Shown here one piece after another: positions 1 to 56,829 of a DNA stretch of 56,829 nt. A program made the translations under genes and the position numbers. Origin of the DNA: Candidatus Pacearchaeota archaeon (GTDB taxonomy: Archaea > Nanobdellota > Nanobdellia > Pacearchaeales > GW2011-AR1); assembly GCA_017609745.1 (NCBI GenBank), contig JAFCDK010000001.1, forward strand, positions 1 to 56,829, in the 5' to 3' direction. Under the pieces are notes generated by a model. The model did not search any database. It was not told the origin of the DNA and was given only the letters and a program-made list of their open reading frames with translations. How positions within the stretch are numbered: position 1 is the stretch's first letter; each line of letters starts with the position of its first letter.

Positions 1-87
1 AATTAAATAAACTTTGGATTATATTTATATAAATGTTAATTAGTAAACTTCTTAAGCTACAAATCCTTTTTTCTTATAATAAAAATA

Positions 88-486
88 ATGGATTTCAAAA
101 ATTGGAAAAAAGAATTTGCACGCGACACACTTGCACTTGGAAGCATACCAATGTTTATTATTGTTGCAGCCCGCTCAAGTCTCGGCCAGTACATGAATTT
201 CACTTATCAAATTCTGCTCGCTGGTTTTATATTATTCTTATTTTTCTTAATTTCTAAATCTCTCTCCCCACAACTTCATTTAGCAAGAGCAATTATTTTA
301 GTTATTTTCACAAGTTTATTTTATTACCAAAAAATCTACACAATTTTCGCATCTGTATTACTGCTCTTAATTTTGGGTTCTCTTATTTATTTAAAATATG
401 AGACAAAGAAAATAATTTTAGGAATTCTCTTTGGCTTAGCAAGTTCTGGGGCAAGTTATTATTTAATTAGATTAATTGGTTTGTAG
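88..486 (+). CDS. small polytopic membrane protein, unknown function
   Basis: 132-aa ORF with about 4 hydrophobic helices (IPMFIIVAA, ILLAGFILFLFFLI, IFASVLLLLILGSLIYL, ILGILFGLASSGA). No family motif recognised. Confidence 0.4.
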   Translation: MDFKNWKKEFARDTLALGSIPMFIIVAARSSLGQYMNFTYQILLAGFILFLFFLISKSLSPQLHLARAIILVIFTSLFYYQKIYTIFASVLLLLILGSLIYLKYETKKIILGILFGLASSGASYYLIRLIGL

Positions 487-654
487 AATACTCTCTCGCT
501 CTACTCTCTTATTAATTAAATAAACTAATAATTAAATCGGTCAAGCCCCTCTAAAATCTTAGCCCATATTTTACTGATTTTATATTATTAACTATTAACA
601 AATTTGGTGAATTCTTATAGATCTCTAAAGCCCTAAAAAATAACCACAACACCT

Positions 655-3600
655 TCAAAACCACCTCTTTAATTCTTCTTGCTGTTCTTTTTCTTTGCCA
701 AAAATACTTTCTACATATTTTTTAGCAAGATCAAGACTCTGAATTAAATAAGGAGAAACTTCATATTTTGCTGCTAATTCTAAAGCTGGTTTAAGATATT
801 TTATAATACTTCCTTCTGAAATTGTAAAAATTATATTTCCTCCACAAATACTGCATCGTCCTTCAAGAGGCGGCCTCCTGTATTTTGTATTACATTTACT
901 ACATCTAAATTGCTGCATAGAAAACTTTCTTAAATTTCCTCTTATATCTCTAATAAAATGTCTCTCTATAATTAGGCGCGCAACATCTGCTGTATAAACT
1001 GCTCTGATTTTTTCAACAAGTTCCATTTGTCTCTGAACTTTTTCCTGCATTGTAGGAAGGATTTTATAAGAAGAGCACAAAACTCCAGCATTTATGTTGC
1101 TTGTTTCATATTCATAATATAAATTTTTAAAAGCTGGAAGACTTTTAGATACTCTATGACCAATTAAATCTAATTTATCACTAAAGGTTGCAGAATGTTC
1201 TCTTTTTTCAGTAGATTCATAAAATTCCAAAGGTAATTCTTTAAAAACATCAAAATCAAAAATCTGATCATCAACTTCTCCGGGATTTAATTTCATATTT
1301 AAAACTAATGGGGCATCTTGGGTTGCTCCCCTATGGCCCGGCAAATATTCTCTTGAAAAATTTATTAAACAATCCAATAAAAGTATAAATGCTGCTTCAT
1401 CTCCATCACAGTCACGCCGCATACCAGCATGCATAAAGGGAGAAGCAAACATAGCCTGAACTTTGCTAAATCCAATTATCCTTCCAATAACTCCAGCAGC
1501 ATTATGGGGCGCCATGCAAACAACTAAATGGCCTATTAAATCTTCCTTTTTTTTAACATTATAGAACGGTCTTAGATTATAATATTTTATTAAAAGCTCG
1601 TCAACAAAATTACAAATTCTTATAAATACACTATCAGCCCCTTCATCCAAAGCAACAGGGCAAGCAGGAAATAAAATATCGTGGGGTAAAAGTTCTAAAA
1701 TCTGATTTTCAGTTTTTAATTCTTTCCCTTCAATATCTTTTGTATATCCAAGTTCTTTTAATTTTTCGATGCTTGTTCCAATTTCAATTGCTTTAAAATG
1801 AGTTATTGGCAATTCTGTAGCATCATATCTAATTGTCCCATCTTTATTTACATTTAAATCAAAAAAAGCTCTTAAAAAACCTTTGCTCAAATTTTCAGGT
1901 ACATGGTCTTTAGAACTAGTCCCTCTAACACCTTTAACAAGTTCTGGAATCTCTAAACCAGAAATATTCAAATTTTTAATTGCAGTATCTGCATAATGTT
2001 TAATATCTATTCTTCTATTTGAAAATTTCTTTGCTTTTGCATGATGTGGACAGGTTTCTGTAGAAAAAGTCTGGTGGCATTCAGAACAAAAATTCATTCT
2101 TCTACATTCACTACCACAAGTTTCGCAAATAAAATAGATTGTTTCTTTTTTACAAACATCACAAAAATAAATTGGAAAATCTGCTTTCACAGTTCCAACT
2201 TCTATAGCAGCATTTACACTTCTAAATCTCCCTCCCTCTTCACCAACAGGAAACAAAACATTTGGGCTACCAGTTAATTTTCTTAACTTAGCTTTTTCAG
2301 GCCTGCCCATTCTCGCACCAATAAAGGTTCCTGCTTTATCTTTAATTTCAAAATCACATAAATCATTAATAATTTCTAAAACTTTTCCAGCATTATTTCT
2401 TTTTTTTAATAACTTTTCTATTTCACCAACATCTTGTTCAAGAAAATAGGATTTTTTATATTCTAAATTAAAATCAAATCCCAAATTGCACAAAAATGCT
2501 TTGCTATTTTCTTCATTTAACACAACATTTTCAATAACGACTTCATGTTCTACACCAAGTAGTTCCAATGCTCTTTTTCCTTTAGCAAATCGTTCTTGTT
2601 CTGTTTTATTAAATGGAAAAATAAGTTTTTTATCAATTCTAGAATGACTCAACCAATCAATTAATGCGAGAAAATCTTCATAAGAAATTTGGGTCCAATA
2701 ATAAATATAATCAGGATGTAAAGGAATTTCAAACTTTTTACTTAATTTAATTGCTTTCTCAAAACCAACATCGTAAATTTCTTTTTTACTAATTGGGATT
2801 TCAATATTTTTTTCCTGAGCAGAGGTTTTCAAATGCTGATACCAATATTGTTCAATATACGCCTGAGGTTCTAAATGCTGGTTTCTATTTAAAAAATCAG
2901 CATAAGGTATTAAAATATCTCCAAGATAAATAATTTCTTTAACATCTTTGTATAATTGATTTGCTTTATCAGTATCATTTAATTTTAAAACATTACCATT
3001 ATTTAATTTTACAATCGGTCCGTCAATTGAATCACAGCAAGAAACAGCACAGCCTTTTGTAGGTTTTTCTATTTTAAGTTGAGTACCGTTTGCAATAAAA
3101 CCATTTGTTATAATCATTGTTGCTGGATGAATAGACATTGCAGAAAAACCATTCGTCCTCGTTCTGCCATATCTTAATCTAAAACTTCCACTCATAGAGG
3201 GATGTCCAAAAACAGGTCTGCCAGCAACTAAGTCTTTAATATAAGTTGCAGTAGAATCTTCTTTTTTCTTTTGTTCATCCCATTTTTTCTTTAAAGAAAC
3301 ATATTCTTTTAAAAAATCCCAATCAGGAAATTCAAATCCTTGTTTCTTTAATTTTTCAATAAACCTCAAAACTTTTGGAGCTTTTTGAGCAAGAGATTCA
3401 CTCAAAACCAAACACATGCCATTTCTAATAAAATTAGTTTCTATCCTCGGCAAATCTTTATAATTACTTACTTCTCTTACTTCAGAAGCGAATCCATCAA
3501 TTTGAATCGGCAGATGTTTTAATAAAAATTCTAATTCCTGTTCTGAAGCTAAATACTGCAAATTAGTAATTCTTTCATGATAATCATATACCTCCATTAT

Positions 3601-4161
3601 TTCTCTTTTAATTTCAATATCTGTTGGGTCATATTTAGCATAACCAAATTTATATCTTAAATAATCAATAACAACCAAGATAAAAGCTCCAGCAGTTGTT
3701 CCTGCAGCTCTTATAGGACCAGAAAAATAAACACAAAAATAGTCTTTCCCTTCCATAGTTTTTTTAAGTTCATAATGTGTAAATCCTTCAAGAGGAGGCA
3801 CAACAACTCCGAGAGTATAATATGCAAAAGCGAGCCTTATTCCTGCATCAATTGCTTCCTGTAAATTTTTAAATTTACAAAATTTTTCTTTTGCAACTTC
3901 TTCTGCAATTATAAGACAAACAGCAGGATCTAATTTCCCATATTTTTTTTCTAATTGTAAAATCCTATTTACAATTCGTTTATCTTTTATTTGGGGATAT
4001 TTAACAGAAATTAATGCAAGTGCTCTTTCAGCAAGAGAAACAGCAAGAGGAATTTCTACATTTGATTTTGGATCAAGCCCCTTACTTCTAGCTTCTTCAG
4101 CTACACTATAAACAGTTCTAACTTTTGTTTCAATTTCTTTAAAATATTTTTCAATTTGCAT
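655..4161 (-). CDS. polC: DNA polymerase II (family D) large catalytic subunit DP2
   Basis: 1168-aa ORF. Clustered Cys zinc modules (CDVCKKET..CETCGSEC..CSECH; C-terminal CSKCNTKYRRPPLEGRCSICGG). Length and synteny with DP1 and Orc1/Cdc6 are typical of archaeal PolD. No intein-sized insertion. Confidence 0.9.
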   Translation of the reverse strand: MQIEKYFKEIETKVRTVYSVAEEARSKGLDPKSNVEIPLAVSLAERALALISVKYPQIKDKRIVNRILQLEKKYGKLDPAVCLIIAEEVAKEKFCKFKNLQEAIDAGIRLAFAYYTLGVVVPPLEGFTHYELKKTMEGKDYFCVYFSGPIRAAGTTAGAFILVVIDYLRYKFGYAKYDPTDIEIKREIMEVYDYHERITNLQYLASEQELEFLLKHLPIQIDGFASEVREVSNYKDLPRIETNFIRNGMCLVLSESLAQKAPKVLRFIEKLKKQGFEFPDWDFLKEYVSLKKKWDEQKKKEDSTATYIKDLVAGRPVFGHPSMSGSFRLRYGRTRTNGFSAMSIHPATMIITNGFIANGTQLKIEKPTKGCAVSCCDSIDGPIVKLNNGNVLKLNDTDKANQLYKDVKEIIYLGDILIPYADFLNRNQHLEPQAYIEQYWYQHLKTSAQEKNIEIPISKKEIYDVGFEKAIKLSKKFEIPLHPDYIYYWTQISYEDFLALIDWLSHSRIDKKLIFPFNKTEQERFAKGKRALELLGVEHEVVIENVVLNEENSKAFLCNLGFDFNLEYKKSYFLEQDVGEIEKLLKKRNNAGKVLEIINDLCDFEIKDKAGTFIGARMGRPEKAKLRKLTGSPNVLFPVGEEGGRFRSVNAAIEVGTVKADFPIYFCDVCKKETIYFICETCGSECRRMNFCSECHQTFSTETCPHHAKAKKFSNRRIDIKHYADTAIKNLNISGLEIPELVKGVRGTSSKDHVPENLSKGFLRAFFDLNVNKDGTIRYDATELPITHFKAIEIGTSIEKLKELGYTKDIEGKELKTENQILELLPHDILFPACPVALDEGADSVFIRICNFVDELLIKYYNLRPFYNVKKKEDLIGHLVVCMAPHNAAGVIGRIIGFSKVQAMFASPFMHAGMRRDCDGDEAAFILLLDCLINFSREYLPGHRGATQDAPLVLNMKLNPGEVDDQIFDFDVFKELPLEFYESTEKREHSATFSDKLDLIGHRVSKSLPAFKNLYYEYETSNINAGVLCSSYKILPTMQEKVQRQMELVEKIRAVYTADVARLIIERHFIRDIRGNLRKFSMQQFRCSKCNTKYRRPPLEGRCSICGGNIIFTISEGSIIKYLKPALELAAKYEVSPYLIQSLDLAKKYVESIFGKEKEQQEELKRWF

Positions 4162-4603
4162 TTTTTGAGTCTTTTAAACCAAATTTATTGATTAAAAATT
4201 GTTCAAGAGTTTTCCATGAATTAAAAATTTGAGTTGAATGGTATTTTATCCATGGGTGATTAGTATGATTATTTAAAACAAGACTATAAACTAATTTTTT
4301 AAAAAGTTTTGCATAAACCATTTCTTGAAGAGTTCCAACAGTAACGATTTTATTAAAATTTCCCAAAATATAAACTCCTCCAGAAGATTTTTTTATTTTA
4401 TCTAGATCACTTTCTACTATTTCATTATAATCTAGATTAACATATCTCTCAATTTCTCCTCTATCAAATTTTATAATATCCTCACGAGGAGGGTCATAGA
4501 ACGGGTTAATTAAAGAAATATTGATTTTCTTTTCTATAGAAATCTCCCATTTCCTAACTTGTCTTCTCATATCAAACGGATGCCCTAGATATAATTCTAT
4601 CAT
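4151..4603 (-). CDS. hypothetical protein, weak nucleoside 2-deoxyribosyltransferase-like pattern
   Basis: 150-aa ORF wedged between DP1 and DP2, with its stop overlapping the DP2 start by 11 nt. N-terminal LYLGHPF and later GGVYILG...VTVGTLQEMVYA resemble the (Y/F)LAGPF ... G(T/S)xxExGxA pattern of NDT/Rcl-like folds. Motif memory only. Confidence 0.3.
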   Translation of the reverse strand: MIELYLGHPFDMRRQVRKWEISIEKKINISLINPFYDPPREDIIKFDRGEIERYVNLDYNEIVESDLDKIKKSSGGVYILGNFNKIVTVGTLQEMVYAKLFKKLVYSLVLNNHTNHPWIKYHSTQIFNSWKTLEQFLINKFGLKDSKNAN

Positions 4604-4639
4604 TTTATTTTTCTCTTCTTTTTATTATGAATTTTTAAC

Positions 4640-6214
4640 TCAACTAAAGTCCATAATTTTTATTTCGCGAGTTTTTAAATTAAAAATAGGAACTTTACAG
4701 GGATCTGGATTATTTCCAACTTTTTCTTCAAAGGGAGTTATTGACTGCCAGCATGATGAAGCAATCATAAGAACATTATTATAAACATCTACATCGGGTC
4801 TATGAAGATCCCCTGTTGCAATTATATCTGGAACTTCTCTAATTAATAATGGATCTTTTTCAAAAGGAACATAATTTGCTGTTGAATGCATTGGAGAAAG
4901 ATGTCTCCTCTTTAAAAGATGTTTTACAATTTTAGTAGGAAAATCATTAGCCTTAGATAACCGCAATTCTTCAATCTCATTAACAAAACTATGCATACTA
5001 GCACCATGATACATCAAAATTTTGAATTTTTCTTCAGAATTTCTTCCTTGACCAATTTCAATAAATGCAGGATTTGAAACTAAATGCAAATTTTTTAAAT
5101 TATATAATGGTTCAGCAAAATCTTTTCCAATAACTGGTTGAGGTTCTGTAACTCTTACTCCATCATGCTGACCAGGACATAAAAAAATCTGAATATCCTT
5201 CCTAACCATGCTAAGAATCTCTGCTAATTTCTCATATTGTTTACATATATCCTTAATATTCAAAAAATTTTCTTGTGCAGGAAAAATCCCCACACCATCA
5301 ACAGAATCCCCAGTAACAAAAAGATATTTTATTTTCAATGCCTCCTGTCTTTGTCTTTTATCGCCGTGTTTTCCACTTAACCATTTAATAAATTTCATTA
5401 AATTTTCCTCCAAAAACCTATTACTCCCTATATGAAAATCAGAAGTAAATGCTGCAGCCTCATCAATTCTTGATTTTTTCTTTAAACTTAAAAAACAATC
5501 TGGGTAAACTATATCATTTGCAAAAAGAATGTCTCTTGACCCTGAAGCCCGCACACCAATTGTATCGTCTAATAATAACCCTTTTGCTTTCTCAAAAATT
5601 TCGGGTTTATTTTGATTTACAATCACATTTATTTTGCCAGTCATATCCTCTATTTCAAGGAAAATATTTTTGTTTTTAGTTATTCTTTTGTTTGAAACAA
5701 GCCCAATAATAGAAATCCCTTGTCTACTTCCTGCTAATTTATTTATTGATACAAGATTCTGTAATTCTGATTTTTCTTGTAAAATTTTTTTTAAAAAGTC
5801 AAACCTTCCTCGAAAGTATTTTATAAAATCCTGCACACAAAGTTTTTTAGAAGGAATCTGATAAGAAGTTAAAATTTTAAAATTTTCAAATTCTTTAAGC
5901 TTTATTTCTTTTTCTATTTCTTGAATAGGTGCAATTTTTTGTTTAGTAATTTCAATACTCAACCCAAGATTTATAAAAAATTTCTCAATATCCTCTTTTC
6001 CTCCAGCACTATCTTCTAAAATTGATTTTACTTTTATTATGTTTTTAGTTAAAAAAGATTTTGTTATAATCTTTTCTTTACACTCATTTTCAATTCTCTT
6101 AAGAATAGTCTCAGCCAGATCTAAATTATCCAATTTTTCTATAACTCCAAGTACCTCTTTATCTAAAAGCAATCCTTTTTTCACACAAAAATTCAAAATT
6201 TCCTTCTTTAACAT
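4640..6214 (-). CDS. polB: DNA polymerase II (family D) small subunit DP1 (Mre11-like phosphoesterase/exonuclease)
   Basis: 524-aa ORF. Calcineurin-like phosphoesterase motifs (FTSDFHIGS, VTGDSVDG, CPGQHD, MYHGASMH, ATGDLHRP). Adjacent to DP2. Confidence 0.88.
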   Translation of the reverse strand: MLKKEILNFCVKKGLLLDKEVLGVIEKLDNLDLAETILKRIENECKEKIITKSFLTKNIIKVKSILEDSAGGKEDIEKFFINLGLSIEITKQKIAPIQEIEKEIKLKEFENFKILTSYQIPSKKLCVQDFIKYFRGRFDFLKKILQEKSELQNLVSINKLAGSRQGISIIGLVSNKRITKNKNIFLEIEDMTGKINVIVNQNKPEIFEKAKGLLLDDTIGVRASGSRDILFANDIVYPDCFLSLKKKSRIDEAAAFTSDFHIGSNRFLEENLMKFIKWLSGKHGDKRQRQEALKIKYLFVTGDSVDGVGIFPAQENFLNIKDICKQYEKLAEILSMVRKDIQIFLCPGQHDGVRVTEPQPVIGKDFAEPLYNLKNLHLVSNPAFIEIGQGRNSEEKFKILMYHGASMHSFVNEIEELRLSKANDFPTKIVKHLLKRRHLSPMHSTANYVPFEKDPLLIREVPDIIATGDLHRPDVDVYNNVLMIASSCWQSITPFEEKVGNNPDPCKVPIFNLKTREIKIMDFS

Positions 6215-6281
6215 TTATTATAGCCTCTTTTAAATTTTTTTAAACCTCTTAAGTCTCCCCAATATAAATTTTCTTTTTAAC

Positions 6282-7538
6282 TCATAGATTTAAAGATTCA
6301 TATAAAATTTTTTTTGATTTATCTAAAAGATGGATAGGAATTGCAAGCCTTATTGCCCTTGTTCGCCCCTGTCTTCCTTTAGAAATTACCCTTGCATTGA
6401 TTAACCCAAGCATATCGAATTCAGCTAAAATATCAGAAACTCTTCGCGGTGTTAAAACATCTGTTCCTGTTCTTTGGCAAAGATTCTGATAGGTAGTGTA
6501 AATTTCTCCTGTAAAAATTTCAATCCCTTCTTTATTTCTTTTTTTTAATTCATTTAATTTAATTATTGCAAGTAAAACAAATTGAAATTGTTTTGGTTCT
6601 GTTTCTATAATATCTAAAATTTTGTCCCTTTCTATTTTATCATTTGCAAAATCTATGTGTTTTAATTGTATTTTTTTATCTTGTTGTCTTTCTGCTAATT
6701 CTCCTGAAACTCTTAAAAGATCGAGGGCTCGGCGTGCATCACCATGTTCTCTTGCAGCAAAAGCAGCACATTTTGAAATTACACCATCACTTATAACCCC
6801 TTTTTTAAACGCCTTTGATGCCCTATTTTTTAAAATGTTTTGAAGTTGTAAAGCATTATAAGGTGGAAAAACAACTTCTTCCTCACCAAGAGAACTTCTA
6901 ACTCGTGGATCAATATTATCTAAAAAAGTTAAATCATTACTTATTCCCACAATAGAAATTTGGGCATTGCTTAACTCTGAATTTAATCTTGTCAAATTAT
7001 AAAGAAGATTATCAGACATTTTTTTTACTGTTTGGTCAATTTCATCAAAAATCAAAATTAAAAATTGTTTTTTCTCGTCAATTGTATCTATAAATTTAGA
7101 ATAAACATAATCTGTAGGCAACCCAGTTACAGGAACTTTGGATCCCAATTTTCTAATAAGTTCTGCAAGAATTCTATATTCAGTATCAGCAACTTTTTTT
7201 AATTTACAATTAATATATTTTATTCTCAAATTTTTTAATTCATGTTCCCTGTTAGTTTCTTTTTTTGAATCATTTTTTTCTAGCAATTCTTTCCGCTTTA
7301 ACATTATATTCCGTACATATTGAACAGAAAGAGTTTTTCCTGTACCTGTTTTCCCATAACAAAAAAGATTGCTAGTCCTCTCACCCCTAAGTGCTGGGGC
7401 TAATATTCTTGCTATTTGTTCTATTTGTTCATCCCTATGGGGAATAGTTTCAGGAGAATAATTTGCTTGTAAAACAAATTTATCTTTAAATAAACTATTT
7501 CCAATAAACGAATCAAACAATTTATTTAACTTAACCAT
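6282..7538 (-). CDS. cdc6: Orc1/Cdc6 replication initiator (AAA+ with C-terminal winged helix)
   Basis: 418 aa. Walker A GKTGTGKT, Walker B LILIFDEID, sensor region GISND, and C-terminal wH (GRQGRTRAIRL) typical of archaeal Orc1/Cdc6. Confidence 0.9.
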   Translation of the reverse strand: MVKLNKLFDSFIGNSLFKDKFVLQANYSPETIPHRDEQIEQIARILAPALRGERTSNLFCYGKTGTGKTLSVQYVRNIMLKRKELLEKNDSKKETNREHELKNLRIKYINCKLKKVADTEYRILAELIRKLGSKVPVTGLPTDYVYSKFIDTIDEKKQFLILIFDEIDQTVKKMSDNLLYNLTRLNSELSNAQISIVGISNDLTFLDNIDPRVRSSLGEEEVVFPPYNALQLQNILKNRASKAFKKGVISDGVISKCAAFAAREHGDARRALDLLRVSGELAERQQDKKIQLKHIDFANDKIERDKILDIIETEPKQFQFVLLAIIKLNELKKRNKEGIEIFTGEIYTTYQNLCQRTGTDVLTPRRVSDILAEFDMLGLINARVISKGRQGRTRAIRLAIPIHLLDKSKKILYESLNL

Positions 7539-8105
7539 TTTAAACTAAACAATTTTTAATATAACTAACTTAATTTAATATTTCAGCTAATTAATTTAGA
7601 CCACTTTTTTAATTTAACTATTTCAAATTTTCTAAATTTTCAATACTTTTTTAATGATTTTTAATAATCTATTTTTTAACTCCCTTTTTAATAATTTCTA
7701 ATAACTTAAAATACATAATTTTCAAACAAGTTTTTTATATAAATATTTATGTCTTTCAAAATATGAATAAAAAGATTTTTCGTAATTTTGAAGAGACACC
7801 ATAGTTTCCTATGGAAAGAAAAAATAGAAAAAATTAATAATCCCTCCGTCGTTAAAAGGCAAATAAGATATATAATATATATAATATATAATATAAATAT
7901 TTATAAATAATAAATAATAAATAAAAATCTTAAATCTTATTTATAAATGTTTCCAAGAGAAATTAAGGGGTGAGGAAAATTTATCATTTCTTATTAAATT
8001 TCCACTATAATTTACCAAAATACCTTATTTTACTATTATAATCTCTTTTCAAAATCTTTTTTATATTATAGAAAACTTTATATATCATTCCTATTTAAAA
8101 TCAAT
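7539..8105. other. candidate chromosomal replication origin (oriC) region
   Basis: 567-bp gene-free spacer upstream of cdc6. A near-pure A/T block at 7861..7948 is bracketed by inverted TTT(G/C)C..G-string units (reverse strand of 7842..7866; plus strand 7949..7975). Further TTTCC dyads at 7805..7817 and 7999..8009. Confidence 0.5.
7861..7948. repeat. A/T-only block with ATATAATAT and AATAAAT iterations (candidate duplex unwinding element)
   Basis: Direct reading: atataatatatataatatataatataaatatttataaataataaataataaataaaaatc... with only isolated G/C. Confidence 0.55.
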
Positions 8106-8363
8106 ATGGCTGATAAAAAACCATTAAGAGAATTTTTTGGGAGATTAGTAGTTACAAAAGAAGGTAAAAGGCTGGGGGTGGCAAAGGATATTATATTTGA
8201 AACAAAATCTGGAGAATTAATTCAATTAGTTCTCAAAGATACTACTCCCTATACACGAAATCTTAATATAGAGAAAACTAATCAAGGTGAACTTCTAATA
8301 CCCTACAATGCAATAATTGCAATAGGAGATTTTATTGTTGTTTCTGAAGAAGATTTAATTTAA
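8106..8363 (+). CDS. PRC-barrel domain protein
   Basis: 85 aa. Pattern GRLVVTKEGKRLGVAKDIIFETKSGELIQLVL ... IPYNAIIAIGDFIVV is typical of small archaeal PRC-barrel proteins. Confidence 0.6.
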   Translation: MADKKPLREFFGRLVVTKEGKRLGVAKDIIFETKSGELIQLVLKDTTPYTRNLNIEKTNQGELLIPYNAIIAIGDFIVVSEEDLI

Positions 8364-8445
8364 TCTAAATAACTCATAATATTTTAACAAAAATTAGATA
8401 TCTAAACATAATAAACTTTAAAAACACAACATCTTTTTTATATTA

Positions 8446-8883
8446 ATGGAGATAGTTGGTTTTCAATTTAATAAAATAAATATTGAAAGATTTAAAGAGA
8501 TTAAAGGACAATTAAAAATCGATTCCAATATTCAAATTGATTCAATAGAAAAAGAGAAAATAGAATTATTTGGGGAGAAACCAACTTTAAAATTCTTTTT
8601 TACTAACACAATAAATTATAATCCAGATAAATTTGCGGAAATTATTTTTAAAGGAGAGATTACAACCTTATTAGAAGAAAAACAAAACATAGAAATTTTA
8701 AAGAATTGGAAAAAAAAGAAAATCGACGATCAAATTAGATTTCGTTTATTCAATTTTATTCTTAATAGATGTAGTTTAAAAGCTCTTCAATTAGAACAGG
8801 ACCTAAATATCCCATTACATATCCCTTTGCCAAGGATTAATCCAGATCAACAAAACCAAAACACAAGAGATTATGTTAGATAG
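8446..8883 (+). CDS. hypothetical protein
   Basis: 145-aa ORF. TATA-like ctttaaaaa lies about 26 nt upstream of the ATG. No confident family assignment. Confidence 0.4.
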   Translation: MEIVGFQFNKINIERFKEIKGQLKIDSNIQIDSIEKEKIELFGEKPTLKFFFTNTINYNPDKFAEIIFKGEITTLLEEKQNIEILKNWKKKKIDDQIRFRLFNFILNRCSLKALQLEQDLNIPLHIPLPRINPDQQNQNTRDYVR

Positions 8884-8930
8884 AATATTTTCTAAACCAA
8901 AACCTTATTAATCTTTTCATATAATATATT

Positions 8931-9248
8931 ATGCTTAGAGCGCACAATATGAAAATTTCACAACAAAAAAGAAATAAAATTTATGAACAAATTCTCGCAT
9001 TACTATATTCAAAATCACCCCAATCAATCTTTACAGCAGAGATTGCAAGAGAAATAGCAAGAGATGAAGAATTTATCAAAAATTTACTTCAAGAAATGAA
9101 TAAACTACAATTAGTTATTTCAATAAAACAAAATCCTAAAGGTGTTCAATATAAACGAAGAACTCGTTGGAGAATAAGTAACAAAGCATATAAAGCCTAT
9201 AATCAACAACAGGAACTTATTAGCTCTAATTATACTACCAATAATTAA
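8931..9248 (+). CDS. small winged-helix DNA-binding protein (putative)
   Basis: 105 aa. IYEQILALLYSKSPQSIFTAEIAREIARDEEFIKNLLQEMNKLQLV..GVQYKRRTRWRI fits a wHTH layout. The start may be the internal Met at 8949. Confidence 0.4.
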   Translation: MLRAHNMKISQQKRNKIYEQILALLYSKSPQSIFTAEIAREIARDEEFIKNLLQEMNKLQLVISIKQNPKGVQYKRRTRWRISNKAYKAYNQQQELISSNYTTNN

Positions 9249-9330
9249 ATAATAATTTTTAATAAATGTTAATAAAATCATTCCAATAAAACATAAAAAT
9301 CTTTAAATAAATTAATCCCCTTTAGATTTC

Positions 9331-10128
9331 ATGGAACAAGAAAACAATAATCAAATAAGGCAAGCTTTTTTTAAAATAAAACAAGACATACAAAATTTAG
9401 ATAATAATTTAAAAATATTAAAACAAGAAATTAACCAAATAAATGGAAAACTTGATGAAATTTGTACTCAAATTTTATATAATTTAATTAAAAAACCTCA
9501 AAAAACATCCAGAAAACAACTAAAAACAATAAAACAAGACTTCGACACACCAACACCTATTTTCGACACACCAACACCTATTTTCGACACACCAACACAT
9601 TCTTCGACAGATAATCTGTCTTTTAAAGCCTTAAAAGAACCATATTTAGGTATTTCCAATGGAAATCAAGGGGTTCCAACAAACAGACAAACAGACAAAC
9701 AGACAAACAGACACACCCCTATTTCTTATGGAAATCAAGAAAAAATGCAAGAAAATCAGAAAAATCAAGAAAAACAAGAAAAATCCCCCAAAATTATACT
9801 TAAAGAACTTGATAATTTAAAAAAAGGAATTCGCCTTAAATTTAAAAGGCTTACTCAACAAGAGATGTTGGTATTCTCAACATTATATCAGTTTGAAGAA
9901 GAAGTAAAACAAGAAGGGCAAGAATCACAAGAAATCACATATAAAACCATCTCAAAAAAATTAGGGCTTTCAGAAAGTTCAATTAGGGACTACATAGGGC
10001 GTCTTATTAAGAAAAAAATTCCAATAATTAAAAAGAAAGTAGGTAATAAAAAAATTATATTGCACATATCAGAAGATCTAAAAACAATAACTTCATTAAA
10101 TACTTTATTAAAATTACGAGAAATATAA
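9331..10128 (+). CDS. coiled-coil / low-complexity repeat / C-terminal HTH protein (paralog of 10286..10996)
   Basis: 265 aa. N-terminal heptad-like segment (IKQDIQNLDNNLKILKQEINQINGKLDE). FDTPTPI x3 and T(N/D)(R/K)QT repeats. C-terminal LTQQEMLVFSTLY...ITYKTISKKLGLSESSIRDYIGRLIKKKIP is HTH-like. Confidence 0.55.
   Translation: MEQENNNQIRQAFFKIKQDIQNLDNNLKILKQEINQINGKLDEICTQILYNLIKKPQKTSRKQLKTIKQDFDTPTPIFDTPTPIFDTPTHSSTDNLSFKALKEPYLGISNGNQGVPTNRQTDKQTNRHTPISYGNQEKMQENQKNQEKQEKSPKIILKELDNLKKGIRLKFKRLTQQEMLVFSTLYQFEEEVKQEGQESQEITYKTISKKLGLSESSIRDYIGRLIKKKIPIIKKKVGNKKIILHISEDLKTITSLNTLLKLREI
9541..9603 (+). repeat. 21-bp tandem repeat x3 (ttcgacacaccaacacctatt), in-frame coding repeat
   Basis: Copies at 9541..9561 and 9562..9582 are identical. 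The third copy (9583..9603) diverges at its 3' end. It encodes FDTPTPI repeats. Confidence 0.9.
9681..9712 (+). repeat. 8-bp tandem repeat x4 (aaacagac) inside a CDS
   Basis: Direct reading of aaacagacaaacagacaaacagacaaacagac. The unit length is not a multiple of 3, so the peptide period is 8 aa (TNRQTDKQTNRH). Confidence 0.9.
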
Positions 10129-10285
10129 TCTATTTTTATGTATACCGAATAACTAGCATTATCACTATCTCTTTTCTTTTTTTTGCTCTTTCTCTTTAAA
10201 TTCAGTTATCTAAAAGCCTAAAAACATCAAATTTTCCTTATTTTTTCTTTTTATTCTCAGCCTTTAACTCTCACTTTTACTAATC

Positions 10286-10996
10286 TTAACTATCTTTTTT
10301 AGGTTTTTTACTCTTTTTTCTCTCACTTTTCATTATTTTTATTACTTGCCCACTATTTTCACTCTCTTTTCCTGTTTTTTTCTTAAATTTAAGTCTCACT
10401 TTAGTATTTTTTAATAATTTTTGTTTTATAGTTTCTGGTATAAATACTCTCTTTTTCCCATTTTTTTCTATTATTTCTGCAAGTAATCCAACACTTTTTT
10501 GTTTTATTGAGTTTATATGACTCCTAATTGTTGATCTTTCTTTTCCAAGCATTGCAGATATATCTTCATAACTTAATTTTAAATCTGAATTTAATAATAC
10601 CCAAATTATTGCCCTTTCAACAATGCTAAAATTAAAAAAATCATTAAAATTAGGTACTTGGACACCCCTTTGGACAGCTGTCTGGACAGCCCCAACACCT
10701 GTCCAATCATTGGACAGCTGTCTAGATTTTTTAGATACTTGTCTAGACACCTGATTCCCAAAAATAGAAACAAAATCTTTAAGTTCTTCAACTTCTTCCT
10801 TTACCGACGACAATTCTTTTTTTAGAAAATTTATTTCAGAATCTACTTTAATTCCCCTTTCATGTAAGTGAGTTATCCAATTTCCAGTTTTAGAAATATC
10901 TTTTTTTACAGATTCAAAGGAATTTTTTACCTCTTCACCTAATTTTTCCAATTTCTTTTTACTAAATAACCACCCAAACATATTATAATTCCCCAT
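10286..10996 (-). CDS. coiled-coil / repeat / C-terminal HTH protein (paralog of 9331..10128)
   Basis: 236 aa with the same three-part layout. N-terminal coiled coil (VKKDISKTGNWITHL..INFLKKELSSVKEEVEELKDF). SRQ(V/L)S and AVQ repeats encoded by GACAGCTGTC-type DNA. C-terminal LSYEDISAMLGKERSTIRSHINSIKQKS is HTH-like. Confidence 0.55.
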   Translation of the reverse strand: MGNYNMFGWLFSKKKLEKLGEEVKNSFESVKKDISKTGNWITHLHERGIKVDSEINFLKKELSSVKEEVEELKDFVSIFGNQVSRQVSKKSRQLSNDWTGVGAVQTAVQRGVQVPNFNDFFNFSIVERAIIWVLLNSDLKLSYEDISAMLGKERSTIRSHINSIKQKSVGLLAEIIEKNGKKRVFIPETIKQKLLKNTKVRLKFKKKTGKESENSGQVIKIMKSERKKSKKPKKDS

Positions 10997-11130
10997 CTAT
11001 ACTTTAAAAACCTTTCGAAACCCCTTTCTCTCGACGATAAATCTCTTCGATAAAATAAAATAAAAAAATAACAAAAACCAATAAAAAACAATCAAAAACT
11101 TCAAAAAACCACAAAAAAAACAGCTAAAAA

Positions 11131-11216
11131 AGGCTGTCCAAAGACCAAAAAAGTGCTTAGACAGCCGTCTAGACAGCCTTAGACACATAAAATTTGTTTT
11201 AGACAGCTGTCTAAAA
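11131..11216. promoter_or_regulatory. cluster of (T)AGACAGC(C/T)GTCT(A) palindromic boxes upstream of 10286..10996
   Basis: aggctgtcc (11131..), cttagacagccgtctagacagccttagacac (11156..11186) and a perfect 20-nt palindrome ttttagacagctgtctaaaa (11197..11216). Related boxes ttggacagctgtct occur twice inside the gene (10670..10683, 10720..10733). Confidence 0.5.
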
Positions 11217-12111
11217 TAGGCCAAGTATTTCCTTTACCGACGACAAAATAATACAATAAGAAACTTACACATACAAAAACTTTTTAGCAAAACCCAATAC
11301 TTCTAACATGTGTAAAATAATATAAAATTATTAAAAATTATATAAAAATATACAAAAAAACGTAAAAATCCTTAAAAAGTTTAAAAAATTATAATGTTTG
11401 TGAAAAAACAAAAAAAGATGAGAGATATTCTTAATGAAGGTAAAAATCTTGAAAACTATTTTTATAGAAATAAAGATAAAGAGACGCAGTATTTTATTAA
11501 AAGTTTATTCATTCAAGAATACCTTGAGCAGATAATAAAATTATTTAGATAATAAAACTTATACTTCTCTGAAAAAATTAACTGATAAACTATATAATAA
11601 AGTTTGTGTGAAAGAAAAATTAAAGAACCAATACCAAAAAATTTCAAGGAGATAAGAACACAGCTATAAGAGGTTTGCAATTAAACATCTAAAATGACAG
11701 GAGAAAACCTAATAAATATTTTGAATTTATAGATATAAATAATAAAGAACTATCAAAAGGTTGTATTCTCACCCCATAATCCTAAAAGTCATCATCAAAA
11801 CTCAAATATCTTTTATCTTACAGGAAAAATAAAAAAGGTTTTACAACCACAAAAAGCAGAAAAGGAATAACTTCAGAAGCTTTTAAAAAATTTAAAAGAG
11901 TTAATATAATAACGATTATTAAACATAAGAGATAAACAGACAATTTTGAAGAAGAAGCCAATAAACCAGAAAAAAAGCACAAGAAAATCTAAAATAACAC
12001 AAAAAAACCTTTGAGCAAAACTAAAAACTTCCTGCAAAAGAGAAAAATAATTCTAAAATCTTAATTTTACACATAAAAACCATAAAATTTATATACTTAG
12101 GGCACGTTAAG

Positions 12112-12152
12112 TAAACGTGAACTAACAAAGTTAGACCCTTAGTTCACGTTTA
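12112..12152. promoter_or_regulatory. perfect 14-bp inverted repeat (taaacgtgaactaa / ttagttcacgttta) overlapping the recombinase promoter region
   Basis: 12112..12125 is the exact reverse complement of 12139..12152, with a 13-bp spacer. The right arm runs into a TATA-like tttaaata about 40 nt upstream of the ATG at 12193. Confidence 0.6.
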
Positions 12153-12192
12153 AATAAACAAAAAATTGTAAAAAATAAATAAAAAAGAAAAA

Positions 12193-12963
12193 ATGCCCAA
12201 AAATAAAAAGTTTGCAGCAATTTATATTAGAGTTTCTACACAAGATCAAGTCCAGCATGGAATTTCTTTAAGAGCTCAGGAACAAGCTCTAAAAAACTAT
12301 GCAAAATCTCAAGGTTATGAAATTTTTAAAATTTATAAAGATGAAGGCAAATCAGCAAAAGCAATTAAAAATAGACCAGCAATGATGGAAATGCTTCAAG
12401 CCGCAGAACTTAGGAAATTTCAAGCAATTTTTATTTACAAATTAGATAGATTTTCAAGATCTTTAATGGATTTAATAACAACAATTGAAAAACTAAAAGA
12501 ATGGGGAATTGATTTTATTTCTTTACAAGATAAAATAGAAACAACTTCAGCTACTGGTAAGCTAATGTTTCATATTGTTTCAGCATTTGCAGAATTTGAA
12601 AGAAATGTTGTAGGCGAAAGAACAAAATTTACTATGAACTCAAAATTCCAAGATGGAGGAAATCCAGTTACAAGAGCCCCTTTAGGATATAAATTTGTAA
12701 ATAAACAATTAGCCCCCTCTGAAAATTCATACATAATACAAGAAATATATCAAACTTTTCTTAATACAGACACCAGCCTTACTCAATTAGCAAAAAAATA
12801 TAATCTTTCTGTGAATGGTCTTAAAAAAGTTCTAAAAAATCAAACTTATTTAGGAAAAGTAAAGTTTGCAGGAAAAATCCTTCAAGGCAAACATAATCCT
12901 TTAATCTCCAAAGACCTTTTTGATAAAGTACAGGAAAAACTAAATAAAATTATTAGAAGATGA
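12193..12963 (+). CDS. serine recombinase (resolvase/invertase catalytic domain plus short recombinase-type DNA-binding domain)
   Basis: 256 aa. N-terminal AAIYIRVSTQDQ...SLRAQEQ, YKLDRFSRS, ATGKLMFHIVSAFAEFERNVVGERTK. The C-terminal part (LGYKFVNKQL..IIQEIY..LTQLAKKYN..LKNQTYLGKVKF) resembles the recombinase domain of large serine recombinases but lacks the zinc-ribbon/coiled-coil extension. Confidence 0.8.
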   Translation: MPKNKKFAAIYIRVSTQDQVQHGISLRAQEQALKNYAKSQGYEIFKIYKDEGKSAKAIKNRPAMMEMLQAAELRKFQAIFIYKLDRFSRSLMDLITTIEKLKEWGIDFISLQDKIETTSATGKLMFHIVSAFAEFERNVVGERTKFTMNSKFQDGGNPVTRAPLGYKFVNKQLAPSENSYIIQEIYQTFLNTDTSLTQLAKKYNLSVNGLKKVLKNQTYLGKVKFAGKILQGKHNPLISKDLFDKVQEKLNKIIRR

Positions 12964-13202
12964 AAAAAGAAATTATGAATATAATTAGAAAATTATATAA
13001 TTTCTGATATAAAAGAATTATACTATTTGATGATTTATAGAATCTTTCCGATACATTTAAAAACTCTTTTTCTTAACAACATTTATGCTAGTTAAATGTA
13101 AGATGCTGTGCAGATTTGTTCAAGTATTAGGAGTTAGAAACTATTTCTAGATGGATTAGTTCAAATTTAAGTTAGTGTAAGGAGGATAATGTATAAGATA
13201 AA

Positions 13203-13484
13203 ATGAAAATTTATGTAGGTAATTTGCCTTTTAGTGTTGATGAAGAAGGATTAAAAAAACTTTTTGAAGCTTTTAATCCTGAAGAAAGTACTCTTATTAA
13301 AGATAGATTTTCAGGACGATCAAAAGGTTTTGGTTTTTTAACGATTTCAGACGAAGAAGCTGCAAAAAAAGCAATTTCTGAAATGAATGGAAAAGAAGTT
13401 GAAGGACGAGAACTTAAAGTTTCTGAAGCTAGACCACAAGAAGAAAGACCTAAAAGAAATTTTGAAAGACGAGAAAGATTTTAG
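13203..13484 (+). CDS. RRM-type RNA-binding protein
   Basis: 93 aa. RNP2 KIYVGNL and RNP1 KGFGFLT motifs with the canonical spacing, and an R/E-rich tail. GGAGG-like aaggaggat lies about 15 nt upstream. Confidence 0.85.
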   Translation: MKIYVGNLPFSVDEEGLKKLFEAFNPEESTLIKDRFSGRSKGFGFLTISDEEAAKKAISEMNGKEVEGRELKVSEARPQEERPKRNFERRERF

Positions 13485-13886
13485 ATTTCTCTAAAACTCT
13501 TATTTTAAGAATTATTTTTTATTTTTTAATGTATTTTATTTTTCATATATAATTCTATTAATAATTGCACCAATAGTAAAAATGATAATTATTACAGGAA
13601 ACCAGTTAATATTTGTGTTTAAGTAACTAAATTCATCGATTAACCAAACAATAGCAAAAATTAGAATTATTACCCATAAACTTGGAAATCTTTTTTAACT
13701 ATAATTAATAATAGATTCTTTGATTTAAAAAATTACTCTTTGTTTATTCACAAATTCCTTTACATTTATTGATAATCAACAAGGGAATATTAAGCCCGCA
13801 AAAAACTAGGATTTAAGACAATTCTTTTTAAGAATAATAAACAATTTATCAGTGAGTTAAAAAATTGAAGATTAAATTGTAATTTT

Positions 13887-14756
13887 TTAATAATTCTTTT
13901 TTCCGACAGCAACGCCCACACTTTTATCTGCGCCGCCGTAGTAGAGCAAATATTTTCCTTCGTGCTCAACAAGACCTTCTGCAAAAACAACATAATTTAT
14001 TTTTCCATAATTTTCCCAGTGTTTTGTTGCCGACATAATTGGTTTGTTTGTTCTTGCAATTAGTTTTTCTGGATTATTTTTGCTAAACATCACATAACCC
14101 ACATTATATTCAATATTATTTGAACTATTGTATATAACAAACAATCCTCTTTTTGTAAAAATTGGGCAAGGACCCATCTCTACTAAACGCAAATCAAAAT
14201 TATCCCCACGAGGAGTCATAATTGGCTCTTCATTTATCTTCCAATCTTTTAAATTTCGCGAATATGCAATATACAAATTCACATCTCCAAAATACATTAC
14301 ATATTTTCCATTAATTTTTCTAGGTAATAAAGCTCCTGACTTAACTTCTTTCAATAATATACCTCTTTTTTTCCAAGTAATCAAATTTTCAGATTCAGCT
14401 AAACAAATATGGGTTCTTCTTCCTGAATGTGCTGTGTATGTCATAAAATATTTGCCGTCAATCTCTGTAATTCGCGGGTCTTCACAACCTCTTTTTTCAT
14501 ATTTTTTCTCAGGAACAATAATCGGATTATTTTCAAATCTTGTGAATTTATAACCATCTTTACTAACTGCTAAACAAATTCTAGAAATATAATCATTATA
14601 ATAATTTTGTTCTGCCCTATAGAACAAATAAATTAATCCATTTTTTTTAATCGCTGTTCCATTATAAACAGTAGCTGACTCAAATTTATTTTTCCGGGAA
14701 GGACTAAGAATGGGGTTTTTCTTATATTTTTCAAGTTTTCCAATTGGCCATCTCAT
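13887..14756 (-). CDS. glycoside hydrolase family 130-like (beta-mannoside phosphorylase/hydrolase, DUF377)
   Basis: 289 aa. NPILSP..FESATVYNGTAI..LIYLFYRAEQ, ICLAVSKDGYKF, RGCEDPRITEIDGKYFMTYTAH, LLYYGGAD. This is the five-bladed propeller pattern of GH130. Confidence 0.65.
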   Translation of the reverse strand: MRWPIGKLEKYKKNPILSPSRKNKFESATVYNGTAIKKNGLIYLFYRAEQNYYNDYISRICLAVSKDGYKFTRFENNPIIVPEKKYEKRGCEDPRITEIDGKYFMTYTAHSGRRTHICLAESENLITWKKRGILLKEVKSGALLPRKINGKYVMYFGDVNLYIAYSRNLKDWKINEEPIMTPRGDNFDLRLVEMGPCPIFTKRGLFVIYNSSNNIEYNVGYVMFSKNNPEKLIARTNKPIMSATKHWENYGKINYVVFAEGLVEHEGKYLLYYGGADKSVGVAVGKKNY

Positions 14757-14762
14757 TTTTTA

Positions 14763-14957
14763 TTAATGATGTTTAAAATATTCTATTTGATGAAAACGTT
14801 TCATAACCTTTGTATATGAAGATTTATTAACTAAAATTTTTTTTCGATTATGACTAAGTAGTCTAAAATAATAATTACTTACTGATTTTTTTAACTTATC
14901 TTTTCCTTTATAATCCTCCCATCTTCCACCTGTTTTTAATTTATATTGTAAAACCAT
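14763..14957 (-). CDS. small basic hypothetical protein
   Basis: 64-aa ORF immediately upstream of, and co-oriented with, the GH130 gene. No motif recognised, so it could be spurious. Confidence 0.2.
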   Translation of the reverse strand: MVLQYKLKTGGRWEDYKGKDKLKKSVSNYYFRLLSHNRKKILVNKSSYTKVMKRFHQIEYFKHH

Positions 14958-15009
14958 CTTATAATCTAGATAAAGAAACTTTTAAATATTGTGCTTAATT
15001 ATTAAGATT

Positions 15010-15432
15010 ATGATAAAAAAGAAAGAGATAAAAGAAATGAAGAAAAAAATTAATGAATTTAATGGGCTTAATCCTACATCTCTTTTACACCCTGTTTTTA
15101 AAATTCCAAGAACCTTTGGACAAAAAGCAGCAGACTGGCTCACAAAATGGGCTGGTAGTTGGTTATTTATAATACTTCTCTTTGTTTTAATTGCTACATG
15201 GATTTATTTAAATATCACAGCATATGTTAAACAATGGGACCCTTGGCCATTTATTATACTCAATTTATGTCTTTCATGTTTAGCAGCAATTCAAGCCCCA
15301 ATAATACTTATGAGTCAAAATAGACAAGCTCAAAAAGATAGACTTAAATCAGAATATGATTATAAGATTAATAAAAAAGCTGAAAAAGAAATCCAAAGAA
15401 TATTAAGAATCTTGGAGAAAAAGAAATCTTAA
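15010..15432 (+). CDS. DUF1003-family membrane protein
   Basis: FGQKAADWLTKWAGSWLFI..., two TM helices, then MSQNRQAQKDRLKSEYDYKINKKAEKEI, characteristic of DUF1003. The ATG at 15010 is preferred over the TTG at 14989. Confidence 0.6.
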   Translation: MIKKKEIKEMKKKINEFNGLNPTSLLHPVFKIPRTFGQKAADWLTKWAGSWLFIILLFVLIATWIYLNITAYVKQWDPWPFIILNLCLSCLAAIQAPIILMSQNRQAQKDRLKSEYDYKINKKAEKEIQRILRILEKKKS

Positions 15433-15863
15433 CGATATGACTTCTGCCTTTTTTTCCTCGCTTTACTATCTCCTGGTTTATAAGTTTCTTTCTTCCTTAT
15501 ATCAGCAACAAGAAGGTTTCTATCATAATCTAAAAAAGCTCTTTTAAGAACAGCGGATTTTGTGAAATCCAAAATTCCTCGAGCAATAACCAACCTTGCT
15601 GTTTCTATCTGGCTCTCTCTTCCACCCCCTTTAATTTTTATATCAATATCAAAATTAAAATTTCCCAATATTTTTTTTGCTATCTGAATAGGCTCTTCAA
15701 TAATAAGTTTATCTATTTTATTTAATAATTCATATGGAACTTTATTTATCTTTATTTTTCCTGTTCCTTTTTGAACAATTGCCCTCGCTATTGCTGTTTT
15801 TCTTTTTCCAGATACAATAATTTTTTGTTCTTTCGGTTTTTTTATTTTTTTTGCCACTACCAT
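15429..15863 (-). CDS. rps9: 30S ribosomal protein uS9
   Basis: 144 aa. GKRKTAIARA...GGGRESQIETARLVIARGI...DIRKKE..KPG..KARKKRQKSYR. Confidence 0.9.
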   Translation of the reverse strand: MVVAKKIKKPKEQKIIVSGKRKTAIARAIVQKGTGKIKINKVPYELLNKIDKLIIEEPIQIAKKILGNFNFDIDIKIKGGGRESQIETARLVIARGILDFTKSAVLKRAFLDYDRNLLVADIRKKETYKPGDSKARKKRQKSYR

Positions 15864-15866
15864 TTC

Positions 15867-16163
15867 TTAAGCTGCTCCTATTAATCCATAATAAAATACT
15901 TTTCTTAAACCTATTCTTTTAAAACCCTGAAAACGTAAATCCCTCCATTTATCTTTTGTCTCTTCAGGGATATAACCTAAATCATGGGCAAGTCTAAGAT
16001 AATCTTCTATTTCATTTAATAATAATTTAGCAGTTAGTTTACATCCCAACTTAGTAAATATATTGGCATCTCTATATAATTCTCTTACTTCTATATCCAT
16101 TGCCTCAACAACTACTCTTTGTTCTACATCCATTTCATTTAATATTTTTTGAAAGTTCAGCAA
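15867..16163 (-). CDS. small alpha-helical protein inserted between rpl13 and rps9 (paralog of 17845..18117)
   Basis: 98-aa ORF that overlaps the rpl13 3' end by 29 nt. It shares the block L(R/K)(L/M)A(H/E)(D/N)L(G/S)Y(I/V)P(E/K)E..(D/E)(K/R)W with ORF 17845..18117. Confidence 0.5.
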   Translation of the reverse strand: MLNFQKILNEMDVEQRVVVEAMDIEVRELYRDANIFTKLGCKLTAKLLLNEIEDYLRLAHDLGYIPEETKDKWRDLRFQGFKRIGLRKVFYYGLIGAA

Positions 16164-16548
16164 GAGTTATATAATTCGATCTTTTTTCTTTTCCTGAACT
16201 TATTTTTTTAATTTCTTCATATTCTTTAGGAACTTTATTATAACATCTTATTTTTTTAAATCCTTCTTTCACTCTGTTTTTTTTATGTTTTAACATCCCC
16301 CTAATAGTTCTTTTTAAAATTCTTTCAGGGGTTCTTAAAATTTTTGGGCCTTTTTGGCTACTTCCTCCTTTTTTTACTTTTTTCCTATATTTTTTTATTA
16401 TGTCTTCTGAATTTCCAGTTATAATTATTTTATCTGAATTTACAATTACTATTTCTTCACCTTGTAAGCTCTTTTTTGCAATAAAACTTGCTAATCTGCC
16501 AAGTGTTGCATTTGTTCCGTCGATGACGATTTTGTTTTGAGAATTCAT
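16135..16548 (-). CDS. rpl13: 50S ribosomal protein uL13
   Basis: 137 aa. IVIDGTNATLGRLASFIAKKSLQGEEIVIVNSDKIIITG, RTIRGMLKHK. Confidence 0.9.
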   Translation of the reverse strand: MNSQNKIVIDGTNATLGRLASFIAKKSLQGEEIVIVNSDKIIITGNSEDIIKKYRKKVKKGGSSQKGPKILRTPERILKRTIRGMLKHKKNRVKEGFKKIRCYNKVPKEYEEIKKISSGKEKRSNYITLAELSKNIK

Positions 16549-16907
16549 CTTAACAATTTTACCCCCTCTGCTTTTGGATTGGATTTAATTTCTTCAATAA
16601 ATGTGCCAGTTTCACTATTTGCCTCTTTTATTTTTTTAATTGCTGTTTCTGAAAAACTAAGAGCAATAATTTTAATTTTTTTATCAATTTCACCTATCCC
16701 AAGAACTTTTCCAGGAACAATTATTGTATCCCCTTGTTCTGCTTTATTATTTATTTCAAAAAGATTTTTTTTAACCGCTTTTCTTTTTGAAGTAGAAACG
16801 ATATTTGCAATAGCCAACCAATTTTTTTGTTTTTTTGCCGCGATGATAGTTTTAACTAATTCAGGATTTTTCTTTTTCTTTAATTTTTTTTCTATTCTTG
16901 ATTTCAT
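16545..16907 (-). CDS. rpl18e: 50S ribosomal protein L18e
   Basis: The position (RpoD-L18e-L13-S9) and sequence (VPGKVLGIGEIDKKIKIIALSFSETA) fit L18e. The start is moved to the Met at 16907 because the longer ORF (to 16952) would run into the tRNA at 16920..17061. Confidence 0.8.
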   Translation of the reverse strand: MKSRIEKKLKKKKNPELVKTIIAAKKQKNWLAIANIVSTSKRKAVKKNLFEINNKAEQGDTIIVPGKVLGIGEIDKKIKIIALSFSETAIKKIKEANSETGTFIEEIKSNPKAEGVKLLR

Positions 16908-16919
16908 TTCAAATAAAAA

Positions 16920-17061
16920 TGCGGGAGAAAGGATTCGAACCTTCGCAGGCACTAAGCCAACACGGTTCTTCCGAACGCACTCATTTTATAAGTAAAACAC
17001 AAATGTTTTGTGTCTTCGCTCGCCCTTAACGTGTCCCGTTTGACCGCTCCGGCACTCCCGC
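16920..17061 (-). tRNA. tRNA-Leu (type II, long variable arm) with a ~58-nt intron in the anticodon loop; anticodon register ambiguous (AAG by geometry, UAA by alternative register)
   Basis: Reverse strand reads GCGGGAG-UG-CCG..GAGCGGUCAAA..CGG-G-ACACG-UUAAGG[intron 16966..17023]C-CGUGU-UGGCUUAGUGCCUGC-GAAGG-UUCGAAU-CCUUU-CUCCCGC-A. The D-arm and the 15-nt variable arm are collinear with the tRNA-Leu at 27271. Intron helix CGAGCG/CGUUCG, with 3-nt bulges at BHB spacing. Confidence 0.75.
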
Positions 17062-17077
17062 ACGATTTATTATAACT

Positions 17078-17848
17078 CTACTTCAACTTTTTTATGAGAT
17101 CCTTTAAATTTTTCTCTAATGCTTTAATTGCTTCTATTATAATTTTTTTAGGTTCTAATTGGCCAAAAGATTCAACAAAAAATACCATCTCATTCGTTAA
17201 ACTAAGTTTAACATTTTCTTCTCCTTTGTCTGTTTTTCCAAGTTCAACACAAGATTCACATATATCACATTTGTATGCTTCTTTTACAACAGGTTTTCCC
17301 CCATCAGCCAAAATTATTTTTTTAGGACAGACGTTTATATATTTCTGCATATTTTCTCCTTCACATTCTTTTGAAAATTCTATTTTTGGGACATTTCTAT
17401 AATAGAGGATTCCTGGAGAAAATTTTGGGTGTTTTATCCCTTTTCCTACTCTTGCAAAACAAATTAATTCCAATTCTTGGCTCTTTTCTAAAATTGTAAT
17501 TGGTATATCTTCAAAAACAGGTTTAACTTTTCCTTTTAACCCCTTTGCATAAACCGTGCAAGGACCTTTAACTTTTAGTTTTAATTCTGCAGTGCATTTT
17601 GCACAACCCTTTCCTTTGCATGTGCATTCATTAAATTTTATAAATATTTTATCTGTTGTTAAAGGAATCAATCCAATTCTATGAGCAATCAGTTCATCAT
17701 ATAAAGCAGAATCATTTTTATGAATTTCAACTTCATCAATAGCCAAAACAGGAATTTCATTAACACTTCGTCTAATAGCATTTGCTAAACTTTCTTCTAC
17801 TTCTGCGGTAAATGCAATTTGATTATCTTTTTTTTCTATTAATCTCAT
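17078..17848 (-). CDS. rpoD: DNA-directed RNA polymerase subunit D (Rpo3) with Fe-S-type cysteine domain
   Basis: 256 aa. LANAIRRSV..EIPVLAIDEVEI..NDSALYDELIAHRIGLIPL. A cysteine-rich insert (CPKKI...CDICESC). Canonical position after S11. Confidence 0.88.
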   Translation of the reverse strand: MRLIEKKDNQIAFTAEVEESLANAIRRSVNEIPVLAIDEVEIHKNDSALYDELIAHRIGLIPLTTDKIFIKFNECTCKGKGCAKCTAELKLKVKGPCTVYAKGLKGKVKPVFEDIPITILEKSQELELICFARVGKGIKHPKFSPGILYYRNVPKIEFSKECEGENMQKYINVCPKKIILADGGKPVVKEAYKCDICESCVELGKTDKGEENVKLSLTNEMVFFVESFGQLEPKKIIIEAIKALEKNLKDLIKKLK

Positions 17849-18117
17849 ATTAAAAACCTCGAAATCTCATAACTTAATTTTTTTCTTGATCTCTCTCTAA
17901 CAAGGCACTTTAACTGTTGGGTCCATCTCTCAGGCATTTCTTTTGGGACATAGCTCAAATTTTCTGCCATTTTTATTAATTTTCTTGCATTTCTTAACAT
18001 TATTTGTGTTGCAGTATAACGCTCTTTTGATATAAAATAAATCGCCTCTTCAAAATATTCTTCTATTTTTGAATTCATTCTCCCAATATTTTCAATTTGT
18101 CCTTTATCCATTTTCAT
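17845..18117 (-). CDS. small alpha-helical protein inserted between rps11 and rpoD (paralog of 15867..16163)
   Basis: 90-aa ORF whose stop overlaps the rpoD start by 4 nt. LIKMAENLSYVPKEMPERW aligns with LRLAHDLGYIPEETKDKW of the other copy. Confidence 0.5.
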   Translation of the reverse strand: MKMDKGQIENIGRMNSKIEEYFEEAIYFISKERYTATQIMLRNARKLIKMAENLSYVPKEMPERWTQQLKCLVRERSRKKLSYEISRFLI

Positions 18118-18157
18118 CTTATTTTTTCTTATATCTTTTATTTATTAAACTTTGCTT

Positions 18158-18547
18158 TTAAACTCTCCTACCTCTCCGCCCGCCTTTTTTCTTAGGTCCA
18201 CCACGAGGAATCTTTGTAGCATCTGTTATACTTATTATTCTAAACCCGGCTCTTGAAAGACTTTTTATTACAGAGTGGGCCCCAGGACCTGGAGCAGGAT
18301 TTCCTGTCTTTGCTTTTACTCTAACATATAATGAAGTTATTCCTTTATCTTTTGCAGTTTCTCCTGCTTTTTTTGCAACAAACATTGCAACAGTTGGATT
18401 AGCCTTAAGTCTATCATGTTTTGTAACCATACCTCCTGATACCCTCGAGATTGTTTTTCCAGACATATCTGTAATATGAACAATTGTATTATTAAATGAT
18501 GTATAAATATACACAATTCCAGCAATATCTTTTTTTTCTTTAGGCAT
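18158..18547 (-). CDS. rps11: 30S ribosomal protein uS11
   Basis: 129 aa. GIVYIYTSFNNTIVHITD..G, PGPGAHSVIKSLSRAGFRIISITDATKIPRGG. Confidence 0.92.
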   Translation of the reverse strand: MPKEKKDIAGIVYIYTSFNNTIVHITDMSGKTISRVSGGMVTKHDRLKANPTVAMFVAKKAGETAKDKGITSLYVRVKAKTGNPAPGPGAHSVIKSLSRAGFRIISITDATKIPRGGPKKKGGRRGRRV

Positions 18548-19073
18548 CTCCTTTTTCCTCCTCTGATTTATTCTCTTCTTTAATCTTCTCCTCTTCTTTT
18601 ACTCCAACCTTTTTCCGCTTTTTTAATTTTGCAGGTATTATTTCTATTTTATTTTCTTTATCTAAACTAATAATATAAGAAGGTGAATTTACTTTTTTTC
18701 CTTCAATCATTACTTTTTTATGGGTTATTAATTGTCTTGCTTGCTTCGGAGTTCTTGCCAGTTTTTTTTCAACTAAAATTGTTTGAAGCCGTCTTTTTAA
18801 AATATTTTCTTTATCTAATCCCAAAATATCCGCAATATTTTCAACTTTAAATCCAGTAGATATTAACTTTTGTATTAATTTTTGTTTTTCTTCTTCTGTT
18901 CCTGTAATTAATTTCTTTGCTTTGGTTCTTATTTTATTAATTTCAGCATCTGCTTTCCATATTTCTTTTTTATTTTTCAAACCATATCTTTTTATTAATA
19001 TGTTTTCTTCTTCAATTCGCACTTTATCGAATTTTTTTCTTGGTTTATTATATTTTTTCTTTTTTCGTTTCAT
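18540..19073 (-). CDS. rps4: 30S ribosomal protein uS4
   Basis: 177 aa. YGLKNKKEIWKA, RRLQTILVEKKLARTPKQARQLITHKKVMIEGKKVNSPSYII (S4 domain). Confidence 0.9.
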   Translation of the reverse strand: MKRKKKKYNKPRKKFDKVRIEEENILIKRYGLKNKKEIWKADAEINKIRTKAKKLITGTEEEKQKLIQKLISTGFKVENIADILGLDKENILKRRLQTILVEKKLARTPKQARQLITHKKVMIEGKKVNSPSYIISLDKENKIEIIPAKLKKRKKVGVKEEEKIKEENKSEEEKGDA

Positions 19074-19651
19074 CCTTTCTTACCTGATTTTCTTTTTACA
19101 TGAACACCCACCGCTTTCCCCTTACTTCTAAAATGAGCCTTTGTTCTCTGCCCCCTTACTGGAAGCCCAACAGAGTGCCTTTTTCCTCTATAAGACCTTA
19201 TTTTTTTAAGTCGTTTAATATCAAAACTTTTAACAAGATCTAAATCACTTACTGATAAGTGCTTATCTTTTCCAGTTTCCAAATCTTTTCGTCTATTTAA
19301 TAAAAAAGCCGGCAGTTCAGGATTTTTTATAAATTCTTCTATTTTTTTTATCTCTTCTTTTGTTAACTCTTCTGTTTTCTTGTTTTTATCTATTCTCAAC
19401 TTTTTGCATAAAGCATTTGCAAAACTCCAAGAAACCCCCTTTATTCGGGTTAAGCCAGCATAAATTTTTTTACTTCCAGGAATATCGGTTGACATAATTC
19501 TAACTAATATCTGATCTAAAAACTTTGCTTCTGTAGCTTTTTGAGATTCTTTGGGTTTTCCAAATCTTGCCTTTTCTTTTTTTCCAACCTTTTCCTTTTG
19601 CCTTTTTTGTTTTGTTCTGCTTTTTTCTTGTTTTAATTTTCCTTTTGCCAT
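19070..19651 (-). CDS. rps13: 30S ribosomal protein uS13 with ~40-aa lysine-rich N-terminal extension
   Basis: 193 aa. The conserved core starts near ILVRIMSTDIPGSKKIYAGLTRIKGVSWSFANA, followed by YRGKRHSVGLPVRGQRTK. It is preceded by MAKGKLKQEKSRTKQKRQKEKVGKKEKARFGKPKESQ. Confidence 0.88.
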   Translation of the reverse strand: MAKGKLKQEKSRTKQKRQKEKVGKKEKARFGKPKESQKATEAKFLDQILVRIMSTDIPGSKKIYAGLTRIKGVSWSFANALCKKLRIDKNKKTEELTKEEIKKIEEFIKNPELPAFLLNRRKDLETGKDKHLSVSDLDLVKSFDIKRLKKIRSYRGKRHSVGLPVRGQRTKAHFRSKGKAVGVHVKRKSGKKG

Positions 19652-19652
19652 C

Positions 19653-20192
19653 TTATCTTACAAATAAATTATGCCTTTCTATATTTGTTAATTCCTGAAT
19701 TATTCTTTTTTTTACTGCATTTGCTGGATCTGGAAGACTGGGAATTCTTGTTTTTATATCTTCAAAAGATTTAAATGCACTTTTCTTTCTTGCCTCTAAA
19801 ATTTCCTTCATATGTTTTTTTCCAAATCCTTGAAATAATTCCAATTGGTGCAAACGAGTATTTATTGCTTCAGCTATATTAAAAAACTCAACAAAATGTT
19901 TTTCCCGTTTTTTTATAATTTCTTCTATATATTCCTGCATTTGCATTTTTGCTGTTTCTGTTAGTTTTTCTCTGGGTAGTCTTCCAAGAATATAATATAT
20001 TTTATCTCTTTTGCCGTCACCAATATATACTTTTTCTTTTAATTGTAATGTTATTCCTCGTCTAGGAATTAATTGAAGAAGTGTGAAATTTTTTTCACCA
20101 ATCGCTTGAGCTATAGGGACCATTTTTCCTTCTAATGGATAACCGTATGGCAGGTAATCTAATATGAGTGCAAATTCTTCTTTTTCTTTCAT
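19653..20192 (-). CDS. DUF655/COG1491 OB-fold plus helix-hairpin-helix nucleic-acid-binding protein
   Basis: 179 aa. ILDYLPYGYP...IAQAIGEKNFTLLQL, FFN.A..INTRLHQLELFQGFGKKHMKEILEARKK.F.SFEDI. Conserved archaeal neighbour of L21e-RpoF. Confidence 0.7.
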   Translation of the reverse strand: MKEKEEFALILDYLPYGYPLEGKMVPIAQAIGEKNFTLLQLIPRRGITLQLKEKVYIGDGKRDKIYYILGRLPREKLTETAKMQMQEYIEEIIKKREKHFVEFFNIAEAINTRLHQLELFQGFGKKHMKEILEARKKSAFKSFEDIKTRIPSLPDPANAVKKRIIQELTNIERHNLFVR

Positions 20193-20197
20193 TTTCT

Positions 20198-20497
20198 CTA
20201 TTTGTTTTTAACAATTTCAAGTATTTTATTGATTTCATCCTCTGTTAAATTGACATCAGTGAATATTTTGTTAACATCTGAAGCATCTTCTGGAAGCAAA
20301 TCAATTATTTTTACAATATCCTCTGACTTTATTTTCAAGTTATCAAGTGCTTCTAATTCTTTTCTTATTTTTTCTGCTTGTTTTAAATTTATCTTTCCAA
20401 ATTTCTTTAAGTAAGCAGAAATATCTTTCTTTTCTTCTAGTTTTTCAACTATGTTTTTTACTTCTACTAAACTTAATTGTTTTTGTTCGTGAATCAT
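20198..20497 (-). CDS. rpoF: RNA polymerase subunit F (Rpo4)
   Basis: 99 aa. IVKIIDLLPEDASDVNKIF...TEDEINKILEIV matches the Rpo4 C-terminal pattern. Located in the L21e-RpoF-DUF655 synteny. Confidence 0.65.
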   Translation of the reverse strand: MIHEQKQLSLVEVKNIVEKLEEKKDISAYLKKFGKINLKQAEKIRKELEALDNLKIKSEDIVKIIDLLPEDASDVNKIFTDVNLTEDEINKILEIVKNK

Positions 20498-20498
20498 T

Positions 20499-20795
20499 TT
20501 ATTTTTTTTCAGATATTTTAATCTGTGCTTTTTGACTTGTTTTTATTTTTTTTAAATGAATAGGATGTATTATAAATTTTTTCTCTCTACTTAAATCTTT
20601 TATTTCTACAATATATGCCTTTCCCCTTTCACCAATTATTTTGCCTGTTTTTCCTTGAAGTCTTTTTGGAAAACCAATCCCTCCCTTTGCTCCAAGTTCT
20701 CTTTTAACTGCTACTTTATCTCCTTTTTTCAGTTTTTTAAAGTATTCACTAAATCTAATTTTACCTTTTTCTCTAACTTTCTTACGTTTTAACAT
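20499..20795 (-). CDS. rpl21e: 50S ribosomal protein L21e
   Basis: 98 aa. F.KGDKVAVKRE...GFPKRLQGKTGKIIGERGKAYIVEIKD..KEKKFIIHPIHLKKI. Confidence 0.85.
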   Translation of the reverse strand: MLKRKKVREKGKIRFSEYFKKLKKGDKVAVKRELGAKGGIGFPKRLQGKTGKIIGERGKAYIVEIKDLSREKKFIIHPIHLKKIKTSQKAQIKISEKK

Positions 20796-20889
20796 TTTAA
20801 ATATTCTTGTTTTTTTGGATTTGCCTTAATTTATATATATAATATAGACACAGAAAAAGCCTTTAAAAGCCTTTTGAACCTAACCTCTT

Positions 20890-21288
20890 TTAAATTTTCT
20901 TATTCCAAGAATAAACAAAAAACAATCTGCTTTCTCTTAATCTTTCTGGGAAATATACTCTTTGGGGATCTTCTTTTTTTTCTGCCATAATATCTTGTTC
21001 TTCATATTCTTGTGCAAGTTTAATAGCTTCTGCTAATTCTCTTTTTGCTTGATTAAATAAACTAGAATTCATATTTCTAAGAAGTTTCTCTGGAATCTCT
21101 TCAGCTTCTGATAATATTTTTTTTAAACCTTCACTACCACCATATAATTTATATCCCTCTGCAATTGAGGCAGCATTTTTAGTACAAATACTCATGATAC
21201 TGCGATATACTATTGCATATTTTACTATTTTTTCTCCATTATACAATCTATATTTTCTTGGTAATTCAAAACCTTTTTCTTTATTCAT
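20890..21288 (-). CDS. hypothetical protein
   Basis: 132-aa ORF with no recognised motif. Confidence 0.35.
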   Translation of the reverse strand: MNKEKGFELPRKYRLYNGEKIVKYAIVYRSIMSICTKNAASIAEGYKLYGGSEGLKKILSEAEEIPEKLLRNMNSSLFNQAKRELAEAIKLAQEYEEQDIMAEKKEDPQRVYFPERLRESRLFFVYSWNKKI

Positions 21289-21319
21289 TTTTTAATTAAA
21301 AAATCTTTTTTTATAAGAA

Positions 21320-21514
21320 TTATTGTAATTCAATATCTTCATTTTCAAATACACTCCCTTGGTCTAAATCTCCTTTGATACGCGCTTCTTCCATGTTGCG
21401 GATTATAGCACTAAACATAATTGGGCCCCAAACACTATGCCCGCATTTTTCACAAACATCCACAACACAAGAATTATCTAATTCTTTTCCACAATATATG
21501 CATTTTTTCACCAC
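21320..21514 (-). CDS. small zinc-ribbon protein
   Basis: 64 aa. CIYCGKEL...CEKCGHSVWG forms a CxxC..CxxC ribbon. Confidence 0.45.
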   Translation of the reverse strand: MVKKCIYCGKELDNSCVVDVCEKCGHSVWGPIMFSAIIRNMEEARIKGDLDQGSVFENEDIELQ

Positions 21515-21643
21515 TTTTTATTTCTCCAAGAATATTTGACAGAAAGATTGTTTTTAAATTTTTGTGTAATCAACCTTGAGTCAATTTCAAAAGAAATGTC
21601 GTAAGAAAACTGCCAAATTGTTTATTACCCATATCTTAGCGCA

Positions 21644-22744
21644 TCAATCACTTCCGATTCTTTCTTTGATATTACTAATAATCATTGTTTTTCCTTTCTG
21701 GATATAAGGCAAGGATTTTTTTATTGCATTTGTTACTTCGTTTTTTAAAATCTTCGTTTTACTATAATCAGATGCATAACCCACTAATTCCATAAATCCT
21801 TCACCTTTAACTTTTTTATTATTGACAAACCCCTTAATTTTTAATGGTCCTTCCCAATAGTTTATTGTTCCAAATATAATTTCTTGTGAGGGATTTTTCA
21901 TTAATGGTTCAACTTTTAATTTAATTTTTTCTGAAGGAATTTTAATTTCCCAGGATAAAGGATATGTGGTTCCTGTTCTTTTACTTTTCCATTTTTCTCC
22001 AAGTGATTTTAACTCAAATTTAGAAATATGTTTGTGTTTATCATTTGGATAAGAGATACTTGCCAAATAACTTTTATTTTTTCTATCATCATACTCAAAA
22101 CAAACTATTTCAATATTATTATCTAATTGTATTGAAAACCAAGTCCATTTATTTTCATTATATGGAACATCTGCCCATTGATGGTCCATCCAAGACTTTC
22201 CTTTAACATCTATCCATTTATCTTGAATCTTTATTCTTCCCTCGGTTTTTAAATTAGTTAAAGAATAATAATATGTTTTATCTGGATTCAAATCTATAAA
22301 TCCCTTCCCACCTTCTAACAAAGGTTTTTTTACTGAAGTTAAAATTAAATCAATGTTTTTTGTTTTGATATGGTATTTAAATTTTCCAGTTTTTTCTATT
22401 ATGTAATTTATATATCCTTCAAGAGATGGCTGAGTATAATTTATAAAAAGCAAAGGCTTTGAAAAACTATCTGTAGAGATAATAGAGACTGGATTTATTT
22501 CTGAATAAAATTTTTTATTTTTTATGTCTGATAAAAGCGAATGAGAAAAATGAACTGTTTTAAATGGAACCTTCAAAAAAGGAATTTTAACTTTTGTTGC
22601 ATCTGCTTTAAACAAACAATCCATAAAAGCATATTTATTCCCTTTTTTATCTTTTAAATTGCCATTAAAATACCACCACTCAATTATATTATTATGTGCA
22701 GATTCATCTTCTGGAAATTTTATTTTTTGATATTTCATTTTCAT
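21644..22744 (-). CDS. AttH/CrtC-like lipocalin-fold protein (COG5621-type predicted hydrolase)
   Basis: FPEDESAHNNIIEWWYFNGNLKDKKGNKY.F is the hallmark N-terminus of the AttH/hydroxyneurosporene-synthase-like family. W.DHQW is present. The start is set at the Met at 22744 (ATGA overlap with the upstream gene) rather than 22804. Confidence 0.6.
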   Translation of the reverse strand: MKMKYQKIKFPEDESAHNNIIEWWYFNGNLKDKKGNKYAFMDCLFKADATKVKIPFLKVPFKTVHFSHSLLSDIKNKKFYSEINPVSIISTDSFSKPLLFINYTQPSLEGYINYIIEKTGKFKYHIKTKNIDLILTSVKKPLLEGGKGFIDLNPDKTYYYSLTNLKTEGRIKIQDKWIDVKGKSWMDHQWADVPYNENKWTWFSIQLDNNIEIVCFEYDDRKNKSYLASISYPNDKHKHISKFELKSLGEKWKSKRTGTTYPLSWEIKIPSEKIKLKVEPLMKNPSQEIIFGTINYWEGPLKIKGFVNNKKVKGEGFMELVGYASDYSKTKILKNEVTNAIKKSLPYIQKGKTMIISNIKERIGSD

Positions 22745-23157
22745 ATTAATATAATTAGCACCTGAACACACCCCATTAAAAATCCAATCACCCCCCCAGC
22801 CCAAATAACAAAATTTAATTCTTTTTTTGTAGCTTGTATCACAGCTTTTTCAACTTCATCTTCATTTAAACTATTTATTTTATTTTCTACTCCTTTCTTA
22901 AAATAATCTATTAATTTAGAATAAGTTATATTCCCTATATAACGAATTTCTTTTATTTTATCAAAAGATTTAGGAAGAATAATCGGACTAACTTCACCTA
23001 TTCTTTCTGCAATCTGTTTTTTTCTTTTTGGTAAGATTCCTTGTATCCCAAAAATTCTTTTTCTTGGTCTAAATAACATTTTTATTGCAATCCAATTTGT
23101 TATTAAGCCGATTATTGCTCCAATAAATGGGATTAAGATTATTTTAATTTCTATCAT
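22741..23157 (-). CDS. DUF445-family membrane protein
   Basis: 138 aa. IPFIGAIIGLITNWIAIKMLFRPRKRIFGIQGILPKRKKQIAERIGE is the typical DUF445 N-terminus. A C-terminal TM helix is present. Confidence 0.55.
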   Translation of the reverse strand: MIEIKIILIPFIGAIIGLITNWIAIKMLFRPRKRIFGIQGILPKRKKQIAERIGEVSPIILPKSFDKIKEIRYIGNITYSKLIDYFKKGVENKINSLNEDEVEKAVIQATKKELNFVIWAGGVIGFLMGCVQVLIILI

Positions 23158-23183
23158 TTTTATTTTACTAGTAATCTAAGTAA

Positions 23184-23453
23184 TTATTTCTTACTTAGCT
23201 GTTTGGTCTCATCTTTTGCTTTTTGTTTTAGTCTTTTATCAGCTTCGCTCTTAATCTCCCTTAAAGTAACTAACCCTTTAATTAAGGACTCTCTCGCTAC
23301 ATCAGAAATCTTTGTTAAAGACTCTTTTGTTATATCTATTGTGGTGTTTCTTGCTACCACAGCCCTCTTCATCAAATGATAGACTGGCTCTGGTACTTCA
23401 AAGGTTATTTTTCTTTTCTTTATTTTTTTTGTTTCCATTTTTCTTATTTGCAT
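23184..23453 (-). CDS. hypothetical protein, possible ribbon-helix-helix
   Basis: 89 aa. KITFEVPEPVYHLMKRAVVARNTT fits a beta-strand/helix RHH start. Weak. Confidence 0.3.
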   Translation of the reverse strand: MQIRKMETKKIKKRKITFEVPEPVYHLMKRAVVARNTTIDITKESLTKISDVARESLIKGLVTLREIKSEADKRLKQKAKDETKQLSKK

Positions 23454-23579
23454 ATTTACTTATTATCTTAAAATAAGATAATAAGGATTTATAAGTTTTT
23501 CTATATTCTACTAGTCATTTCTTCGCGCCATCCACACCTTAAGATTACGACATTTATTCGTGGTTGTAGGAAGCACATA

Positions 23580-24791
23580 CTACCCATATCTTAGCGCATC
23601 AACAGGTTTCATTTTAGATGCCTGCATTGCTGGTAAAAGTCCTGAAACACTCCCAATTACAAAACTAAATAATAAAACAGAAAAAATTATAATTGGGTCA
23701 AAAGTTATTTTCAAAAGAACAATTCCATAAAAATTAACCACTATATATTCAATCCCTTTGCTTATTCCAATTCCTAAACAAAGCCCAATCACACCCCCTA
23801 TCAATCCAATCAGTCCAGATTCAATTAAAAAGATAAGTAAAATATCAGCGTTCCTTGCCCCAACAGCTTTCATAGTCCCTATTTCTTTTGTTCGTTCTAA
23901 TACAGAAGTATACATTGTATTCATTATGCCTATGCTACCAACAAATAAAGCAATAGAAGCAATTCCAATAAATACTGCTTGAACAACTCCGAGAATGTTT
24001 CCAAAAGTTTCAAGCAACTGCTCAGCTGTAGATACAGAAAAACTTTCCTCCCCATCCTTTTCACCCCTCTCTTTTCTCAAACGTTTTTTTATTTTTTCTG
24101 CAACCGCCCCAGTTTCTCCTTCCTTTGTTTGAACATAAATCATAGAAACTTCATTTGGATTCTTTACCATTTCTTTCATAACTTCATTTGAAATATAGAT
24201 AGACATATCATCTTGCGGATTTCCACTTGCTTTTAAAATTCCCACAACTTCAAATTTCTTGCCTTCAATTTCTAATTTGCTTCCAAGCCCAACTTTTTTC
24301 TCATAAATTTCATGAAATCTTGAGCCTACAACTGCCTTATATTTATCATCTTGTTTTAAGTTTTTTCCTTTTTCTACTTTAAAACTTGATAAATGTCCAA
24401 ACAATTGTTCAATATCTCTTGGCTCAAAACTATATAAAAATAAATTTTCAGTTTCATCTCCATATTTAATTGATGTTGGATGCATAATTAGAGGAGAAGC
24501 TAGCGCTACTCCATTAATTTTATTAATTATATCCACATCCTTTTGTGTTATTGGTTTCCCACTTATAGAAGATGCCATTGGACTTGCAACTGGTCCTGCT
24601 TTTCCCATAACCATCACAAGATTTGTCCCCATTTCTTCAAACTGCGCATTAATATAATTCTCTAATCCTTGTCCAAGACTTATAAACGCAACAATTGCAG
24701 CAATACCTATAAAAATTCCAAGTATAGTTAACCAACTTCTTAGTTTCCGTCTTTTTAAATTATTAAATGCGAGGAAGAAAAAGTTTTTCAT
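23580..24791 (-). CDS. ABC transporter permease, MacB/FtsX family
   Basis: 403 aa. N-terminal LRRRKLRSWLTILGIFIGIAAIV, a periplasmic MacB-type domain, C-terminal FtsX helices and the ending PAMQASKMKPVDALRYG. Confidence 0.85.
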   Translation of the reverse strand: MKNFFFLAFNNLKRRKLRSWLTILGIFIGIAAIVAFISLGQGLENYINAQFEEMGTNLVMVMGKAGPVASPMASSISGKPITQKDVDIINKINGVALASPLIMHPTSIKYGDETENLFLYSFEPRDIEQLFGHLSSFKVEKGKNLKQDDKYKAVVGSRFHEIYEKKVGLGSKLEIEGKKFEVVGILKASGNPQDDMSIYISNEVMKEMVKNPNEVSMIYVQTKEGETGAVAEKIKKRLRKERGEKDGEESFSVSTAEQLLETFGNILGVVQAVFIGIASIALFVGSIGIMNTMYTSVLERTKEIGTMKAVGARNADILLIFLIESGLIGLIGGVIGLCLGIGISKGIEYIVVNFYGIVLLKITFDPIIIFSVLLFSFVIGSVSGLLPAMQASKMKPVDALRYG

Positions 24792-24798
24792 TTTTACT

Positions 24799-25683
24799 TC
24801 AGTTACTTTTTATTTTTTTATTTTTTTTTCTTTTCTTAATTTTCCTATAAACAAACCAAATTATAACTATCGCAATTATAATTCCTGCATAAAGTCCAGC
24901 ATTACTTTTTTTAATTAAACCAAGTTCAATTGCTTCTTTTTTTGTATATGTTTTTAGTCTTATTTCAACAAATTCTGTATATAATTTATTTGTAGCATCT
25001 CTATAATTTAATTGCACAGGAAAATTAATTAAATTCTTTGCTTCTGATTCTATAAAAATATCAAATGTTGCACCATCAAAATCATCACTTTCAATATCTC
25101 CTAAATAAACTTTTTTTGAACTTAAAATCCTTATTCCATTAACATCTTTCACTTCTATTCCTAAAAATTTAACTTCTGTTAATCCTGTATTTGTTATTTT
25201 AATATTAATTTCATTTCTTTTTCCTTTAATCAATTCCCCTTCATAATCTAATTGCAATTCTGGTTTAGCATTTATTGTCAAACTAATATAACTTGTTTTT
25301 TCAATAGGAGTTTTATTTTCATCTAAAATATAAGATATTAATACAGGAATTTTATATACTCCCGCCTTTGCATTTGATAATGCAACTAATTCAAATTTAA
25401 CATCTTCTGTATCTTCATCATCAATTTCTTCTATTGTTTTTTCTGTGCTTGACTTATATGGTGCAAATTCAGACACTTCTGAAAGATCTAAGCCGACAAC
25501 AATATTTTCTAAATCTTCTCCAACTTCATTTTCAATAGTTAATGTAATTTTTACTGTTTTTCCAGGTGCAACTTCATTTGGGGTTGAATATACATTTTTA
25601 ATAGTAAGAGCTGTAACTGCTGGGAGGATTAGCATAGCTAATAAAATTCCTATAAAAATTGTTGTTTGTGTTTTTGTTTTCAT
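24799..25683 (-). CDS. secreted/anchored beta-rich surface protein (COG1361/CARDB-like) of the ABC operon
   Basis: 294 aa. N-terminal signal/TM, repeated beta-sandwich-like segments ([20 protein letters not shown]; [22 protein letters not shown]), C-terminal TM plus KKRKKNKK. Sandwiched between the ATPase and the permease. Confidence 0.4.
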
Positions 25684-26363
25684 TTCTCTATCTTCCCATC
25701 CTTTAGTCTTATGATATGTTTTGCGAGTTTTGCAATCTCCATATCATGTGTAACCAGTATAATGGTTTTACCTTGCTTATTGAGGTTTATAAACATTTTT
25801 ATAATTTCTTTGCCTGTTTTTGAATCGAGGTTTCCTGTTGGTTCATCTGCTAAAATAACCCCTGGATTATTTGCAAGAGCGCGGGCAATAGCAACCCTCT
25901 GTCTTTCTCCTCCAGATAATTCCTTTGGTAAATGTTGTGTTCTATGTTCTAATCCAACTTCTTTCAAAAGTTTTTTAGCTCTTTCTTCTCTATACTCCTC
26001 ATCATAATCTTGAAACATCATAGGAAGCATAATATTTTCTAAAGCAGTTAAAGTAGGAATTAAATTAAAAGTTTGAAAAATAAACCCTATTTTTCTGCCT
26101 CGAATTTGGGCAAGTTCAGATTCTTCAAGCTCTTCAATATTTTCTCCATCTAAATAAATTTCCCCCTCTGTTGCAAGATCCAATGCTCCAACAAGATTCA
26201 TCATGGTGCTCTTTCCTGAACCACTTGGTCCAACAATAGCTAAAAAATCTCCTCTTTTAATTTTTATATCAGCGCCTCCTACAGCCTCAACTATCGAATC
26301 TCCCATTTCATAATCTTTATGCACATTTTTTAATTGTATAATTAATTTCTGTTTTGTTGGCAT
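25680..26363 (-). CDS. ABC transporter ATP-binding protein (MacB/LolD-like)
   Basis: 227 aa. Walker [11 protein letters not shown]-loop, signature [15 protein letters not shown], Walker [13 protein letters not shown]-loop VTHD. Confidence 0.92.
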
Positions 26364-26572
26364 TTTATTTTATAAACAGGAGAGTATATAAAGTTTTGCT
26401 AATGTAATTAGAGAGTGATGACAAGTAGGAGGTTTGAAAATCTTGAAATTCTAATAAAATAATAAAATGAAAACAAAAAAACAAAATTTTATCATTAGCC
26501 TTTTTGTTGACTGGAGCATCTATCATTTATGAGAAATAAGTTAAGTTTATTCAAATAATCATAAACCCAAAC

Positions 26573-26580
26573 TTTTTAAA
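26573..26580 (+). promoter_or_regulatory. TATA-box-like element for rpoN (leaderless-type spacing)
   Basis: tttttaaa centred about 26 nt upstream of the ATG at 26602. Confidence 0.3.
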
Positions 26581-26601
26581 CCATCTAAATCTCAATAATT
26601 T

Positions 26602-26799
26602 ATGATAATCCCAATAAGATGCTTCAGCTGTGGAAAACCAATTGCCCATCTTTGGGCGCAATTTAAAGAAAGAACAGAATCAGGTGAAAACCCAAAAAAA
26701 GTTCTTGATAGTCTTGGTCTTGAAAGATATTGTTGTAGGTCAATGTTCCTTGGTCAAACAGACACTTTAGAATTAGTTAATAAGTTTAAGAAGTTCTAA
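26602..26799 (+). CDS. rpoN: RNA polymerase subunit N (Rpo10)
   Basis: 65 aa. MIIPIRCFSCGKPIAHLW..F......G.....VLD.LGLERYCCR.M. Confidence 0.9.
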   Translation: MIIPIRCFSCGKPIAHLWAQFKERTESGENPKKVLDSLGLERYCCRSMFLGQTDTLELVNKFKKF

Positions 26800-26811
26800 T
26801 TTGAGATTTTA

Positions 26812-27069
26812 TCAATCCATCTTCCACCGATTTTTATATCCACATTCTGAACATTCAATAGTTTTAAATCCTTTATTTATTCTAGTTTTTCCTTTAAGAG
26901 GATTATAACATTTTTTGCAGAATTTTTTCCTAAAATTCCCAAGTTTTATATTATGTTTCATAGCAAGTCTTTTAATTTTCTTAATATCTTTAACATTTTT
27001 ATTATTCATAGTTTTAAAAAAATTCTTAATTTCTTTTTCAGCCCCCTCTTTAGTTGATTTTGATTTCAT
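26812..27069 (-). CDS. rnp4: RNase P protein component 4 (Rpp21/Rpr2 zinc-ribbon subunit)
   Basis: 85 aa from the internal Met. IKRLAMKHNIKLGNFRKKFCKKCYNPL.GKTRINKGFKTIECSECGYKNR is the Rpr2 pattern. The longer ORF (to 27198) is rejected because it runs through the 5S rRNA gene. Confidence 0.65.
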   Translation of the reverse strand: MKSKSTKEGAEKEIKNFFKTMNNKNVKDIKKIKRLAMKHNIKLGNFRKKFCKKCYNPLKGKTRINKGFKTIECSECGYKNRWKMD

Positions 27070-27083
27070 AATTATTAAAAGAA

Positions 27084-27196
27084 GAGACAGCTCTATGCCT
27101 TTCCCTCTTGTAGGAGAGTACCAACATAAACACAACCAGCTTAACTTCTGTGTTCGAAATGGGAACAGGTGTTTCCTGATTATTATGGCTGTCCTC
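27084..27196 (-). rRNA. rrf: 5S ribosomal RNA (stand-alone, short ~110 nt)
   Basis: Reverse strand: GGACAGCCAUAAUAAUCAGGAAACACCUGUUCCCAUUUCGAACACAGAAGUUAAGCUGGUUGUGUUUAUGUUGGUACUCUCCUACAAGAGGGAAAGGCAUAGAGCUGUC. It has the universal CCCAUUUCGAACACAGAAGUUAAGC loop-B/helix-III block and a terminal helix GGACAGC/GCUGUC. Confidence 0.85.
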
Positions 27197-27270
27197 AAAA
27201 TTACAGTATTTTAGAGGTTTTTAAGCTTTACTAAACTTTAAATATTAATAATAATTACCAGTTTTATCTT

Positions 27271-27354
27271 GCAAGGGTAGCGAAGTGGTCAAACGCGCGG
27301 GACTCAAGATCCCGTCTCTCAGTGAGTTCACAGGTTCGAATCCTGTCCCTTGCA
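27271..27354 (+). tRNA. tRNA-Leu (CAA)
   Basis: GCAAGGG..D-arm GCG/CGC..anticodon stem CGGGA/UCCCG, loop CUCAAGA, 15-nt variable arm, T-arm ACAGG-UUCGAAU-CCUGU, acceptor CCCUUGC-A. Confidence 0.9.
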
Positions 27355-27357
27355 CTT

Positions 27358-27636
27358 TCACATAAAACTCATAATAGATTTCTGTAAAAGAAAAAAACAC
27401 CCAAGCATTAAATAAATTGTAGGTACATTATATGCTAATGTTAATAAGATAATAATTCCAGTATAAATATCCAGAACACTTGCGATATCTCTTGTGATAG
27501 CAAATGCAATTCCTTTGATAAGTATAATTATCCCAAATATCCAAATTAAACTTTCTGGAGCAGAAAAATTCCAGATTAATAAAAAAAGCAATATTGCTGC
27601 TATAAAATCAATTATTCCAAGTAATTTTACTAACAT
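27358..27636 (-). CDS. small membrane protein (3 TM helices)
   Basis: 92-aa hydrophobic ORF between tRNA genes. No family recognised. Confidence 0.4.
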   Translation of the reverse strand: MLVKLLGIIDFIAAILLFLLIWNFSAPESLIWIFGIIILIKGIAFAITRDIASVLDIYTGIIILLTLAYNVPTIYLMLGCFFLLQKSIMSFM

Positions 27637-27677
27637 AAGTTTTTAAAAAGCAGGTGTTTTTTAAATATTGCCTTTAA

Positions 27678-27750
27678 GCTCCTGTAGCTCAATGGATAGA
27701 GCGATACCCCCCTAAGGTATAGGTTGCAGGTTCAACTCCTGTCAGGAGCA
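27678..27750 (+). tRNA. tRNA-Arg (CCU), anticodon loop CCCCUAA (C at position 33)
   Basis: 73-nt cloverleaf: GCUCCUG-UA-GCUC-AAUGGAUA-GAGC-G-AUACC-CCCCUAA-GGUAU-AGGUU-GCAGG-UUCAACU-CCUGU-CAGGAGC-A. Confidence 0.8.
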
Positions 27751-27789
27751 TCAAAACCTTTAAAACACTTGATTATCCATTATATTCAT

Positions 27790-27862
27790 GCGTGGGTAGT
27801 TCAGTGGTTTAGAATAACTGGCTTCCAACCAGTTGACCCGGGTTCAAATCCCGGCCCGCGCA
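27790..27862 (+). tRNA. tRNA-Gly (UCC)
   Basis: GCGUGGG-UA-GUUC..GAAU-A-ACUGG-CUUCCAA-CCAGU-UGAC-CCGGG-UUCAAAU-CCCGG-CCCGCGC-A. Confidence 0.9.
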
Positions 27863-27877
27863 TATTAATTAATAAAA

Positions 27878-28933
27878 ATGGAAGAAAATCAAGAACAAAA
27901 CCCACAAAAACAAGAAGAAACTAAAGAAAAATATAGAGAAGAACAAGAAAAAACAGAAATCATAGAAGACAAAACAGAAGAATTAATATCTAAAGAAAAA
28001 ACAGAAGAAAAAAAACCCCAGCCAAAACCAGAACCCAAAACCCCCCAAGAAAAAAAATCATTTAGTGAGATTTATAATAAACATTATAAAAAACTTTTTA
28101 TAATTACAATTTTGCTTTTAGTTGTTTCTTTAGGCTATATTTTTTATTTTTATAATCAGCACGGAGATATAATGTATAAAGATGTTACATTAAGTGGAGG
28201 AACATCAATTACAGTCCATGATCAAACAACAGATATAAATAATTTAAAACAAACCTTAATTCAGAATTTTTCAGATTTAAATGTAAGAAAAATTTCTGAA
28301 TTAACAACAGGCAAACAACTTGCATTTGTTATAGAAACATCTGCTGATGCAGATGAAACCAAAACTGCTCTTGAACAATATTTAGGTTATAGTTTAAATG
28401 AAGAAAATTCAAGTATAGAATTTACTGGAAGTTCTTTAGGAGCTAATTTTTATGCGCAACTTAGATTAGCTATTATTTTGGCATTTGCTTTAATGGCAAT
28501 TGTTGTTTTTATAATTTTTAGAACATTTATCCCAAGTTTCGCTGTTATTTTATCTGCTTTTGCAGACATAACAATGACCTTAGCCTTTGTCAATTTATTA
28601 GGTATGAGGCTTTCAACAGCAGGAATTGTGGCATTTTTAATGTTAATAGGTTATAGTGTTGATACAGATATTCTCTTAACAACAAGAATGATAAAACATA
28701 AAGAGGGCGCTCTTAATTCAAGAATGTTTGGTGCATTTAAAACAGGAATAACCATGACTTTAACAAGTCTTGCAGCTGTTTTTGTCGCTTATCTTATTGT
28801 TTCAAGATTTTCACCAATCCTAACTCAAATATTTTTTATTTTATGTATAGGATTATTATTTGATTTATTAAATACTTGGATAACAAATGCCTCAATATTA
28901 AAATTATATTGTGAAAAGAAAAATATAGAATAA
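27878..28933 (+). CDS. secF: protein-export membrane protein SecF with ~60-aa K/E/Q-rich N-terminal extension
   Basis: 351 aa. The C-terminal six-TM core has FADITMTLAFVNLLGMRLSTAGIVAFLMLIGYSVDTDILLTTRM. Immediately upstream of secD. Confidence 0.85.
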   Translation: MEENQEQNPQKQEETKEKYREEQEKTEIIEDKTEELISKEKTEEKKPQPKPEPKTPQEKKSFSEIYNKHYKKLFIITILLLVVSLGYIFYFYNQHGDIMYKDVTLSGGTSITVHDQTTDINNLKQTLIQNFSDLNVRKISELTTGKQLAFVIETSADADETKTALEQYLGYSLNEENSSIEFTGSSLGANFYAQLRLAIILAFALMAIVVFIIFRTFIPSFAVILSAFADITMTLAFVNLLGMRLSTAGIVAFLMLIGYSVDTDILLTTRMIKHKEGALNSRMFGAFKTGITMTLTSLAAVFVAYLIVSRFSPILTQIFFILCIGLLFDLLNTWITNASILKLYCEKKNIE

Positions 28934-28952
28934 ATAAAATAAAAATTTAAAA

Positions 28953-30491
28953 ATGGCGAAACTAAAATTAAAATTAACATGGAAACTTTGGATTTTAATA
29001 ATCTTATTATTCTTATCTATATTAGCTATATTTGGATTTCCGCCAACTTTTCTTGAAAAAGGAGTTCTTGTTGAAAGTATTGAACAAAACTCAACTTTAT
29101 TTGATCTCGGAATGCGGCAAGGAGATATCCTAAAATCTATTAATAATCACCAAATAGAAAATCTCGCTGATTATACAAACATCATCACTGAACTTAATTT
29201 TGATAAAACAAAACTAATAATTAACACAAATAAACAAGAATATATTGATTTATTTGATAATCCACCTAAAATAACTGTTTCTAATATTCCTAAAACAAAA
29301 ATAAAAACAGGTTTAGATATACAAGGCGGAGCAAGAGCTTTAGTTTCTCCTGATGAAAAACTAACATCTAATCAAATGCAGGATTTAATTTCTGTAATTG
29401 AAAATAGATTTAATGTTTATGGTTTAAAAGAAGTAAACATCAAACCAGTTACAGATTTATCTGGAAATAAATATATACTTATAGAAATTGCAGGAACAAC
29501 CCCTACTGATTTAAAAGATTTAATTTCAGAACAAGGAAAATTTGAAGCAAGAATCGGCAAGGAGGTTGTTTTTATAGGTGGAGAAAAAGATATAACTTAT
29601 GTTTGCCAAAGAGATGCTACTTGTTCAAGAATAGAATTTTGCAATCCATCTCAAGAGGGAGGTTATTTTTGCAGATTTAGTTTTGAGATTGCTCTTAGTG
29701 ATTCTGCATCAGAAACACATGCCAAATTAACTAAAAATTTAAAAGCAAATGTAACTTCTGGAACACAAGTTTATTTAGAAAAACCTCTTGATTTATATCT
29801 CGATGAAACACTTGTTGATTCTCTTTTAATAAGCGAGAATTTAAAAGGAAGAGCTGAAACCAAAATTTCTATACAAGGAAGCGGCACAGGACCCACAGAA
29901 AAAGAAGCTATTAAAGATACTCAAAAACAAATGAATAAACTCCAGACAATTTTAAAAACAGGAAGTTTGCCACATAAATTAGAAATAGTAAAATTAGATA
30001 CAATTTCACCTGTTTTGGGCGCCCAGTTTATTTATTTTATTTTTTTAGCAGGACTTTCAGCTGTTTTTGTCGTTAGTATAATTATTTTTGTTAGATATAA
30101 AAAAATAAAATCTTCTCTTGCTGTTTTATTGACAAGTTTATCAGAAGTTATTATAATTTTGGGAATTGCAGCAATTATAAAATGGAATCTCGACCTGCCA
30201 AGTATTGCAGGAATATTGGCTGTAATTGGAACAGGTGTTGACCAACAGATTGTTATTTTAGATGAATCCCGTCTTAACAAACTTTTAAGTTTAAAACAAA
30301 GAATTAAAAGAGCGATTTTTATTTTAATAGGTTCTTATTTCACAACCTTTGCAGCTCTAATTCCTTTATTTTATGCTGGAGCAGGCATATTAAAAGGATT
30401 TGCATTTACAACAATGATTGGAATTACAGTTGGAGTTTTAATAACAAGACCAGCATTTGCAGATATAGTAAGAAAAATTGAGAAGGATTAA
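28953..30491 (+). CDS. secD: protein-export membrane protein SecD
   Basis: 512 aa. GLDIQGGARALV motif, a large periplasmic domain, and C-terminal TM bundle IAGILAVIGTGVDQQIVILDE. Confidence 0.88.
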   Translation: MAKLKLKLTWKLWILIILLFLSILAIFGFPPTFLEKGVLVESIEQNSTLFDLGMRQGDILKSINNHQIENLADYTNIITELNFDKTKLIINTNKQEYIDLFDNPPKITVSNIPKTKIKTGLDIQGGARALVSPDEKLTSNQMQDLISVIENRFNVYGLKEVNIKPVTDLSGNKYILIEIAGTTPTDLKDLISEQGKFEARIGKEVVFIGGEKDITYVCQRDATCSRIEFCNPSQEGGYFCRFSFEIALSDSASETHAKLTKNLKANVTSGTQVYLEKPLDLYLDETLVDSLLISENLKGRAETKISIQGSGTGPTEKEAIKDTQKQMNKLQTILKTGSLPHKLEIVKLDTISPVLGAQFIYFIFLAGLSAVFVVSIIIFVRYKKIKSSLAVLLTSLSEVIIILGIAAIIKWNLDLPSIAGILAVIGTGVDQQIVILDESRLNKLLSLKQRIKRAIFILIGSYFTTFAALIPLFYAGAGILKGFAFTTMIGITVGVLITRPAFADIVRKIEKD

Positions 30492-30492
30492 A

Positions 30493-30945
30493 ATGTATAT
30501 TAAATACCACATAATTTTTGGGGCAGTTTTTTCAACATTAATTTTTGTTCTTTTCCCTGAAATTAAATTAATTGGACTCCTTTTAATCTTTCTATCTTCT
30601 GTTTTAATTGATACAGACCATTATCTTTTTTATATTTATAAAAAAAAGGATTGGAATTTGAAGAGAGCTTATGATTGGAATATGATTAAACTTAAAAAAA
30701 CTCTCAATCTTCCAAAAAAACAAAGAAAATATGCGCAACATTATTTTTTTATTTTCCATGGATTTGAATTACTATTATTATTATACATTTTTTCTATTTA
30801 TATTTCTGATTTATTTTTCTTTATTTTAATAGGGGCTTCGTTTCATCTAATCTCAGATATTCTTACTGAAATACTTTATTTTAATTCTATAGCAAAAATT
30901 TCGATAGTTCATTCATTCTTTAAATATAAAAAATATAAAAATTAA
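30493..30945 (+). CDS. membrane protein, possibly DUF457/YdjM-type metal-dependent hydrolase
   Basis: About 150 aa and polytopic. H near the N-terminus (YIKYHIIFG), IDTDHYLF, FHGFE and FHLISD resemble His/Asp ligand patterns of DUF457. ATG at 30493 preferred. Confidence 0.3.
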   Translation: MYIKYHIIFGAVFSTLIFVLFPEIKLIGLLLIFLSSVLIDTDHYLFYIYKKKDWNLKRAYDWNMIKLKKTLNLPKKQRKYAQHYFFIFHGFELLLLLYIFSIYISDLFFFILIGASFHLISDILTEILYFNSIAKISIVHSFFKYKKYKN

Positions 30946-31042
30946 TCAAGAAATAATACAAAGTTGTTAAACTACATTATATTTTTAACTATATATTATT
31001 AAGTTCATAAAAACTCTTAAACCCCCTTCCCCCAATTTTTAA

Positions 31043-31987
31043 ATGAAGTTATCTATAATTATTCCTATTTATAATGAACAGGAAAATATTGAGATTTTAT
31101 ATCAAGAAATAATTAGAGTTATTAAAAAATTAATTGAAGATAAAATAATCAATAATTATGAGATTATTTTTGTAAATGATGGTTCTAGAGATAACAGTAA
31201 AAAGATTTTAGAAACTCTAAACAAAAAAAATGAGAAATTAAAAATAATAGAACTTAGAAAAAACTTTGGACAGACTCCTGCTCTTAAAGCTGGTTTTGAT
31301 TATTGTTCAGGAGATTTAATTGCAACAATGGATGGAGATTTACAAAATGATCCAAGAGACATTCCAAGATTAATTAAAAAACTTCAACAAGGTTATGATG
31401 TAGTTTCTGGTTGGCGTTTTAAAAGAAAAGATTCTTTTCTAAAAAAACTTGCTTCTAGAATGATAAATAATTTGAGAATAATGTTAATCGGAGATTTTTT
31501 GCATGATTATGGTTGCTCTTTAAAACTTTATAAAAAAGAATGTATTAAAGATTTAGAACTTTTTGGAGAACTTCATAGATACATAACTGCTTATCTTTTT
31601 ATTAAAGGATATAAAGTGGGGGAAATTCCAGTCAATCATCGAAAAAGAAAATTCGGAAAAACAAAATACAAAGCAATTGCTAGAAGAGGAATTAATGGTA
31701 TTTTAGATTTGTTTTATTTAAAATTCTGGTCAAATTATTCAAATAAACCGCTTCATTTTTTTGGAAGAATTGGAATTTATTTATGGATTTTAGCATTTAT
31801 TATTATAATAGAACAAATAATAAAATCAATTATTATTCAATCTTTAGAATTGGGCCCACTTTTAATGCTTTCAGCTATTTTTGGAATCCTCGGTTTACTT
31901 TTCATTATTTTTGGATTTTTATCAGAAATAATAACTAGGTCCTATTTTCAAGAAAATAAAGTATATAATGTTAAAAGAATTTATTAA
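31043..31987 (+). CDS. family 2 glycosyltransferase (Dpm1/GtrB-like polyprenyl-phosphate glycosyltransferase)
   Basis: 314 aa. LSIIIPIYNEQENI, VNDGSRDNS, MDGDLQNDP (DxD), and two C-terminal TM helices as in GtrB/ArnC. Confidence 0.85.
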   Translation: MKLSIIIPIYNEQENIEILYQEIIRVIKKLIEDKIINNYEIIFVNDGSRDNSKKILETLNKKNEKLKIIELRKNFGQTPALKAGFDYCSGDLIATMDGDLQNDPRDIPRLIKKLQQGYDVVSGWRFKRKDSFLKKLASRMINNLRIMLIGDFLHDYGCSLKLYKKECIKDLELFGELHRYITAYLFIKGYKVGEIPVNHRKRKFGKTKYKAIARRGINGILDLFYLKFWSNYSNKPLHFFGRIGIYLWILAFIIIIEQIIKSIIIQSLELGPLLMLSAIFGILGLLFIIFGFLSEIITRSYFQENKVYNVKRIY

Positions 31988-32147
31988 AATGAATACTGGC
32001 AAAGGGTTAATGGTTTCTGGGCTTAGAAGTCATACTGAAAATAATTTAATTTCTGTAGCAGAGCACATTGTATTAACTTTATTTTATAGATACAAAAAAA
32101 AGCTAAATTTTTACAAATAAAATATCATAGCAATCAGGTTGAATAAA

Positions 32148-34046
32148 ATGTGCGGAATAATTGGATTTAATTGGGAAGATAAAACTTTGTTAAATAAAAT
32201 TTTAAAAAAAATAGAACATCGTGGACCAGATGATTCTGGAAAATTTATAGATAAAAATATCTCGCTTGGCCATAGAAGACTTTCTATTCTAGATCTCTCA
32301 AAAAAAGGAAAACAACCGATGTCAAATGAAAATGGAACAATTTGGATAGTTTTTAATGGAGAAATTTATAATTTTCAAGAACTAAGACAAGAATTAAAAC
32401 AAAAAAACCATGAATTCAAATCAAACACAGATACAGAAGTTCTTATCCATCTTTACGAGGAACAAGGTGTTGAATGTTTAAAAAAATTAAATGGGATGTT
32501 TGCTTTTTGTATTTATGATACAAGAAAAAAAATATTATTTCTTGCTCGTGATAGAAGTGGGATAAAACCTATTTATTATTGGAATGATAAAAACAAATTT
32601 ATGTTTTGCTCAGAAATTAAAGGAATTTTAGAAAATAAAACTATTAAACCAGAAATAAACCTAGAATCTATTTCTTCTTTTTTTACATTTAGAGCAAATA
32701 TTACAGAAGAAACTTGTTTTAAAAACATAAAAAAATTAATGCCAGGACATTATCTCATCTATAGCTTAAAACATAAAAAAATTTTTAAAATAGAAAAATA
32801 TTGGAACATTAATTTTAAAGAAGAAAATATAAAAAATCCTACAAAAAAACTGAAAAAATTATTATTTGATTCTATTCAAAGAAGATTAATGTCTGATGTT
32901 CCTTATGGTGCTTATTTGTCAGGGGGCATAGATTCAGGAACAATTGTATCTATCATGAATAATTTTTGTAAAAATCCAATAAAAACTTTTTCAGTTGGTT
33001 TCGAAAATGAATATGATGAAGTAAATGAAGCCAAATTTTTATCAAAAACTTTCCAAACAAATCATCATGAATTATTAATTAAAGAAGATTCTGTAAAATA
33101 TCTTCCGGAGATTATTTATCAATCTGACGAACCAATGGCAGATCCCACATCTATTCCAATTTATTTATTATCTAAATATGCTAAAAAATACTGCACAGTT
33201 ATTCTTACAGGAGAAGGTTCTGACGAGATTTTTTCAGGATACCCCCAATATAAATTCATGAAATTACATAAATATTTTATGAGACCTATTCCAAAATCCT
33301 TAAGAAAAATAACCCCTTATATGATAAAACAAACCCCTAAACTACTCCTAAACAAAGGATTTAAATTTGCTTCAGAATTAGGAGAAAAAGGTATTGAAAG
33401 ATTTTCTAATTTTACTATTACAAATGATTATTCAAAACAATATTTAAATATAGTCTCTATTTTTAATGAGCAAGAGAAAAAAGAATTATTTAAAAAAAAT
33501 TATAATCAAAATCTCTATAAACAATATGCAAAAAATTTTAAAAATTCTCGATTAATTAATTCTTGTTCTGTTTTTGACTTTAAAGGAAATATGGTTGATG
33601 ATTTGCTCATGAAAGTAGATAAAAATACAATGGCTTTTTCTATTGAAGGAAGAGTCCCTTTTTTAGATTATAGAATAATTGAATTAGCTTCAAAACTTCC
33701 AGAAAATTTAAAATTAAAATATTTCACAAAAGATAAATTTATATTAAGGGAATCTATTAAAAAAATTATTCCAGAACAAACGAGAAAAAGGCAAAAAAAA
33801 CATTTTTTTGTTCCAATTCATTCTTGGTTCAAAAATGAACTTCTTCAATTAAAACAAGATTTGCTCGCTAAAAAATACATTGAAAAACAAGGAATTTTTG
33901 ATTATGATTATATATCTAAAATAAATAAAAATTATAAACCTTCTCCTTTATTTTACTCAAGACAACTTTGGGCTCTGCTTACTTTTCAAATTTGGTATAA
34001 ACAATATATAGAAAATGAAAGATTCAAGAATCTTTCAATCATTTAA
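32148..34046 (+). CDS. asparagine synthase (glutamine-hydrolysing) family amidotransferase
   Basis: N-terminal MCGIIG (Ntn Cys; ATG at 32148 preferred over the TTG at 32139), HRGPDD, LSILD, FNGEIYN. PP-loop YLSGGIDSG. Located in a glycan cluster, so it is likely a sugar-carboxylate amidotransferase rather than housekeeping AsnB. Confidence 0.85.
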   Translation: MCGIIGFNWEDKTLLNKILKKIEHRGPDDSGKFIDKNISLGHRRLSILDLSKKGKQPMSNENGTIWIVFNGEIYNFQELRQELKQKNHEFKSNTDTEVLIHLYEEQGVECLKKLNGMFAFCIYDTRKKILFLARDRSGIKPIYYWNDKNKFMFCSEIKGILENKTIKPEINLESISSFFTFRANITEETCFKNIKKLMPGHYLIYSLKHKKIFKIEKYWNINFKEENIKNPTKKLKKLLFDSIQRRLMSDVPYGAYLSGGIDSGTIVSIMNNFCKNPIKTFSVGFENEYDEVNEAKFLSKTFQTNHHELLIKEDSVKYLPEIIYQSDEPMADPTSIPIYLLSKYAKKYCTVILTGEGSDEIFSGYPQYKFMKLHKYFMRPIPKSLRKITPYMIKQTPKLLLNKGFKFASELGEKGIERFSNFTITNDYSKQYLNIVSIFNEQEKKELFKKNYNQNLYKQYAKNFKNSRLINSCSVFDFKGNMVDDLLMKVDKNTMAFSIEGRVPFLDYRIIELASKLPENLKLKYFTKDKFILRESIKKIIPEQTRKRQKKHFFVPIHSWFKNELLQLKQDLLAKKYIEKQGIFDYDYISKINKNYKPSPLFYSRQLWALLTFQIWYKQYIENERFKNLSII

Positions 34047-34079
34047 TTTTCAAAAAATTAAAAGAAAAATTTAAATAAC

Positions 34080-35528
34080 ATGAAAAAATCAAAATCTAAA
34101 ATGCGGATTTTATTAATTCAACCTAATAGCACTAAAGAAGTAAATAAAGAATATGTTTCCCTCCAATATCCTATTAATTTGGGATACATCGCAGCAGTAT
34201 TAAAAAAAGAGGGCTACGAAGTTAAATTAGTAGATTTTAATGTAACTAGTTTGAAAAAACTTAATAATATAATCTTTAAATATAAACCAGAATTAATCGG
34301 AATAACTTCAATGACTTCGAGCATATATAACACTATGAATATCATTTCTAAAATTAAGAAAATTGATAAAAAAATAATAACTGTTTTAGGAGGAGTTCAT
34401 GCTTCTGCACTTCCAATAAAGACTATGGAAGAAATTAAAGATTTGGATTTTTTAGTTTTTGGAGAAGGGGAAAAAATAATTGTTGAATTAGTTAATGAAT
34501 TAAAAAACAAAAAATCTTCTTTTTCTAAAATAAAAGGGATAGTGTTTAGAAAAAAAGGGAGAATAATTAAGAATAAACCAAGAGAATTAATTGAAGATTT
34601 AAATACAATTCCTTATCCAGATAGAAATTTGTTACCTCTTAAATTATATGCTAAACAGCATGTATCAAGAGGATTTTCTCGACGGGAAATGAAAATTATT
34701 GAAATAATAACTAGTAGGGGGTGCCCCAATCATTGTATTTTTTGTGCAGGTCATATCAATTATGGCCATAGAGTTAGATTTAGGAGTTATGAAAATATTG
34801 TTGGGGAAATTACAGAGTGCATTAGAAAATATAATATAACACATGTTTCAATAGAAGATGATACTTTTATATTAAATAAAGAATTAGTAAGAAAATTATG
34901 TATTTTTTTTAAACAAAAAAAATTGACTTGGAATTGCAATGCAAGAGTAAATAATGTTAATTATGACTTATTAAAATTGATGGCAAAATCAGGATGTAAA
35001 AAAATAGCTTTTGGAGTTGAAAGTGGGAATTCAGAAATTTTGAAAAAAATTAAAAAAGGAATAACAGTAGAACAAGCAATTAAAGCAGTAAGAGATTCAA
35101 AGAAAGCAGGAATTCGGTATGTTGAATGTGATTTTATTCTTGGTTCTCATCCAGATGAAACACTAAAAACTATAAACGATTCTATAAATTTAATTTATAA
35201 ATTAATGCCAGATTTTTTAGCAATTTCTGTAATGTGCCCTTATCCTGGAACAGAAATTTATCAAATGATGATAAAAAATAAACTCCTTACTAAAAATCCT
35301 GATTGGTCACAATTCAGCCATTTTGGAGATCTTGAAAGATATGAAAAATTAAATTATCTAACTTCTGAACAAATAGTGAATCTACAAAATAAAATCATGA
35401 AAAAATATTATGGCTCTAAAAAATATATTTTTTCTCAATTAAAACAAATCAGTTCCTTAAACGAAATAAAATACTTTTTTAAAATGGCGTTTTTCTATTT
35501 AATGGAATTCGTTTTAAAGAAAAAATGA
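34080..35528 (+). CDS. cobalamin-binding (class B) radical SAM enzyme
   Basis: 482 aa. N-terminal B12-binding Rossmann (ILLIQPN..YPINLGYIAAVLKKEGYEVKLVD...GGVHASALP) and the radical SAM cluster motif RGCPNHCIFCAG. Confidence 0.8.
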   Translation: MKKSKSKMRILLIQPNSTKEVNKEYVSLQYPINLGYIAAVLKKEGYEVKLVDFNVTSLKKLNNIIFKYKPELIGITSMTSSIYNTMNIISKIKKIDKKIITVLGGVHASALPIKTMEEIKDLDFLVFGEGEKIIVELVNELKNKKSSFSKIKGIVFRKKGRIIKNKPRELIEDLNTIPYPDRNLLPLKLYAKQHVSRGFSRREMKIIEIITSRGCPNHCIFCAGHINYGHRVRFRSYENIVGEITECIRKYNITHVSIEDDTFILNKELVRKLCIFFKQKKLTWNCNARVNNVNYDLLKLMAKSGCKKIAFGVESGNSEILKKIKKGITVEQAIKAVRDSKKAGIRYVECDFILGSHPDETLKTINDSINLIYKLMPDFLAISVMCPYPGTEIYQMMIKNKLLTKNPDWSQFSHFGDLERYEKLNYLTSEQIVNLQNKIMKKYYGSKKYIFSQLKQISSLNEIKYFFKMAFFYLMEFVLKKK

Positions 35529-36322
35529 AAAAAAATAAATTATCAAAATTTCAAAAAAATTTAGATTCTCAAAATAGATTTGGATATGAGTGGGATAAAT
35601 TCGACAAAATAATTCCAGAATATGAAATACAATTTTTAAAATGGATTTATCCTCTTAAAAAAAATGATTTCAAGAATAAATCGGTTCTTGATGCGGGATG
35701 TGGAATGGGAAGAAATTCTTATTGGCCCTTAATTTACAAAGCAAAAGAAGTATTTGCTTTTGATTATGATAAAAGAACCGTTGCAGCTGCTCAAAAAAAT
35801 TTATCTAAATTCAAAAATTCAAAAATATTTTATGATTCAATTTATAACTTGAATTTTGAAAATAAATTTGATATAGTTTTTTCTATTGGGGTGATTCATC
35901 ATTTAGAAAACCCCCATAAAGCTATTCAGAAATTAGTAGATTCTGTTAAAAAAAATGGAGTAGTCTTAATATGGATTTATGGATATGAAGGAAATGAATG
36001 GATTGTTCGATATATAAATCCTATAAGAAAAATCACCTCAAAACTATCTCCATGGATTATTAATCTAATCGCTCACATTCTTTCAATCCCTCTTTATACT
36101 TATTTAAAATTTTTCCCACAAAACAAGCCTTATTTAAAACAACTTTCTAAATTTAAATTTTGGCATATTCATAGTATTACTTTTGATCAATTACTACCAA
36201 AAATAGCAAATTACTGGAAAAAAGAAGAAGCTTTAAAATTATTTGAAAATAAAGGTCTAAAAAATATAAAGATATATGCAGTAAACAATAATTCTTGGAC
36301 CATAATGGGAAACAAAAAATGA
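35525..36322 (+). CDS. class I SAM-dependent methyltransferase
   Basis: 265 aa. Motif I VLDAGCGMGRNS, post-I FDYD, and GVIHHLENP. ATGA overlap with the upstream radical SAM gene. Confidence 0.75.
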   Translation: MKKNKLSKFQKNLDSQNRFGYEWDKFDKIIPEYEIQFLKWIYPLKKNDFKNKSVLDAGCGMGRNSYWPLIYKAKEVFAFDYDKRTVAAAQKNLSKFKNSKIFYDSIYNLNFENKFDIVFSIGVIHHLENPHKAIQKLVDSVKKNGVVLIWIYGYEGNEWIVRYINPIRKITSKLSPWIINLIAHILSIPLYTYLKFFPQNKPYLKQLSKFKFWHIHSITFDQLLPKIANYWKKEEALKLFENKGLKNIKIYAVNNNSWTIMGNKK

Positions 36323-37782
36323 AAAAATCAAAATTCAATTTTAGTAATAGAAAAATTATATTTATAATTTTTATTCTCCTTTTTTTATTAGTCTTTTCAA
36401 CAAAATATTATGGTTCAACAGATGTTGGAGATTATGCAAATGTGGCAAAATTTTTTGCAGGAGAATATAATGCAAAAATTCGTTCTTCACATTCTTACTT
36501 TTATGGTTTTATATCCTCACCATTTGTTAGATTAACAAATAATTTTACTGGAATGAAAATTATGTCTCTTGTTTGGTTAATGTTGATTATATTAAGTCTT
36601 TATTATATTTTAAAAAAAGATAGAAAAATGCTTCTGATCATAATTAGTGCACCAATCTTTTGGTATATGGCTCCTTGGATAAATCCAATTCAAATTGCTA
36701 GTTTATTTTTTTTATGGGGCTATTATTTTATTAAAAAGTATCATGAGACTAATAAACTTAAAAATTTAATTTATTCAGGATTATTTATCGGTTTGTCATG
36801 GGCTTTTTGGGATACTATATTATATTTTGGAGCAATTCTTGCTTTATGTTTTTTATATGATAAAAAAATTATCCATTCATTTTATTTTATAATATTTATT
36901 CTTATTGGATTAATCCCTCGATTAATTTTAGATCAAATTTTATTTAATTTTGCTTTTTTTACTATTTTTAAGAGTTTTACTGGGGGGTTTGTAAATCTTT
37001 TATGGGAGGGGGTAAGCGGGCGGGGGGGATTTGGTTCTAAAACATTTACATACATCTTTCCTGTTATGATTATACTCCCCTTATTTTCTTATTTATTATT
37101 AAAACCAAAAAATTTCAAAGAAAACAAAAGAACAATTTTTTTCTTAATTCTATCATTATTATTAATTTTATCAAACCCACAAATAAGATACACACTTACA
37201 TTAATCCCAATTATTCTTTTAAATATTGGAAAAATTTTAAATAAAAACCAATTTAAAATTCAAATTATTTTTTCAATAATTCTTTCCATCTTAATAATTA
37301 CCCCTTACTTAGTGCAAATCCAATATTCTACAAATGCTCCTGAATTTACTTCGGTAGTTGAAAATATTAGAAATTTAGAAATTTCAAGAGAGAATATTAA
37401 TGAAATTAAAAAACAAGATCTTGACAATATTGCTAGAGATTTTCCGCACCAATCTTTTATTGTTGGAAACAAAGCCGATGATTATTCAGCTCTTGCCCAT
37501 TTATATTGGGGGAATAGAATTAAAGAGTTTGTCAGTATTCAAGATTATGAACTTTTTCTTGAAAATAAATCCCTCATTTTTGAAAAACAATTTCATCCAA
37601 TTCCCAACATAGAAAATCGAAGAGAAATATGGATTAAAGGGGGAATAAGTAAAAGAACAAACGATAAAACAGATTATAATTCTATAAAATATGCAATTTC
37701 TATGACAGGGCCTTTTAAATTAAAGAATTTTAAATTAATAAAAAAATACAAAATTTTATCTATATATAAAAAACAATCCTAA
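36319..37782 (+). CDS. polytopic membrane protein, possible GT-C-fold glycosyltransferase/polymerase
   Basis: About 487 aa with more than 10 TM helices. First-loop acidic motif YYGSTDVGDYANVAKFF, and a soluble C-terminal domain. ATGA overlap with the upstream gene. The assignment is tentative. Confidence 0.35.
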   Translation: MKKSKFNFSNRKIIFIIFILLFLLVFSTKYYGSTDVGDYANVAKFFAGEYNAKIRSSHSYFYGFISSPFVRLTNNFTGMKIMSLVWLMLIILSLYYILKKDRKMLLIIISAPIFWYMAPWINPIQIASLFFLWGYYFIKKYHETNKLKNLIYSGLFIGLSWAFWDTILYFGAILALCFLYDKKIIHSFYFIIFILIGLIPRLILDQILFNFAFFTIFKSFTGGFVNLLWEGVSGRGGFGSKTFTYIFPVMIILPLFSYLLLKPKNFKENKRTIFFLILSLLLILSNPQIRYTLTLIPIILLNIGKILNKNQFKIQIIFSIILSILIITPYLVQIQYSTNAPEFTSVVENIRNLEISRENINEIKKQDLDNIARDFPHQSFIVGNKADDYSALAHLYWGNRIKEFVSIQDYELFLENKSLIFEKQFHPIPNIENRREIWIKGGISKRTNDKTDYNSIKYAISMTGPFKLKNFKLIKKYKILSIYKKQS

Positions 37783-37817
37783 AGAAGATTTAAAAGCCTT
37801 CTTTTTTTTAATTTCAA

Positions 37818-39341
37818 ATGAAAGAAAAAAAACAAAGTTTAACTTCTCAAATAATTAAAAATTCTTTATGGAAATTATTCTCTTCTTTAATTACAAGGGG
37901 AGGAGCATTAGTATTCACAATTCTTTTAGCAAGATTTCTACTTCCAGAGAATTTTGGAACATATAATTTAGCAATTTCTATCGCATTTATATTTATGGCA
38001 TTTTTCCATAAAGGCTTTAATGAAACTTTTTTAAGATACATGTCAGAAGCTTTTGGAAAGAAAAACAAAGAAAATATCAAATCTTTTTTTAGATATTTGT
38101 TAAAAATTAAATTTTTATGTTCAATTTTATTTTCTTTAACTCTTCTTTTTTTAGCATACCCCCTTTCTTATTATATTTTCAAAAAACCAACTCTTTTTTT
38201 GCCTTTATTATTTTCTGCTGTTTATATTTTTGTGTTTTCTTTTGATGCCTTTTTAAACTCTTTATTTTTTGCATTAAAAAAAATTAAATATATTTTTATT
38301 AAAGAAATAATTTCACAAACAGGAAGAATAATATTTGCTCTTTTGATTTTTTTTACTATTTCTTCAGTTTATTATGTTTCAGGAATTATTTTTGGTCTTA
38401 TAATTACGAGTTTGTTTGTTTTATTTTTTGGGTTGTACTATGTACATAAATCCATTCCATTCTTATTTGAAAAATCTGAAAAAATAAGCAGAAAAAATAA
38501 AAAAAGAATTTTAAAATTTTTAAAATATATTATTATAGGTGCCTTTTCTTTTATTTTTTTTGGATATATAGATACAATTATGATTGGTTTATTAATCGAA
38601 AATACCTCTTTTATTGGTTATTATCGCTCAGCCTTTGTTTTGGTTTCAAGTTTAGGAGGATTGCTAACTTTTTCTTATGTCTTATTGCCTGTTTTTGTGC
38701 AAATAAAAAAAGAAAAAATCGAAAAGGCATTTAATAGAGTGTTTAGATATTCAATGATTATTGCTTTTCCAGCAACATTTGGAACAATAGTCCTTTCTAA
38801 ACATATTATTAGAATGATTTACGGATACGCGTATCTTCCAGCAAGCATCCCTCTTTATTTCCTATCTTTTTTAATTACTTTTGGGGTTATAGTGGATTTA
38901 TTTTTAAATTTATTTTCTGCACTAGAAAAACCAAAAGCATATTTTCCACTTTTGATAATTATTATTTTCTTTAACATACTTTTAAATTATCTTCTAATAA
39001 TCACATTATCAAAACATTCTTTAATTATGGGTGTGGCAGGAGCAGGAATAGCAACGATTATAAGTTGGTCTATTTATGCTATAGGGCTTGGAGTGTTATC
39101 AAAAAAAGTTTTAAATGTGAAAATAAATTTAAAGCCATTAATCAAACCACTTTTTTCTTCAATAATTATGGCCCTTATAATTTTTTTCACTATAAAATAT
39201 GTAGAAGATATAACTATAATTATTGGATTATTAGAGATTATATTAGGAATTTTAGTTTATATTATCACTATGTTACTTATGGGGGGAATATCTAAAGAAG
39301 ATATTTTATTGTTGGAGGGATATTTAAGAAAAAAAATTTAA
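37818..39341 (+). CDS. Wzx-like oligosaccharide flippase (MOP superfamily polysaccharide biosynthesis protein)
   Basis: 507 aa with about 12-14 TM helices. The N-terminal IIKNSLWKLFSSLITRGGALVFTILLARFL..ENFGTYNLAISI is typical of the Wzx/RfbX family. Confidence 0.7.
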   Translation: MKEKKQSLTSQIIKNSLWKLFSSLITRGGALVFTILLARFLLPENFGTYNLAISIAFIFMAFFHKGFNETFLRYMSEAFGKKNKENIKSFFRYLLKIKFLCSILFSLTLLFLAYPLSYYIFKKPTLFLPLLFSAVYIFVFSFDAFLNSLFFALKKIKYIFIKEIISQTGRIIFALLIFFTISSVYYVSGIIFGLIITSLFVLFFGLYYVHKSIPFLFEKSEKISRKNKKRILKFLKYIIIGAFSFIFFGYIDTIMIGLLIENTSFIGYYRSAFVLVSSLGGLLTFSYVLLPVFVQIKKEKIEKAFNRVFRYSMIIAFPATFGTIVLSKHIIRMIYGYAYLPASIPLYFLSFLITFGVIVDLFLNLFSALEKPKAYFPLLIIIIFFNILLNYLLIITLSKHSLIMGVAGAGIATIISWSIYAIGLGVLSKKVLNVKINLKPLIKPLFSSIIMALIIFFTIKYVEDITIIIGLLEIILGILVYIITMLLMGGISKEDILLLEGYLRKKI

Positions 39342-39348
39342 TGATAAT

Positions 39349-39849
39349 TTAATTTTTTCTAATTTCAAATTCAAATAAAATATCATCATAAATACCATTA
39401 AAGAAAATTTTTAAATATTTTTTAAAAGGAAGATATTTTTTAAATTTATTTTTATAAATAAATTTCCTTTTTTTCAAAATTAAACTTTTTTCTAGTCCAT
39501 ATTCTTTCATAAGAGATTTATCAAATGAAGATTCTGTAAAATTAATTTTATGCATTATGTTTGTCCAAAACGCATAAGAAGTTGCATGAGGGACAATTAA
39601 TGTTAATTTAGCATTATTTTTGGAGATTTTAATAATCTCTTTTAATACTTTGACAGGGAATTCTAAATGTTCAAGAATATCCTTCATATAAATTTCCTTA
39701 AAACTATTTTGTTTGAAAGGATATGGGAACTTATTAAGGTCATGGTAAATATCCGCTTTAAACGATTTATTACTATCTATATTAATCCACCCCTCCTTAT
39801 AATCTTCTCCACATCCAAAGTTAATCTTCTCCATATTTCTCCAATTCAT
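39349..39849 (-). CDS. class I SAM-dependent methyltransferase (Methyltransf_11-like)
   Basis: 166 aa. INFGCGEDYKEGWINID, with DILEHLEFP downstream. Confidence 0.6.
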   Translation of the reverse strand: MNWRNMEKINFGCGEDYKEGWINIDSNKSFKADIYHDLNKFPYPFKQNSFKEIYMKDILEHLEFPVKVLKEIIKISKNNAKLTLIVPHATSYAFWTNIMHKINFTESSFDKSLMKEYGLEKSLILKKRKFIYKNKFKKYLPFKKYLKIFFNGIYDDILFEFEIRKN

Positions 39850-40973
39850 TTTTTATTTAAAATTTTTTCCATAGTTTTTTTAACTTCTTCAACAGTTATT
39901 AAATCTGTTGGATTTTGTATATTCTTTCTTTTTTCTAAATGATGAAGAATAATGGATTTTTTTAACGGTCGCATTAATGTTAATTGATGATATCCTTTAA
40001 GCCCCCATAATGCAATTAGATTTGCTTCAGAAACCCAAGCAATATGCATTGGTCCACCATCATTCGCTATAACAAGCTGACTTTTTTTAAACAAGAGAGA
40101 TAATAATCTTAAATTAAAATTAATTAATTTAAGGCACTTTTTATTTTTATTATTTAACCAATTAATCAATTTTTCATCTTCTTTTCCACCAATAAGTATT
40201 ATCTTATGCTTTGGATATTTTTTACTAATTTGTTTAATTAATTTATCAAATTTATATTGGTTCCATTGTTTAGATTTATTAGTAGCACCAGGACAAATAC
40301 AAATATATTTTTTTAGTTTATGCTCTCTAATGAATTTATTGATCTTTTCTTTATCCTTTTTGTCTGTGACTATTTCTGGAAAATAATTTTCAGGTTTTAT
40401 TCCTAATGCTTTTCCAACTAAATCCATATCATATTTTGTTGTATGCTCTATTTTTCTATAAAGAAATGGATTTGTAAGAAAGGCAATCCCTCCATTTAAA
40501 TTAAAATAACCTGCCCTTTTTTTAATTCTTGGTAGCCATAAAAAAAGAATTATATTTATTAAACTCCCTCTAATATCTATTCCCACATCAAATTTCTCTT
40601 TTTTTATTTTTTTCAAAAATTTAAAATATTGGCGCAGGGATTTAATATTCAGTTTCCTCCAAAAAAGTCCCAGAACAAAAATCTTATCAATATTTTTATT
40701 TTTTTCTAGTAAAGGTTTCGTAATTGGGGAAACTAAAGCAATTATTTTACAATCAGGAATTTTTTTTTTAATCTCTCTATACACATGACTGCACAATACA
40801 ACATCACCAATATGGTCATTTCTTATAATCAATATTTTTTTTGGATTAGTGATTTTTATTGGTTTATTTTTAATAAAAATTGAACTTATTTTATCAAATA
40901 AATATGAGAACATTGCTCTTCTTTTTCCCTGAAATCTTGTCCGATATAATTTATACTGGATTTTTATTTTCAT
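39846..40973 (-). CDS. family 9 glycosyltransferase (heptosyltransferase-like)
   Basis: 375 aa. KKILIIRNDHIGDVVLCSHVYREIKKKIPDCKIIALV, CPGATNKSKQW, and NDGGPMHIA are GT9 hallmarks. Confidence 0.75.
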   Translation of the reverse strand: MKIKIQYKLYRTRFQGKRRAMFSYLFDKISSIFIKNKPIKITNPKKILIIRNDHIGDVVLCSHVYREIKKKIPDCKIIALVSPITKPLLEKNKNIDKIFVLGLFWRKLNIKSLRQYFKFLKKIKKEKFDVGIDIRGSLINIILFLWLPRIKKRAGYFNLNGGIAFLTNPFLYRKIEHTTKYDMDLVGKALGIKPENYFPEIVTDKKDKEKINKFIREHKLKKYICICPGATNKSKQWNQYKFDKLIKQISKKYPKHKIILIGGKEDEKLINWLNNKNKKCLKLINFNLRLLSLLFKKSQLVIANDGGPMHIAWVSEANLIALWGLKGYHQLTLMRPLKKSIILHHLEKRKNIQNPTDLITVEEVKKTMEKILNKK

Positions 40974-41049
40974 TTCTTAACTTTGGATACTAATAGCTTT
41001 AGCTATCAAGGAATACGTTGTTCCCCTAATTTATTTATTTTTGATTTCA

Positions 41050-41480
41050 TGAATATAAACGAGCTTTGATGTTTGACTCGTGAATTAAATAATGAACATA
41101 CTTGAAAGTTTATTCTGGAGGCCAAGATACATATCAGTTTTATGAGATTGTATGAACGAAGTAATCGTTGTTTTAAACACAATATTAAAATTGTTGAGAT
41201 TAGTGTTATGCCTGAACATATGCCTCTGTAGTGAAAACTTATATAAATATAAATCCTTCAAAGGTTCTCCAGTTTATTAAAGGCAGTTTAGCTTATTTAT
41301 TTTTTAAGCACCTGCCCAAAAAGATAGACTAAAATATTCTAAAGGGTATTTATAGAGCAAAGATAAATTTATTGCCTTCATAGGATTTGCTGATTTGGAT
41401 TTTACTATATCCTATATCTTACATCAAGAAGAACACAAAGGTTCCTCTCTCATCGAAACCAAATCCGCAAGGGTTTAGTT
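41050..41480 (+). pseudogene. degraded IS200/IS605-family Y1 (HUH) transposase TnpA relic
   Basis: Fragments spread over three frames and broken by stops: EYKRALMFDS (compare PKYRR), RLYERSNRCFKHNIKIVEISVMPEHMPL (compare ..IEILE..VMPDHVHLL), IAFIGFADLDFTISYILHQEEHK (compare YFV.TVG.....I..YI..QE). The local GC content is higher than in the flanks. Confidence 0.55.
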
Positions 41481-41546
41481 AGTATTTTAATTGAACCTAT
41501 AATAATTTAAAAAATTTAATCTCTTTATAAATATGATTATAATTAA

Positions 41547-42665
41547 ATGAAGAGATTTTTTTATGCAAACTTTTTTAAACTTTTTAGATTATTTTTTTTA
41601 ATGCTTATAAATCTTAAAAAATTTTTTGATAAACTTTTTATTGAAAAAGATAAATTATACACTAGTGTTGGAAGATCCGCTTTACAAGCAATTATAGAGG
41701 AATTTAATCTCAAAAATTCCAAGATGATAATTCAATCTTTTATTTGTTCTAATGTTTTTTCTGCATCTTCTTTACAAAACAACATAAAATTAGTTTTAGT
41801 GGATAATCCAAAAAATAAATTAAACATAACCCTTTCTGATATCAAAAAAGCATATAAAAATGATAAAAAAATAAAATCTGTGTTAATAGTTCATACTTTT
41901 GGTTTAATTAATAAAGAAATAGATAAAATAAGTAACTGGTGTAAAAAGAATAATTTAATTCTTATAGAAGATGCTGTTTATTGTTTTAATATGAAATATA
42001 AAGGAAAGCAGATTGGAACTTTTGGAGATGCCGCAATTTTTAGTTTTCATAAATCTTTTAACTTTTTTATGTCAAGTGTGTATCTTAAAAATAATGGAAA
42101 AATTAATGTTTCTGCTAAACCATATAAAATAAATAAATTAGATTTATTACGATTTATAAAGCTAATTCCTTTCAGTCGATTAATTTTAAAAATTTTAAGA
42201 CCAATTAAAACAAAAGCAAAAATTAAAATTGATCCTACAAAAGTAAAAATAATCTCTGCGCCATGGTTTTTTAATTTTTTCTACACTTCTTCAAAAAAAT
42301 TAAATATAAGAAGAAGAAGAAACGTCGCGTTATCTATTTATAATATATTAAAAAAAGAAAATCCTAATATTTGTCCAAAATTAGAAATTTCATCTAACTT
42401 TTTCTTTTCAATCCCCCTTTTTGTAAAAAATAAAAATAAAATTTTTAATGAACTTATAAAAAAAGGAATAATTTGTAGCACAAGGTGGACAGTTCCTTTA
42501 TCTCGTAATAAACTAATATTGAAAAATCAAAAAATTAATAAAACCCCCAATGCAGAAGAACTTTCAAAAAAGATATTTCATATTTTCATATTTCCTACAT
42601 GGAACAAAAGAAAAATAGAAAGAACAGCAAAGATAATCTCCAAAGTCATCAAAAAATATAATTAA
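41547..42665 (+). CDS. DegT/DnrJ/EryC1-like (fold type I PLP) aminotransferase homolog, divergent
   Basis: 372 aa. VGRSALQAIIEEFNL..SKMIIQSFICSNVFSA...IKLVLVD and LIEDAVYCFNMKYKGKQIGTFGDAAIFSFHKSF match the DegT core including a candidate PLP lysine. The C-terminus is divergent. Confidence 0.45.
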   Translation: MKRFFYANFFKLFRLFFLMLINLKKFFDKLFIEKDKLYTSVGRSALQAIIEEFNLKNSKMIIQSFICSNVFSASSLQNNIKLVLVDNPKNKLNITLSDIKKAYKNDKKIKSVLIVHTFGLINKEIDKISNWCKKNNLILIEDAVYCFNMKYKGKQIGTFGDAAIFSFHKSFNFFMSSVYLKNNGKINVSAKPYKINKLDLLRFIKLIPFSRLILKILRPIKTKAKIKIDPTKVKIISAPWFFNFFYTSSKKLNIRRRRNVALSIYNILKKENPNICPKLEISSNFFFSIPLFVKNKNKIFNELIKKGIICSTRWTVPLSRNKLILKNQKINKTPNAEELSKKIFHIFIFPTWNKRKIERTAKIISKVIKKYN

Positions 42666-42697
42666 TAATTCTCCATATACCCAATATTCAATAACTC

Positions 42698-43357
42698 TTA
42701 TTCCTCTTTTCTTCTTTTTATTTTTTTATTTAACCACCAAAAAAATCTGAATTTTCTTATTAATTTTCTTCCAATTACTTTATAAAATGGAAAATCAACA
42801 TAATAATAAACTATCTTCCCTCCCCACTGGCTTTTAAATCTATTTATTCCTTTAAGATGCCCCCTTGCATTTATTTGATAACCTCCCAAATCTATAAAAT
42901 TAAATCCCTCTTTTAAAGAGTATAATATTGAGTTCCAATATAAAAAATCATTTGGTCTAAAATTATTAAATTCTTTTTTAGATGCAAATGCATAAAATCT
43001 TATTCCTTTTTTATTTGAGTTAGATTTATTATACATTTTTTTTGATACCTCTTTTATTACAGCACATGCAATTATCTCTTTTTTGTATTTGACAATAAAT
43101 AATTTATAATCCTTTGAATCTATCAAATTTTTCCAAAATTCATATGTTTTTGGATTGGTTCCTCCATCTTCCCATACCTTGGAATATATTTGATAACTTT
43201 CATAAATATCTTGTGAAGAAAAGAACCTTTCAAATATTAAGCCAGATTTTTTAGCTTTGTTAATATTTTTTCTCCTCGAACGCTCTATATTTTTCCATAA
43301 TTTTTCTTCTGTTTTATTTGTTAAATCTATAATTATTGTTGCTTTTATGTCTTTCAT
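42698..43357 (-). CDS. FemAB/Acetyltransf_6-like GNAT-fold protein
   Basis: 219 aa. RRKNINKAKKSGL, LFIVKYKKEIIACAVI, IRFYAFASKKEF..FRPNDFLYWNSILYSLKEGFNFIDLGG...GINRFKSQWGGKIV. Confidence 0.5.
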   Translation of the reverse strand: MKDIKATIIIDLTNKTEEKLWKNIERSRRKNINKAKKSGLIFERFFSSQDIYESYQIYSKVWEDGGTNPKTYEFWKNLIDSKDYKLFIVKYKKEIIACAVIKEVSKKMYNKSNSNKKGIRFYAFASKKEFNNFRPNDFLYWNSILYSLKEGFNFIDLGGYQINARGHLKGINRFKSQWGGKIVYYYVDFPFYKVIGRKLIRKFRFFWWLNKKIKRRKEE

Positions 43358-43471
43358 TTTTGTAATAAAAATCGACTTTTTTATAAATATTTCTTTGATT
43401 TAGTTAAAATAGTTAATTATTTAATAACAAGTTTGTATAATTATCTTTAAATACTATTCCTTTTAACTTTT

Positions 43472-44917
43472 ATGATGGTAGTTGGTGATACTTTCTTTAG
43501 AGGAGGGGATATAGAAACTCCCAAAATTTCTAGTTCAGAAGATTTAAACAAATCATTTAATTTTAGATATAATAACACACAAAGAGTTTCTGACATTAGT
43601 AAAGAAGTAAAAAAACCAAAAATAGTCTATGTGGGTATGAGTGCTGATTTGATACATCCAGGCCATCTTAATATAATTAATAAAGCAAAAGAGTTTGGAG
43701 AAGTAATTATTGGATTATTAACTGATAAGGCTATTGCATCTTATAAAAGACTCCCTTTTATGTCTTATGAACAAAGAAAAATTGTAATGGAAAATATAAA
43801 AGGAGTAAAACAAGTTATTCCTCAAGAAACTCTTGATTATACCCCCAATTTAAAAAAAATCAAACCAAATTATGTTATTCATGGTGATGATTGGAAGATT
43901 GGAATCCAAAAAGAAATTAGACAAAGAGTTATAGAAACTTTGAAAGAATGGGGAGGAGAATTAGTAGAGGTGCCTTATACTCAAGGGATTTCATCAACAA
44001 AACTTAATAATGCATTAAACGAAATAGGGATTACTCCCGAAATTCGTATAAAAAGATTAAGAAGGCTTTTAGAATCAAAAGAAATTGTTAGAATATTAGA
44101 AGTACATAATGGATTAACCGCACTTATAGCCGAAAATATCAGTATAACAAAAGAAGGAAAGATAAAGGAGTTTGATGGAGTCTGGATAAGTAGTTTAACT
44201 GATTCAATATCAAAAGGAAAACCAGATATTGGTTTTGTTGATTTAACATCAAGATTAAATACAATAAACCAGGTATTAGAATCAACTACCAAACCAATTA
44301 TTTTAGATGGAGACAATGGAGGAGAATCAGAGCATTTTGAATATATGGTGAGAACAATAGAAAGATTAGGTGTTTCTGCAGTTATAATTGAGGACAAAAC
44401 AGGATTAAAAAAGAATTCTTTATTTGGAACAGAAGTTGAACAAATACAAGAAGAAGTGTCAAAATTTTCAGATAAAATTTCTAGAGGTAAAAAAGCACAA
44501 TTAACAGATGAGTTTATGATTATAGCAAGGATTGAAAGTTTAATTTTAAAAAAAGGACTTTATGAAGCGCTTATCAGAGCAAAAGCATATATTGAAGCAG
44601 GAGCTGATGCTATAATGATTCACAGTAAAGAAAAGGAGCCAACAGAAATTATTGAATTTTGTAAAGAATATTCTAAATTTGAAAATAAAGTGCCATTAGT
44701 AGTTGTTCCTACAACTTACAATTATATTATTGAAAAAGAATTTATAGAACTTGGTGTTAATATAGTTATATATGCAAATCATTTACTAAGAAGCGCATAT
44801 CCAGCTATGAAAAAAACAGCAGAATCAATTCTATTAAATGAAAGAGCCTATGAAGCTGAGGAATTTTGTTTACCAATAAAAGATTTATTAAATTTAATAC
44901 CCGAAAGAAAAGAATAA
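43472..44917 (+). CDS. bifunctional cytidylyltransferase / phosphoenolpyruvate mutase (Fom1-like architecture)
   Basis: 481 aa. The N-terminus has the HxGH cytidylyltransferase motif ([25 protein letters not shown] ... GISSTKL). The C-terminus is ICL/PEP-mutase superfamily ([51 protein letters not shown]). Confidence 0.8.
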
Positions 44918-44961
44918 ATTATATAAAAATTTAAATATTCTTTTCTCACATAAAATAGGAT

Positions 44962-46080
44962 ATGAAATGTGAAGAGTTATCAGAAATATTTAAAAAAAAT
45001 GATTTGACCTTTTTTACAGGAGTTCCTGATTCTATATTTAAAGATTGGATGAAATTTTTAGCAGATGGAAATGGTTTAACAAACATTATTGCATGTAATG
45101 AATGTGAAGCAACTGCAATTGCTTCTGGATATCATTTAGCTACAAATAAGGTGGGAATTGTGTATATGCAAAATTCTGGTCTTGGAAAATGTGTTAATCC
45201 TTTGACTTCCTTAATCTCAAAAGAAGCGTATGCTATACCCACTCTTTTGATGATTGGTTGGAGAGGAGAACCAGAAAAAAAAGACGAGCCACAACATAAA
45301 ATGATGGGGAGAATTATGTTGCCTTTGCTTGACACATTAGAAATTCCTTATCAAATCCTACCCAATGATATAAAACAAGCCGAACAAGTGATAAAAGAAA
45401 TGAAAGAACTAGCAGAACAAAAAAATTATGCTTCTGCAATTATAATCAAAAAAGACACTTTAGAAGAGTATGTTGCTCAAACTTTTGTTAAAACAAATTA
45501 TGAAATGTCAAGAGAAGATGCAATTAAGCTCATAGTGGACAATATGGATGGCGAAGAAGTAATTGTGTCTACTACAGGGAAAACGTCAAGAGAATTATTT
45601 GAATATCGGGTTGCAAGACAAGAAATACCAAGAGATTTTTATACAGTGGGGAGTATGGGGTGTTCAGCATCAATTGCAAACAGCATAGCTCTACAAAAAC
45701 CAGAAAAAAAGATTTTTATTTTTGATGGAGATGGTGCAGTTTTAATGCAAATGGGAGCATTATCAACAATTGGGCACTATAAAGCTAAAAATCTTTATCA
45801 TGTTATATTTGATAATACTTGTCATGATTCAACTGGGGGGCAACCAACTGTATCATCTACAGTTGATTTCAAACAAATAGCTTTGAGTTGTGGATATAGA
45901 AATGCTATAAAAATAGAAACAAAAGATGCTCTAATCAAAACAGTAAAAGAAACAAAGGAAAAACAAGGACCCAATTTATTTATTGTTAAAGTAAATAAGG
46001 GCGCAAGGCAAGATTTAGGAAGACCAACAACGACCCCCATTGAAAATAAAGAAGCTTTTATGCAATTCTTGCAAAAATGA
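44962..46080 (+). CDS. phosphonopyruvate decarboxylase (ThDP-dependent)
   Basis: 372 aa, the typical size. FFTGVPDS, GLGKCVNPLTSL, GSMGCSASIANSIAL, and FDGDGAVLMQMG..HVIFDN (ThDP/Mg motif). Directly downstream of the PEP mutase gene. Confidence 0.8.
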   Translation: MKCEELSEIFKKNDLTFFTGVPDSIFKDWMKFLADGNGLTNIIACNECEATAIASGYHLATNKVGIVYMQNSGLGKCVNPLTSLISKEAYAIPTLLMIGWRGEPEKKDEPQHKMMGRIMLPLLDTLEIPYQILPNDIKQAEQVIKEMKELAEQKNYASAIIIKKDTLEEYVAQTFVKTNYEMSREDAIKLIVDNMDGEEVIVSTTGKTSRELFEYRVARQEIPRDFYTVGSMGCSASIANSIALQKPEKKIFIFDGDGAVLMQMGALSTIGHYKAKNLYHVIFDNTCHDSTGGQPTVSSTVDFKQIALSCGYRNAIKIETKDALIKTVKETKEKQGPNLFIVKVNKGARQDLGRPTTTPIENKEAFMQFLQK

Positions 46081-46143
46081 GGCAACAAGAATTTTTTGGT
46101 TTTGAAAGTATAAAAAATTTCTAAATGTTGACTTCAAATTAAA

Positions 46144-47193
46144 TTAAGAATACTTATTTTTAAACAACTCATCATACTCATTACCTAAATGTTCTTTAAA
46201 AAATTCTCTTGCTTGTTTTAGCATTTGTCTGACTGGCAATTGATTATGGCAATTTTCTTCGCAAGTTCCACATTCTATGCAGGAATAAGGATCTGGCTTT
46301 CCTTTCATGGATTTTCTAAATCTTCCTAATGCTTGTTCTAGTAATCCAATTTTAATTGCATAATTGTATAGATAAAGAACATTTCCTATTGGAATCTTTT
46401 GCGGACAGGTTGGCTCGCAATAATGACATGATTGGCACATTCCTTCTAAACCTTTGATACTATTTCTTAATTCTTCTCTTTCTGATTCTATTAGTAGGGG
46501 GGCTTCTGCATTTTCAACATTTTCTCTAACTTGCTCTATAGTTATCATTCCTGGAATAACAGTTGAAACAGGATGTTCAAGCTCCCATTTTAATGCAAGG
46601 TTTGTTTTTTGAATATTTCCGCCATCTAAAGGTTTCATAGCTATATAACCAATTCCTTTTTCTTGAGCTTCATAAACTGCTTTAAACTCTCTTTTAATTG
46701 GATTAAAAGGAAATTGTAAAACCCCCCAATGCCCCAATTCTAAGGCCTTTAATGCAACATCTTCTCTGTGTGTGCTAATTCCTAAATGTTTTATCTTTCC
46801 TTCTTGTTTAGCTTGTTTTAAAAAATCCAAAGAACCATTTTCTATTAATTGCTTTAAAGTCTCAAGAGAATCAACACAATGATTTTGATAAACATCAATA
46901 TATTCTCTTTTCAAAGCAACTAAACTTGCTTCTAAATCCTTTCTTATTTTTTCAGGAGTTCTTTCTTTAGTTTTAGTCGCAATAATTGCCTCTCTTGGTA
47001 GGTATAAACCAAATTTTTTTTCACTATCACCATAAGAACTTGCATGAGAAGTATCAAAAAAATTAATTCCTTGGTTAATAGCCGCCTTTAATACTTTTTC
47101 AGCTTGTTCATTTGAAACTCCTTGTAAAGGAATGCCGCCAAAACCAATAACAGAAACTTTTAGACCTGTTTTACCCAATTCTCTAAATTTCAT
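46144..47193 (-). CDS. aldo/keto reductase with C-terminal 2x[4Fe-4S]-type cysteine motifs
   Basis: MKFRELGKTGLKVSVIGFGG (the Met at 47193 gives the canonical AKR N-terminus), FFDTSHASSYGDSE, HLGISTH. C-terminal CQSCHYCEPTCP and CIECGTCEENC. Confidence 0.75.
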   Translation of the reverse strand: MKFRELGKTGLKVSVIGFGGIPLQGVSNEQAEKVLKAAINQGINFFDTSHASSYGDSEKKFGLYLPREAIIATKTKERTPEKIRKDLEASLVALKREYIDVYQNHCVDSLETLKQLIENGSLDFLKQAKQEGKIKHLGISTHREDVALKALELGHWGVLQFPFNPIKREFKAVYEAQEKGIGYIAMKPLDGGNIQKTNLALKWELEHPVSTVIPGMITIEQVRENVENAEAPLLIESEREELRNSIKGLEGMCQSCHYCEPTCPQKIPIGNVLYLYNYAIKIGLLEQALGRFRKSMKGKPDPYSCIECGTCEENCHNQLPVRQMLKQAREFFKEHLGNEYDELFKNKYS

Positions 47194-47414
47194 ACGAATA
47201 AAGATTTTAAACATTTAAAAAGATTATTGAGATTTACCTTACACCCATAGTTACATAATTATTTAAATATAAAATTTCCATTACTAGCATGAAAAAAGTA
47301 GTTGTATTTGAAATTAGTGAATAAGAGCTTGAGATTATTCTTGAAAAGATATTTAATCCAACAAGAATGAAAAATAATTCGAGATTATTAACAGAAGAAA
47401 ACTTAAAAAATCTA

Positions 47415-48182
47415 TTAATCAGAATATATCAAAAAGGTTTCATGTTTCTTTTTCACCCAATCGCCAAGTTCGTACCAATTAAATCCTTCAAAATGTTTAG
47501 TTGGTTTTTTCCAATCACCATATTTTTTTTCTAAGTATTTTTTAGAAGATGAAGGAACTTTTAATTTAAGACCATAAAAATTAATAGTTTTTAAATTAAG
47601 AAAATAGTTGGCTGGAACATCTAAATAATGAATAGTCATTTTATAGAAAGGGGATACAAAAATTTTAACAATTTTATAGATTAATGGTTTGAATTTTTTA
47701 GGTAAATATTTTAATAAATAGAATAAATTGATTTTAATTAAATACCTTAGCCCATTTGATTTATCAAATTTGATTTTCCCATAATAGGATACACTAAGTA
47801 ATCTGCCTATTTTTATAATGATCTTTCCTGTAAAATTTCCTCCAACCGGTTTTTCTAATAATATTTTCTTATGGTCTTTTGGATTGTATCTCATTAATTG
47901 AACATTAATTTTTATTAAATTTTTATCAATATTCATTACATCCCATAAAAAATAAACTGAAAATCCTTTTTTTTCTAACTCGTTTGTTAATTTCTTTTTT
48001 ATAAATTTGCTATCTACATATTCTGCAAGAATTCCTAAATCAATATCATCATCCCAAGGGATAATTTTTTTGTCTCTAATTGCTCCTAACAAAGTTCCAA
48101 ATTCTAACCAGAAAGGGATTTTATTATTATCAAAAACTTCTTTTACTTCCTCTAAATATTCTAATGCAAGCCTTTCGTCCAT
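47415..48182 (-). CDS. LicD-family phospho-headgroup transferase
   Basis: 255 aa. FWLEFGTLLGAIRDKKIIPWDDDIDLGI is the LicD nucleotidyltransferase-fold motif. YL.KKYGDW near the C-terminus. Confidence 0.75.
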   Translation of the reverse strand: MDERLALEYLEEVKEVFDNNKIPFWLEFGTLLGAIRDKKIIPWDDDIDLGILAEYVDSKFIKKKLTNELEKKGFSVYFLWDVMNIDKNLIKINVQLMRYNPKDHKKILLEKPVGGNFTGKIIIKIGRLLSVSYYGKIKFDKSNGLRYLIKINLFYLLKYLPKKFKPLIYKIVKIFVSPFYKMTIHYLDVPANYFLNLKTINFYGLKLKVPSSSKKYLEKKYGDWKKPTKHFEGFNWYELGDWVKKKHETFLIYSD

Positions 48183-48474
48183 TTGAAAATAACTCTAAAT
48201 TTTTTTACTATACTTTAATAAAAATAGAGCTTATAAATTTTATTTCATCATTTTATAATCTTTAGAACTATTCTTTTTAAAAGATTTTGTAGGAGAATCT
48301 AATTAATATACTTGATTGATAATTATTTCTAATTACTTATAGAAAATCTCTAAAAGTCAAAATAAATCAACAATTTTAAGTGTCGATAAAATACAAAATT
48401 TTATTGATTTTATCGCATTATTTATTATATTTCAACTTAATAAAATTTATAATACTAATAATACTAGTAAACCA

Positions 48475-51468
48475 ATGAAAAAAGTGGTATGGAAAAATAA
48501 GACTAATGAACAACTATGTATTACAATTCCAAAGAATTCTGGAATTAAAGATGGAGATATTGTAGAATTAAAAAAATCAACTATAAAAAAGATAGCTTAT
48601 ATTGGAATAGTTGGAGATCTTTTTCATTATGGTCATCTTCAGTCAATAAAATTTGCTAAATCTATAGCAGATTATCTAATATGTGGAGTATTAACTGATA
48701 ATGCAGTGGAAAAATATAGAACAAAACCAATTGCAAACCTTCAAGAAAGAAAAGCAGTTATATCAAGTTTGAGTTATGTTGATAGAGTAATAACTCAACA
48801 TAGTAGAGACCATACTGAAAACTTAAAAAAAATACATGAGGAATTTCCAGATGCAAAATTAATTCTTGTTCATGGAGCTGATTTAAATGAAATTCCAGGT
48901 TCAGAATATATTAGAAAAATAGGTGGAGAAACTATAAAACACCCTTATTATGCGAGACTCTCAACAGTAAAAATAGTTAATCAAATAGTTGAAAATCAAA
49001 ATAAATTTAAAGATATACTTAATTTTTCATCTTTAATTAAAGGAGAATATAAAATTGATTCTGAATATAAAAAAGGAAATAAAATACTTGTCTCTACTAA
49101 AGCAGATACATTGAAGACATTAAAAGATTTACTTAAGAAATCTAAAATTGAAAAATTATTTGTATTTAGTACTTCTGATTGGAAAAATAACAAAGATAGA
49201 ATATTAAAAAACATAAAAGAAAAATTCTCTCCAGAAAAAATCATAATTAGAAGTTCTACATTAAAGGAAGACACTCTAAATACTTCAATGGCTGGATGTT
49301 TTAAAAGCATACTCAATATAAACCCAGATGATATAAAACAAACAGAAATAGCAATAAAAAAGGTAATAGACTCTTATACTAATAAAAAATCAGAGAGTTC
49401 TTTTAACCAAATTCTTATACAATCATATACACAAGATGTTGTAATGAGTGGGGTTATTTTTACAAGGATGATAGATACAAATGCTCCTTATTATCTTATA
49501 AATTATGATGATTCTACTGGAAAGACAGATACTGTTACAAAAGGAATTGAATATAAAACAATAAAAATTTCAAGATTTGTTGGTTTAGATAAAGTGCCAT
49601 ATAAATTCAGAAATCTTTTGGATTCTGTAAAGGAAATTGAATCAATTATTCCAGATATAAATTTAGATATAGAATTTGCTATTAACAAAAAAAAAGAAAT
49701 AATTATTTTTCAAGTTAGACCTTTAATAAAAAATTCATTAATTGATATAAATGATAATTTGATTAAAAATAAAATAGAGACTTTAATTAATAAATTTCAG
49801 GAATTATCAAAACCTAAAAATTCTCTTGCTGGGGAAAAAAATATTTTTGCCGATATGCCAGATTGGAATCCAGCCGAGATACTTGGCCACGCTCCAAACC
49901 ATCTAGATTATTCTCTTTATAATTATATTATAACAGAAGAGGTTTGGCATGAAGCAAGAACTTCTCAGGGGTATTATAATGTGGCTCCTGCAAAATTAGT
50001 TGTCTTATTTGGAAACAAACCATATATAGATGTAAGAAATAGTTTTAATTCATTTATACCAAATACGCTCTCTCCAAATTTAAGAAGTAAATTAATCCAA
50101 TTCTATTTAAATAAACTTAAAAAAAATCCAGAATTACAAGATAAAGTTGAGTTTGAAATTTTATATACTTGTTATGATTTGAGTTTTAATGAAAGATCAA
50201 ACGAGTTGGTGGCTGCTGGTTTTTCAAAAGACGAAATCATCGAATTAAAAAATGCTTTAATAAATTTAACAAATAATCTAATAACTAATTCAAAAAAGTC
50301 TATTCAAGAAGATTTAAAATCTCTTAGAGAAATGGAGAGAAATGAAGAAAAAATAAAAGAAACTCTGAAATTACCATATACCCATTCTATAAATAATTTG
50401 TTAGATAATGCAAAGTTTCTACTTGATGATTGTAAAAAAAAGGGGACAGTTCAATTTTCAAGATTAGCAAGATTAGCTTTTATAGGAAAAATATTTTTGA
50501 AAAGCCTTATTGTCAAAAAAGTAATCGACGAGGAATTTTATAACAAATTTATGAATTCAATAAACACAATAGCCACTGAATTAAAACAAGATTTTAAATT
50601 ATTAAAGATAAACAAAATAACAAAACAAGATTTCATAAAAAAATATGCTCATCTAAGACCAGGCACTTATAATATTGTAAGTTTAAGATATGATTCAAAT
50701 TCAGAATTTCTCAAAGTATTTGATTTTGAACTATCTGATTCTAAACCTGTTAATTTCATATTAAATACAAAAACTGAAGAAAAGATAACTAAAATTTTGA
50801 TGGAAGAAGGATTAGAATTTAATGCATCAGAATTACTAGAATTTGTAAAAACATCAATTAAAGCCAGAGAACTTGCTAAATTCAAATTTACAAAAAATTT
50901 AAGTGATGCAATTGAGTTAATAGCTTTGGCAGGAAGGGAAATGGGATTTACCAGACAAGAATTAGCAAAGTTAGATATTAAAGACTTGTTTTTAAAAAGA
51001 GAAGAGAGTAGGGAAGAATTAACAAAAAGTTGGAAAAAAATTATCTTTTCTAAAATGGATGAAGAAAATATAGATAAATTTTTGGAACTACCTCCATTAA
51101 TCTTTTCTGAGGAGGATTTTCATATTATAAAATATTATTCACCCCAACCAAATTATATAACTCAAAAAAAGATAAAATCTAAACTAGTGAAATTAGATAC
51201 AAATAGCTCAGCCAAATCTGTTGATATTGATGCTAAAATTGTGATGATTGAGAATGCAGATCCAGGGTATGATTGGATATTTACAAGAAATCCTGCCGGC
51301 TTAATAACAAAATATGGTGGCGTTGCTTCTCATATGTCTATAAGATGTGCAGAGTTTGATATTCCTGCTGCAATCGGTTGTGGCATTATATTTGATAATC
51401 TAATTAATTTTAAAGAAATTATTTTAGATTGTGGAATTAAAAAAATAACTCCTTATTTAGGAGAATAA
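48475..51468 (+). CDS. tri-domain enzyme: HxGH cytidylyltransferase + PPDK_N-type ATP-grasp + PEP-utiliser phosphohistidine swivel domain (Cj1418 glutamine-kinase-like core)
   Basis: 997 aa. GIVGDLFHYGHLQSIKFAK...RLSTVKI (TagD-like). IIRSSTLKEDTLNTSMAGCFKSILNI...VMSGVIFTR...IIIFQVRPL (PPDK_N). IENADPGYDWIF..AGLITKYGGVASHMSIRCAEFDIPAAIGCG (swivel His). Confidence 0.7.
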   Translation: MKKVVWKNKTNEQLCITIPKNSGIKDGDIVELKKSTIKKIAYIGIVGDLFHYGHLQSIKFAKSIADYLICGVLTDNAVEKYRTKPIANLQERKAVISSLSYVDRVITQHSRDHTENLKKIHEEFPDAKLILVHGADLNEIPGSEYIRKIGGETIKHPYYARLSTVKIVNQIVENQNKFKDILNFSSLIKGEYKIDSEYKKGNKILVSTKADTLKTLKDLLKKSKIEKLFVFSTSDWKNNKDRILKNIKEKFSPEKIIIRSSTLKEDTLNTSMAGCFKSILNINPDDIKQTEIAIKKVIDSYTNKKSESSFNQILIQSYTQDVVMSGVIFTRMIDTNAPYYLINYDDSTGKTDTVTKGIEYKTIKISRFVGLDKVPYKFRNLLDSVKEIESIIPDINLDIEFAINKKKEIIIFQVRPLIKNSLIDINDNLIKNKIETLINKFQELSKPKNSLAGEKNIFADMPDWNPAEILGHAPNHLDYSLYNYIITEEVWHEARTSQGYYNVAPAKLVVLFGNKPYIDVRNSFNSFIPNTLSPNLRSKLIQFYLNKLKKNPELQDKVEFEILYTCYDLSFNERSNELVAAGFSKDEIIELKNALINLTNNLITNSKKSIQEDLKSLREMERNEEKIKETLKLPYTHSINNLLDNAKFLLDDCKKKGTVQFSRLARLAFIGKIFLKSLIVKKVIDEEFYNKFMNSINTIATELKQDFKLLKINKITKQDFIKKYAHLRPGTYNIVSLRYDSNSEFLKVFDFELSDSKPVNFILNTKTEEKITKILMEEGLEFNASELLEFVKTSIKARELAKFKFTKNLSDAIELIALAGREMGFTRQELAKLDIKDLFLKREESREELTKSWKKIIFSKMDEENIDKFLELPPLIFSEEDFHIIKYYSPQPNYITQKKIKSKLVKLDTNSSAKSVDIDAKIVMIENADPGYDWIFTRNPAGLITKYGGVASHMSIRCAEFDIPAAIGCGIIFDNLINFKEIILDCGIKKITPYLGE

Positions 51469-51469
51469 A

Positions 51470-52972
51470 ATGTGGATTGTAATCTCTCAAAGAAATGATT
51501 TGAATCAATATGGAGATAGAATGGATACTCTCGAAAACAATTATATAAATTATTTTGAAAAATTTGGAATAAAACTCATTCCAATTTCTAATTCAACAAA
51601 AAATATTAATTCTTACTTTGAAAAATTTCCAATTTCAGGTATTATCTTATCTGGAGGAAATGATATAAACCCTGAATTATATAACAAAAAAATTAACGAA
51701 TCTGAAAAGAAAAAATTATTTATCTCTAATGAAAGAGATGAAACAGAAAAAGAACTTTTGAGAATTGCCATAAAAAAGAAAATTCCTGTATTAGGAATTT
51801 GTAGAGGAATGCAATTTATTAATGTTTTTTTTAAAGGTAAATTGATTAATATTAAAGAAGAGAATCAGTCCGAGATAGGGCATCTTGCTACAGAGCACAC
51901 CATCAAAATAATTAATAATAAAGCCAAAAAATTATTAAATAATGAATCAAGAATAAATTCTTACCATGGGTATGGAATAAATAAAAAAACATTATCTTCA
52001 GAATTAGAAATTTTTGCACAAACCGATGATGCATTGATAGAGGGATTATACCATCCTTTATTCCCGATAGTTGGAATTCAATGGCATCCAGAGAGAAAAA
52101 GTCCTGATGAAAGAATAAATAACAAACTAATAGAAGCCTTTTTGAAAAAAGAATTATTTTGGAAAATAAAAAATAAAAAAATGAAAACTATAATTCTTGC
52201 AGCGGGTATGGGAACAAGATTGGGTAAATATAACTCTAATTTGCCCAAATGTTTATTAGAATTTAATAAGAAAACATTGATAGAAAGGCAAATTGAAACA
52301 CTAAGAGCTTGTGGACTAAATGATATAATTGTTGTAAAAGGTTATATGTCTAAAAAACTTCAAATGCCTAATGTTAAATTCTATTTTAATAAAGATTTTG
52401 CAAACACAAATATGGTTGAAACTTTATTTTGTGCTGAAAAAGAAATGGATGATGAACTCTTGGTTTGTTATTCAGATATTCTTTATGATAAAGAAATAAT
52501 AAACAAAATTACATCTAGTCATGTCGATATAGGGGTAGTGGTAGATAAAGATTATTGGGATTATTGGAATGCAAGAATGGATGAACCTGAAAAAGATATG
52601 GAAAGTCTTGTGATTGATGAACAGGGCAAAATAATTGAAATGGGAGATACAACTTGCTCTAGAGATAAAGCTAAGGTAAGATATGTTGGGTTAATTAAAT
52701 TTTCAAAAAAAGGCGTTCAGGCCTTAAAAAAAGTTTATCAGGAGAATAAAGAAAAATACTTTGATAAAGACGAACAATGGTTAAAATCTAAATCATTTAA
52801 AAAAGCTTATATGACCTCTATGTTACAAGCATTGATTAATGAGGGTTATAGAGTAGATCCAATAATAATTTCAAGAGGATGGATGGAATTTGACACAGAA
52901 GAAGATTATGAAAAAGCAAATCTATGGTTAAAAGATGGTTCTATAAAAAGATTTATTAATATTGAAAAATGA
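51470..52972 (+). CDS. bifunctional peptidase-C26/class-I-glutamine-amidotransferase-like hydrolase + LicC/NTP_transf_3-type nucleotidyltransferase (Cj1417-like + Cj1416-like)
   Basis: 500 aa. N-terminus: GIILSGGNDINP, RDETE, PVLGICRGMQFINV, VGIQWHPE. C-terminal half starts MKTIILAAGMGTRLG..LPKCLL, followed by VCYSDILYD. It starts 1 nt after the upstream stop. Confidence 0.7.
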   Translation: MWIVISQRNDLNQYGDRMDTLENNYINYFEKFGIKLIPISNSTKNINSYFEKFPISGIILSGGNDINPELYNKKINESEKKKLFISNERDETEKELLRIAIKKKIPVLGICRGMQFINVFFKGKLINIKEENQSEIGHLATEHTIKIINNKAKKLLNNESRINSYHGYGINKKTLSSELEIFAQTDDALIEGLYHPLFPIVGIQWHPERKSPDERINNKLIEAFLKKELFWKIKNKKMKTIILAAGMGTRLGKYNSNLPKCLLEFNKKTLIERQIETLRACGLNDIIVVKGYMSKKLQMPNVKFYFNKDFANTNMVETLFCAEKEMDDELLVCYSDILYDKEIINKITSSHVDIGVVVDKDYWDYWNARMDEPEKDMESLVIDEQGKIIEMGDTTCSRDKAKVRYVGLIKFSKKGVQALKKVYQENKEKYFDKDEQWLKSKSFKKAYMTSMLQALINEGYRVDPIIISRGWMEFDTEEDYEKANLWLKDGSIKRFINIEK

Positions 52973-54249
52973 GCATTTTAGAATTATTTTTAACAATAAC
53001 TGCAGGAATCTTAATCTTAGAATTATTATCCCAAGCAACAGTAAATTTTTGTAGAAATAAATTTCAGTGGTTAATTACTCAAAAAAAAGACGAAACCCCC
53101 AAAATTGACAAAAAGAAAATTAAAAAAAAATATTTTGAAAAGGGTTTTGATTCCGAATTAGGATGGGTTAGAAAACCAAATACCACTGGTTATGACAAAC
53201 GATTTTTTCAATTTAATGATAATAAATGGGGCTATAAAAAAAGTAAATGGACAATAAACAGATTTGGAGCAAGATTAAATCCAGGTCATGAAAAATTAAA
53301 AAAATCTATGATTTCTTGTTATGGAGATTCTTTTACATTTTCAAGACAGGTTAATGATAATGAAACTTGGGAATATCAGTTATCTAAAAAAACAGGGTTT
53401 AATGTACTTAATTTTGGAGTAGGTAATTATGGACTTGATCAAGCACTGTTAAGGCTACAAAGAGAATTTCCAAAAAATCCTACAAAAATTGTGATTATGG
53501 CAGTTGTTCCAGATACAATAAGCAGGATTCTAAGTTGTTGGAAACATTTTTATGAATATGGAAATATTTGGGCATTTAAACCAAGATTTAAGTTAAATAA
53601 TTTTGGGAATCTTCAGATTATACCAAATATAATTGATAAGCCAGAAAAATTTTTCAAATTAAAACAATATATGGATAGATTAAGAAAACAGGATTTTTTT
53701 TATAAAAAGAAATTTAAAAAAGAGATTATTCAGTTTCCTTATCTTTTCTTTTTAATGAAAAATCCAATAAGAAACTTAAAAATTATATTTGGTGTTATTA
53801 AACATACATTTTTATCTAATTTTTTTAAAAAATATAAAATTATGGAACCTTCTGATTGGCATATAACAAAATTTATTAGAAAAACCAATTTGAGATGGAC
53901 AGTTAAATTGTATAAAGATCCACAAGCAGTCAAATTGATAGAAAAATTAATTGATAAGTTTTTAAAAGAGAGTAAAAAATTTAATTTTAAACCAATCTTT
54001 ATTTTTCTTCCCCAAAAAAATGAAGTTTTATATTATAAAAATAAAGGAAAATTTTATATGCCCTTTTTTAAGAAAATAAGCAGAAAAATTGAAACAATTG
54101 ATATTACCACACCACTCCTTCACCATCCAAATTTAAATTCTCTTTATTCTGAACCCACAATTTATGGAGCACACTATAGCAAAAAAGGAAATGCCTTTGT
54201 TGGTAATATAATTTATCAAAAACTTAAAGAAAAGGGATACTTAAATTAA
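52969..54249 (+). CDS. membrane-anchored SGNH/GDSL-like hydrolase or O-acyltransferase accessory protein
   Basis: 426 aa. N-terminal TM helix. Block I CYGDSFTF, then NFGVGNYGLDQALLRL. ATGA-type overlap with the upstream gene. The family call is tentative. Confidence 0.35.
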   Translation: MSILELFLTITAGILILELLSQATVNFCRNKFQWLITQKKDETPKIDKKKIKKKYFEKGFDSELGWVRKPNTTGYDKRFFQFNDNKWGYKKSKWTINRFGARLNPGHEKLKKSMISCYGDSFTFSRQVNDNETWEYQLSKKTGFNVLNFGVGNYGLDQALLRLQREFPKNPTKIVIMAVVPDTISRILSCWKHFYEYGNIWAFKPRFKLNNFGNLQIIPNIIDKPEKFFKLKQYMDRLRKQDFFYKKKFKKEIIQFPYLFFLMKNPIRNLKIIFGVIKHTFLSNFFKKYKIMEPSDWHITKFIRKTNLRWTVKLYKDPQAVKLIEKLIDKFLKESKKFNFKPIFIFLPQKNEVLYYKNKGKFYMPFFKKISRKIETIDITTPLLHHPNLNSLYSEPTIYGAHYSKKGNAFVGNIIYQKLKEKGYLN

Positions 54250-54267
54250 ATCTAAATTAATTAAACA

Positions 54268-54924
54268 TTAATATTTCCGATAAATCCAATACTTTGATAA
54301 GTAATAAATATGGCACAATATTCCAAAGAATAACAATACCCAAAGATTAGAAAAAATAACCGCTATACTTACTAATATTCTATGCATTCCAGAATCAAAT
54401 AATATACTCCAATGTTTCTTTTTAAAAAATTTATCCTCAAATTCCAAATTTATCTTTTTTTTATTTGGAAACTCTAATTCTCCTGTAATAGATGTTATAA
54501 TTACCATAAGCAAACCATACATCGCAAAGAATCCAATCCATGCAGAACCCATAAAACATCCGGCAAAAAATATTAATAAAGGAAAACTTATTGCCCCAAC
54601 TGTTTCATCTAAGTACCCCCCATAATTTTTTTTTCTTAGATTTTTCTGTTTCTTTCTATTAAAACGCGCAACTTCTCCATCAGATAAATCTAATATTATT
54701 GCTAAATTAACTAATAATCCAGCAATTATCCAAAGTTTGAGATACATCAAATAAATAACTAAAAAATCTGCAAAAAAACTCAAAAGCGTGATAAAATTGG
54801 GATGGAATTTTAATTTAACAAAAAGAGTGCTAATAAGAGCAGATATTTTTCTATAAAAATAAAAAGCAAAATATCCTTGATCAGGTGTTTTTTGCAACCC
54901 CTTTATTTGTGAATATATTGACAT
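54268..54924 (-). CDS. divergent CDP-alcohol phosphatidyltransferase-family membrane protein
   Basis: 218 aa and polytopic. DLSDGEVAR ... GGYLDETVG corresponds to DGxxAR..GxxxDxxxD, but with a longer basic spacer and Gly in place of the last Asp. Confidence 0.45.
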   Translation of the reverse strand: MSIYSQIKGLQKTPDQGYFAFYFYRKISALISTLFVKLKFHPNFITLLSFFADFLVIYLMYLKLWIIAGLLVNLAIILDLSDGEVARFNRKKQKNLRKKNYGGYLDETVGAISFPLLIFFAGCFMGSAWIGFFAMYGLLMVIITSITGELEFPNKKKINLEFEDKFFKKKHWSILFDSGMHRILVSIAVIFSNLWVLLFFGILCHIYYLSKYWIYRKY

Positions 54925-54974
54925 ATATATCCTAGTTTCATAAGCTTTTTAATCTTTATGGAAGTTATTTTTTT

Positions 54975-55754
54975 ATGCAAATATTTTTTACATTTGATGT
55001 TGAACCAGATTTGCATTCTGGAATGCACAAGAGTTTAGAAATAGGTCTCCCAAGATCTTTACAAGTATTAAACAAATATAATATTAAAGCAACTTTTTTT
55101 GTTCCTGCTTTACTTCTTCAACAATTCCCTAATTATTTTAAAAAACTTGAAAAACAAGGACATGAAATAGCTATTCATGGCTATAAACATGAAAGATTTG
55201 ATAATTTATCAAAACAAGAAAAAGAATTTAGAATAATAAAATCAATTCAAATTTATAAATCAATATTAAAAAAAAATCCAAAAGGATTTAGAGCACCTCA
55301 ACACTCAATAGACAACCAAACTCTAATAATTTTAGAACAAAATAACTTTTTATATGATTCTTCTTATACTCCTTTTAATTTTCTTCAATTATTATTTTTT
55401 CCAAAGAAATTTAGATTCTGGCTGAACGGTATTTTTACTCCAAGGAAAATTTATAAAATAAAATCAAATCTCTATGAACTTCCAATATCTTCTTTTTTAA
55501 TTCCATTTGTTTCTTTACCATTAAGAATTTTTCCATGGCCAATTATAAAGTTATATTTGAATTTATTAAAATTAACAAACCAGAATTTAATTTTCTATGC
55601 TCACTCGTGGGATTTTATAAGATTATCACAAAGTAAAATAGACACAATATTTAGATATACTAATTTATTAAAAAATTTTGAAAGAACAATATTTTATTTA
55701 TCAAAAAATAAATCCAATAGATTTTTAACTATGGCTCAAATGATTGCAGAATGA
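54975..55754 (+). CDS. polysaccharide deacetylase (CE4 NodB-like)
   Basis: 259 aa. FFTFDVEPD, ATFFVPA, GHEIAIHGYKHE, FRAPQHS. Confidence 0.75.
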   Translation: MQIFFTFDVEPDLHSGMHKSLEIGLPRSLQVLNKYNIKATFFVPALLLQQFPNYFKKLEKQGHEIAIHGYKHERFDNLSKQEKEFRIIKSIQIYKSILKKNPKGFRAPQHSIDNQTLIILEQNNFLYDSSYTPFNFLQLLFFPKKFRFWLNGIFTPRKIYKIKSNLYELPISSFLIPFVSLPLRIFPWPIIKLYLNLLKLTNQNLIFYAHSWDFIRLSQSKIDTIFRYTNLLKNFERTIFYLSKNKSNRFLTMAQMIAE

Positions 55755-56829
55755 AAATCCTTGAAGTAACAGCCTTTTCAGCAGGAATCTGCGGAGTTTG
55801 GACAAGAGTTTTAGCAGAAGCTCAAATGCTTTCAAAAAGAGACAATGAAGTTTATGTTTTTTCTTCAGATATTTTTAGGGGGACAGATAAAATAAAAACT
55901 GCTCCAAGTCAAGAAACAATTGGGGATGTAAAAATTATTAGGTTTCCTGCAAAGGCATCGTTTGGGCAAAATACTTTTTTTTGGAATTATGAAAATCAGG
56001 CATTAAAGTTAAAACCAGATATAATTATAACCCATGCTTACCGCCAATATTATTCTACAAAAGCACTTAGGATTGCAAAAAAACTAAAGATACCCTGTAT
56101 TCTTGTAACTCATGCACCTTTTCTTGATAAAAAATTAAGAAACTGGAAACTTAATTTAGCTATTTGGTTTTATGATACTTTTATTGGAAAAAGAATTTTA
56201 AATAAATATTCAAAAATTTTTGCAATAACAAATTGGGAAATTCCTTATCTCCTTAAACTGGGGGCTAAAAAAAATAAAATAGTTTATGTTCCAAATGGGA
56301 TTCCAGAAGAATTTTTTAAGAAAAAAATTGAAAATTCAAAAAATAAACTAAAAAAACTTCTTTTTTTAGGAAGAATTGCGCCTATAAAAGACATTGAAAC
56401 TTTAATTAAAGCATTTAAAATAACAATAGAAAAAAATAAAAATATAACTCTTGAATTGGTAGGCCCAATAGAAGAGAATTATAAAAAACAGATTGTAAAT
56501 TTAATAAATAATCTTAATTTAATAAATAAAATAAAATTTCTTGGCCCTATTTATGATTTAAAAAAGAAGATAAATTTAATTGATGAGCACGAGATTTTTG
56601 TTCTGCCATCTAAAAGGGAAGGAATGCCACAAGCTTTAATTGAAGCAATGGCTCGAGAAAAAATTATCATTTCTTCAACTACAGACGGCGGTAAAGAAAT
56701 AATTAAAGATACGAGCAATGGATATTTATTTGAAATAGGAAATTATAAGCAATTAGCTGAACTGATATTAAAATCATTAGAAAATAATAAACAAAATCAA
56801 AAAATAAAAAAACAAGCAAGAAAATCTGT
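55751..56829 (+). CDS. family 4 (GT-B) glycosyltransferase, 3'-truncated by the window end
   Basis: Read manually, as it is not in the ORF track (no stop in the window). MKILEVTAFSAGICGVWTRV..., ITHAYRQY, LLFLGRIAPIKD, FVLPSKREGMPQALIEAMAREKIIISS (EX7E). ATGA overlap with the upstream stop. Confidence 0.8.
   Translation, partial: MKILEVTAFSAGICGVWTRVLAEAQMLSKRDNEVYVFSSDIFRGTDKIKTAPSQETIGDVKIIRFPAKASFGQNTFFWNYENQALKLKPDIIITHAYRQYYSTKALRIAKKLKIPCILVTHAPFLDKKLRNWKLNLAIWFYDTFIGKRILNKYSKIFAITNWEIPYLLKLGAKKNKIVYVPNGIPEEFFKKKIENSKNKLKKLLFLGRIAPIKDIETLIKAFKITIEKNKNITLELVGPIEENYKKQIVNLINNLNLINKIKFLGPIYDLKKKINLIDEHEIFVLPSKREGMPQALIEAMAREKIIISSTTDGGKEIIKDTSNGYLFEIGNYKQLAELILKSLENNKQNQKIKKQARKS

Follow-up and report, generated by a model that had tools for sequence, protein, structure and literature searches.

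An aldo-keto reductase with a predicted iron-sulfur domain in place of an iron alcohol dehydrogenase gene at a putative hydroxyethylphosphonate locus of a DPANN-like archaeon

Introduction

Phosphonates destined for cell surfaces are attributed to phosphonyl tailoring (Pnt) pathways (Rice et al. 2019, PMC6697681; Li & Horsman 2022, PMC8942020), of which those building 2-hydroxyethylphosphonate (HEP) account for 8.5% of neighbourhoods (PMC8942020) and fill their reductase slot with a PhpC-like iron alcohol dehydrogenase (Fe-ADH, PF00465). A similar set of enzymes opens the fosfomycin pathway of Streptomyces, where Fom1 is a cytidylyltransferase (CyTase) fused to a phosphoenolpyruvate (PEP) mutase, Fom2 a phosphonopyruvate decarboxylase (Ppd) and FomC an Fe-ADH, with CMP-HEP as an intermediate. 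Two unrelated enzyme classes, the Fe-ADH PhpC and the Zn-dependent MDR PbfG (PF00107), are known to interconvert HEP and phosphonoacetaldehyde (PnAA) (PMC13576164). Here we describe a stretch of 56,829 nt (the window) from a low-GC (DPANN-like) archaeon, in which a phosphonate cassette sits inside a large surface-glycan cluster and the place of the Fe-ADH is taken by an aldo-keto reductase (AKR) with a predicted Fe-S domain.

Materials and methods

The Pfam scan covered all ORFs of at least 120 aa from 27.8 kb to the end of the window, plus nine ORFs upstream, and the 2-aminoethylphosphonate transaminases (AEPTs) and Fe-ADHs of related loci were used in tblastn searches of the whole window together with 7 kb of extra contig (~64 kb). 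Related loci were defined as those with a fusion at least 55% identical (n = 119, of which 86 were informative).

Results

All four ORFs under study (43472-44917, 44962-46080, 46144-47214 and 47415-48182) are present, and a second, independent contig, 99.9% identical, carries the same arrangement; across 20.7 kb the two differ at 13 SNPs, from which the AKR and Ppd genes are free. The PepM, Ppd and LicD genes are full-length and strongly conserved, and as a block they differ between the two strain variants by a single SNP, which is synonymous.

The first ORF (43472-44917, plus strand, 481 aa) encodes an HxGH cytidylyltransferase (PF01467, residues 57-178, 57 bits) fused to a PEP mutase (PF13714, residues 196-454, 190 bits; equivalog HMM TIGR02320, 398.1 bits against a curated cut-off of 319.55), and its N-terminus is ~47 residues longer than in homologues (~432 aa). 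Its translation displays the cytidylyltransferase motifs HPGH and GISST as well as EDKxxxxxNS, the motif that separates Ppm from isocitrate-lyase relatives (PMC6697681) and that the earlier note on this DNA had proposed to look for; HMMs for phosphonopyruvate hydrolase, methylisocitrate lyase and carboxyPEP mutase score far under their cut-offs. The mutase domain is accordingly annotated as the enzyme predicted to make phosphonopyruvate from PEP. With 65% identity (88/136) between the N-terminal domain and the crystallised CyTase domain of Fom1 (PDB 5x3d), the Fom1-like architecture suggested earlier is borne out, and the fusion as a whole is 62-76% identical to the fusions of related loci. 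Its supposed special character is not, since PF01467 is fused to 23.6% of RefSeq Ppm proteins (PMC6697681) and CyTase-PepM fusions are thus common.

The second ORF (44962-46080, plus strand) is a ThDP enzyme with both expected domains (TPP_enzyme_N, PF02776; TPP_enzyme_C, PF02775), scores 456.9 bits against the Ppd model TIGR03297 (cut-off 312.5) and is 73% identical to the Ppd of a related locus (L010); its predicted product is PnAA. Sulfopyruvate decarboxylase (135 and 83 bits) and acetolactate-type models, the alternatives that the earlier note had raised against a Ppd assignment, fall far below their cut-offs.

In related loci the usual order is fusion, Ppd, Fe-ADH: 75 of the 86 informative loci have an Fe-ADH of the PhpC/FomC type, six an AEPT and five neither, and in 53 of those 75 no more than 150 nt separate the Fe-ADH start from Ppd. 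An AKR is found in none of the 86, nor in any of the full 119; being a singleton, the AKR of the window stands for one replacement event only and yields no co-occurrence statistic. Searches of the ~64 kb by tblastn and Pfam scan revealed no intact PF00465 Fe-ADH, only relics of 15 and ~33 codons. As anticipated, no PhnW-type transaminase (AEPT; class-V aminotransferase, PF00266, Aminotran_5) was detected either, among the scanned ORFs or by tblastn over the ~64 kb including the extra contig, where six AEPTs from relatives matched nothing other than an NTP-transferase domain.

What remains of the start of a PhpC/FomC-type Fe-ADH gene (46077-46124, plus strand) opens with an ATG overlapping the stop codon of Ppd (ATGA) and runs for 15 codons (46077-46121), MRQQEFFGFESIKNF, to a stop, and may be compared with the Fe-ADH starts MRQQEYSGFNSIRKL and MQEEFFGFGTIDKL of two related loci (L007 and L008, respectively). 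Scored with a PSSM of the relatives' Fe-ADH N-termini, it ranks first with 31.0 bits out of 46,486 stop-free 15-mers from all six frames, ahead of a runner-up at 15.2 bits. The relic of the 3' end (47325-47429, plus strand; ~33 codons at 47325-47426, LEIILEKIFNPTRMKNNSRLLTEENLKNLLIRIY) overlaps the 3' end of the LicD gene and is matched in tblastn by eight different Fe-ADH relatives, whose final 22-26 residues align there at 52-68% identity. When the Fe-ADH HMM was run against all 3,120 six-frame fragments, this relic gave E = 1.7e-5 (next match, E = 1.1), aligning to positions 345-377, the C-terminal motif of the family, at the proteins' end.

Both relics flank the AKR in the correct order, strand and position, such that ~1.2 kb now lies where ~1.0 kb of Fe-ADH interior had been, and the AKR occupies the Fe-ADH slot of the relatives on the opposite strand. 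Since the consensus cassette of the relatives and the relics agree, the locus, as read from its sequence, descends from a HEP pathway whose reductase gene was physically replaced by the AKR. Together with the CyTase domain, which is closest to the fusions of Fe-ADH-type loci (67-75% identity, against 54-63% for AEPT-type loci), this supports the HEP rather than the AEP branch, as the earlier note had favoured. Because the relics are still recognisable, the replacement may be recent, in which case intact PepM and Ppd genes are no proof that the pathway still runs.

The replacing gene (46144-47214, minus strand; the protein probably starts at M8, 47193) encodes an AKR (PF00248, 110.9 bits, gathering 24) with a C-terminal region predicted to be a dicluster 2x[4Fe-4S] ferredoxin-like domain. 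It contains two CxxCxxCxxxC motifs (C260/263/266/270 and C312/315/318/322), the two ferredoxin-like Cys clusters reported previously, and passes two Fer4-family models (Fer4_7, 29.4 bits, gathering 27; Fer4_17, 27.5 bits, gathering 22.2), the remaining ones being sub-threshold; as also reported, it is convergent to ppd, its transcription running towards the phosphonate operon rather than being part of it. The catalytic tetrad D54/Y61/K81/H112, the cofactor-loop motifs and the eight Cys are invariant in an alignment of 14 family members. An AlphaFold model (pLDDT 84.9) has a confident (alpha/beta)8 AKR fold, and its best Foldseek matches are AKR structures including AKR14A1/YghZ (TM ~0.70), with sugar dehydrogenases such as L-galactose dehydrogenase also among its structural neighbours. 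The GC3 of the gene (0.165) lies within that of host genes (0.13-0.21), a codon usage that argues against a donor of different composition having supplied it very recently.

The nearest homologues of the AKR are only ~46% identical and mostly from anaerobic Firmicutes. Five neighbourhoods, covering three of the nearest homologues, contain no PepM and instead hold a PPDK-like protein with EamA and a kinase, a molybdopterin enzyme, or surface proteins. A limited literature search returned no characterised member of the AKR-FeS family, and no feature specific to phosphonate binding was identified in the AKR sequence. A role as PnAA reductase nevertheless appears plausible. For the earlier proposal that the AKR replaces the Fe-ADH, its exact placement and the flanking relics are strong, if circumstantial, evidence, whereas its singleton status among 119 loci and the lack of PepM in those five homologue neighbourhoods speak against the functional part of that proposal.

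Convergent to the phosphonate genes lies a LicD-family phosphotransferase (47415-48182, minus strand), whose match to PF04991 (56.1 bits, gathering 22.6) has its best stretch at residues 19-52 only; the translation contains the acidic DxD-type motif DDDID, and the NCBIfam equivalog Mf1 gives 67 bits, under its cut-off of 225. The LicD cluster is found next to the cassette in 12 of 48 related genome loci, one of which (L025) has the same convergent arrangement of Fe-ADH and LicD, in keeping with the LicD-type partner that the earlier note had envisaged. The protein would move the phosphonate head group from a CMP conjugate onto a glycan or lipid acceptor. Phosphonate cassettes are frequent in Woesearchaeota and Nanoarchaeota MAGs, so phosphonate decoration in DPANN archaea is not unusual per se, and of the novelty once claimed for it here only the reductase is left.

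Beyond LicD and outside the phosphonate cassette lies a separately conserved, putative phosphoramidate-type module (48475-54924), in which NTP transferases are present. It comprises a CyTase joined to a glutamine-kinase-like protein (48475-51468, plus strand), a class-I glutamine amidotransferase fused to NTP_transf_3 (51470-52972, plus strand), a 426-aa protein of no assigned family (52969-54249, plus strand) and a CDP-alcohol phosphatidyltransferase-like membrane protein (54268-54924, minus strand). The first has a PPDK_N/PEP-utilizer kinase body (NF004508, a model labelled 'hypothetical protein', 854 bits, cut-off 501), and its homologues go by the name 'glutamine kinase' at JGI; the best match of the amidotransferase is gamma-glutamyl-CDP-amidate hydrolase, at 100 bits and below the equivalog cut-off of 250. 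Kinase body, amidotransferase and NTP transferase have putative counterparts in the O-methyl phosphoramidate pathway of Campylobacter jejuni (Cj1418 glutamine kinase, Cj1416, Cj1417, Cj1415), but the fusions differ, with a PF01467 CyTase on the kinase, and the archaeal operon, which is conserved in other DPANN contigs (L137-L139), retains the CDP-alcohol phosphatidyltransferase-like gene. The APS-kinase-like Cj1415 has no counterpart in the window, where no PF01583 domain was found, although some homologues of the module carry one as a fusion.

Discussion

We propose that the PEP mutase would turn PEP into phosphonopyruvate, that Ppd would decarboxylate this to PnAA and so pull the reaction forward, and that PnAA would be reduced to HEP, which the Fom1-like CyTase domain would convert with CTP to CMP-HEP, whose head group a LicD-type transferase would then attach to a glycan or lipid. 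Ancestrally, the reduction of PnAA would have fallen to a PhpC/FomC-type Fe-ADH encoded directly 3' of ppd, the interior of which (~codons 16-344) has been swapped for the oppositely oriented gene of an AKR with a 2x[4Fe-4S] domain. The AKR would now perform this step, a non-orthologous gene displacement in situ, by means of its Asp-Tyr-Lys-His tetrad and a nicotinamide cofactor, while the Fe-S domain may relay electrons or play a regulatory or structural role. To this reading as a whole, namely a HEP cassette of the phosphonyl tailoring type that supplies C-P groups for the cell surface and in which the AKR has displaced the Fe-ADH as PnAA reductase, we assign a probability of roughly 0.5. 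Gene identities, cassette order in relatives and the replacement itself can be read from the sequences, whereas what the AKR reduces, that the CyTase domain is specific for HEP and which acceptor LicD uses are inferred.

The most serious competing explanation, to which we give distinctly less weight, is a disruptive replacement by accident, in which the AKR works at something else, for example general detoxification of aldehydes or a different redox step, with PnAA being reduced by an unlinked enzyme (a distal Fe-ADH or other reductase elsewhere in the genome could do so) or the pathway being broken or decaying. That the AKR has no counterpart in the 119 related loci, that it is convergent to the operon rather than within it and that the homologue neighbourhoods looked up are unconnected with phosphonates would all fit such an accident, and with relics still legible, too little time may have passed for any decay of the pathway to be visible. 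Yet PepM, Ppd and LicD are intact, with the only SNP in their block synonymous, the host-like codon usage of the AKR sits poorly with a very recent, compositionally different donor, and a near size-for-size swap that puts a member of an aldehyde-reducing family in place of an aldehyde reductase would be a striking coincidence.

It is quite unlikely that the AKR instead works for the glycan or phosphoramidate genes next door, for instance in the reduction of a keto-sugar or other carbonyl: its position inside a glycan cluster of 25 kb, with the CyTase-glutamine-kinase-like module two genes away, and its structural resemblance to L-galactose dehydrogenase are compatible with such a role, but the phosphoramidate-type operons of the other DPANN contigs lack the AKR, as do all the related glycan loci examined, and its exact placement within the Fe-ADH gene would be left unexplained. 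Least probable is a pathway yielding 2-aminoethylphosphonate (AEP) through an aminotransferase that is non-canonical or encoded elsewhere, one candidate being the DegT/DnrJ/EryC1-family ORF two genes upstream (41547-42665), for although AEP is the commonest PepM-plus-Ppd outcome (56% of neighbourhoods; PMC8942020) and a few related fusions (Clostridium loci) are accompanied by an AEPT, Aminotran_5 proteins are absent from the ~64 kb, the relics are of Fe-ADH and not of AEPT, the CyTase domain is nearer the Fe-ADH-type fusions, and the DegT-like ORF lacks both the canonical PLP-lysine column and the GEGG motif and has homologues in relatives that possess Fe-ADH.

A bolder version of the displacement reading, which we consider unlikely, makes the AKR-FeS protein an independently evolved third class of PnAA reductase whose dicluster domain lets it take electrons from ferredoxin instead of, or besides, NAD(P)H. 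If true, it would catch an AKR in the act of displacing the canonical PnAA reductase, provide the first assigned substrate for a large, uncharacterised AKR-4Fe4S family of anaerobes and reveal a redox mode new to the AKR superfamily.

Compared with the fosfomycin pathway, the window shares the fusion architecture and the first three chemical steps to PnAA, and the relics indicate that its ancestral locus had an Fe-ADH of the FomC/PhpC type, whereas the AKR-FeS protein now stands in that place. No methyltransferase like Fom3 is demonstrably linked in the window, where the B12-radical-SAM genes are generic, and no equivalents of Fom4 or FomD were seen there; fosfomycin genes form an antibiotic cluster, while the context here is one of glycan assembly (LicD, flippase, glycosyltransferases). 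With the HEP branch of the Pnt pathways the window shares the Ppm-nucleotidyltransferase fusion, Ppd, a reductase, a LicD-like transferase and a glycan locus, but its reductase belongs to PF00248 with Fer4 rather than PF00465, so that the scheme of Li & Horsman (PMC8942020), whose inventory holds just 12 archaeal neighbourhoods, would class this archaeal one as 'unclassified'.

The AKR itself shares its fold, tetrad and cofactor-loop motifs with AKR14A1/YghZ and other AKR11-14 enzymes, but is just 23-29% identical to them in sequence and has an extra C-terminal domain of ~100 residues with its eight Cys. YghZ reduces L-glyceraldehyde 3-phosphate, a small phosphorylated aldehyde chemically close to PnAA. 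The reaction proposed for the window is identical to that of PhpC and PbfG, which set a precedent for the convergence of unrelated oxidoreductases on it; with the Fe-ADH gene overwritten by that of an unrelated protein from neither family, this AKR, a TIM barrel extended by a predicted dicluster ferredoxin domain, becomes a candidate third kind of enzyme for the reduction of PnAA.

Gene content of the phosphonate cassette and its setting

The four ORFs that the earlier note described at 43472-48182 are real, and Pfam and equivalog scores give them the identities it proposed. The first (43472-44917, + strand) joins a cytidylyltransferase (CyTase) domain (PF01467, residues 57-178) to a PEP mutase (PepM, or Ppm) domain (PF13714, residues 196-454), passes the PEP-mutase equivalog TIGR02320 (398 bits, cut-off 319.6) and carries the motifs HPGH and GISST together with the Ppm-specific signature EDKxxxxxNS that the earlier note had named for this domain. 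At the N-terminus, it shares 65% identity (88/136) with the Fom1 cytidylyltransferase domain whose crystal structure is PDB 5x3d. The adjoining phosphonopyruvate decarboxylase (Ppd; 44962-46080, + strand) likewise passes its equivalog, TIGR03297 (457 bits, cut-off 312.5), with sulfopyruvate and acetolactate models far under threshold, so that neither a C-terminal domain of the isocitrate lyase or carboxyPEP mutase type nor a decarboxylase of the sulfopyruvate or acetolactate type, both named in the earlier note as refuting outcomes, is encoded here. On the opposite strand follow an aldo-keto reductase (AKR) with two CxxCxxCxxxC motifs (46144-47214; PF00248, 111 bits), hereafter AKR-FeS, and a LicD-like protein (47415-48182; Pfam). 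By these sequence-family tests, the locus belongs with the Ppm, Ppd, AKR and LicD families and lies outside the PhpC family. The fusion ORF has ~47 extra N-terminal residues (43472-43615) relative to its ~432-aa homologues, and its true start codon is uncertain because no internal ATG lies near the usual start.

The window is archaeal, encoding both DNA polymerase D subunits and Cdc6/Orc1, and has a GC content of 23-33%. From ~31 kb to its end it forms one long surface-glycan cluster of GT2, GT4 and GT9 glycosyltransferases, a Wzx-type flippase, an asparagine-synthase-like amidotransferase, methyltransferases, B12-radical-SAM enzymes and a polysaccharide deacetylase. A 5S rRNA gene (27082-27196, - strand) and the tRNA-Leu(CAA), tRNA-Arg(CCT) and tRNA-Gly(TCC) genes that follow it (+ strand, region 27082-27863) mark the border between short minus-strand ORFs (15-26 kb) and the SecDF/glycan region. 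Further upstream, the 8000-14000 stretch encodes a serine recombinase with Resolvase and Recombinase domains (12193-12963, + strand) and HTH proteins, and its AT skew flips sign relative to the flanks; it could be an integrated element beside the Cdc6/PolD replication genes.

Related loci and the consensus cassette

Scanning the fusion protein against one genome per species and JGI metagenome contigs yielded 128 loci, 119 of them with a fusion at least 55% identical, although some loci present in both collections are the same contig. Their hosts include Woesearchaeota, Nanoarchaeota, Lokiarchaeum, CPR bacteria, Syntrophomonadaceae, Clostridium and spirochaetes, among others. When neighbouring ORFs were clustered and representatives annotated, the consensus cassette was CyTase-PepM, Ppd and an iron alcohol dehydrogenase of the PhpC/FomC type (Fe-ADH, PF00465), in that order, frequently accompanied by LicC/PntC-like NTP transferases, LicD or TagF-like transferases and B12-radical-SAM genes. 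In the 86 loci whose sequence sufficed for a verdict, the gene next to Ppd was an Fe-ADH in 75 (starting at most 150 nt after Ppd in 53), an AEP transaminase in six and neither in five; in none was it an AKR. The window's CyTase domain is itself closest to fusions at Fe-ADH-type loci (67-75% identity, versus 54-63% for AEP transaminase-type ones), and since Fe-ADH also dominates the tally, the fusion family is predominantly part of a cassette for 2-hydroxyethylphosphonate (HEP). Because the same scan found phosphonate cassettes to be common in DPANN metagenome-assembled genomes, the earlier claim that the locus is unusual for DPANN holds for the reductase and not for phosphonate cassettes as such.

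In three DPANN relatives, a B12-radical-SAM gene lies immediately upstream of the fusion (L010:1229-2641, L012:8578-9984 and L013:8635-10035) and is closest to NF038361, the "Sden_1168 family P-methyltransferase" (335-366 bits against a cut-off of 575), which suggests that head groups in these archaea are methylated phosphonates or phosphinates. The window's own B12-radical-SAM genes are not of this type. Fom3/PhpK-like methylation was rejected for the window, where the protein encoded at 34080-35528 matches HpnJ and BchE best and reaches 136 bits against the Sden_1168 family; a second copy past the window end gave no NCBIfam match.

Relics of a displaced Fe-ADH gene

Neither a class-V aminotransferase nor an intact Fe-ADH was recovered by a Pfam scan of all ORFs of 120 aa or more between 27.8 kb and the window end plus nine upstream ORFs, or by tblastn with Fe-ADH and AEP transaminase sequences of related loci against the whole window and a second contig reaching 7 kb further, which bears out the assertion that no AEP transaminase lies nearby. 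The position behind ppd, where relatives carry the Fe-ADH, holds the AKR gene in reverse orientation, and the two ends of the former Fe-ADH gene survive on either side of it. At the 5' end, the ATG at 46077 shares bases with the stop codon of ppd (ATGA) and starts a run of 15 codons, MRQQEFFGFESIKNF, that ends in a stop; the corresponding Fe-ADH N-termini in relatives read MRQQEYSGFNSIRKL (locus L007), MQEEFFGFGTIDKL (L008) and MKQREYFGFNSIINL (L010). Scored with a PSSM made only from relatives' Fe-ADH N-termini, this peptide obtained 31.0 bits and ranked first of 46,486 stop-free 15-mers in six frames, the second scoring 15.2. On the far side of the AKR, 47325-47429 (+ strand) encodes LEIILEKIFNPTRMKNNSRLLTEENLKNLLIRIY, which fits the Fe-ADH C-terminal motif FNPxRVKNNPRxLTxExLxxxL. 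An Fe-ADH HMM of 31 relatives, searched against 3,120 six-frame window fragments, matched this relic at HMM positions 345-377 with E = 1.7e-5 (next fragment, E = 1.1), and eight different Fe-ADH relatives hit the same spot by tblastn at 52-68% identity.

With relics at both ends, approximately codons 16-344 of a PhpC/FomC-type gene have therefore been replaced by a 1.2-kb AKR-bearing segment, and we consider a historical replacement of the Fe-ADH gene by the AKR very probable. An assembly artefact is excluded by that second, independent contig, from JGI sample 3300033148, which has the same structure and differs by 13 SNPs over 20.7 kb (99.94% identity), the AKR and ppd being free of differences. 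The borders of the replacement hold only short, chance-level repeats and no mobile-element scars, and sigma-70 and terminator scans there were uninformative, the host being an archaeon.

The AKR-FeS protein

In a search of 5.8 billion proteins, the best non-self homologue of AKR-FeS was 46% identical. The family (PF00248 plus Fer4) is large, with 2,032 matches at E <= 1e-10, and almost all named members among the best 120 of these belong to anaerobic Firmicutes. Across a 14-member alignment, the catalytic residues Asp54, Tyr61, Lys81 and His112, the cofactor-loop motifs (N171, MKPxxGG 193-199, IPG 220-222, N232) and all eight cysteines are invariant. The AlphaFold model is confident (pLDDT 84.9, pTM 0.83), and the PDB structures that it matches best are all AKRs: L-galactose dehydrogenase, AKR14A1/YghZ, perakine reductase and AKR11C1 (TM ~0.70). 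The aldehyde that YghZ reduces, L-glyceraldehyde 3-phosphate, is small and anionic, so phosphonoacetaldehyde (PnAA) would be a chemically reasonable AKR substrate.

Co-occurrence of AKR with PepM gained no statistical support, there being 0 AKRs in the 128 loci recovered by the genome and metagenome contig scans with the fusion. Five neighbourhoods of three of the closest homologues contain no phosphonate genes and no PepM; they hold a PPDK-like protein with EamA and a kinase, a molybdopterin oxidoreductase, or surface proteins, and give no functional hint. The GC3 of the AKR gene (0.165) is indistinguishable from that of its neighbours (0.13-0.21), and a foreign composition was accordingly rejected, nothing pointing to a recent arrival from a donor of different composition. 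The two closest homologues, P0002 and P0009, share the DTSxxxxYGDSE insertion of the window's AKR. Both homologues, at loci L001 (5474-10771) and L005, are part of a conserved bacterial gene string in which a PPDK-like gene (TIGR01828, 768 bits, below cut-off) is followed by AKR-FeS, a pair of EamA half-transporters and an APH-type kinase; in L001, two radical-SAM/SPASM genes precede it. A literature search on AKR-4Fe4S fusions and on PRK05849 found nothing.

Proposed pathway and alternative explanations

Functionally, the PepM domain would convert PEP to phosphonopyruvate, Ppd would decarboxylate this to PnAA, AKR-FeS is the proposed reductase of PnAA to HEP, the CyTase domain could then activate HEP to CMP-HEP, and LicD may transfer the head group from CMP-HEP to a glycan or lipid acceptor. 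We infer a functional takeover, by the usual reasoning for non-orthologous displacement in situ, because the reductase slot is filled precisely by an aldehyde reductase with a different fold while all other pathway genes are intact, and an in-situ replacement with relics kept is unusually direct genomic evidence for functional equivalence. We hypothesize that the AKR works like PhpC, and place the full statement, namely a HEP cassette whose Fe-ADH was displaced in situ and whose AKR now reduces PnAA, at roughly even odds (about 0.5).

The main competitor, a disruptive insertion in which the AKR simply landed in the Fe-ADH gene, is possible though doubtful. Counting against the takeover, it would be one event, without replication in other lineages, the relics suggest that the replacement may be recent, so that intact pepM and ppd are weak evidence of continued selection, and the genes surveyed are those of the window and 7 kb beyond it; the exact fit of an aldehyde reductase to the reductase slot favours takeover. 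If takeover were refuted, the locus would be a damaged copy of a common cassette. A role of the AKR in the neighbouring glycan chemistry is improbable.

A partnership of the AKR with the adjoining module at 48475-54924 was rejected, as the counterpart operon of other DPANN contigs lacks an AKR. This module, separate from the phosphonate cassette, opens with a gene that joins a PF01467 CyTase to a PPDK_N/PEP-utilizer kinase body (48475-51468; 997 aa, glutamine-kinase-like, NF004508 854 bits), followed by a class-I amidotransferase and NTP_transf_3 in a single ORF (51470-52972), and also contains genes for an uncharacterised 426-aa protein and a CDP-alcohol phosphatidyltransferase-like protein. 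The same CyTase-kinase fusion is found in more than 100 homologues from DPANN (49-63% identical), several labelled "glutamine kinase" by JGI and a few with an extra APS-kinase (Cj1415-like) domain, of which the window has none. On other DPANN contigs (L137-L139), the fusion heads a conserved operon with a class-I amidotransferase, NTP_transf_3 and a CDP-alcohol phosphatidyltransferase-like gene, and this operon carries neither PepM nor AKR. Since relatives encode the amidotransferase and the NTP transferase separately, in genes that overlap, the window's single ORF is a derived fusion; its amidotransferase best matches gamma-glutamyl-CDP-amidate hydrolase (100 bits, below the cut-off of 250). 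In the twin contig (99.9% identical), an A>T change at 51491 turns codon 8 of this ORF into a stop, so its real start must lie further downstream (JGI call, 483 aa). A ~180-aa stand-alone CyTase occurs just upstream of the CyTase-PepM fusion in the DPANN loci L007, L012, L013, L025, L031, L034, L039 and L053, and shares 51-56% identity with the N-terminal domain of the window's 997-aa kinase fusion. The module resembles the Campylobacter O-methyl-phosphoramidate pathway, and a preprint on Borgs suggested a similar pathway for archaeal elements (10.1101/2024.11.05.622173).

Finally, a cryptic AEP route through the DegT/DnrJ/EryC1-like ORF at 41547-42665 is very unlikely, as this possibly degenerate or neofunctionalised member has Phe at the canonical PLP-lysine column (with Lys two residues earlier), NNGK in place of GEGG and a divergent N-terminus.

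Comparison with known systems

To our knowledge, only two enzyme classes interconvert PnAA and HEP, the PhpC-type Fe-ADH and the PbfG-type MDR. AKR-FeS is a specific and cheaply testable candidate for a third, the functional claim resting on a single replacement event; if correct, it would add a third marker for HEP-type clusters, give a first function to a widespread, uncharacterised AKR + 4Fe-4S family, and imply that DPANN surface-decoration pathways are being remodelled by gene-level swaps. A 2026 study describes PhpC and PbfG/PF00107 as two unrelated families sharing the PnAA/HEP reaction (PMC13576164). The CyTase-Ppm fusion is not rare, since PF01467 fusions make up 23.6% of RefSeq Ppm proteins, with ~60% of Ppm proteins fused to a nucleotidyltransferase (PMC6697681). 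The earlier note's overall interpretation is, then, partly supported: the Fe-ADH slot is physically taken by the AKR, with relics on both sides. Neither the fusion nor a phosphonate cassette in DPANN is unusual in itself. What is new, on this genomic evidence, is a common, predicted HEP-type tailoring cassette whose canonical reductase gene is overwritten by an AKR-FeS gene. Genome-mining schemes sort phosphonate clusters by marker enzymes such as PnAA reductases, so an AKR-bearing cluster would be scored as unclassified: in the inventory of Li & Horsman, where HEP-type neighbourhoods account for 8.5% and ~13% lack any of seven known branch enzymes (PMC8942020), the window locus would drop into the unclassified bin. 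The consensus cassette consists of the same genes as the Fom1/Fom2/FomC trio of fosfomycin biosynthesis, but in a glycan context.

What the first reader, a model, noticed from the sequence alone, without database searches (positions are those of the whole stretch)
48475..52972. Two fusion proteins reconstitute the Cj1418/Cj1417/Cj1416 domain triad: candidate archaeal cytidine-diphosphoramidate (phosphoramidate) pathway
Seen in the sequence:
- ORF 48475..51468 joins a TagD-type HxGH cytidylyltransferase, a PPDK_N ATP-grasp module (IIRSSTLKEDTLNTSMAGCFKS ... FQVRPL) and a phosphohistidine swivel domain (GGVASHMSIRCAEFDIPAAIGCG).
- One nucleotide later, ORF 51470..52972 joins a peptidase-C26/GATase-1 domain (GICRGMQ, IQWHPE) to a LicC-type nucleotidyltransferase (IILAAGMGTRLG).

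Established knowledge: in Campylobacter jejuni capsule O-methyl-phosphoramidate synthesis, these three catalytic families act in sequence.
- Cj1418 is an L-glutamine kinase (PEP-utilising fold with a phosphohistidine).
- Cj1416 is a CTP:phosphoglutamine cytidylyltransferase.
- Cj1417 is a gamma-glutamyl-CDP-amidate hydrolase that yields cytidine diphosphoramidate.

Inference: the tight fusion and adjacency inside an archaeal glycan island suggests a compact P-N headgroup activation module. The window has no Cj1415-like P-loop kinase and no Cj1421/1422-like transferase. It does have an additional HxGH cytidylyltransferase domain. So the chemistry may differ from the bacterial route, for example direct use of CDP-amidate by the neighbouring LicD or CDP-alcohol-transferase homologs. 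I know of no description of this pathway in archaea.
Basis: partly seen in the sequence, partly recalled or inferred. Interest (0 to 1): 0.9.

Follow-up and report, generated by a model that had tools for sequence, protein, structure and literature searches.

The report
Archaeal glutamine-kinase phosphoramidate module, fused variant
Two adjacent fusion genes in this DPANN-type archaeal glycan island encode the three enzyme families that Campylobacter uses to make cytidine diphosphoramidate, in a widespread but uncharacterised variant that has an extra cytidylyltransferase domain and no 3'-kinase.

Summary
ORF 48475-51468 combines an HxGH cytidylyltransferase with a full-length glutamine-kinase-family protein (NCBIfam NF004508, 854 bits against a cut-off of 501). 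ORF 51470-52972 combines a Peptidase_C26 domain with an intact Cys-His-Glu triad and a LicC-like nucleotidyltransferase.

- In 84 loci from Archaea and Bacteria the order is kinase, then C26 hydrolase, then nucleotidyltransferase, often followed by an APS-kinase-like gene. From my knowledge, this is the Cj1418-to-Cj1415 order.
- Fusions elsewhere link every pair of these families.

1. The pathway is not new to archaeal genomes. JGI already names close homologues "glutamine kinase", and a Borg preprint proposes the same cluster. At least 581 matching stretches occur in species-representative genomes, including Haloferax elongans.
2. A PEP mutase/phosphonopyruvate decarboxylase block lies immediately upstream. 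It is an inserted, separable module.
3. The extra N-terminal cytidylyltransferase is a recurring add-on, supplied by either of two unrelated folds. It is mostly exclusive with the APS-kinase-like gene. The HxGH class tends to sit with CDP-donor phosphotransferases (LicD, CDP-alcohol type). Its substrate is unknown.

No biochemistry exists for any of this. Verdict: new variant of a known kind, of moderate interest.

The parts
48475..51468 (+). Fusion protein of 997 aa: HxGH cytidylyltransferase joined to a glutamine-kinase-family enzyme.
   Evidence: Pfam domains. NF004508 scores 854 bits against a cut-off of 501 over residues 202-992. More than 100 DPANN homologues share this architecture at 48-64% identity, and JGI names some of them 'glutamine kinase'.
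48586..48999 (+). N-terminal HxGH (PF01467) cytidylyltransferase domain, residues about 38-175. This is the extra domain relative to C. jejuni.
   Evidence: H51/H54 and S162 are conserved in 113 homologues. It is 35% identical (2e-23) to the window's own PepM-fused CT domain. The best full-length PDB match is the Fom1 CyTase domain 5x3d.
49078..51450 (+). Glutamine-kinase-family core: PPDK_N ATP-grasp, a family-specific middle region, and a phosphohistidine swivel domain with H953 at 51331-51333.
   Evidence: R/S/S, E/D and H (H754 of the domain query) are invariant in a 45-sequence alignment. 1538 representative clusters match with E<1e-30.
51470..52972 (+). Fusion protein of 500 aa: Peptidase_C26 (gamma-glutamyl hydrolase type) joined to a LicC-like nucleotidyltransferase.
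   Evidence: The fused form is rare (about 12 proteins). In most relatives the two parts are separate adjacent genes in the same order.
51470..52147 (+). C26/GATase-1 domain with Cys111 (51800-51802), His206 and Glu208.
   Evidence: Best NCBIfam family is NF045546, gamma-glutamyl-CDP-amidate hydrolase: 100.5 bits, full-length alignment, but cut-off 250. The triad aligns with 3fij.
52181..52969 (+). NTP_transf_3/LicC-like nucleotidyltransferase domain (motif LAAGMGTRLG at residue 243). It occupies the Cj1416 position.
   Evidence: LicC 1jyk matches at 1.4e-17. In the NJ tree it groups with the nucleotidyltransferases that follow the C26 gene, apart from PntC-like and N-terminally fused ones. 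Homologue P0127, 53% identical, is named 'L-glutamine-phosphate cytidylyltransferase' by JGI.
52969..54249 (+). ORF3: membrane-anchored SGNH-fold protein, translationally coupled to ORF2 by an ATGA overlap. It is a conserved partner of the module with unknown role.
   Evidence: AF2 model pLDDT 91.9. Foldseek matches CgnD, GDSL esterases, DltD and PatB. Ser121 and His402 are invariant. N-terminal transmembrane helix. Linked to the kinase module in 12 loci.
54268..54924 (-). CDP-alcohol phosphotransferase-like membrane protein, a candidate user of the CDP-linked product.
   Evidence: Pfam CDP-OH_P_transf at 3e-05. The motif is DxxDGxxAR...GxxxD with the 4th Asp replaced by Gly and a 6-aa insertion. 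The family is present in 9/14 HxGH-CT-kinase loci.
47415..48182 (-). LicD-family phosphotransferase, divergently transcribed from ORF1. It is a candidate transferase for this module, the phosphonate module, or both.
   Evidence: Pfam LicD at 7.2e-15. A LicD/CT-kinase divergent pair occurs without PepM in L089. It is 33% identical to the LicD that ends the L010 module. LicD occurs only in HxGH-CT-kinase loci.
43472..47214 (.). Neighbouring, separable phosphonate block: HxGH-CT fused to PEP mutase (43472-44917 +), phosphonopyruvate decarboxylase (44962-46080 +), and an aldo-keto reductase with 4Fe-4S motifs (46144-47214 -).
   Evidence: TIGR02320 scores 398 bits and TIGR03297 457 bits, both above cut-off. 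The block is absent from the syntenic relative L089. PepM lies near the kinase in only 2 of 84 loci.

Best explanation
The operon 48475-54249, with the flanking LicD and CDP-alcohol-phosphotransferase-like genes, is a DPANN-archaeal version of the glutamine-kinase route to an activated phosphoramidate.

Inferred steps, by homology to Cj1418, Cj1416 and Cj1417:
1. [quoted passage not shown]
2. The LicC-like domain of ORF2 joins N-phosphoglutamine to CMP from CTP, giving CDP-L-glutamine.
3. The C26 domain of ORF2 (Cys111/His206/Glu208) hydrolyses the gamma-glutamyl amide. This releases glutamate and cytidine diphosphoramidate.

The C26-nucleotidyltransferase fusion is a simple fusion of two genes that are adjacent, in the same order, in relatives.

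More speculative steps:
- There is no Cj1415-like 3'-kinase in the window. CDP-amidate may therefore be used directly, with release of CMP, by a CDP-donor phosphotransferase (LicD and/or the CDP-alcohol-phosphotransferase-like protein). This would place a phosphoramidate on a surface glycan or a lipid carrier.
- The membrane-anchored SGNH protein would act at a late, possibly extracytoplasmic step.
- The extra Fom1-like HxGH domain on the kinase carries out a second cytidylyl transfer on an unknown substrate: N-phosphoglutamine by channelling, free phosphoramidate, or a later intermediate.

What is shown: domain identities, conserved catalytic residues, synteny and fusions. What is inferred: all of the chemistry.
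For: Family identity:
- NF004508 equivalog at 854 bits against a cut-off of 501; PEP synthase, PPDK, PigC and Rph models score 40 bits or less.
- A syntenic Pseudomonas protein scores 919 bits on the same model.
- Best NCBIfam family for the C26 domain is gamma-glutamyl-CDP-amidate hydrolase (100.5 bits). This is higher than syntenic orthologues in L002 (88.3) and Pseudomonas (81.7).
- The catalytic triad is intact.
- JGI names homologues 'glutamine kinase' (P0013 and others, 52-60% identity) and 'L-glutamine-phosphate cytidylyltransferase' (P0127, 53% identity).

Synteny:
- Kinase, then C26, then nucleotidyltransferase in about 70 of 84 loci.
- An APS-kinase-like gene lies within 10 kb in 23/29 loci with an unfused kinase.
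- Haloferax elongans has kinase, C26, nucleotidyltransferase and APS_kinase in that order.
- cj1415 lies downstream of cj1416 (PMC3907429).

Fusions linking the families:
- APSK-CT-kinase (P0100).
- NTP_transf_3-kinase and kinase-C26.
- C26-nucleotidyltransferase (this window).

The nucleotidyltransferase domain groups with those that follow the C26 gene, not with PntC-like enzymes.

Direct-use hypothesis:
- No APS kinase in the window.
- CDP-OH_P_transf in 9/14 loci of this class; LicD only in this class.
- A LicD/CT-kinase divergent pair without PepM in L089.
- A TagF-like gene follows the module on a Vibrio plasmid.

The HxGH motif is conserved in 113 homologues.
Against: - No C. jejuni Cj1416-1418 sequence could be obtained, so orthology rests on curated profiles, source names and synteny.
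- The C26 domain is below the NF045546 cut-off (100.5 against 250).
- No curated model for Cj1416 turned up.
- The nucleotidyltransferase domain's best solved relative is LicC (a phosphocholine enzyme), and PGAP calls such proteins 'phosphocholine cytidylyltransferase family'.
- The window is only 57 kb, so a 3'-kinase could lie elsewhere in the genome. Some clade members do have one (L002, L009, L011, L018).
- The window's CDP-alcohol-phosphotransferase-like protein lacks the 4th Asp of the family motif.
- LicD could serve the phosphonate block, because it is followed on its strand by the reductase gene.
- The second cytidylyltransferase has no place in the known pathway.
- Phosphoramidate has not, to my knowledge, been reported chemically in any archaeon.
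Confidence: 0.68

Rival explanations
1. The enzymes are the same, but the end product differs. The module makes CDP-L-glutamine or another CDP-linked amide. A CDP-donor phosphotransferase transfers that whole phospho-amino-acid to a glycan or lipid, as C. difficile does with CDP-N-methylthreonine. The C26 domain would then trim it afterwards or act as a regulator. Alternatively, the kinase phosphorylates an amide other than free glutamine.
For: - CDP-donor transferases (LicD, CDP-OH_P_transf, TagF-like) accompany the fused classes.
- There is precedent for a CDP-amino acid as a phosphotransferase donor (bioRxiv 10.64898/2026.02.12.704994).
- There are two cytidylyltransferases per system.
- Substrate specificity cannot be read from sequence.
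Against: - The C26 hydrolase is almost always present next to the nucleotidyltransferase and is fused to it here. This fits consecutive soluble steps.
- The C26 domain's best family is the CDP-amidate-forming hydrolase.
- The nucleotidyltransferases that follow the C26 gene form one clade across all system classes, which suggests a common function.
Confidence: 0.17
2. The cytidylyltransferase domains and LicD belong to the neighbouring phosphonate pathway: PepM and Ppd, then HEP or AEP, then CMP-phosphonate, then LicD. The LicC-like domain would be a PntC-type phosphonate cytidylyltransferase, and the kinase and C26 parts would be unrelated passengers.
For: - PepM-CT, Ppd and a reductase lie directly upstream.
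- The kinase-fused CT is 35% identical to the PepM-fused CT and resembles Fom1 CyTase.
- PF12804 and PF01467 enzymes are the usual phosphonate activators (PMC6697681).
- A Borg cluster and L051 also place PepM-CT next to the kinase.
Against: - PepM is absent from 82 of 84 kinase loci, including the syntenic relative L089. L089 keeps LicD, CT-kinase, C26, nucleotidyltransferase and ORF3.
- The nucleotidyltransferase domain is separate from the PntC-like sequences fused to an aminotransferase.
- PepM already carries its own CT domain.
Confidence: 0.06
3. ORF1 is a PEP synthase/PPDK-type or antibiotic-phosphotransferase-type enzyme, and ORF2 is a generic PuuD-like amidohydrolase fused to a sugar-1-phosphate nucleotidylyltransferase. 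There is no shared pathway.
For: Pfam sees only generic PPDK_N, PEP-utilizers, Peptidase_C26 and NTP_transferase domains. RefSeq annotations of homologues are equally generic.
Against: - ORF1 scores 854 bits on NF004508 but 40 bits or less on PEP synthase, PPDK and Rph models.
- PuuD scores 52.9 bits against 100.5 for the CDP-amidate hydrolase model.
- Synteny is strict and fusions occur between all partners.
Confidence: 0.02

Closest known systems
Campylobacter jejuni MeOPN precursor pathway: Cj1418 L-glutamine kinase, Cj1416 CTP:phosphoglutamine cytidylyltransferase, Cj1417 gamma-glutamyl-CDP-amidate hydrolase, Cj1415 CDP-amidate 3'-kinase
   Same: - The three protein families are the same.
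- The gene order is the same (kinase, C26, nucleotidyltransferase).
- The catalytic His and the Cys-His-Glu triad are retained.
- The module sits in a surface-glycan locus.
- Relatives add the APS-kinase family as a neighbouring gene or a fusion.
   Different: - An extra HxGH cytidylyltransferase is fused to the kinase.
- C26 and the nucleotidyltransferase are fused.
- No 3'-kinase is present in the window.
- The partners are LicD, a CDP-alcohol-phosphotransferase-like protein and an SGNH protein. Whether Cj1421/1422-type transferases are present could not be tested.
- No methyltransferase lies inside the operon.
- The host is archaeal.
- The C26 domain scores below the curated cut-off of the Campylobacter-type model.
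Cobalt Borg genes 308-311, a candidate MeOPN cluster in Methanoperedens extrachromosomal elements (bioRxiv 10.1101/2024.11.05.622173)
   Same: The setting is archaeal. It has the kinase, hydrolase and cytidylyltransferase, plus an adjacent PEP-mutase-cytidylyltransferase fusion. It was proposed from structure prediction only.
   Different: The Borg genes are described as separate genes. The HxGH-kinase and C26-nucleotidyltransferase fusions, the SGNH/LicD/CDP-alcohol partners and the DPANN host are not described there. I did not have the Borg sequences to compare.
Nucleotidyl activation in phosphonate tailoring: Fom1 CyTase-PepM, and PntC-PepM with LicD (Rice et al. 2019, PMC6697681)
   Same: The two alternative cytidylyltransferase folds are the same (PF01467 or PF12804). 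Each is fused N-terminally to the enzyme that makes the unusual phosphorus bond, and LicD-type transferases act downstream. The kinase-fused CT is 35% identical to the window's PepM-fused CT.
   Different: The partner enzyme is a P-N-forming kinase, not the P-C-forming mutase. Kinase systems keep a second, free nucleotidyltransferase.
C. difficile type A flagellin glycan pathway (CDP-threonine, FtaC/FtaD)
   Same: A CDP-linked amino-acid-type donor and a CDP-donor phosphotransferase decorate a surface glycan.
   Different: It has no glutamine kinase and no C26 hydrolase. The donor is kept intact rather than hydrolysed to CDP-amidate.

Membership tests
L-glutamine kinase family (Cj1418 type; NCBIfam NF004508/PRK05849) | Full-length match to the family profile above its curated cut-off, and not to PEP synthase, PPDK or Rph profiles | tested here: met
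   854 bits against a cut-off of 501, residues 202-992 on profile positions 7-786 of 789. Other PEP-utilising models score 40 bits or less.
L-glutamine kinase family (Cj1418 type; NCBIfam NF004508/PRK05849) | ATP-grasp (PPDK_N) N-terminal part and a C-terminal swivel domain with the phosphorylatable histidine | tested here: met
   H953 lies in GGVASHMS. The histidine is invariant in 45 diverse family members.
L-glutamine kinase family (Cj1418 type; NCBIfam NF004508/PRK05849) | Cj1418 itself is a member of the same profile or clade as the window protein | not tested
   No C. jejuni sequence could be retrieved: the best 80 genome loci held none and the Raushel papers are not held. The only indirect link is JGI's name 'glutamine kinase' for homologues at 52-60% identity.
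L-glutamine kinase family (Cj1418 type; NCBIfam NF004508/PRK05849) | [quoted passage not shown] | not testable with these tools
   Needs an enzyme assay.
gamma-Glutamyl-CDP-amidate hydrolase (Cj1417 type; NCBIfam NF045546) | Score above the curated cut-off of the equivalog model | tested here: not met
   100.5 bits against a cut-off of 250. It is still the best-scoring family, aligned over 1-212 on 1-184 of 198. Syntenic orthologues in L002 (88.3) and Pseudomonas (81.7) are also below it, so the cut-off appears to cover only close Campylobacter-type sequences.
gamma-Glutamyl-CDP-amidate hydrolase (Cj1417 type; NCBIfam NF045546) | Class-I amidotransferase/C26 fold with a Cys-His-Glu triad | tested here: met
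   Peptidase_C26 at 1.9e-35. Cys111, His206 and Glu208 align with 3fij.
gamma-Glutamyl-CDP-amidate hydrolase (Cj1417 type; NCBIfam NF045546) | Encoded between the kinase and the nucleotidyltransferase | tested here: met
   This is the order in the window and in about 70 of 84 loci.
CTP:phosphoglutamine cytidylyltransferase (Cj1416 type) | NTP_transf_3/LicC-like fold with the GxGxR(L) signature, encoded after the C26 gene | tested here: met
   Motif LAAGMGTRLG. The domain lies in the clade of nucleotidyltransferases that follow the C26 gene, separate from PntC-like and N-terminally fused ones.
CTP:phosphoglutamine cytidylyltransferase (Cj1416 type) | Match to a curated family model, or direct similarity to Cj1416 | not tested
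   No specific NCBIfam model appeared among the hits. The only indirect link is JGI's name 'L-glutamine-phosphate cytidylyltransferase' for P0127, 53% identical.
Cytidine diphosphoramidate 3'-kinase (Cj1415 type; APS-kinase family) | An APS_kinase-family gene in the locus | tested here: not met
   None in the 57-kb window. The only weak hit is an ABC ATPase. It is present in relatives (P0100 fusion; L047).
Complete C. jejuni MeOPN system | Cj1419/1420-type methyltransferases and Cj1421/1422-type phosphoramidate transferases | not tested
   No reference sequences were available. SAM methyltransferases exist at 35525-36322 and 39349-39849 but not in the operon. Relatives have methyltransferases inside or beside the module.
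PntC/LicC phosphonate or phosphocholine tailoring | Nucleotidyltransferase that travels with PepM/Ppd (or choline kinase) and groups with PntC or LicC | tested here: not met
   PepM is absent from 82 of 84 kinase loci and from the syntenic L089. The nucleotidyltransferase domain is separate from PntC-like sequences fused to an aminotransferase. LicC is nevertheless the nearest solved structure by sequence.

The most novel reading that the evidence does not exclude
DPANN archaea, and by homology marine Thaumarchaeota and some haloarchaea, decorate their surface glycans or lipids with phosphoramidate (P-N) groups by a route that skips the 3'-phospho-CDP-amidate cofactor. CDP-amidate would be handed directly to LicD or CDP-alcohol-type phosphotransferases. 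The extra Fom1-like cytidylyltransferase fused to the kinase would perform a second, undescribed cytidylylation, for example of free or methylated phosphoramidate. This would define a distinct branch of P-N biochemistry that parallels nucleotidyl activation of phosphonates.
Probability: 0.22. Interest if true: 0.8.

Novelty: new variant of a known kind. Interest (0 to 1): 0.55.

Why it matters
Phosphoramidate on glycans has been studied mainly in Campylobacter. If this module does what its Campylobacter counterpart does, P-N surface chemistry is far more widespread than that. At least 581 matching stretches occur in species-representative genomes, and 1538 protein clusters match at E<1e-30. 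The carriers include abundant uncultured archaea and a cultured Haloferax.

The fused variants also pose a clear enzymological question. What is the second cytidylyltransferase for, and why does it largely replace the 3'-kinase? This can be tested directly with recombinant proteins. The parallel with PEP-mutase fusions points to a general logic for activating unusual phosphorus groups.

Tried and rejected
- **C. jejuni sequences.** I tried to obtain Cj1416-1418 for direct alignment and phylogeny.
  - The genome-contig scan returned only the best 80 of at least 581 relatives, none from Campylobacter.
  - Cluster look-ups of ten proteins of about 780 aa gave no Campylobacter names.
  - The Raushel papers are not held.
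  - A search for 'PRK05849' found nothing.
- **Kinase in the window.** I looked for a Cj1415-like kinase. The only Walker-A ORF in the window apart from Cdc6 is an ABC ATPase.
- **N-terminal 37 residues of ORF1.** I considered that they form an AbrB-like domain. There is no Pfam support, they are not conserved in homologues, and the idea was dropped.
- **PepM link.** I considered that PepM is functionally tied to the kinase module. This was rejected as a general rule (2 of 84 loci; absent from syntenic L089).
- **Nitrosopumilus context.** Looking up the genomic context of the Nitrosopumilus ORF3 homologue P0408 failed because it is not on record.
- **ORF3 fold.** The fold search shows only a generic SGNH fold and gives no functional clue.
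- **Window LicD.** It is only 24% identical to the L089 LicD, so orthology of the divergent LicD is not established. It is 33% identical to the L010 one.

Full report
**Observation.** Both ORFs exist exactly as described. ORF1 (48475-51468, 997 aa) carries three Pfam domains: CTP_transf_like (residues 48-137), PPDK_N (240-336) and PEP-utilizers (921-986). ORF2 (51470-52972, 500 aa) carries Peptidase_C26/GATase (16-208) and NTP_transf_3 (241-358). One base separates the TAA stop of ORF1 from the ATG of ORF2. The host is archaeal: the window encodes PolD DP2 and DP1 and Cdc6. G+C is 25-30%. The nearest homologues come from Woesearchaeota and Nanoarchaeota MAGs.

**Identity of the parts.**
- *Kinase core.* Residues 202-992 of ORF1 match NCBIfam NF004508 (PRK05849, an equivalog still named 'hypothetical protein') at 854 bits against a cut-off of 501. 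PEP synthase, PPDK, PigC/RedH and rifamycin phosphotransferase models score 40 bits or less.
- *C26 domain.* Its best NCBIfam family is NF045546, gamma-glutamyl-CDP-amidate hydrolase, at 100.5 bits over the full length. That is below the cut-off of 250, and PuuD scores 52.9. The C26 genes that occupy the same position in a DPANN relative and in Pseudomonas score 88 and 82 bits. The cut-off therefore seems to cover only Campylobacter-like sequences. Cys111, His206 and Glu208 align with the triad motifs of Lin1909, which answers the second refutation test.
- *Nucleotidyltransferase domain.* It is LicC-like (1jyk, 1.4e-17).
- *Source names.* JGI's product names for close homologues are 'glutamine kinase' (P0013 and others) and 'L-glutamine-phosphate cytidylyltransferase' (P0127, 53% identical).
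- *Limit.* I could not retrieve Cj1416-1418 themselves. The link to the Campylobacter enzymes rests on profiles, names and synteny.

**Comparative evidence.** The kinase family is very large.
- A full phmmer scan gave 1538 representative clusters with E<1e-30.
They include DPANN lineages, a marine group I thaumarchaeote, Haloferax elongans ATCC BAA-1513, and many bacteria such as Pseudomonas, Legionella, Cohnella, Marinobacter, Lachnospiraceae and CPR.

I called ORFs in 84 loci and scanned them with HMMs built in-session.
- The order kinase, then C26, then LicC-like nucleotidyltransferase holds in about 70 loci. An APS-kinase-like gene often follows or precedes it.
- From my knowledge, C. jejuni transcribes cj1418c, 1417c, 1416c and 1415c in the same order. 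That cj1415 lies downstream of cj1416 is stated in PMC3907429.
- In H. elongans, Pfam confirms kinase, C26, nucleotidyltransferase and APS_kinase in that order.

Fusions tie the families together:
- APS_kinase-HxGH-kinase (P0100).
- NTP_transf_3-kinase and kinase-C26.
- C26-nucleotidyltransferase (this window and about 11 others).

In an NJ tree the window's nucleotidyltransferase domain sits inside the clade of those that follow the C26 gene. It is separate from PntC-like sequences fused to an aminotransferase, and from the nucleotidyltransferase domains fused to the kinase.

**What differs from Campylobacter.**
1. *An extra cytidylyltransferase.* The HxGH domain on the kinase is conserved. 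H51, H54 and S162 are retained in 113 homologues.
   - Among loci with at least 5 kb on both sides, all 14 HxGH-kinase systems and all 12 NTP_transf_3-kinase systems still have the free nucleotidyltransferase after C26. These systems therefore have two nucleotidyltransferases where the known pathway needs one.
   - The add-on comes in two unrelated folds, PF01467 or PF12804. These are the same two folds found fused to PEP mutase (PMC6697681).
   - The window's kinase-fused domain is 35% identical to its own PepM-fused domain. Its best full-length solved relative is the Fom1 CyTase domain, a hydroxyethylphosphonate cytidylyltransferase.
2. *The add-on and the 3'-kinase are largely alternative.* An APS-kinase-like gene lies within 10 kb in 23/29 loci with an unfused kinase, against 5/26 loci with a fused one. 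Fisher's test gives p = 1e-5, but the fused classes form only a few clades in the kinase tree, so this overstates independence. The window has no such kinase.
3. *CDP-donor phosphotransferases travel with the fused classes.*
   - CDP-OH_P_transf is present in 9/14 HxGH-class loci.
   - LicD is present only in the HxGH class.
   - A TagF-like gene follows the module on a Vibrio plasmid.
   - The syntenic relative L089 keeps LicD (divergent), CT-kinase, C26, nucleotidyltransferase and ORF3, without any PepM.

It remains an inference. The window's CDP-alcohol-type protein lacks the fourth Asp of the motif, and its LicD is not clearly orthologous to the L089 one.
4. *ORF3.* It is a membrane-anchored SGNH-fold protein. 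Ser121 and His402 are invariant. It has more than 1000 unnamed homologues, including some from Nitrosopumilus. It is tightly linked to the module and its role is unknown.

**The neighbouring phosphonate genes.** The block at 43472-47214 encodes HxGH-CT fused to PEP mutase, phosphonopyruvate decarboxylase, and an aldo-keto reductase with Fe-S motifs. The first two score above their curated cut-offs. Comparison with L089 shows this block, together with the glycosyltransferase, DegT and FemAB-like genes, to be an insertion between the flippase gene and LicD. PepM lies near the kinase in only 2 of 84 loci. A Borg cluster shows the same neighbourhood. I therefore treat it as a second, separable decoration module that may share LicD.

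**Novelty.** The pathway is known from C. jejuni.
- Automated annotation already labels DPANN homologues with the pathway names.
- A preprint proposes a MeOPN-like cluster in archaeal Borgs.
- I found no paper that reports phosphoramidate in an archaeon, or that discusses the fused architectures, the second cytidylyltransferase or its relation to the 3'-kinase. The library is incomplete, however.

I class the finding as a new variant of a known kind.

**Confidence.**
- About 0.7 that the two ORFs make a CDP-activated phosphoramidate as in Campylobacter.
- About 0.35 that the product is used directly by LicD or CDP-alcohol-type enzymes.
- The role of the HxGH domain is open.

Noticed in passing
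window 43472-47214: A phosphonate block: HxGH cytidylyltransferase fused to PEP mutase, phosphonopyruvate decarboxylase, and an aldo-keto reductase with two 4Fe-4S motifs on the minus strand downstream of LicD. No AEP transaminase is adjacent, so the product may be hydroxyethylphosphonate-type, as in the Fom1 route. The block is absent from the syntenic relative L089.
   Followed up: partly
window 32139-36322: Asparagine synthase (AsnB-type), a B12-binding radical SAM enzyme and a class I SAM methyltransferase lie in a row inside the glycan island. The radical SAM enzyme scores on HpnJ, BchE and PhpK-like P-methyltransferase models, all below cut-off. This may be a C- or P-methylation step.
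   Followed up: no
window 52969-54249 (ORF3): A highly conserved family (44-62% identity, more than 1000 homologues) that is entirely unannotated. It is a membrane-anchored SGNH fold found in DPANN, Thaumarchaeota (Nitrosopumilus) and bacteria, and is usually next to the glutamine-kinase module.
   Followed up: partly
L036, L037, L041, L023, L031, L033 and others (for example L037 8105-9989): Bacterial systems with an APS-kinase-like gene carry a conserved pair: hypA (no family match) and hypB (weak Formyl_trans_N). They often also have a Sulfatase/alkaline-phosphatase-superfamily protein of about 590 aa. Folate-cycle genes lie beside the module in the P0127 locus and in L005. These are candidate late-step enzymes of unknown role.
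   Followed up: partly
L067, L076, L080, L083, L084, L086: Lachnospiraceae and other Clostridia encode kinase-C26 fusion proteins (about 1010-1024 aa) with no nucleotidyltransferase nearby. This would predict free phosphoramidate rather than a CDP-linked product.
   Followed up: no
L047 7503-14448 (Haloferax elongans ATCC BAA-1513): A cultured haloarchaeon carries a sulfatase-like gene, nucleotidyltransferase-kinase, C26, nucleotidyltransferase and APS_kinase in a row. This makes it a tractable organism in which to look for archaeal phosphoramidate.
   Followed up: partly
L005 18055-20119; L006 15798-17512; P0127 locus; L088 4421-6826: Sulfate-activation or sulfotransfer genes recur next to the module (CysD/CysN, ATP sulfurylase with HIT, a sulfotransferase). 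This raises the question of whether some APS-kinase-like genes there serve sulfation rather than phosphorylation of CDP-amidate.
   Followed up: no
window 12193-12963: A serine recombinase (Resolvase plus Recombinase domains) lies near an HTH protein (9331-10128) and unannotated ORFs. This may be an integrated element, about 35 kb from the finding.
   Followed up: no
window 54268-54924 and homologues: In the CDP-alcohol-phosphotransferase-like proteins linked to the module, the fourth Asp of the DxxDGxxAR...GxxxDxxxD motif is variable (D, H, G or N). The window's copy has Gly and a 6-residue insertion.
   Followed up: partly
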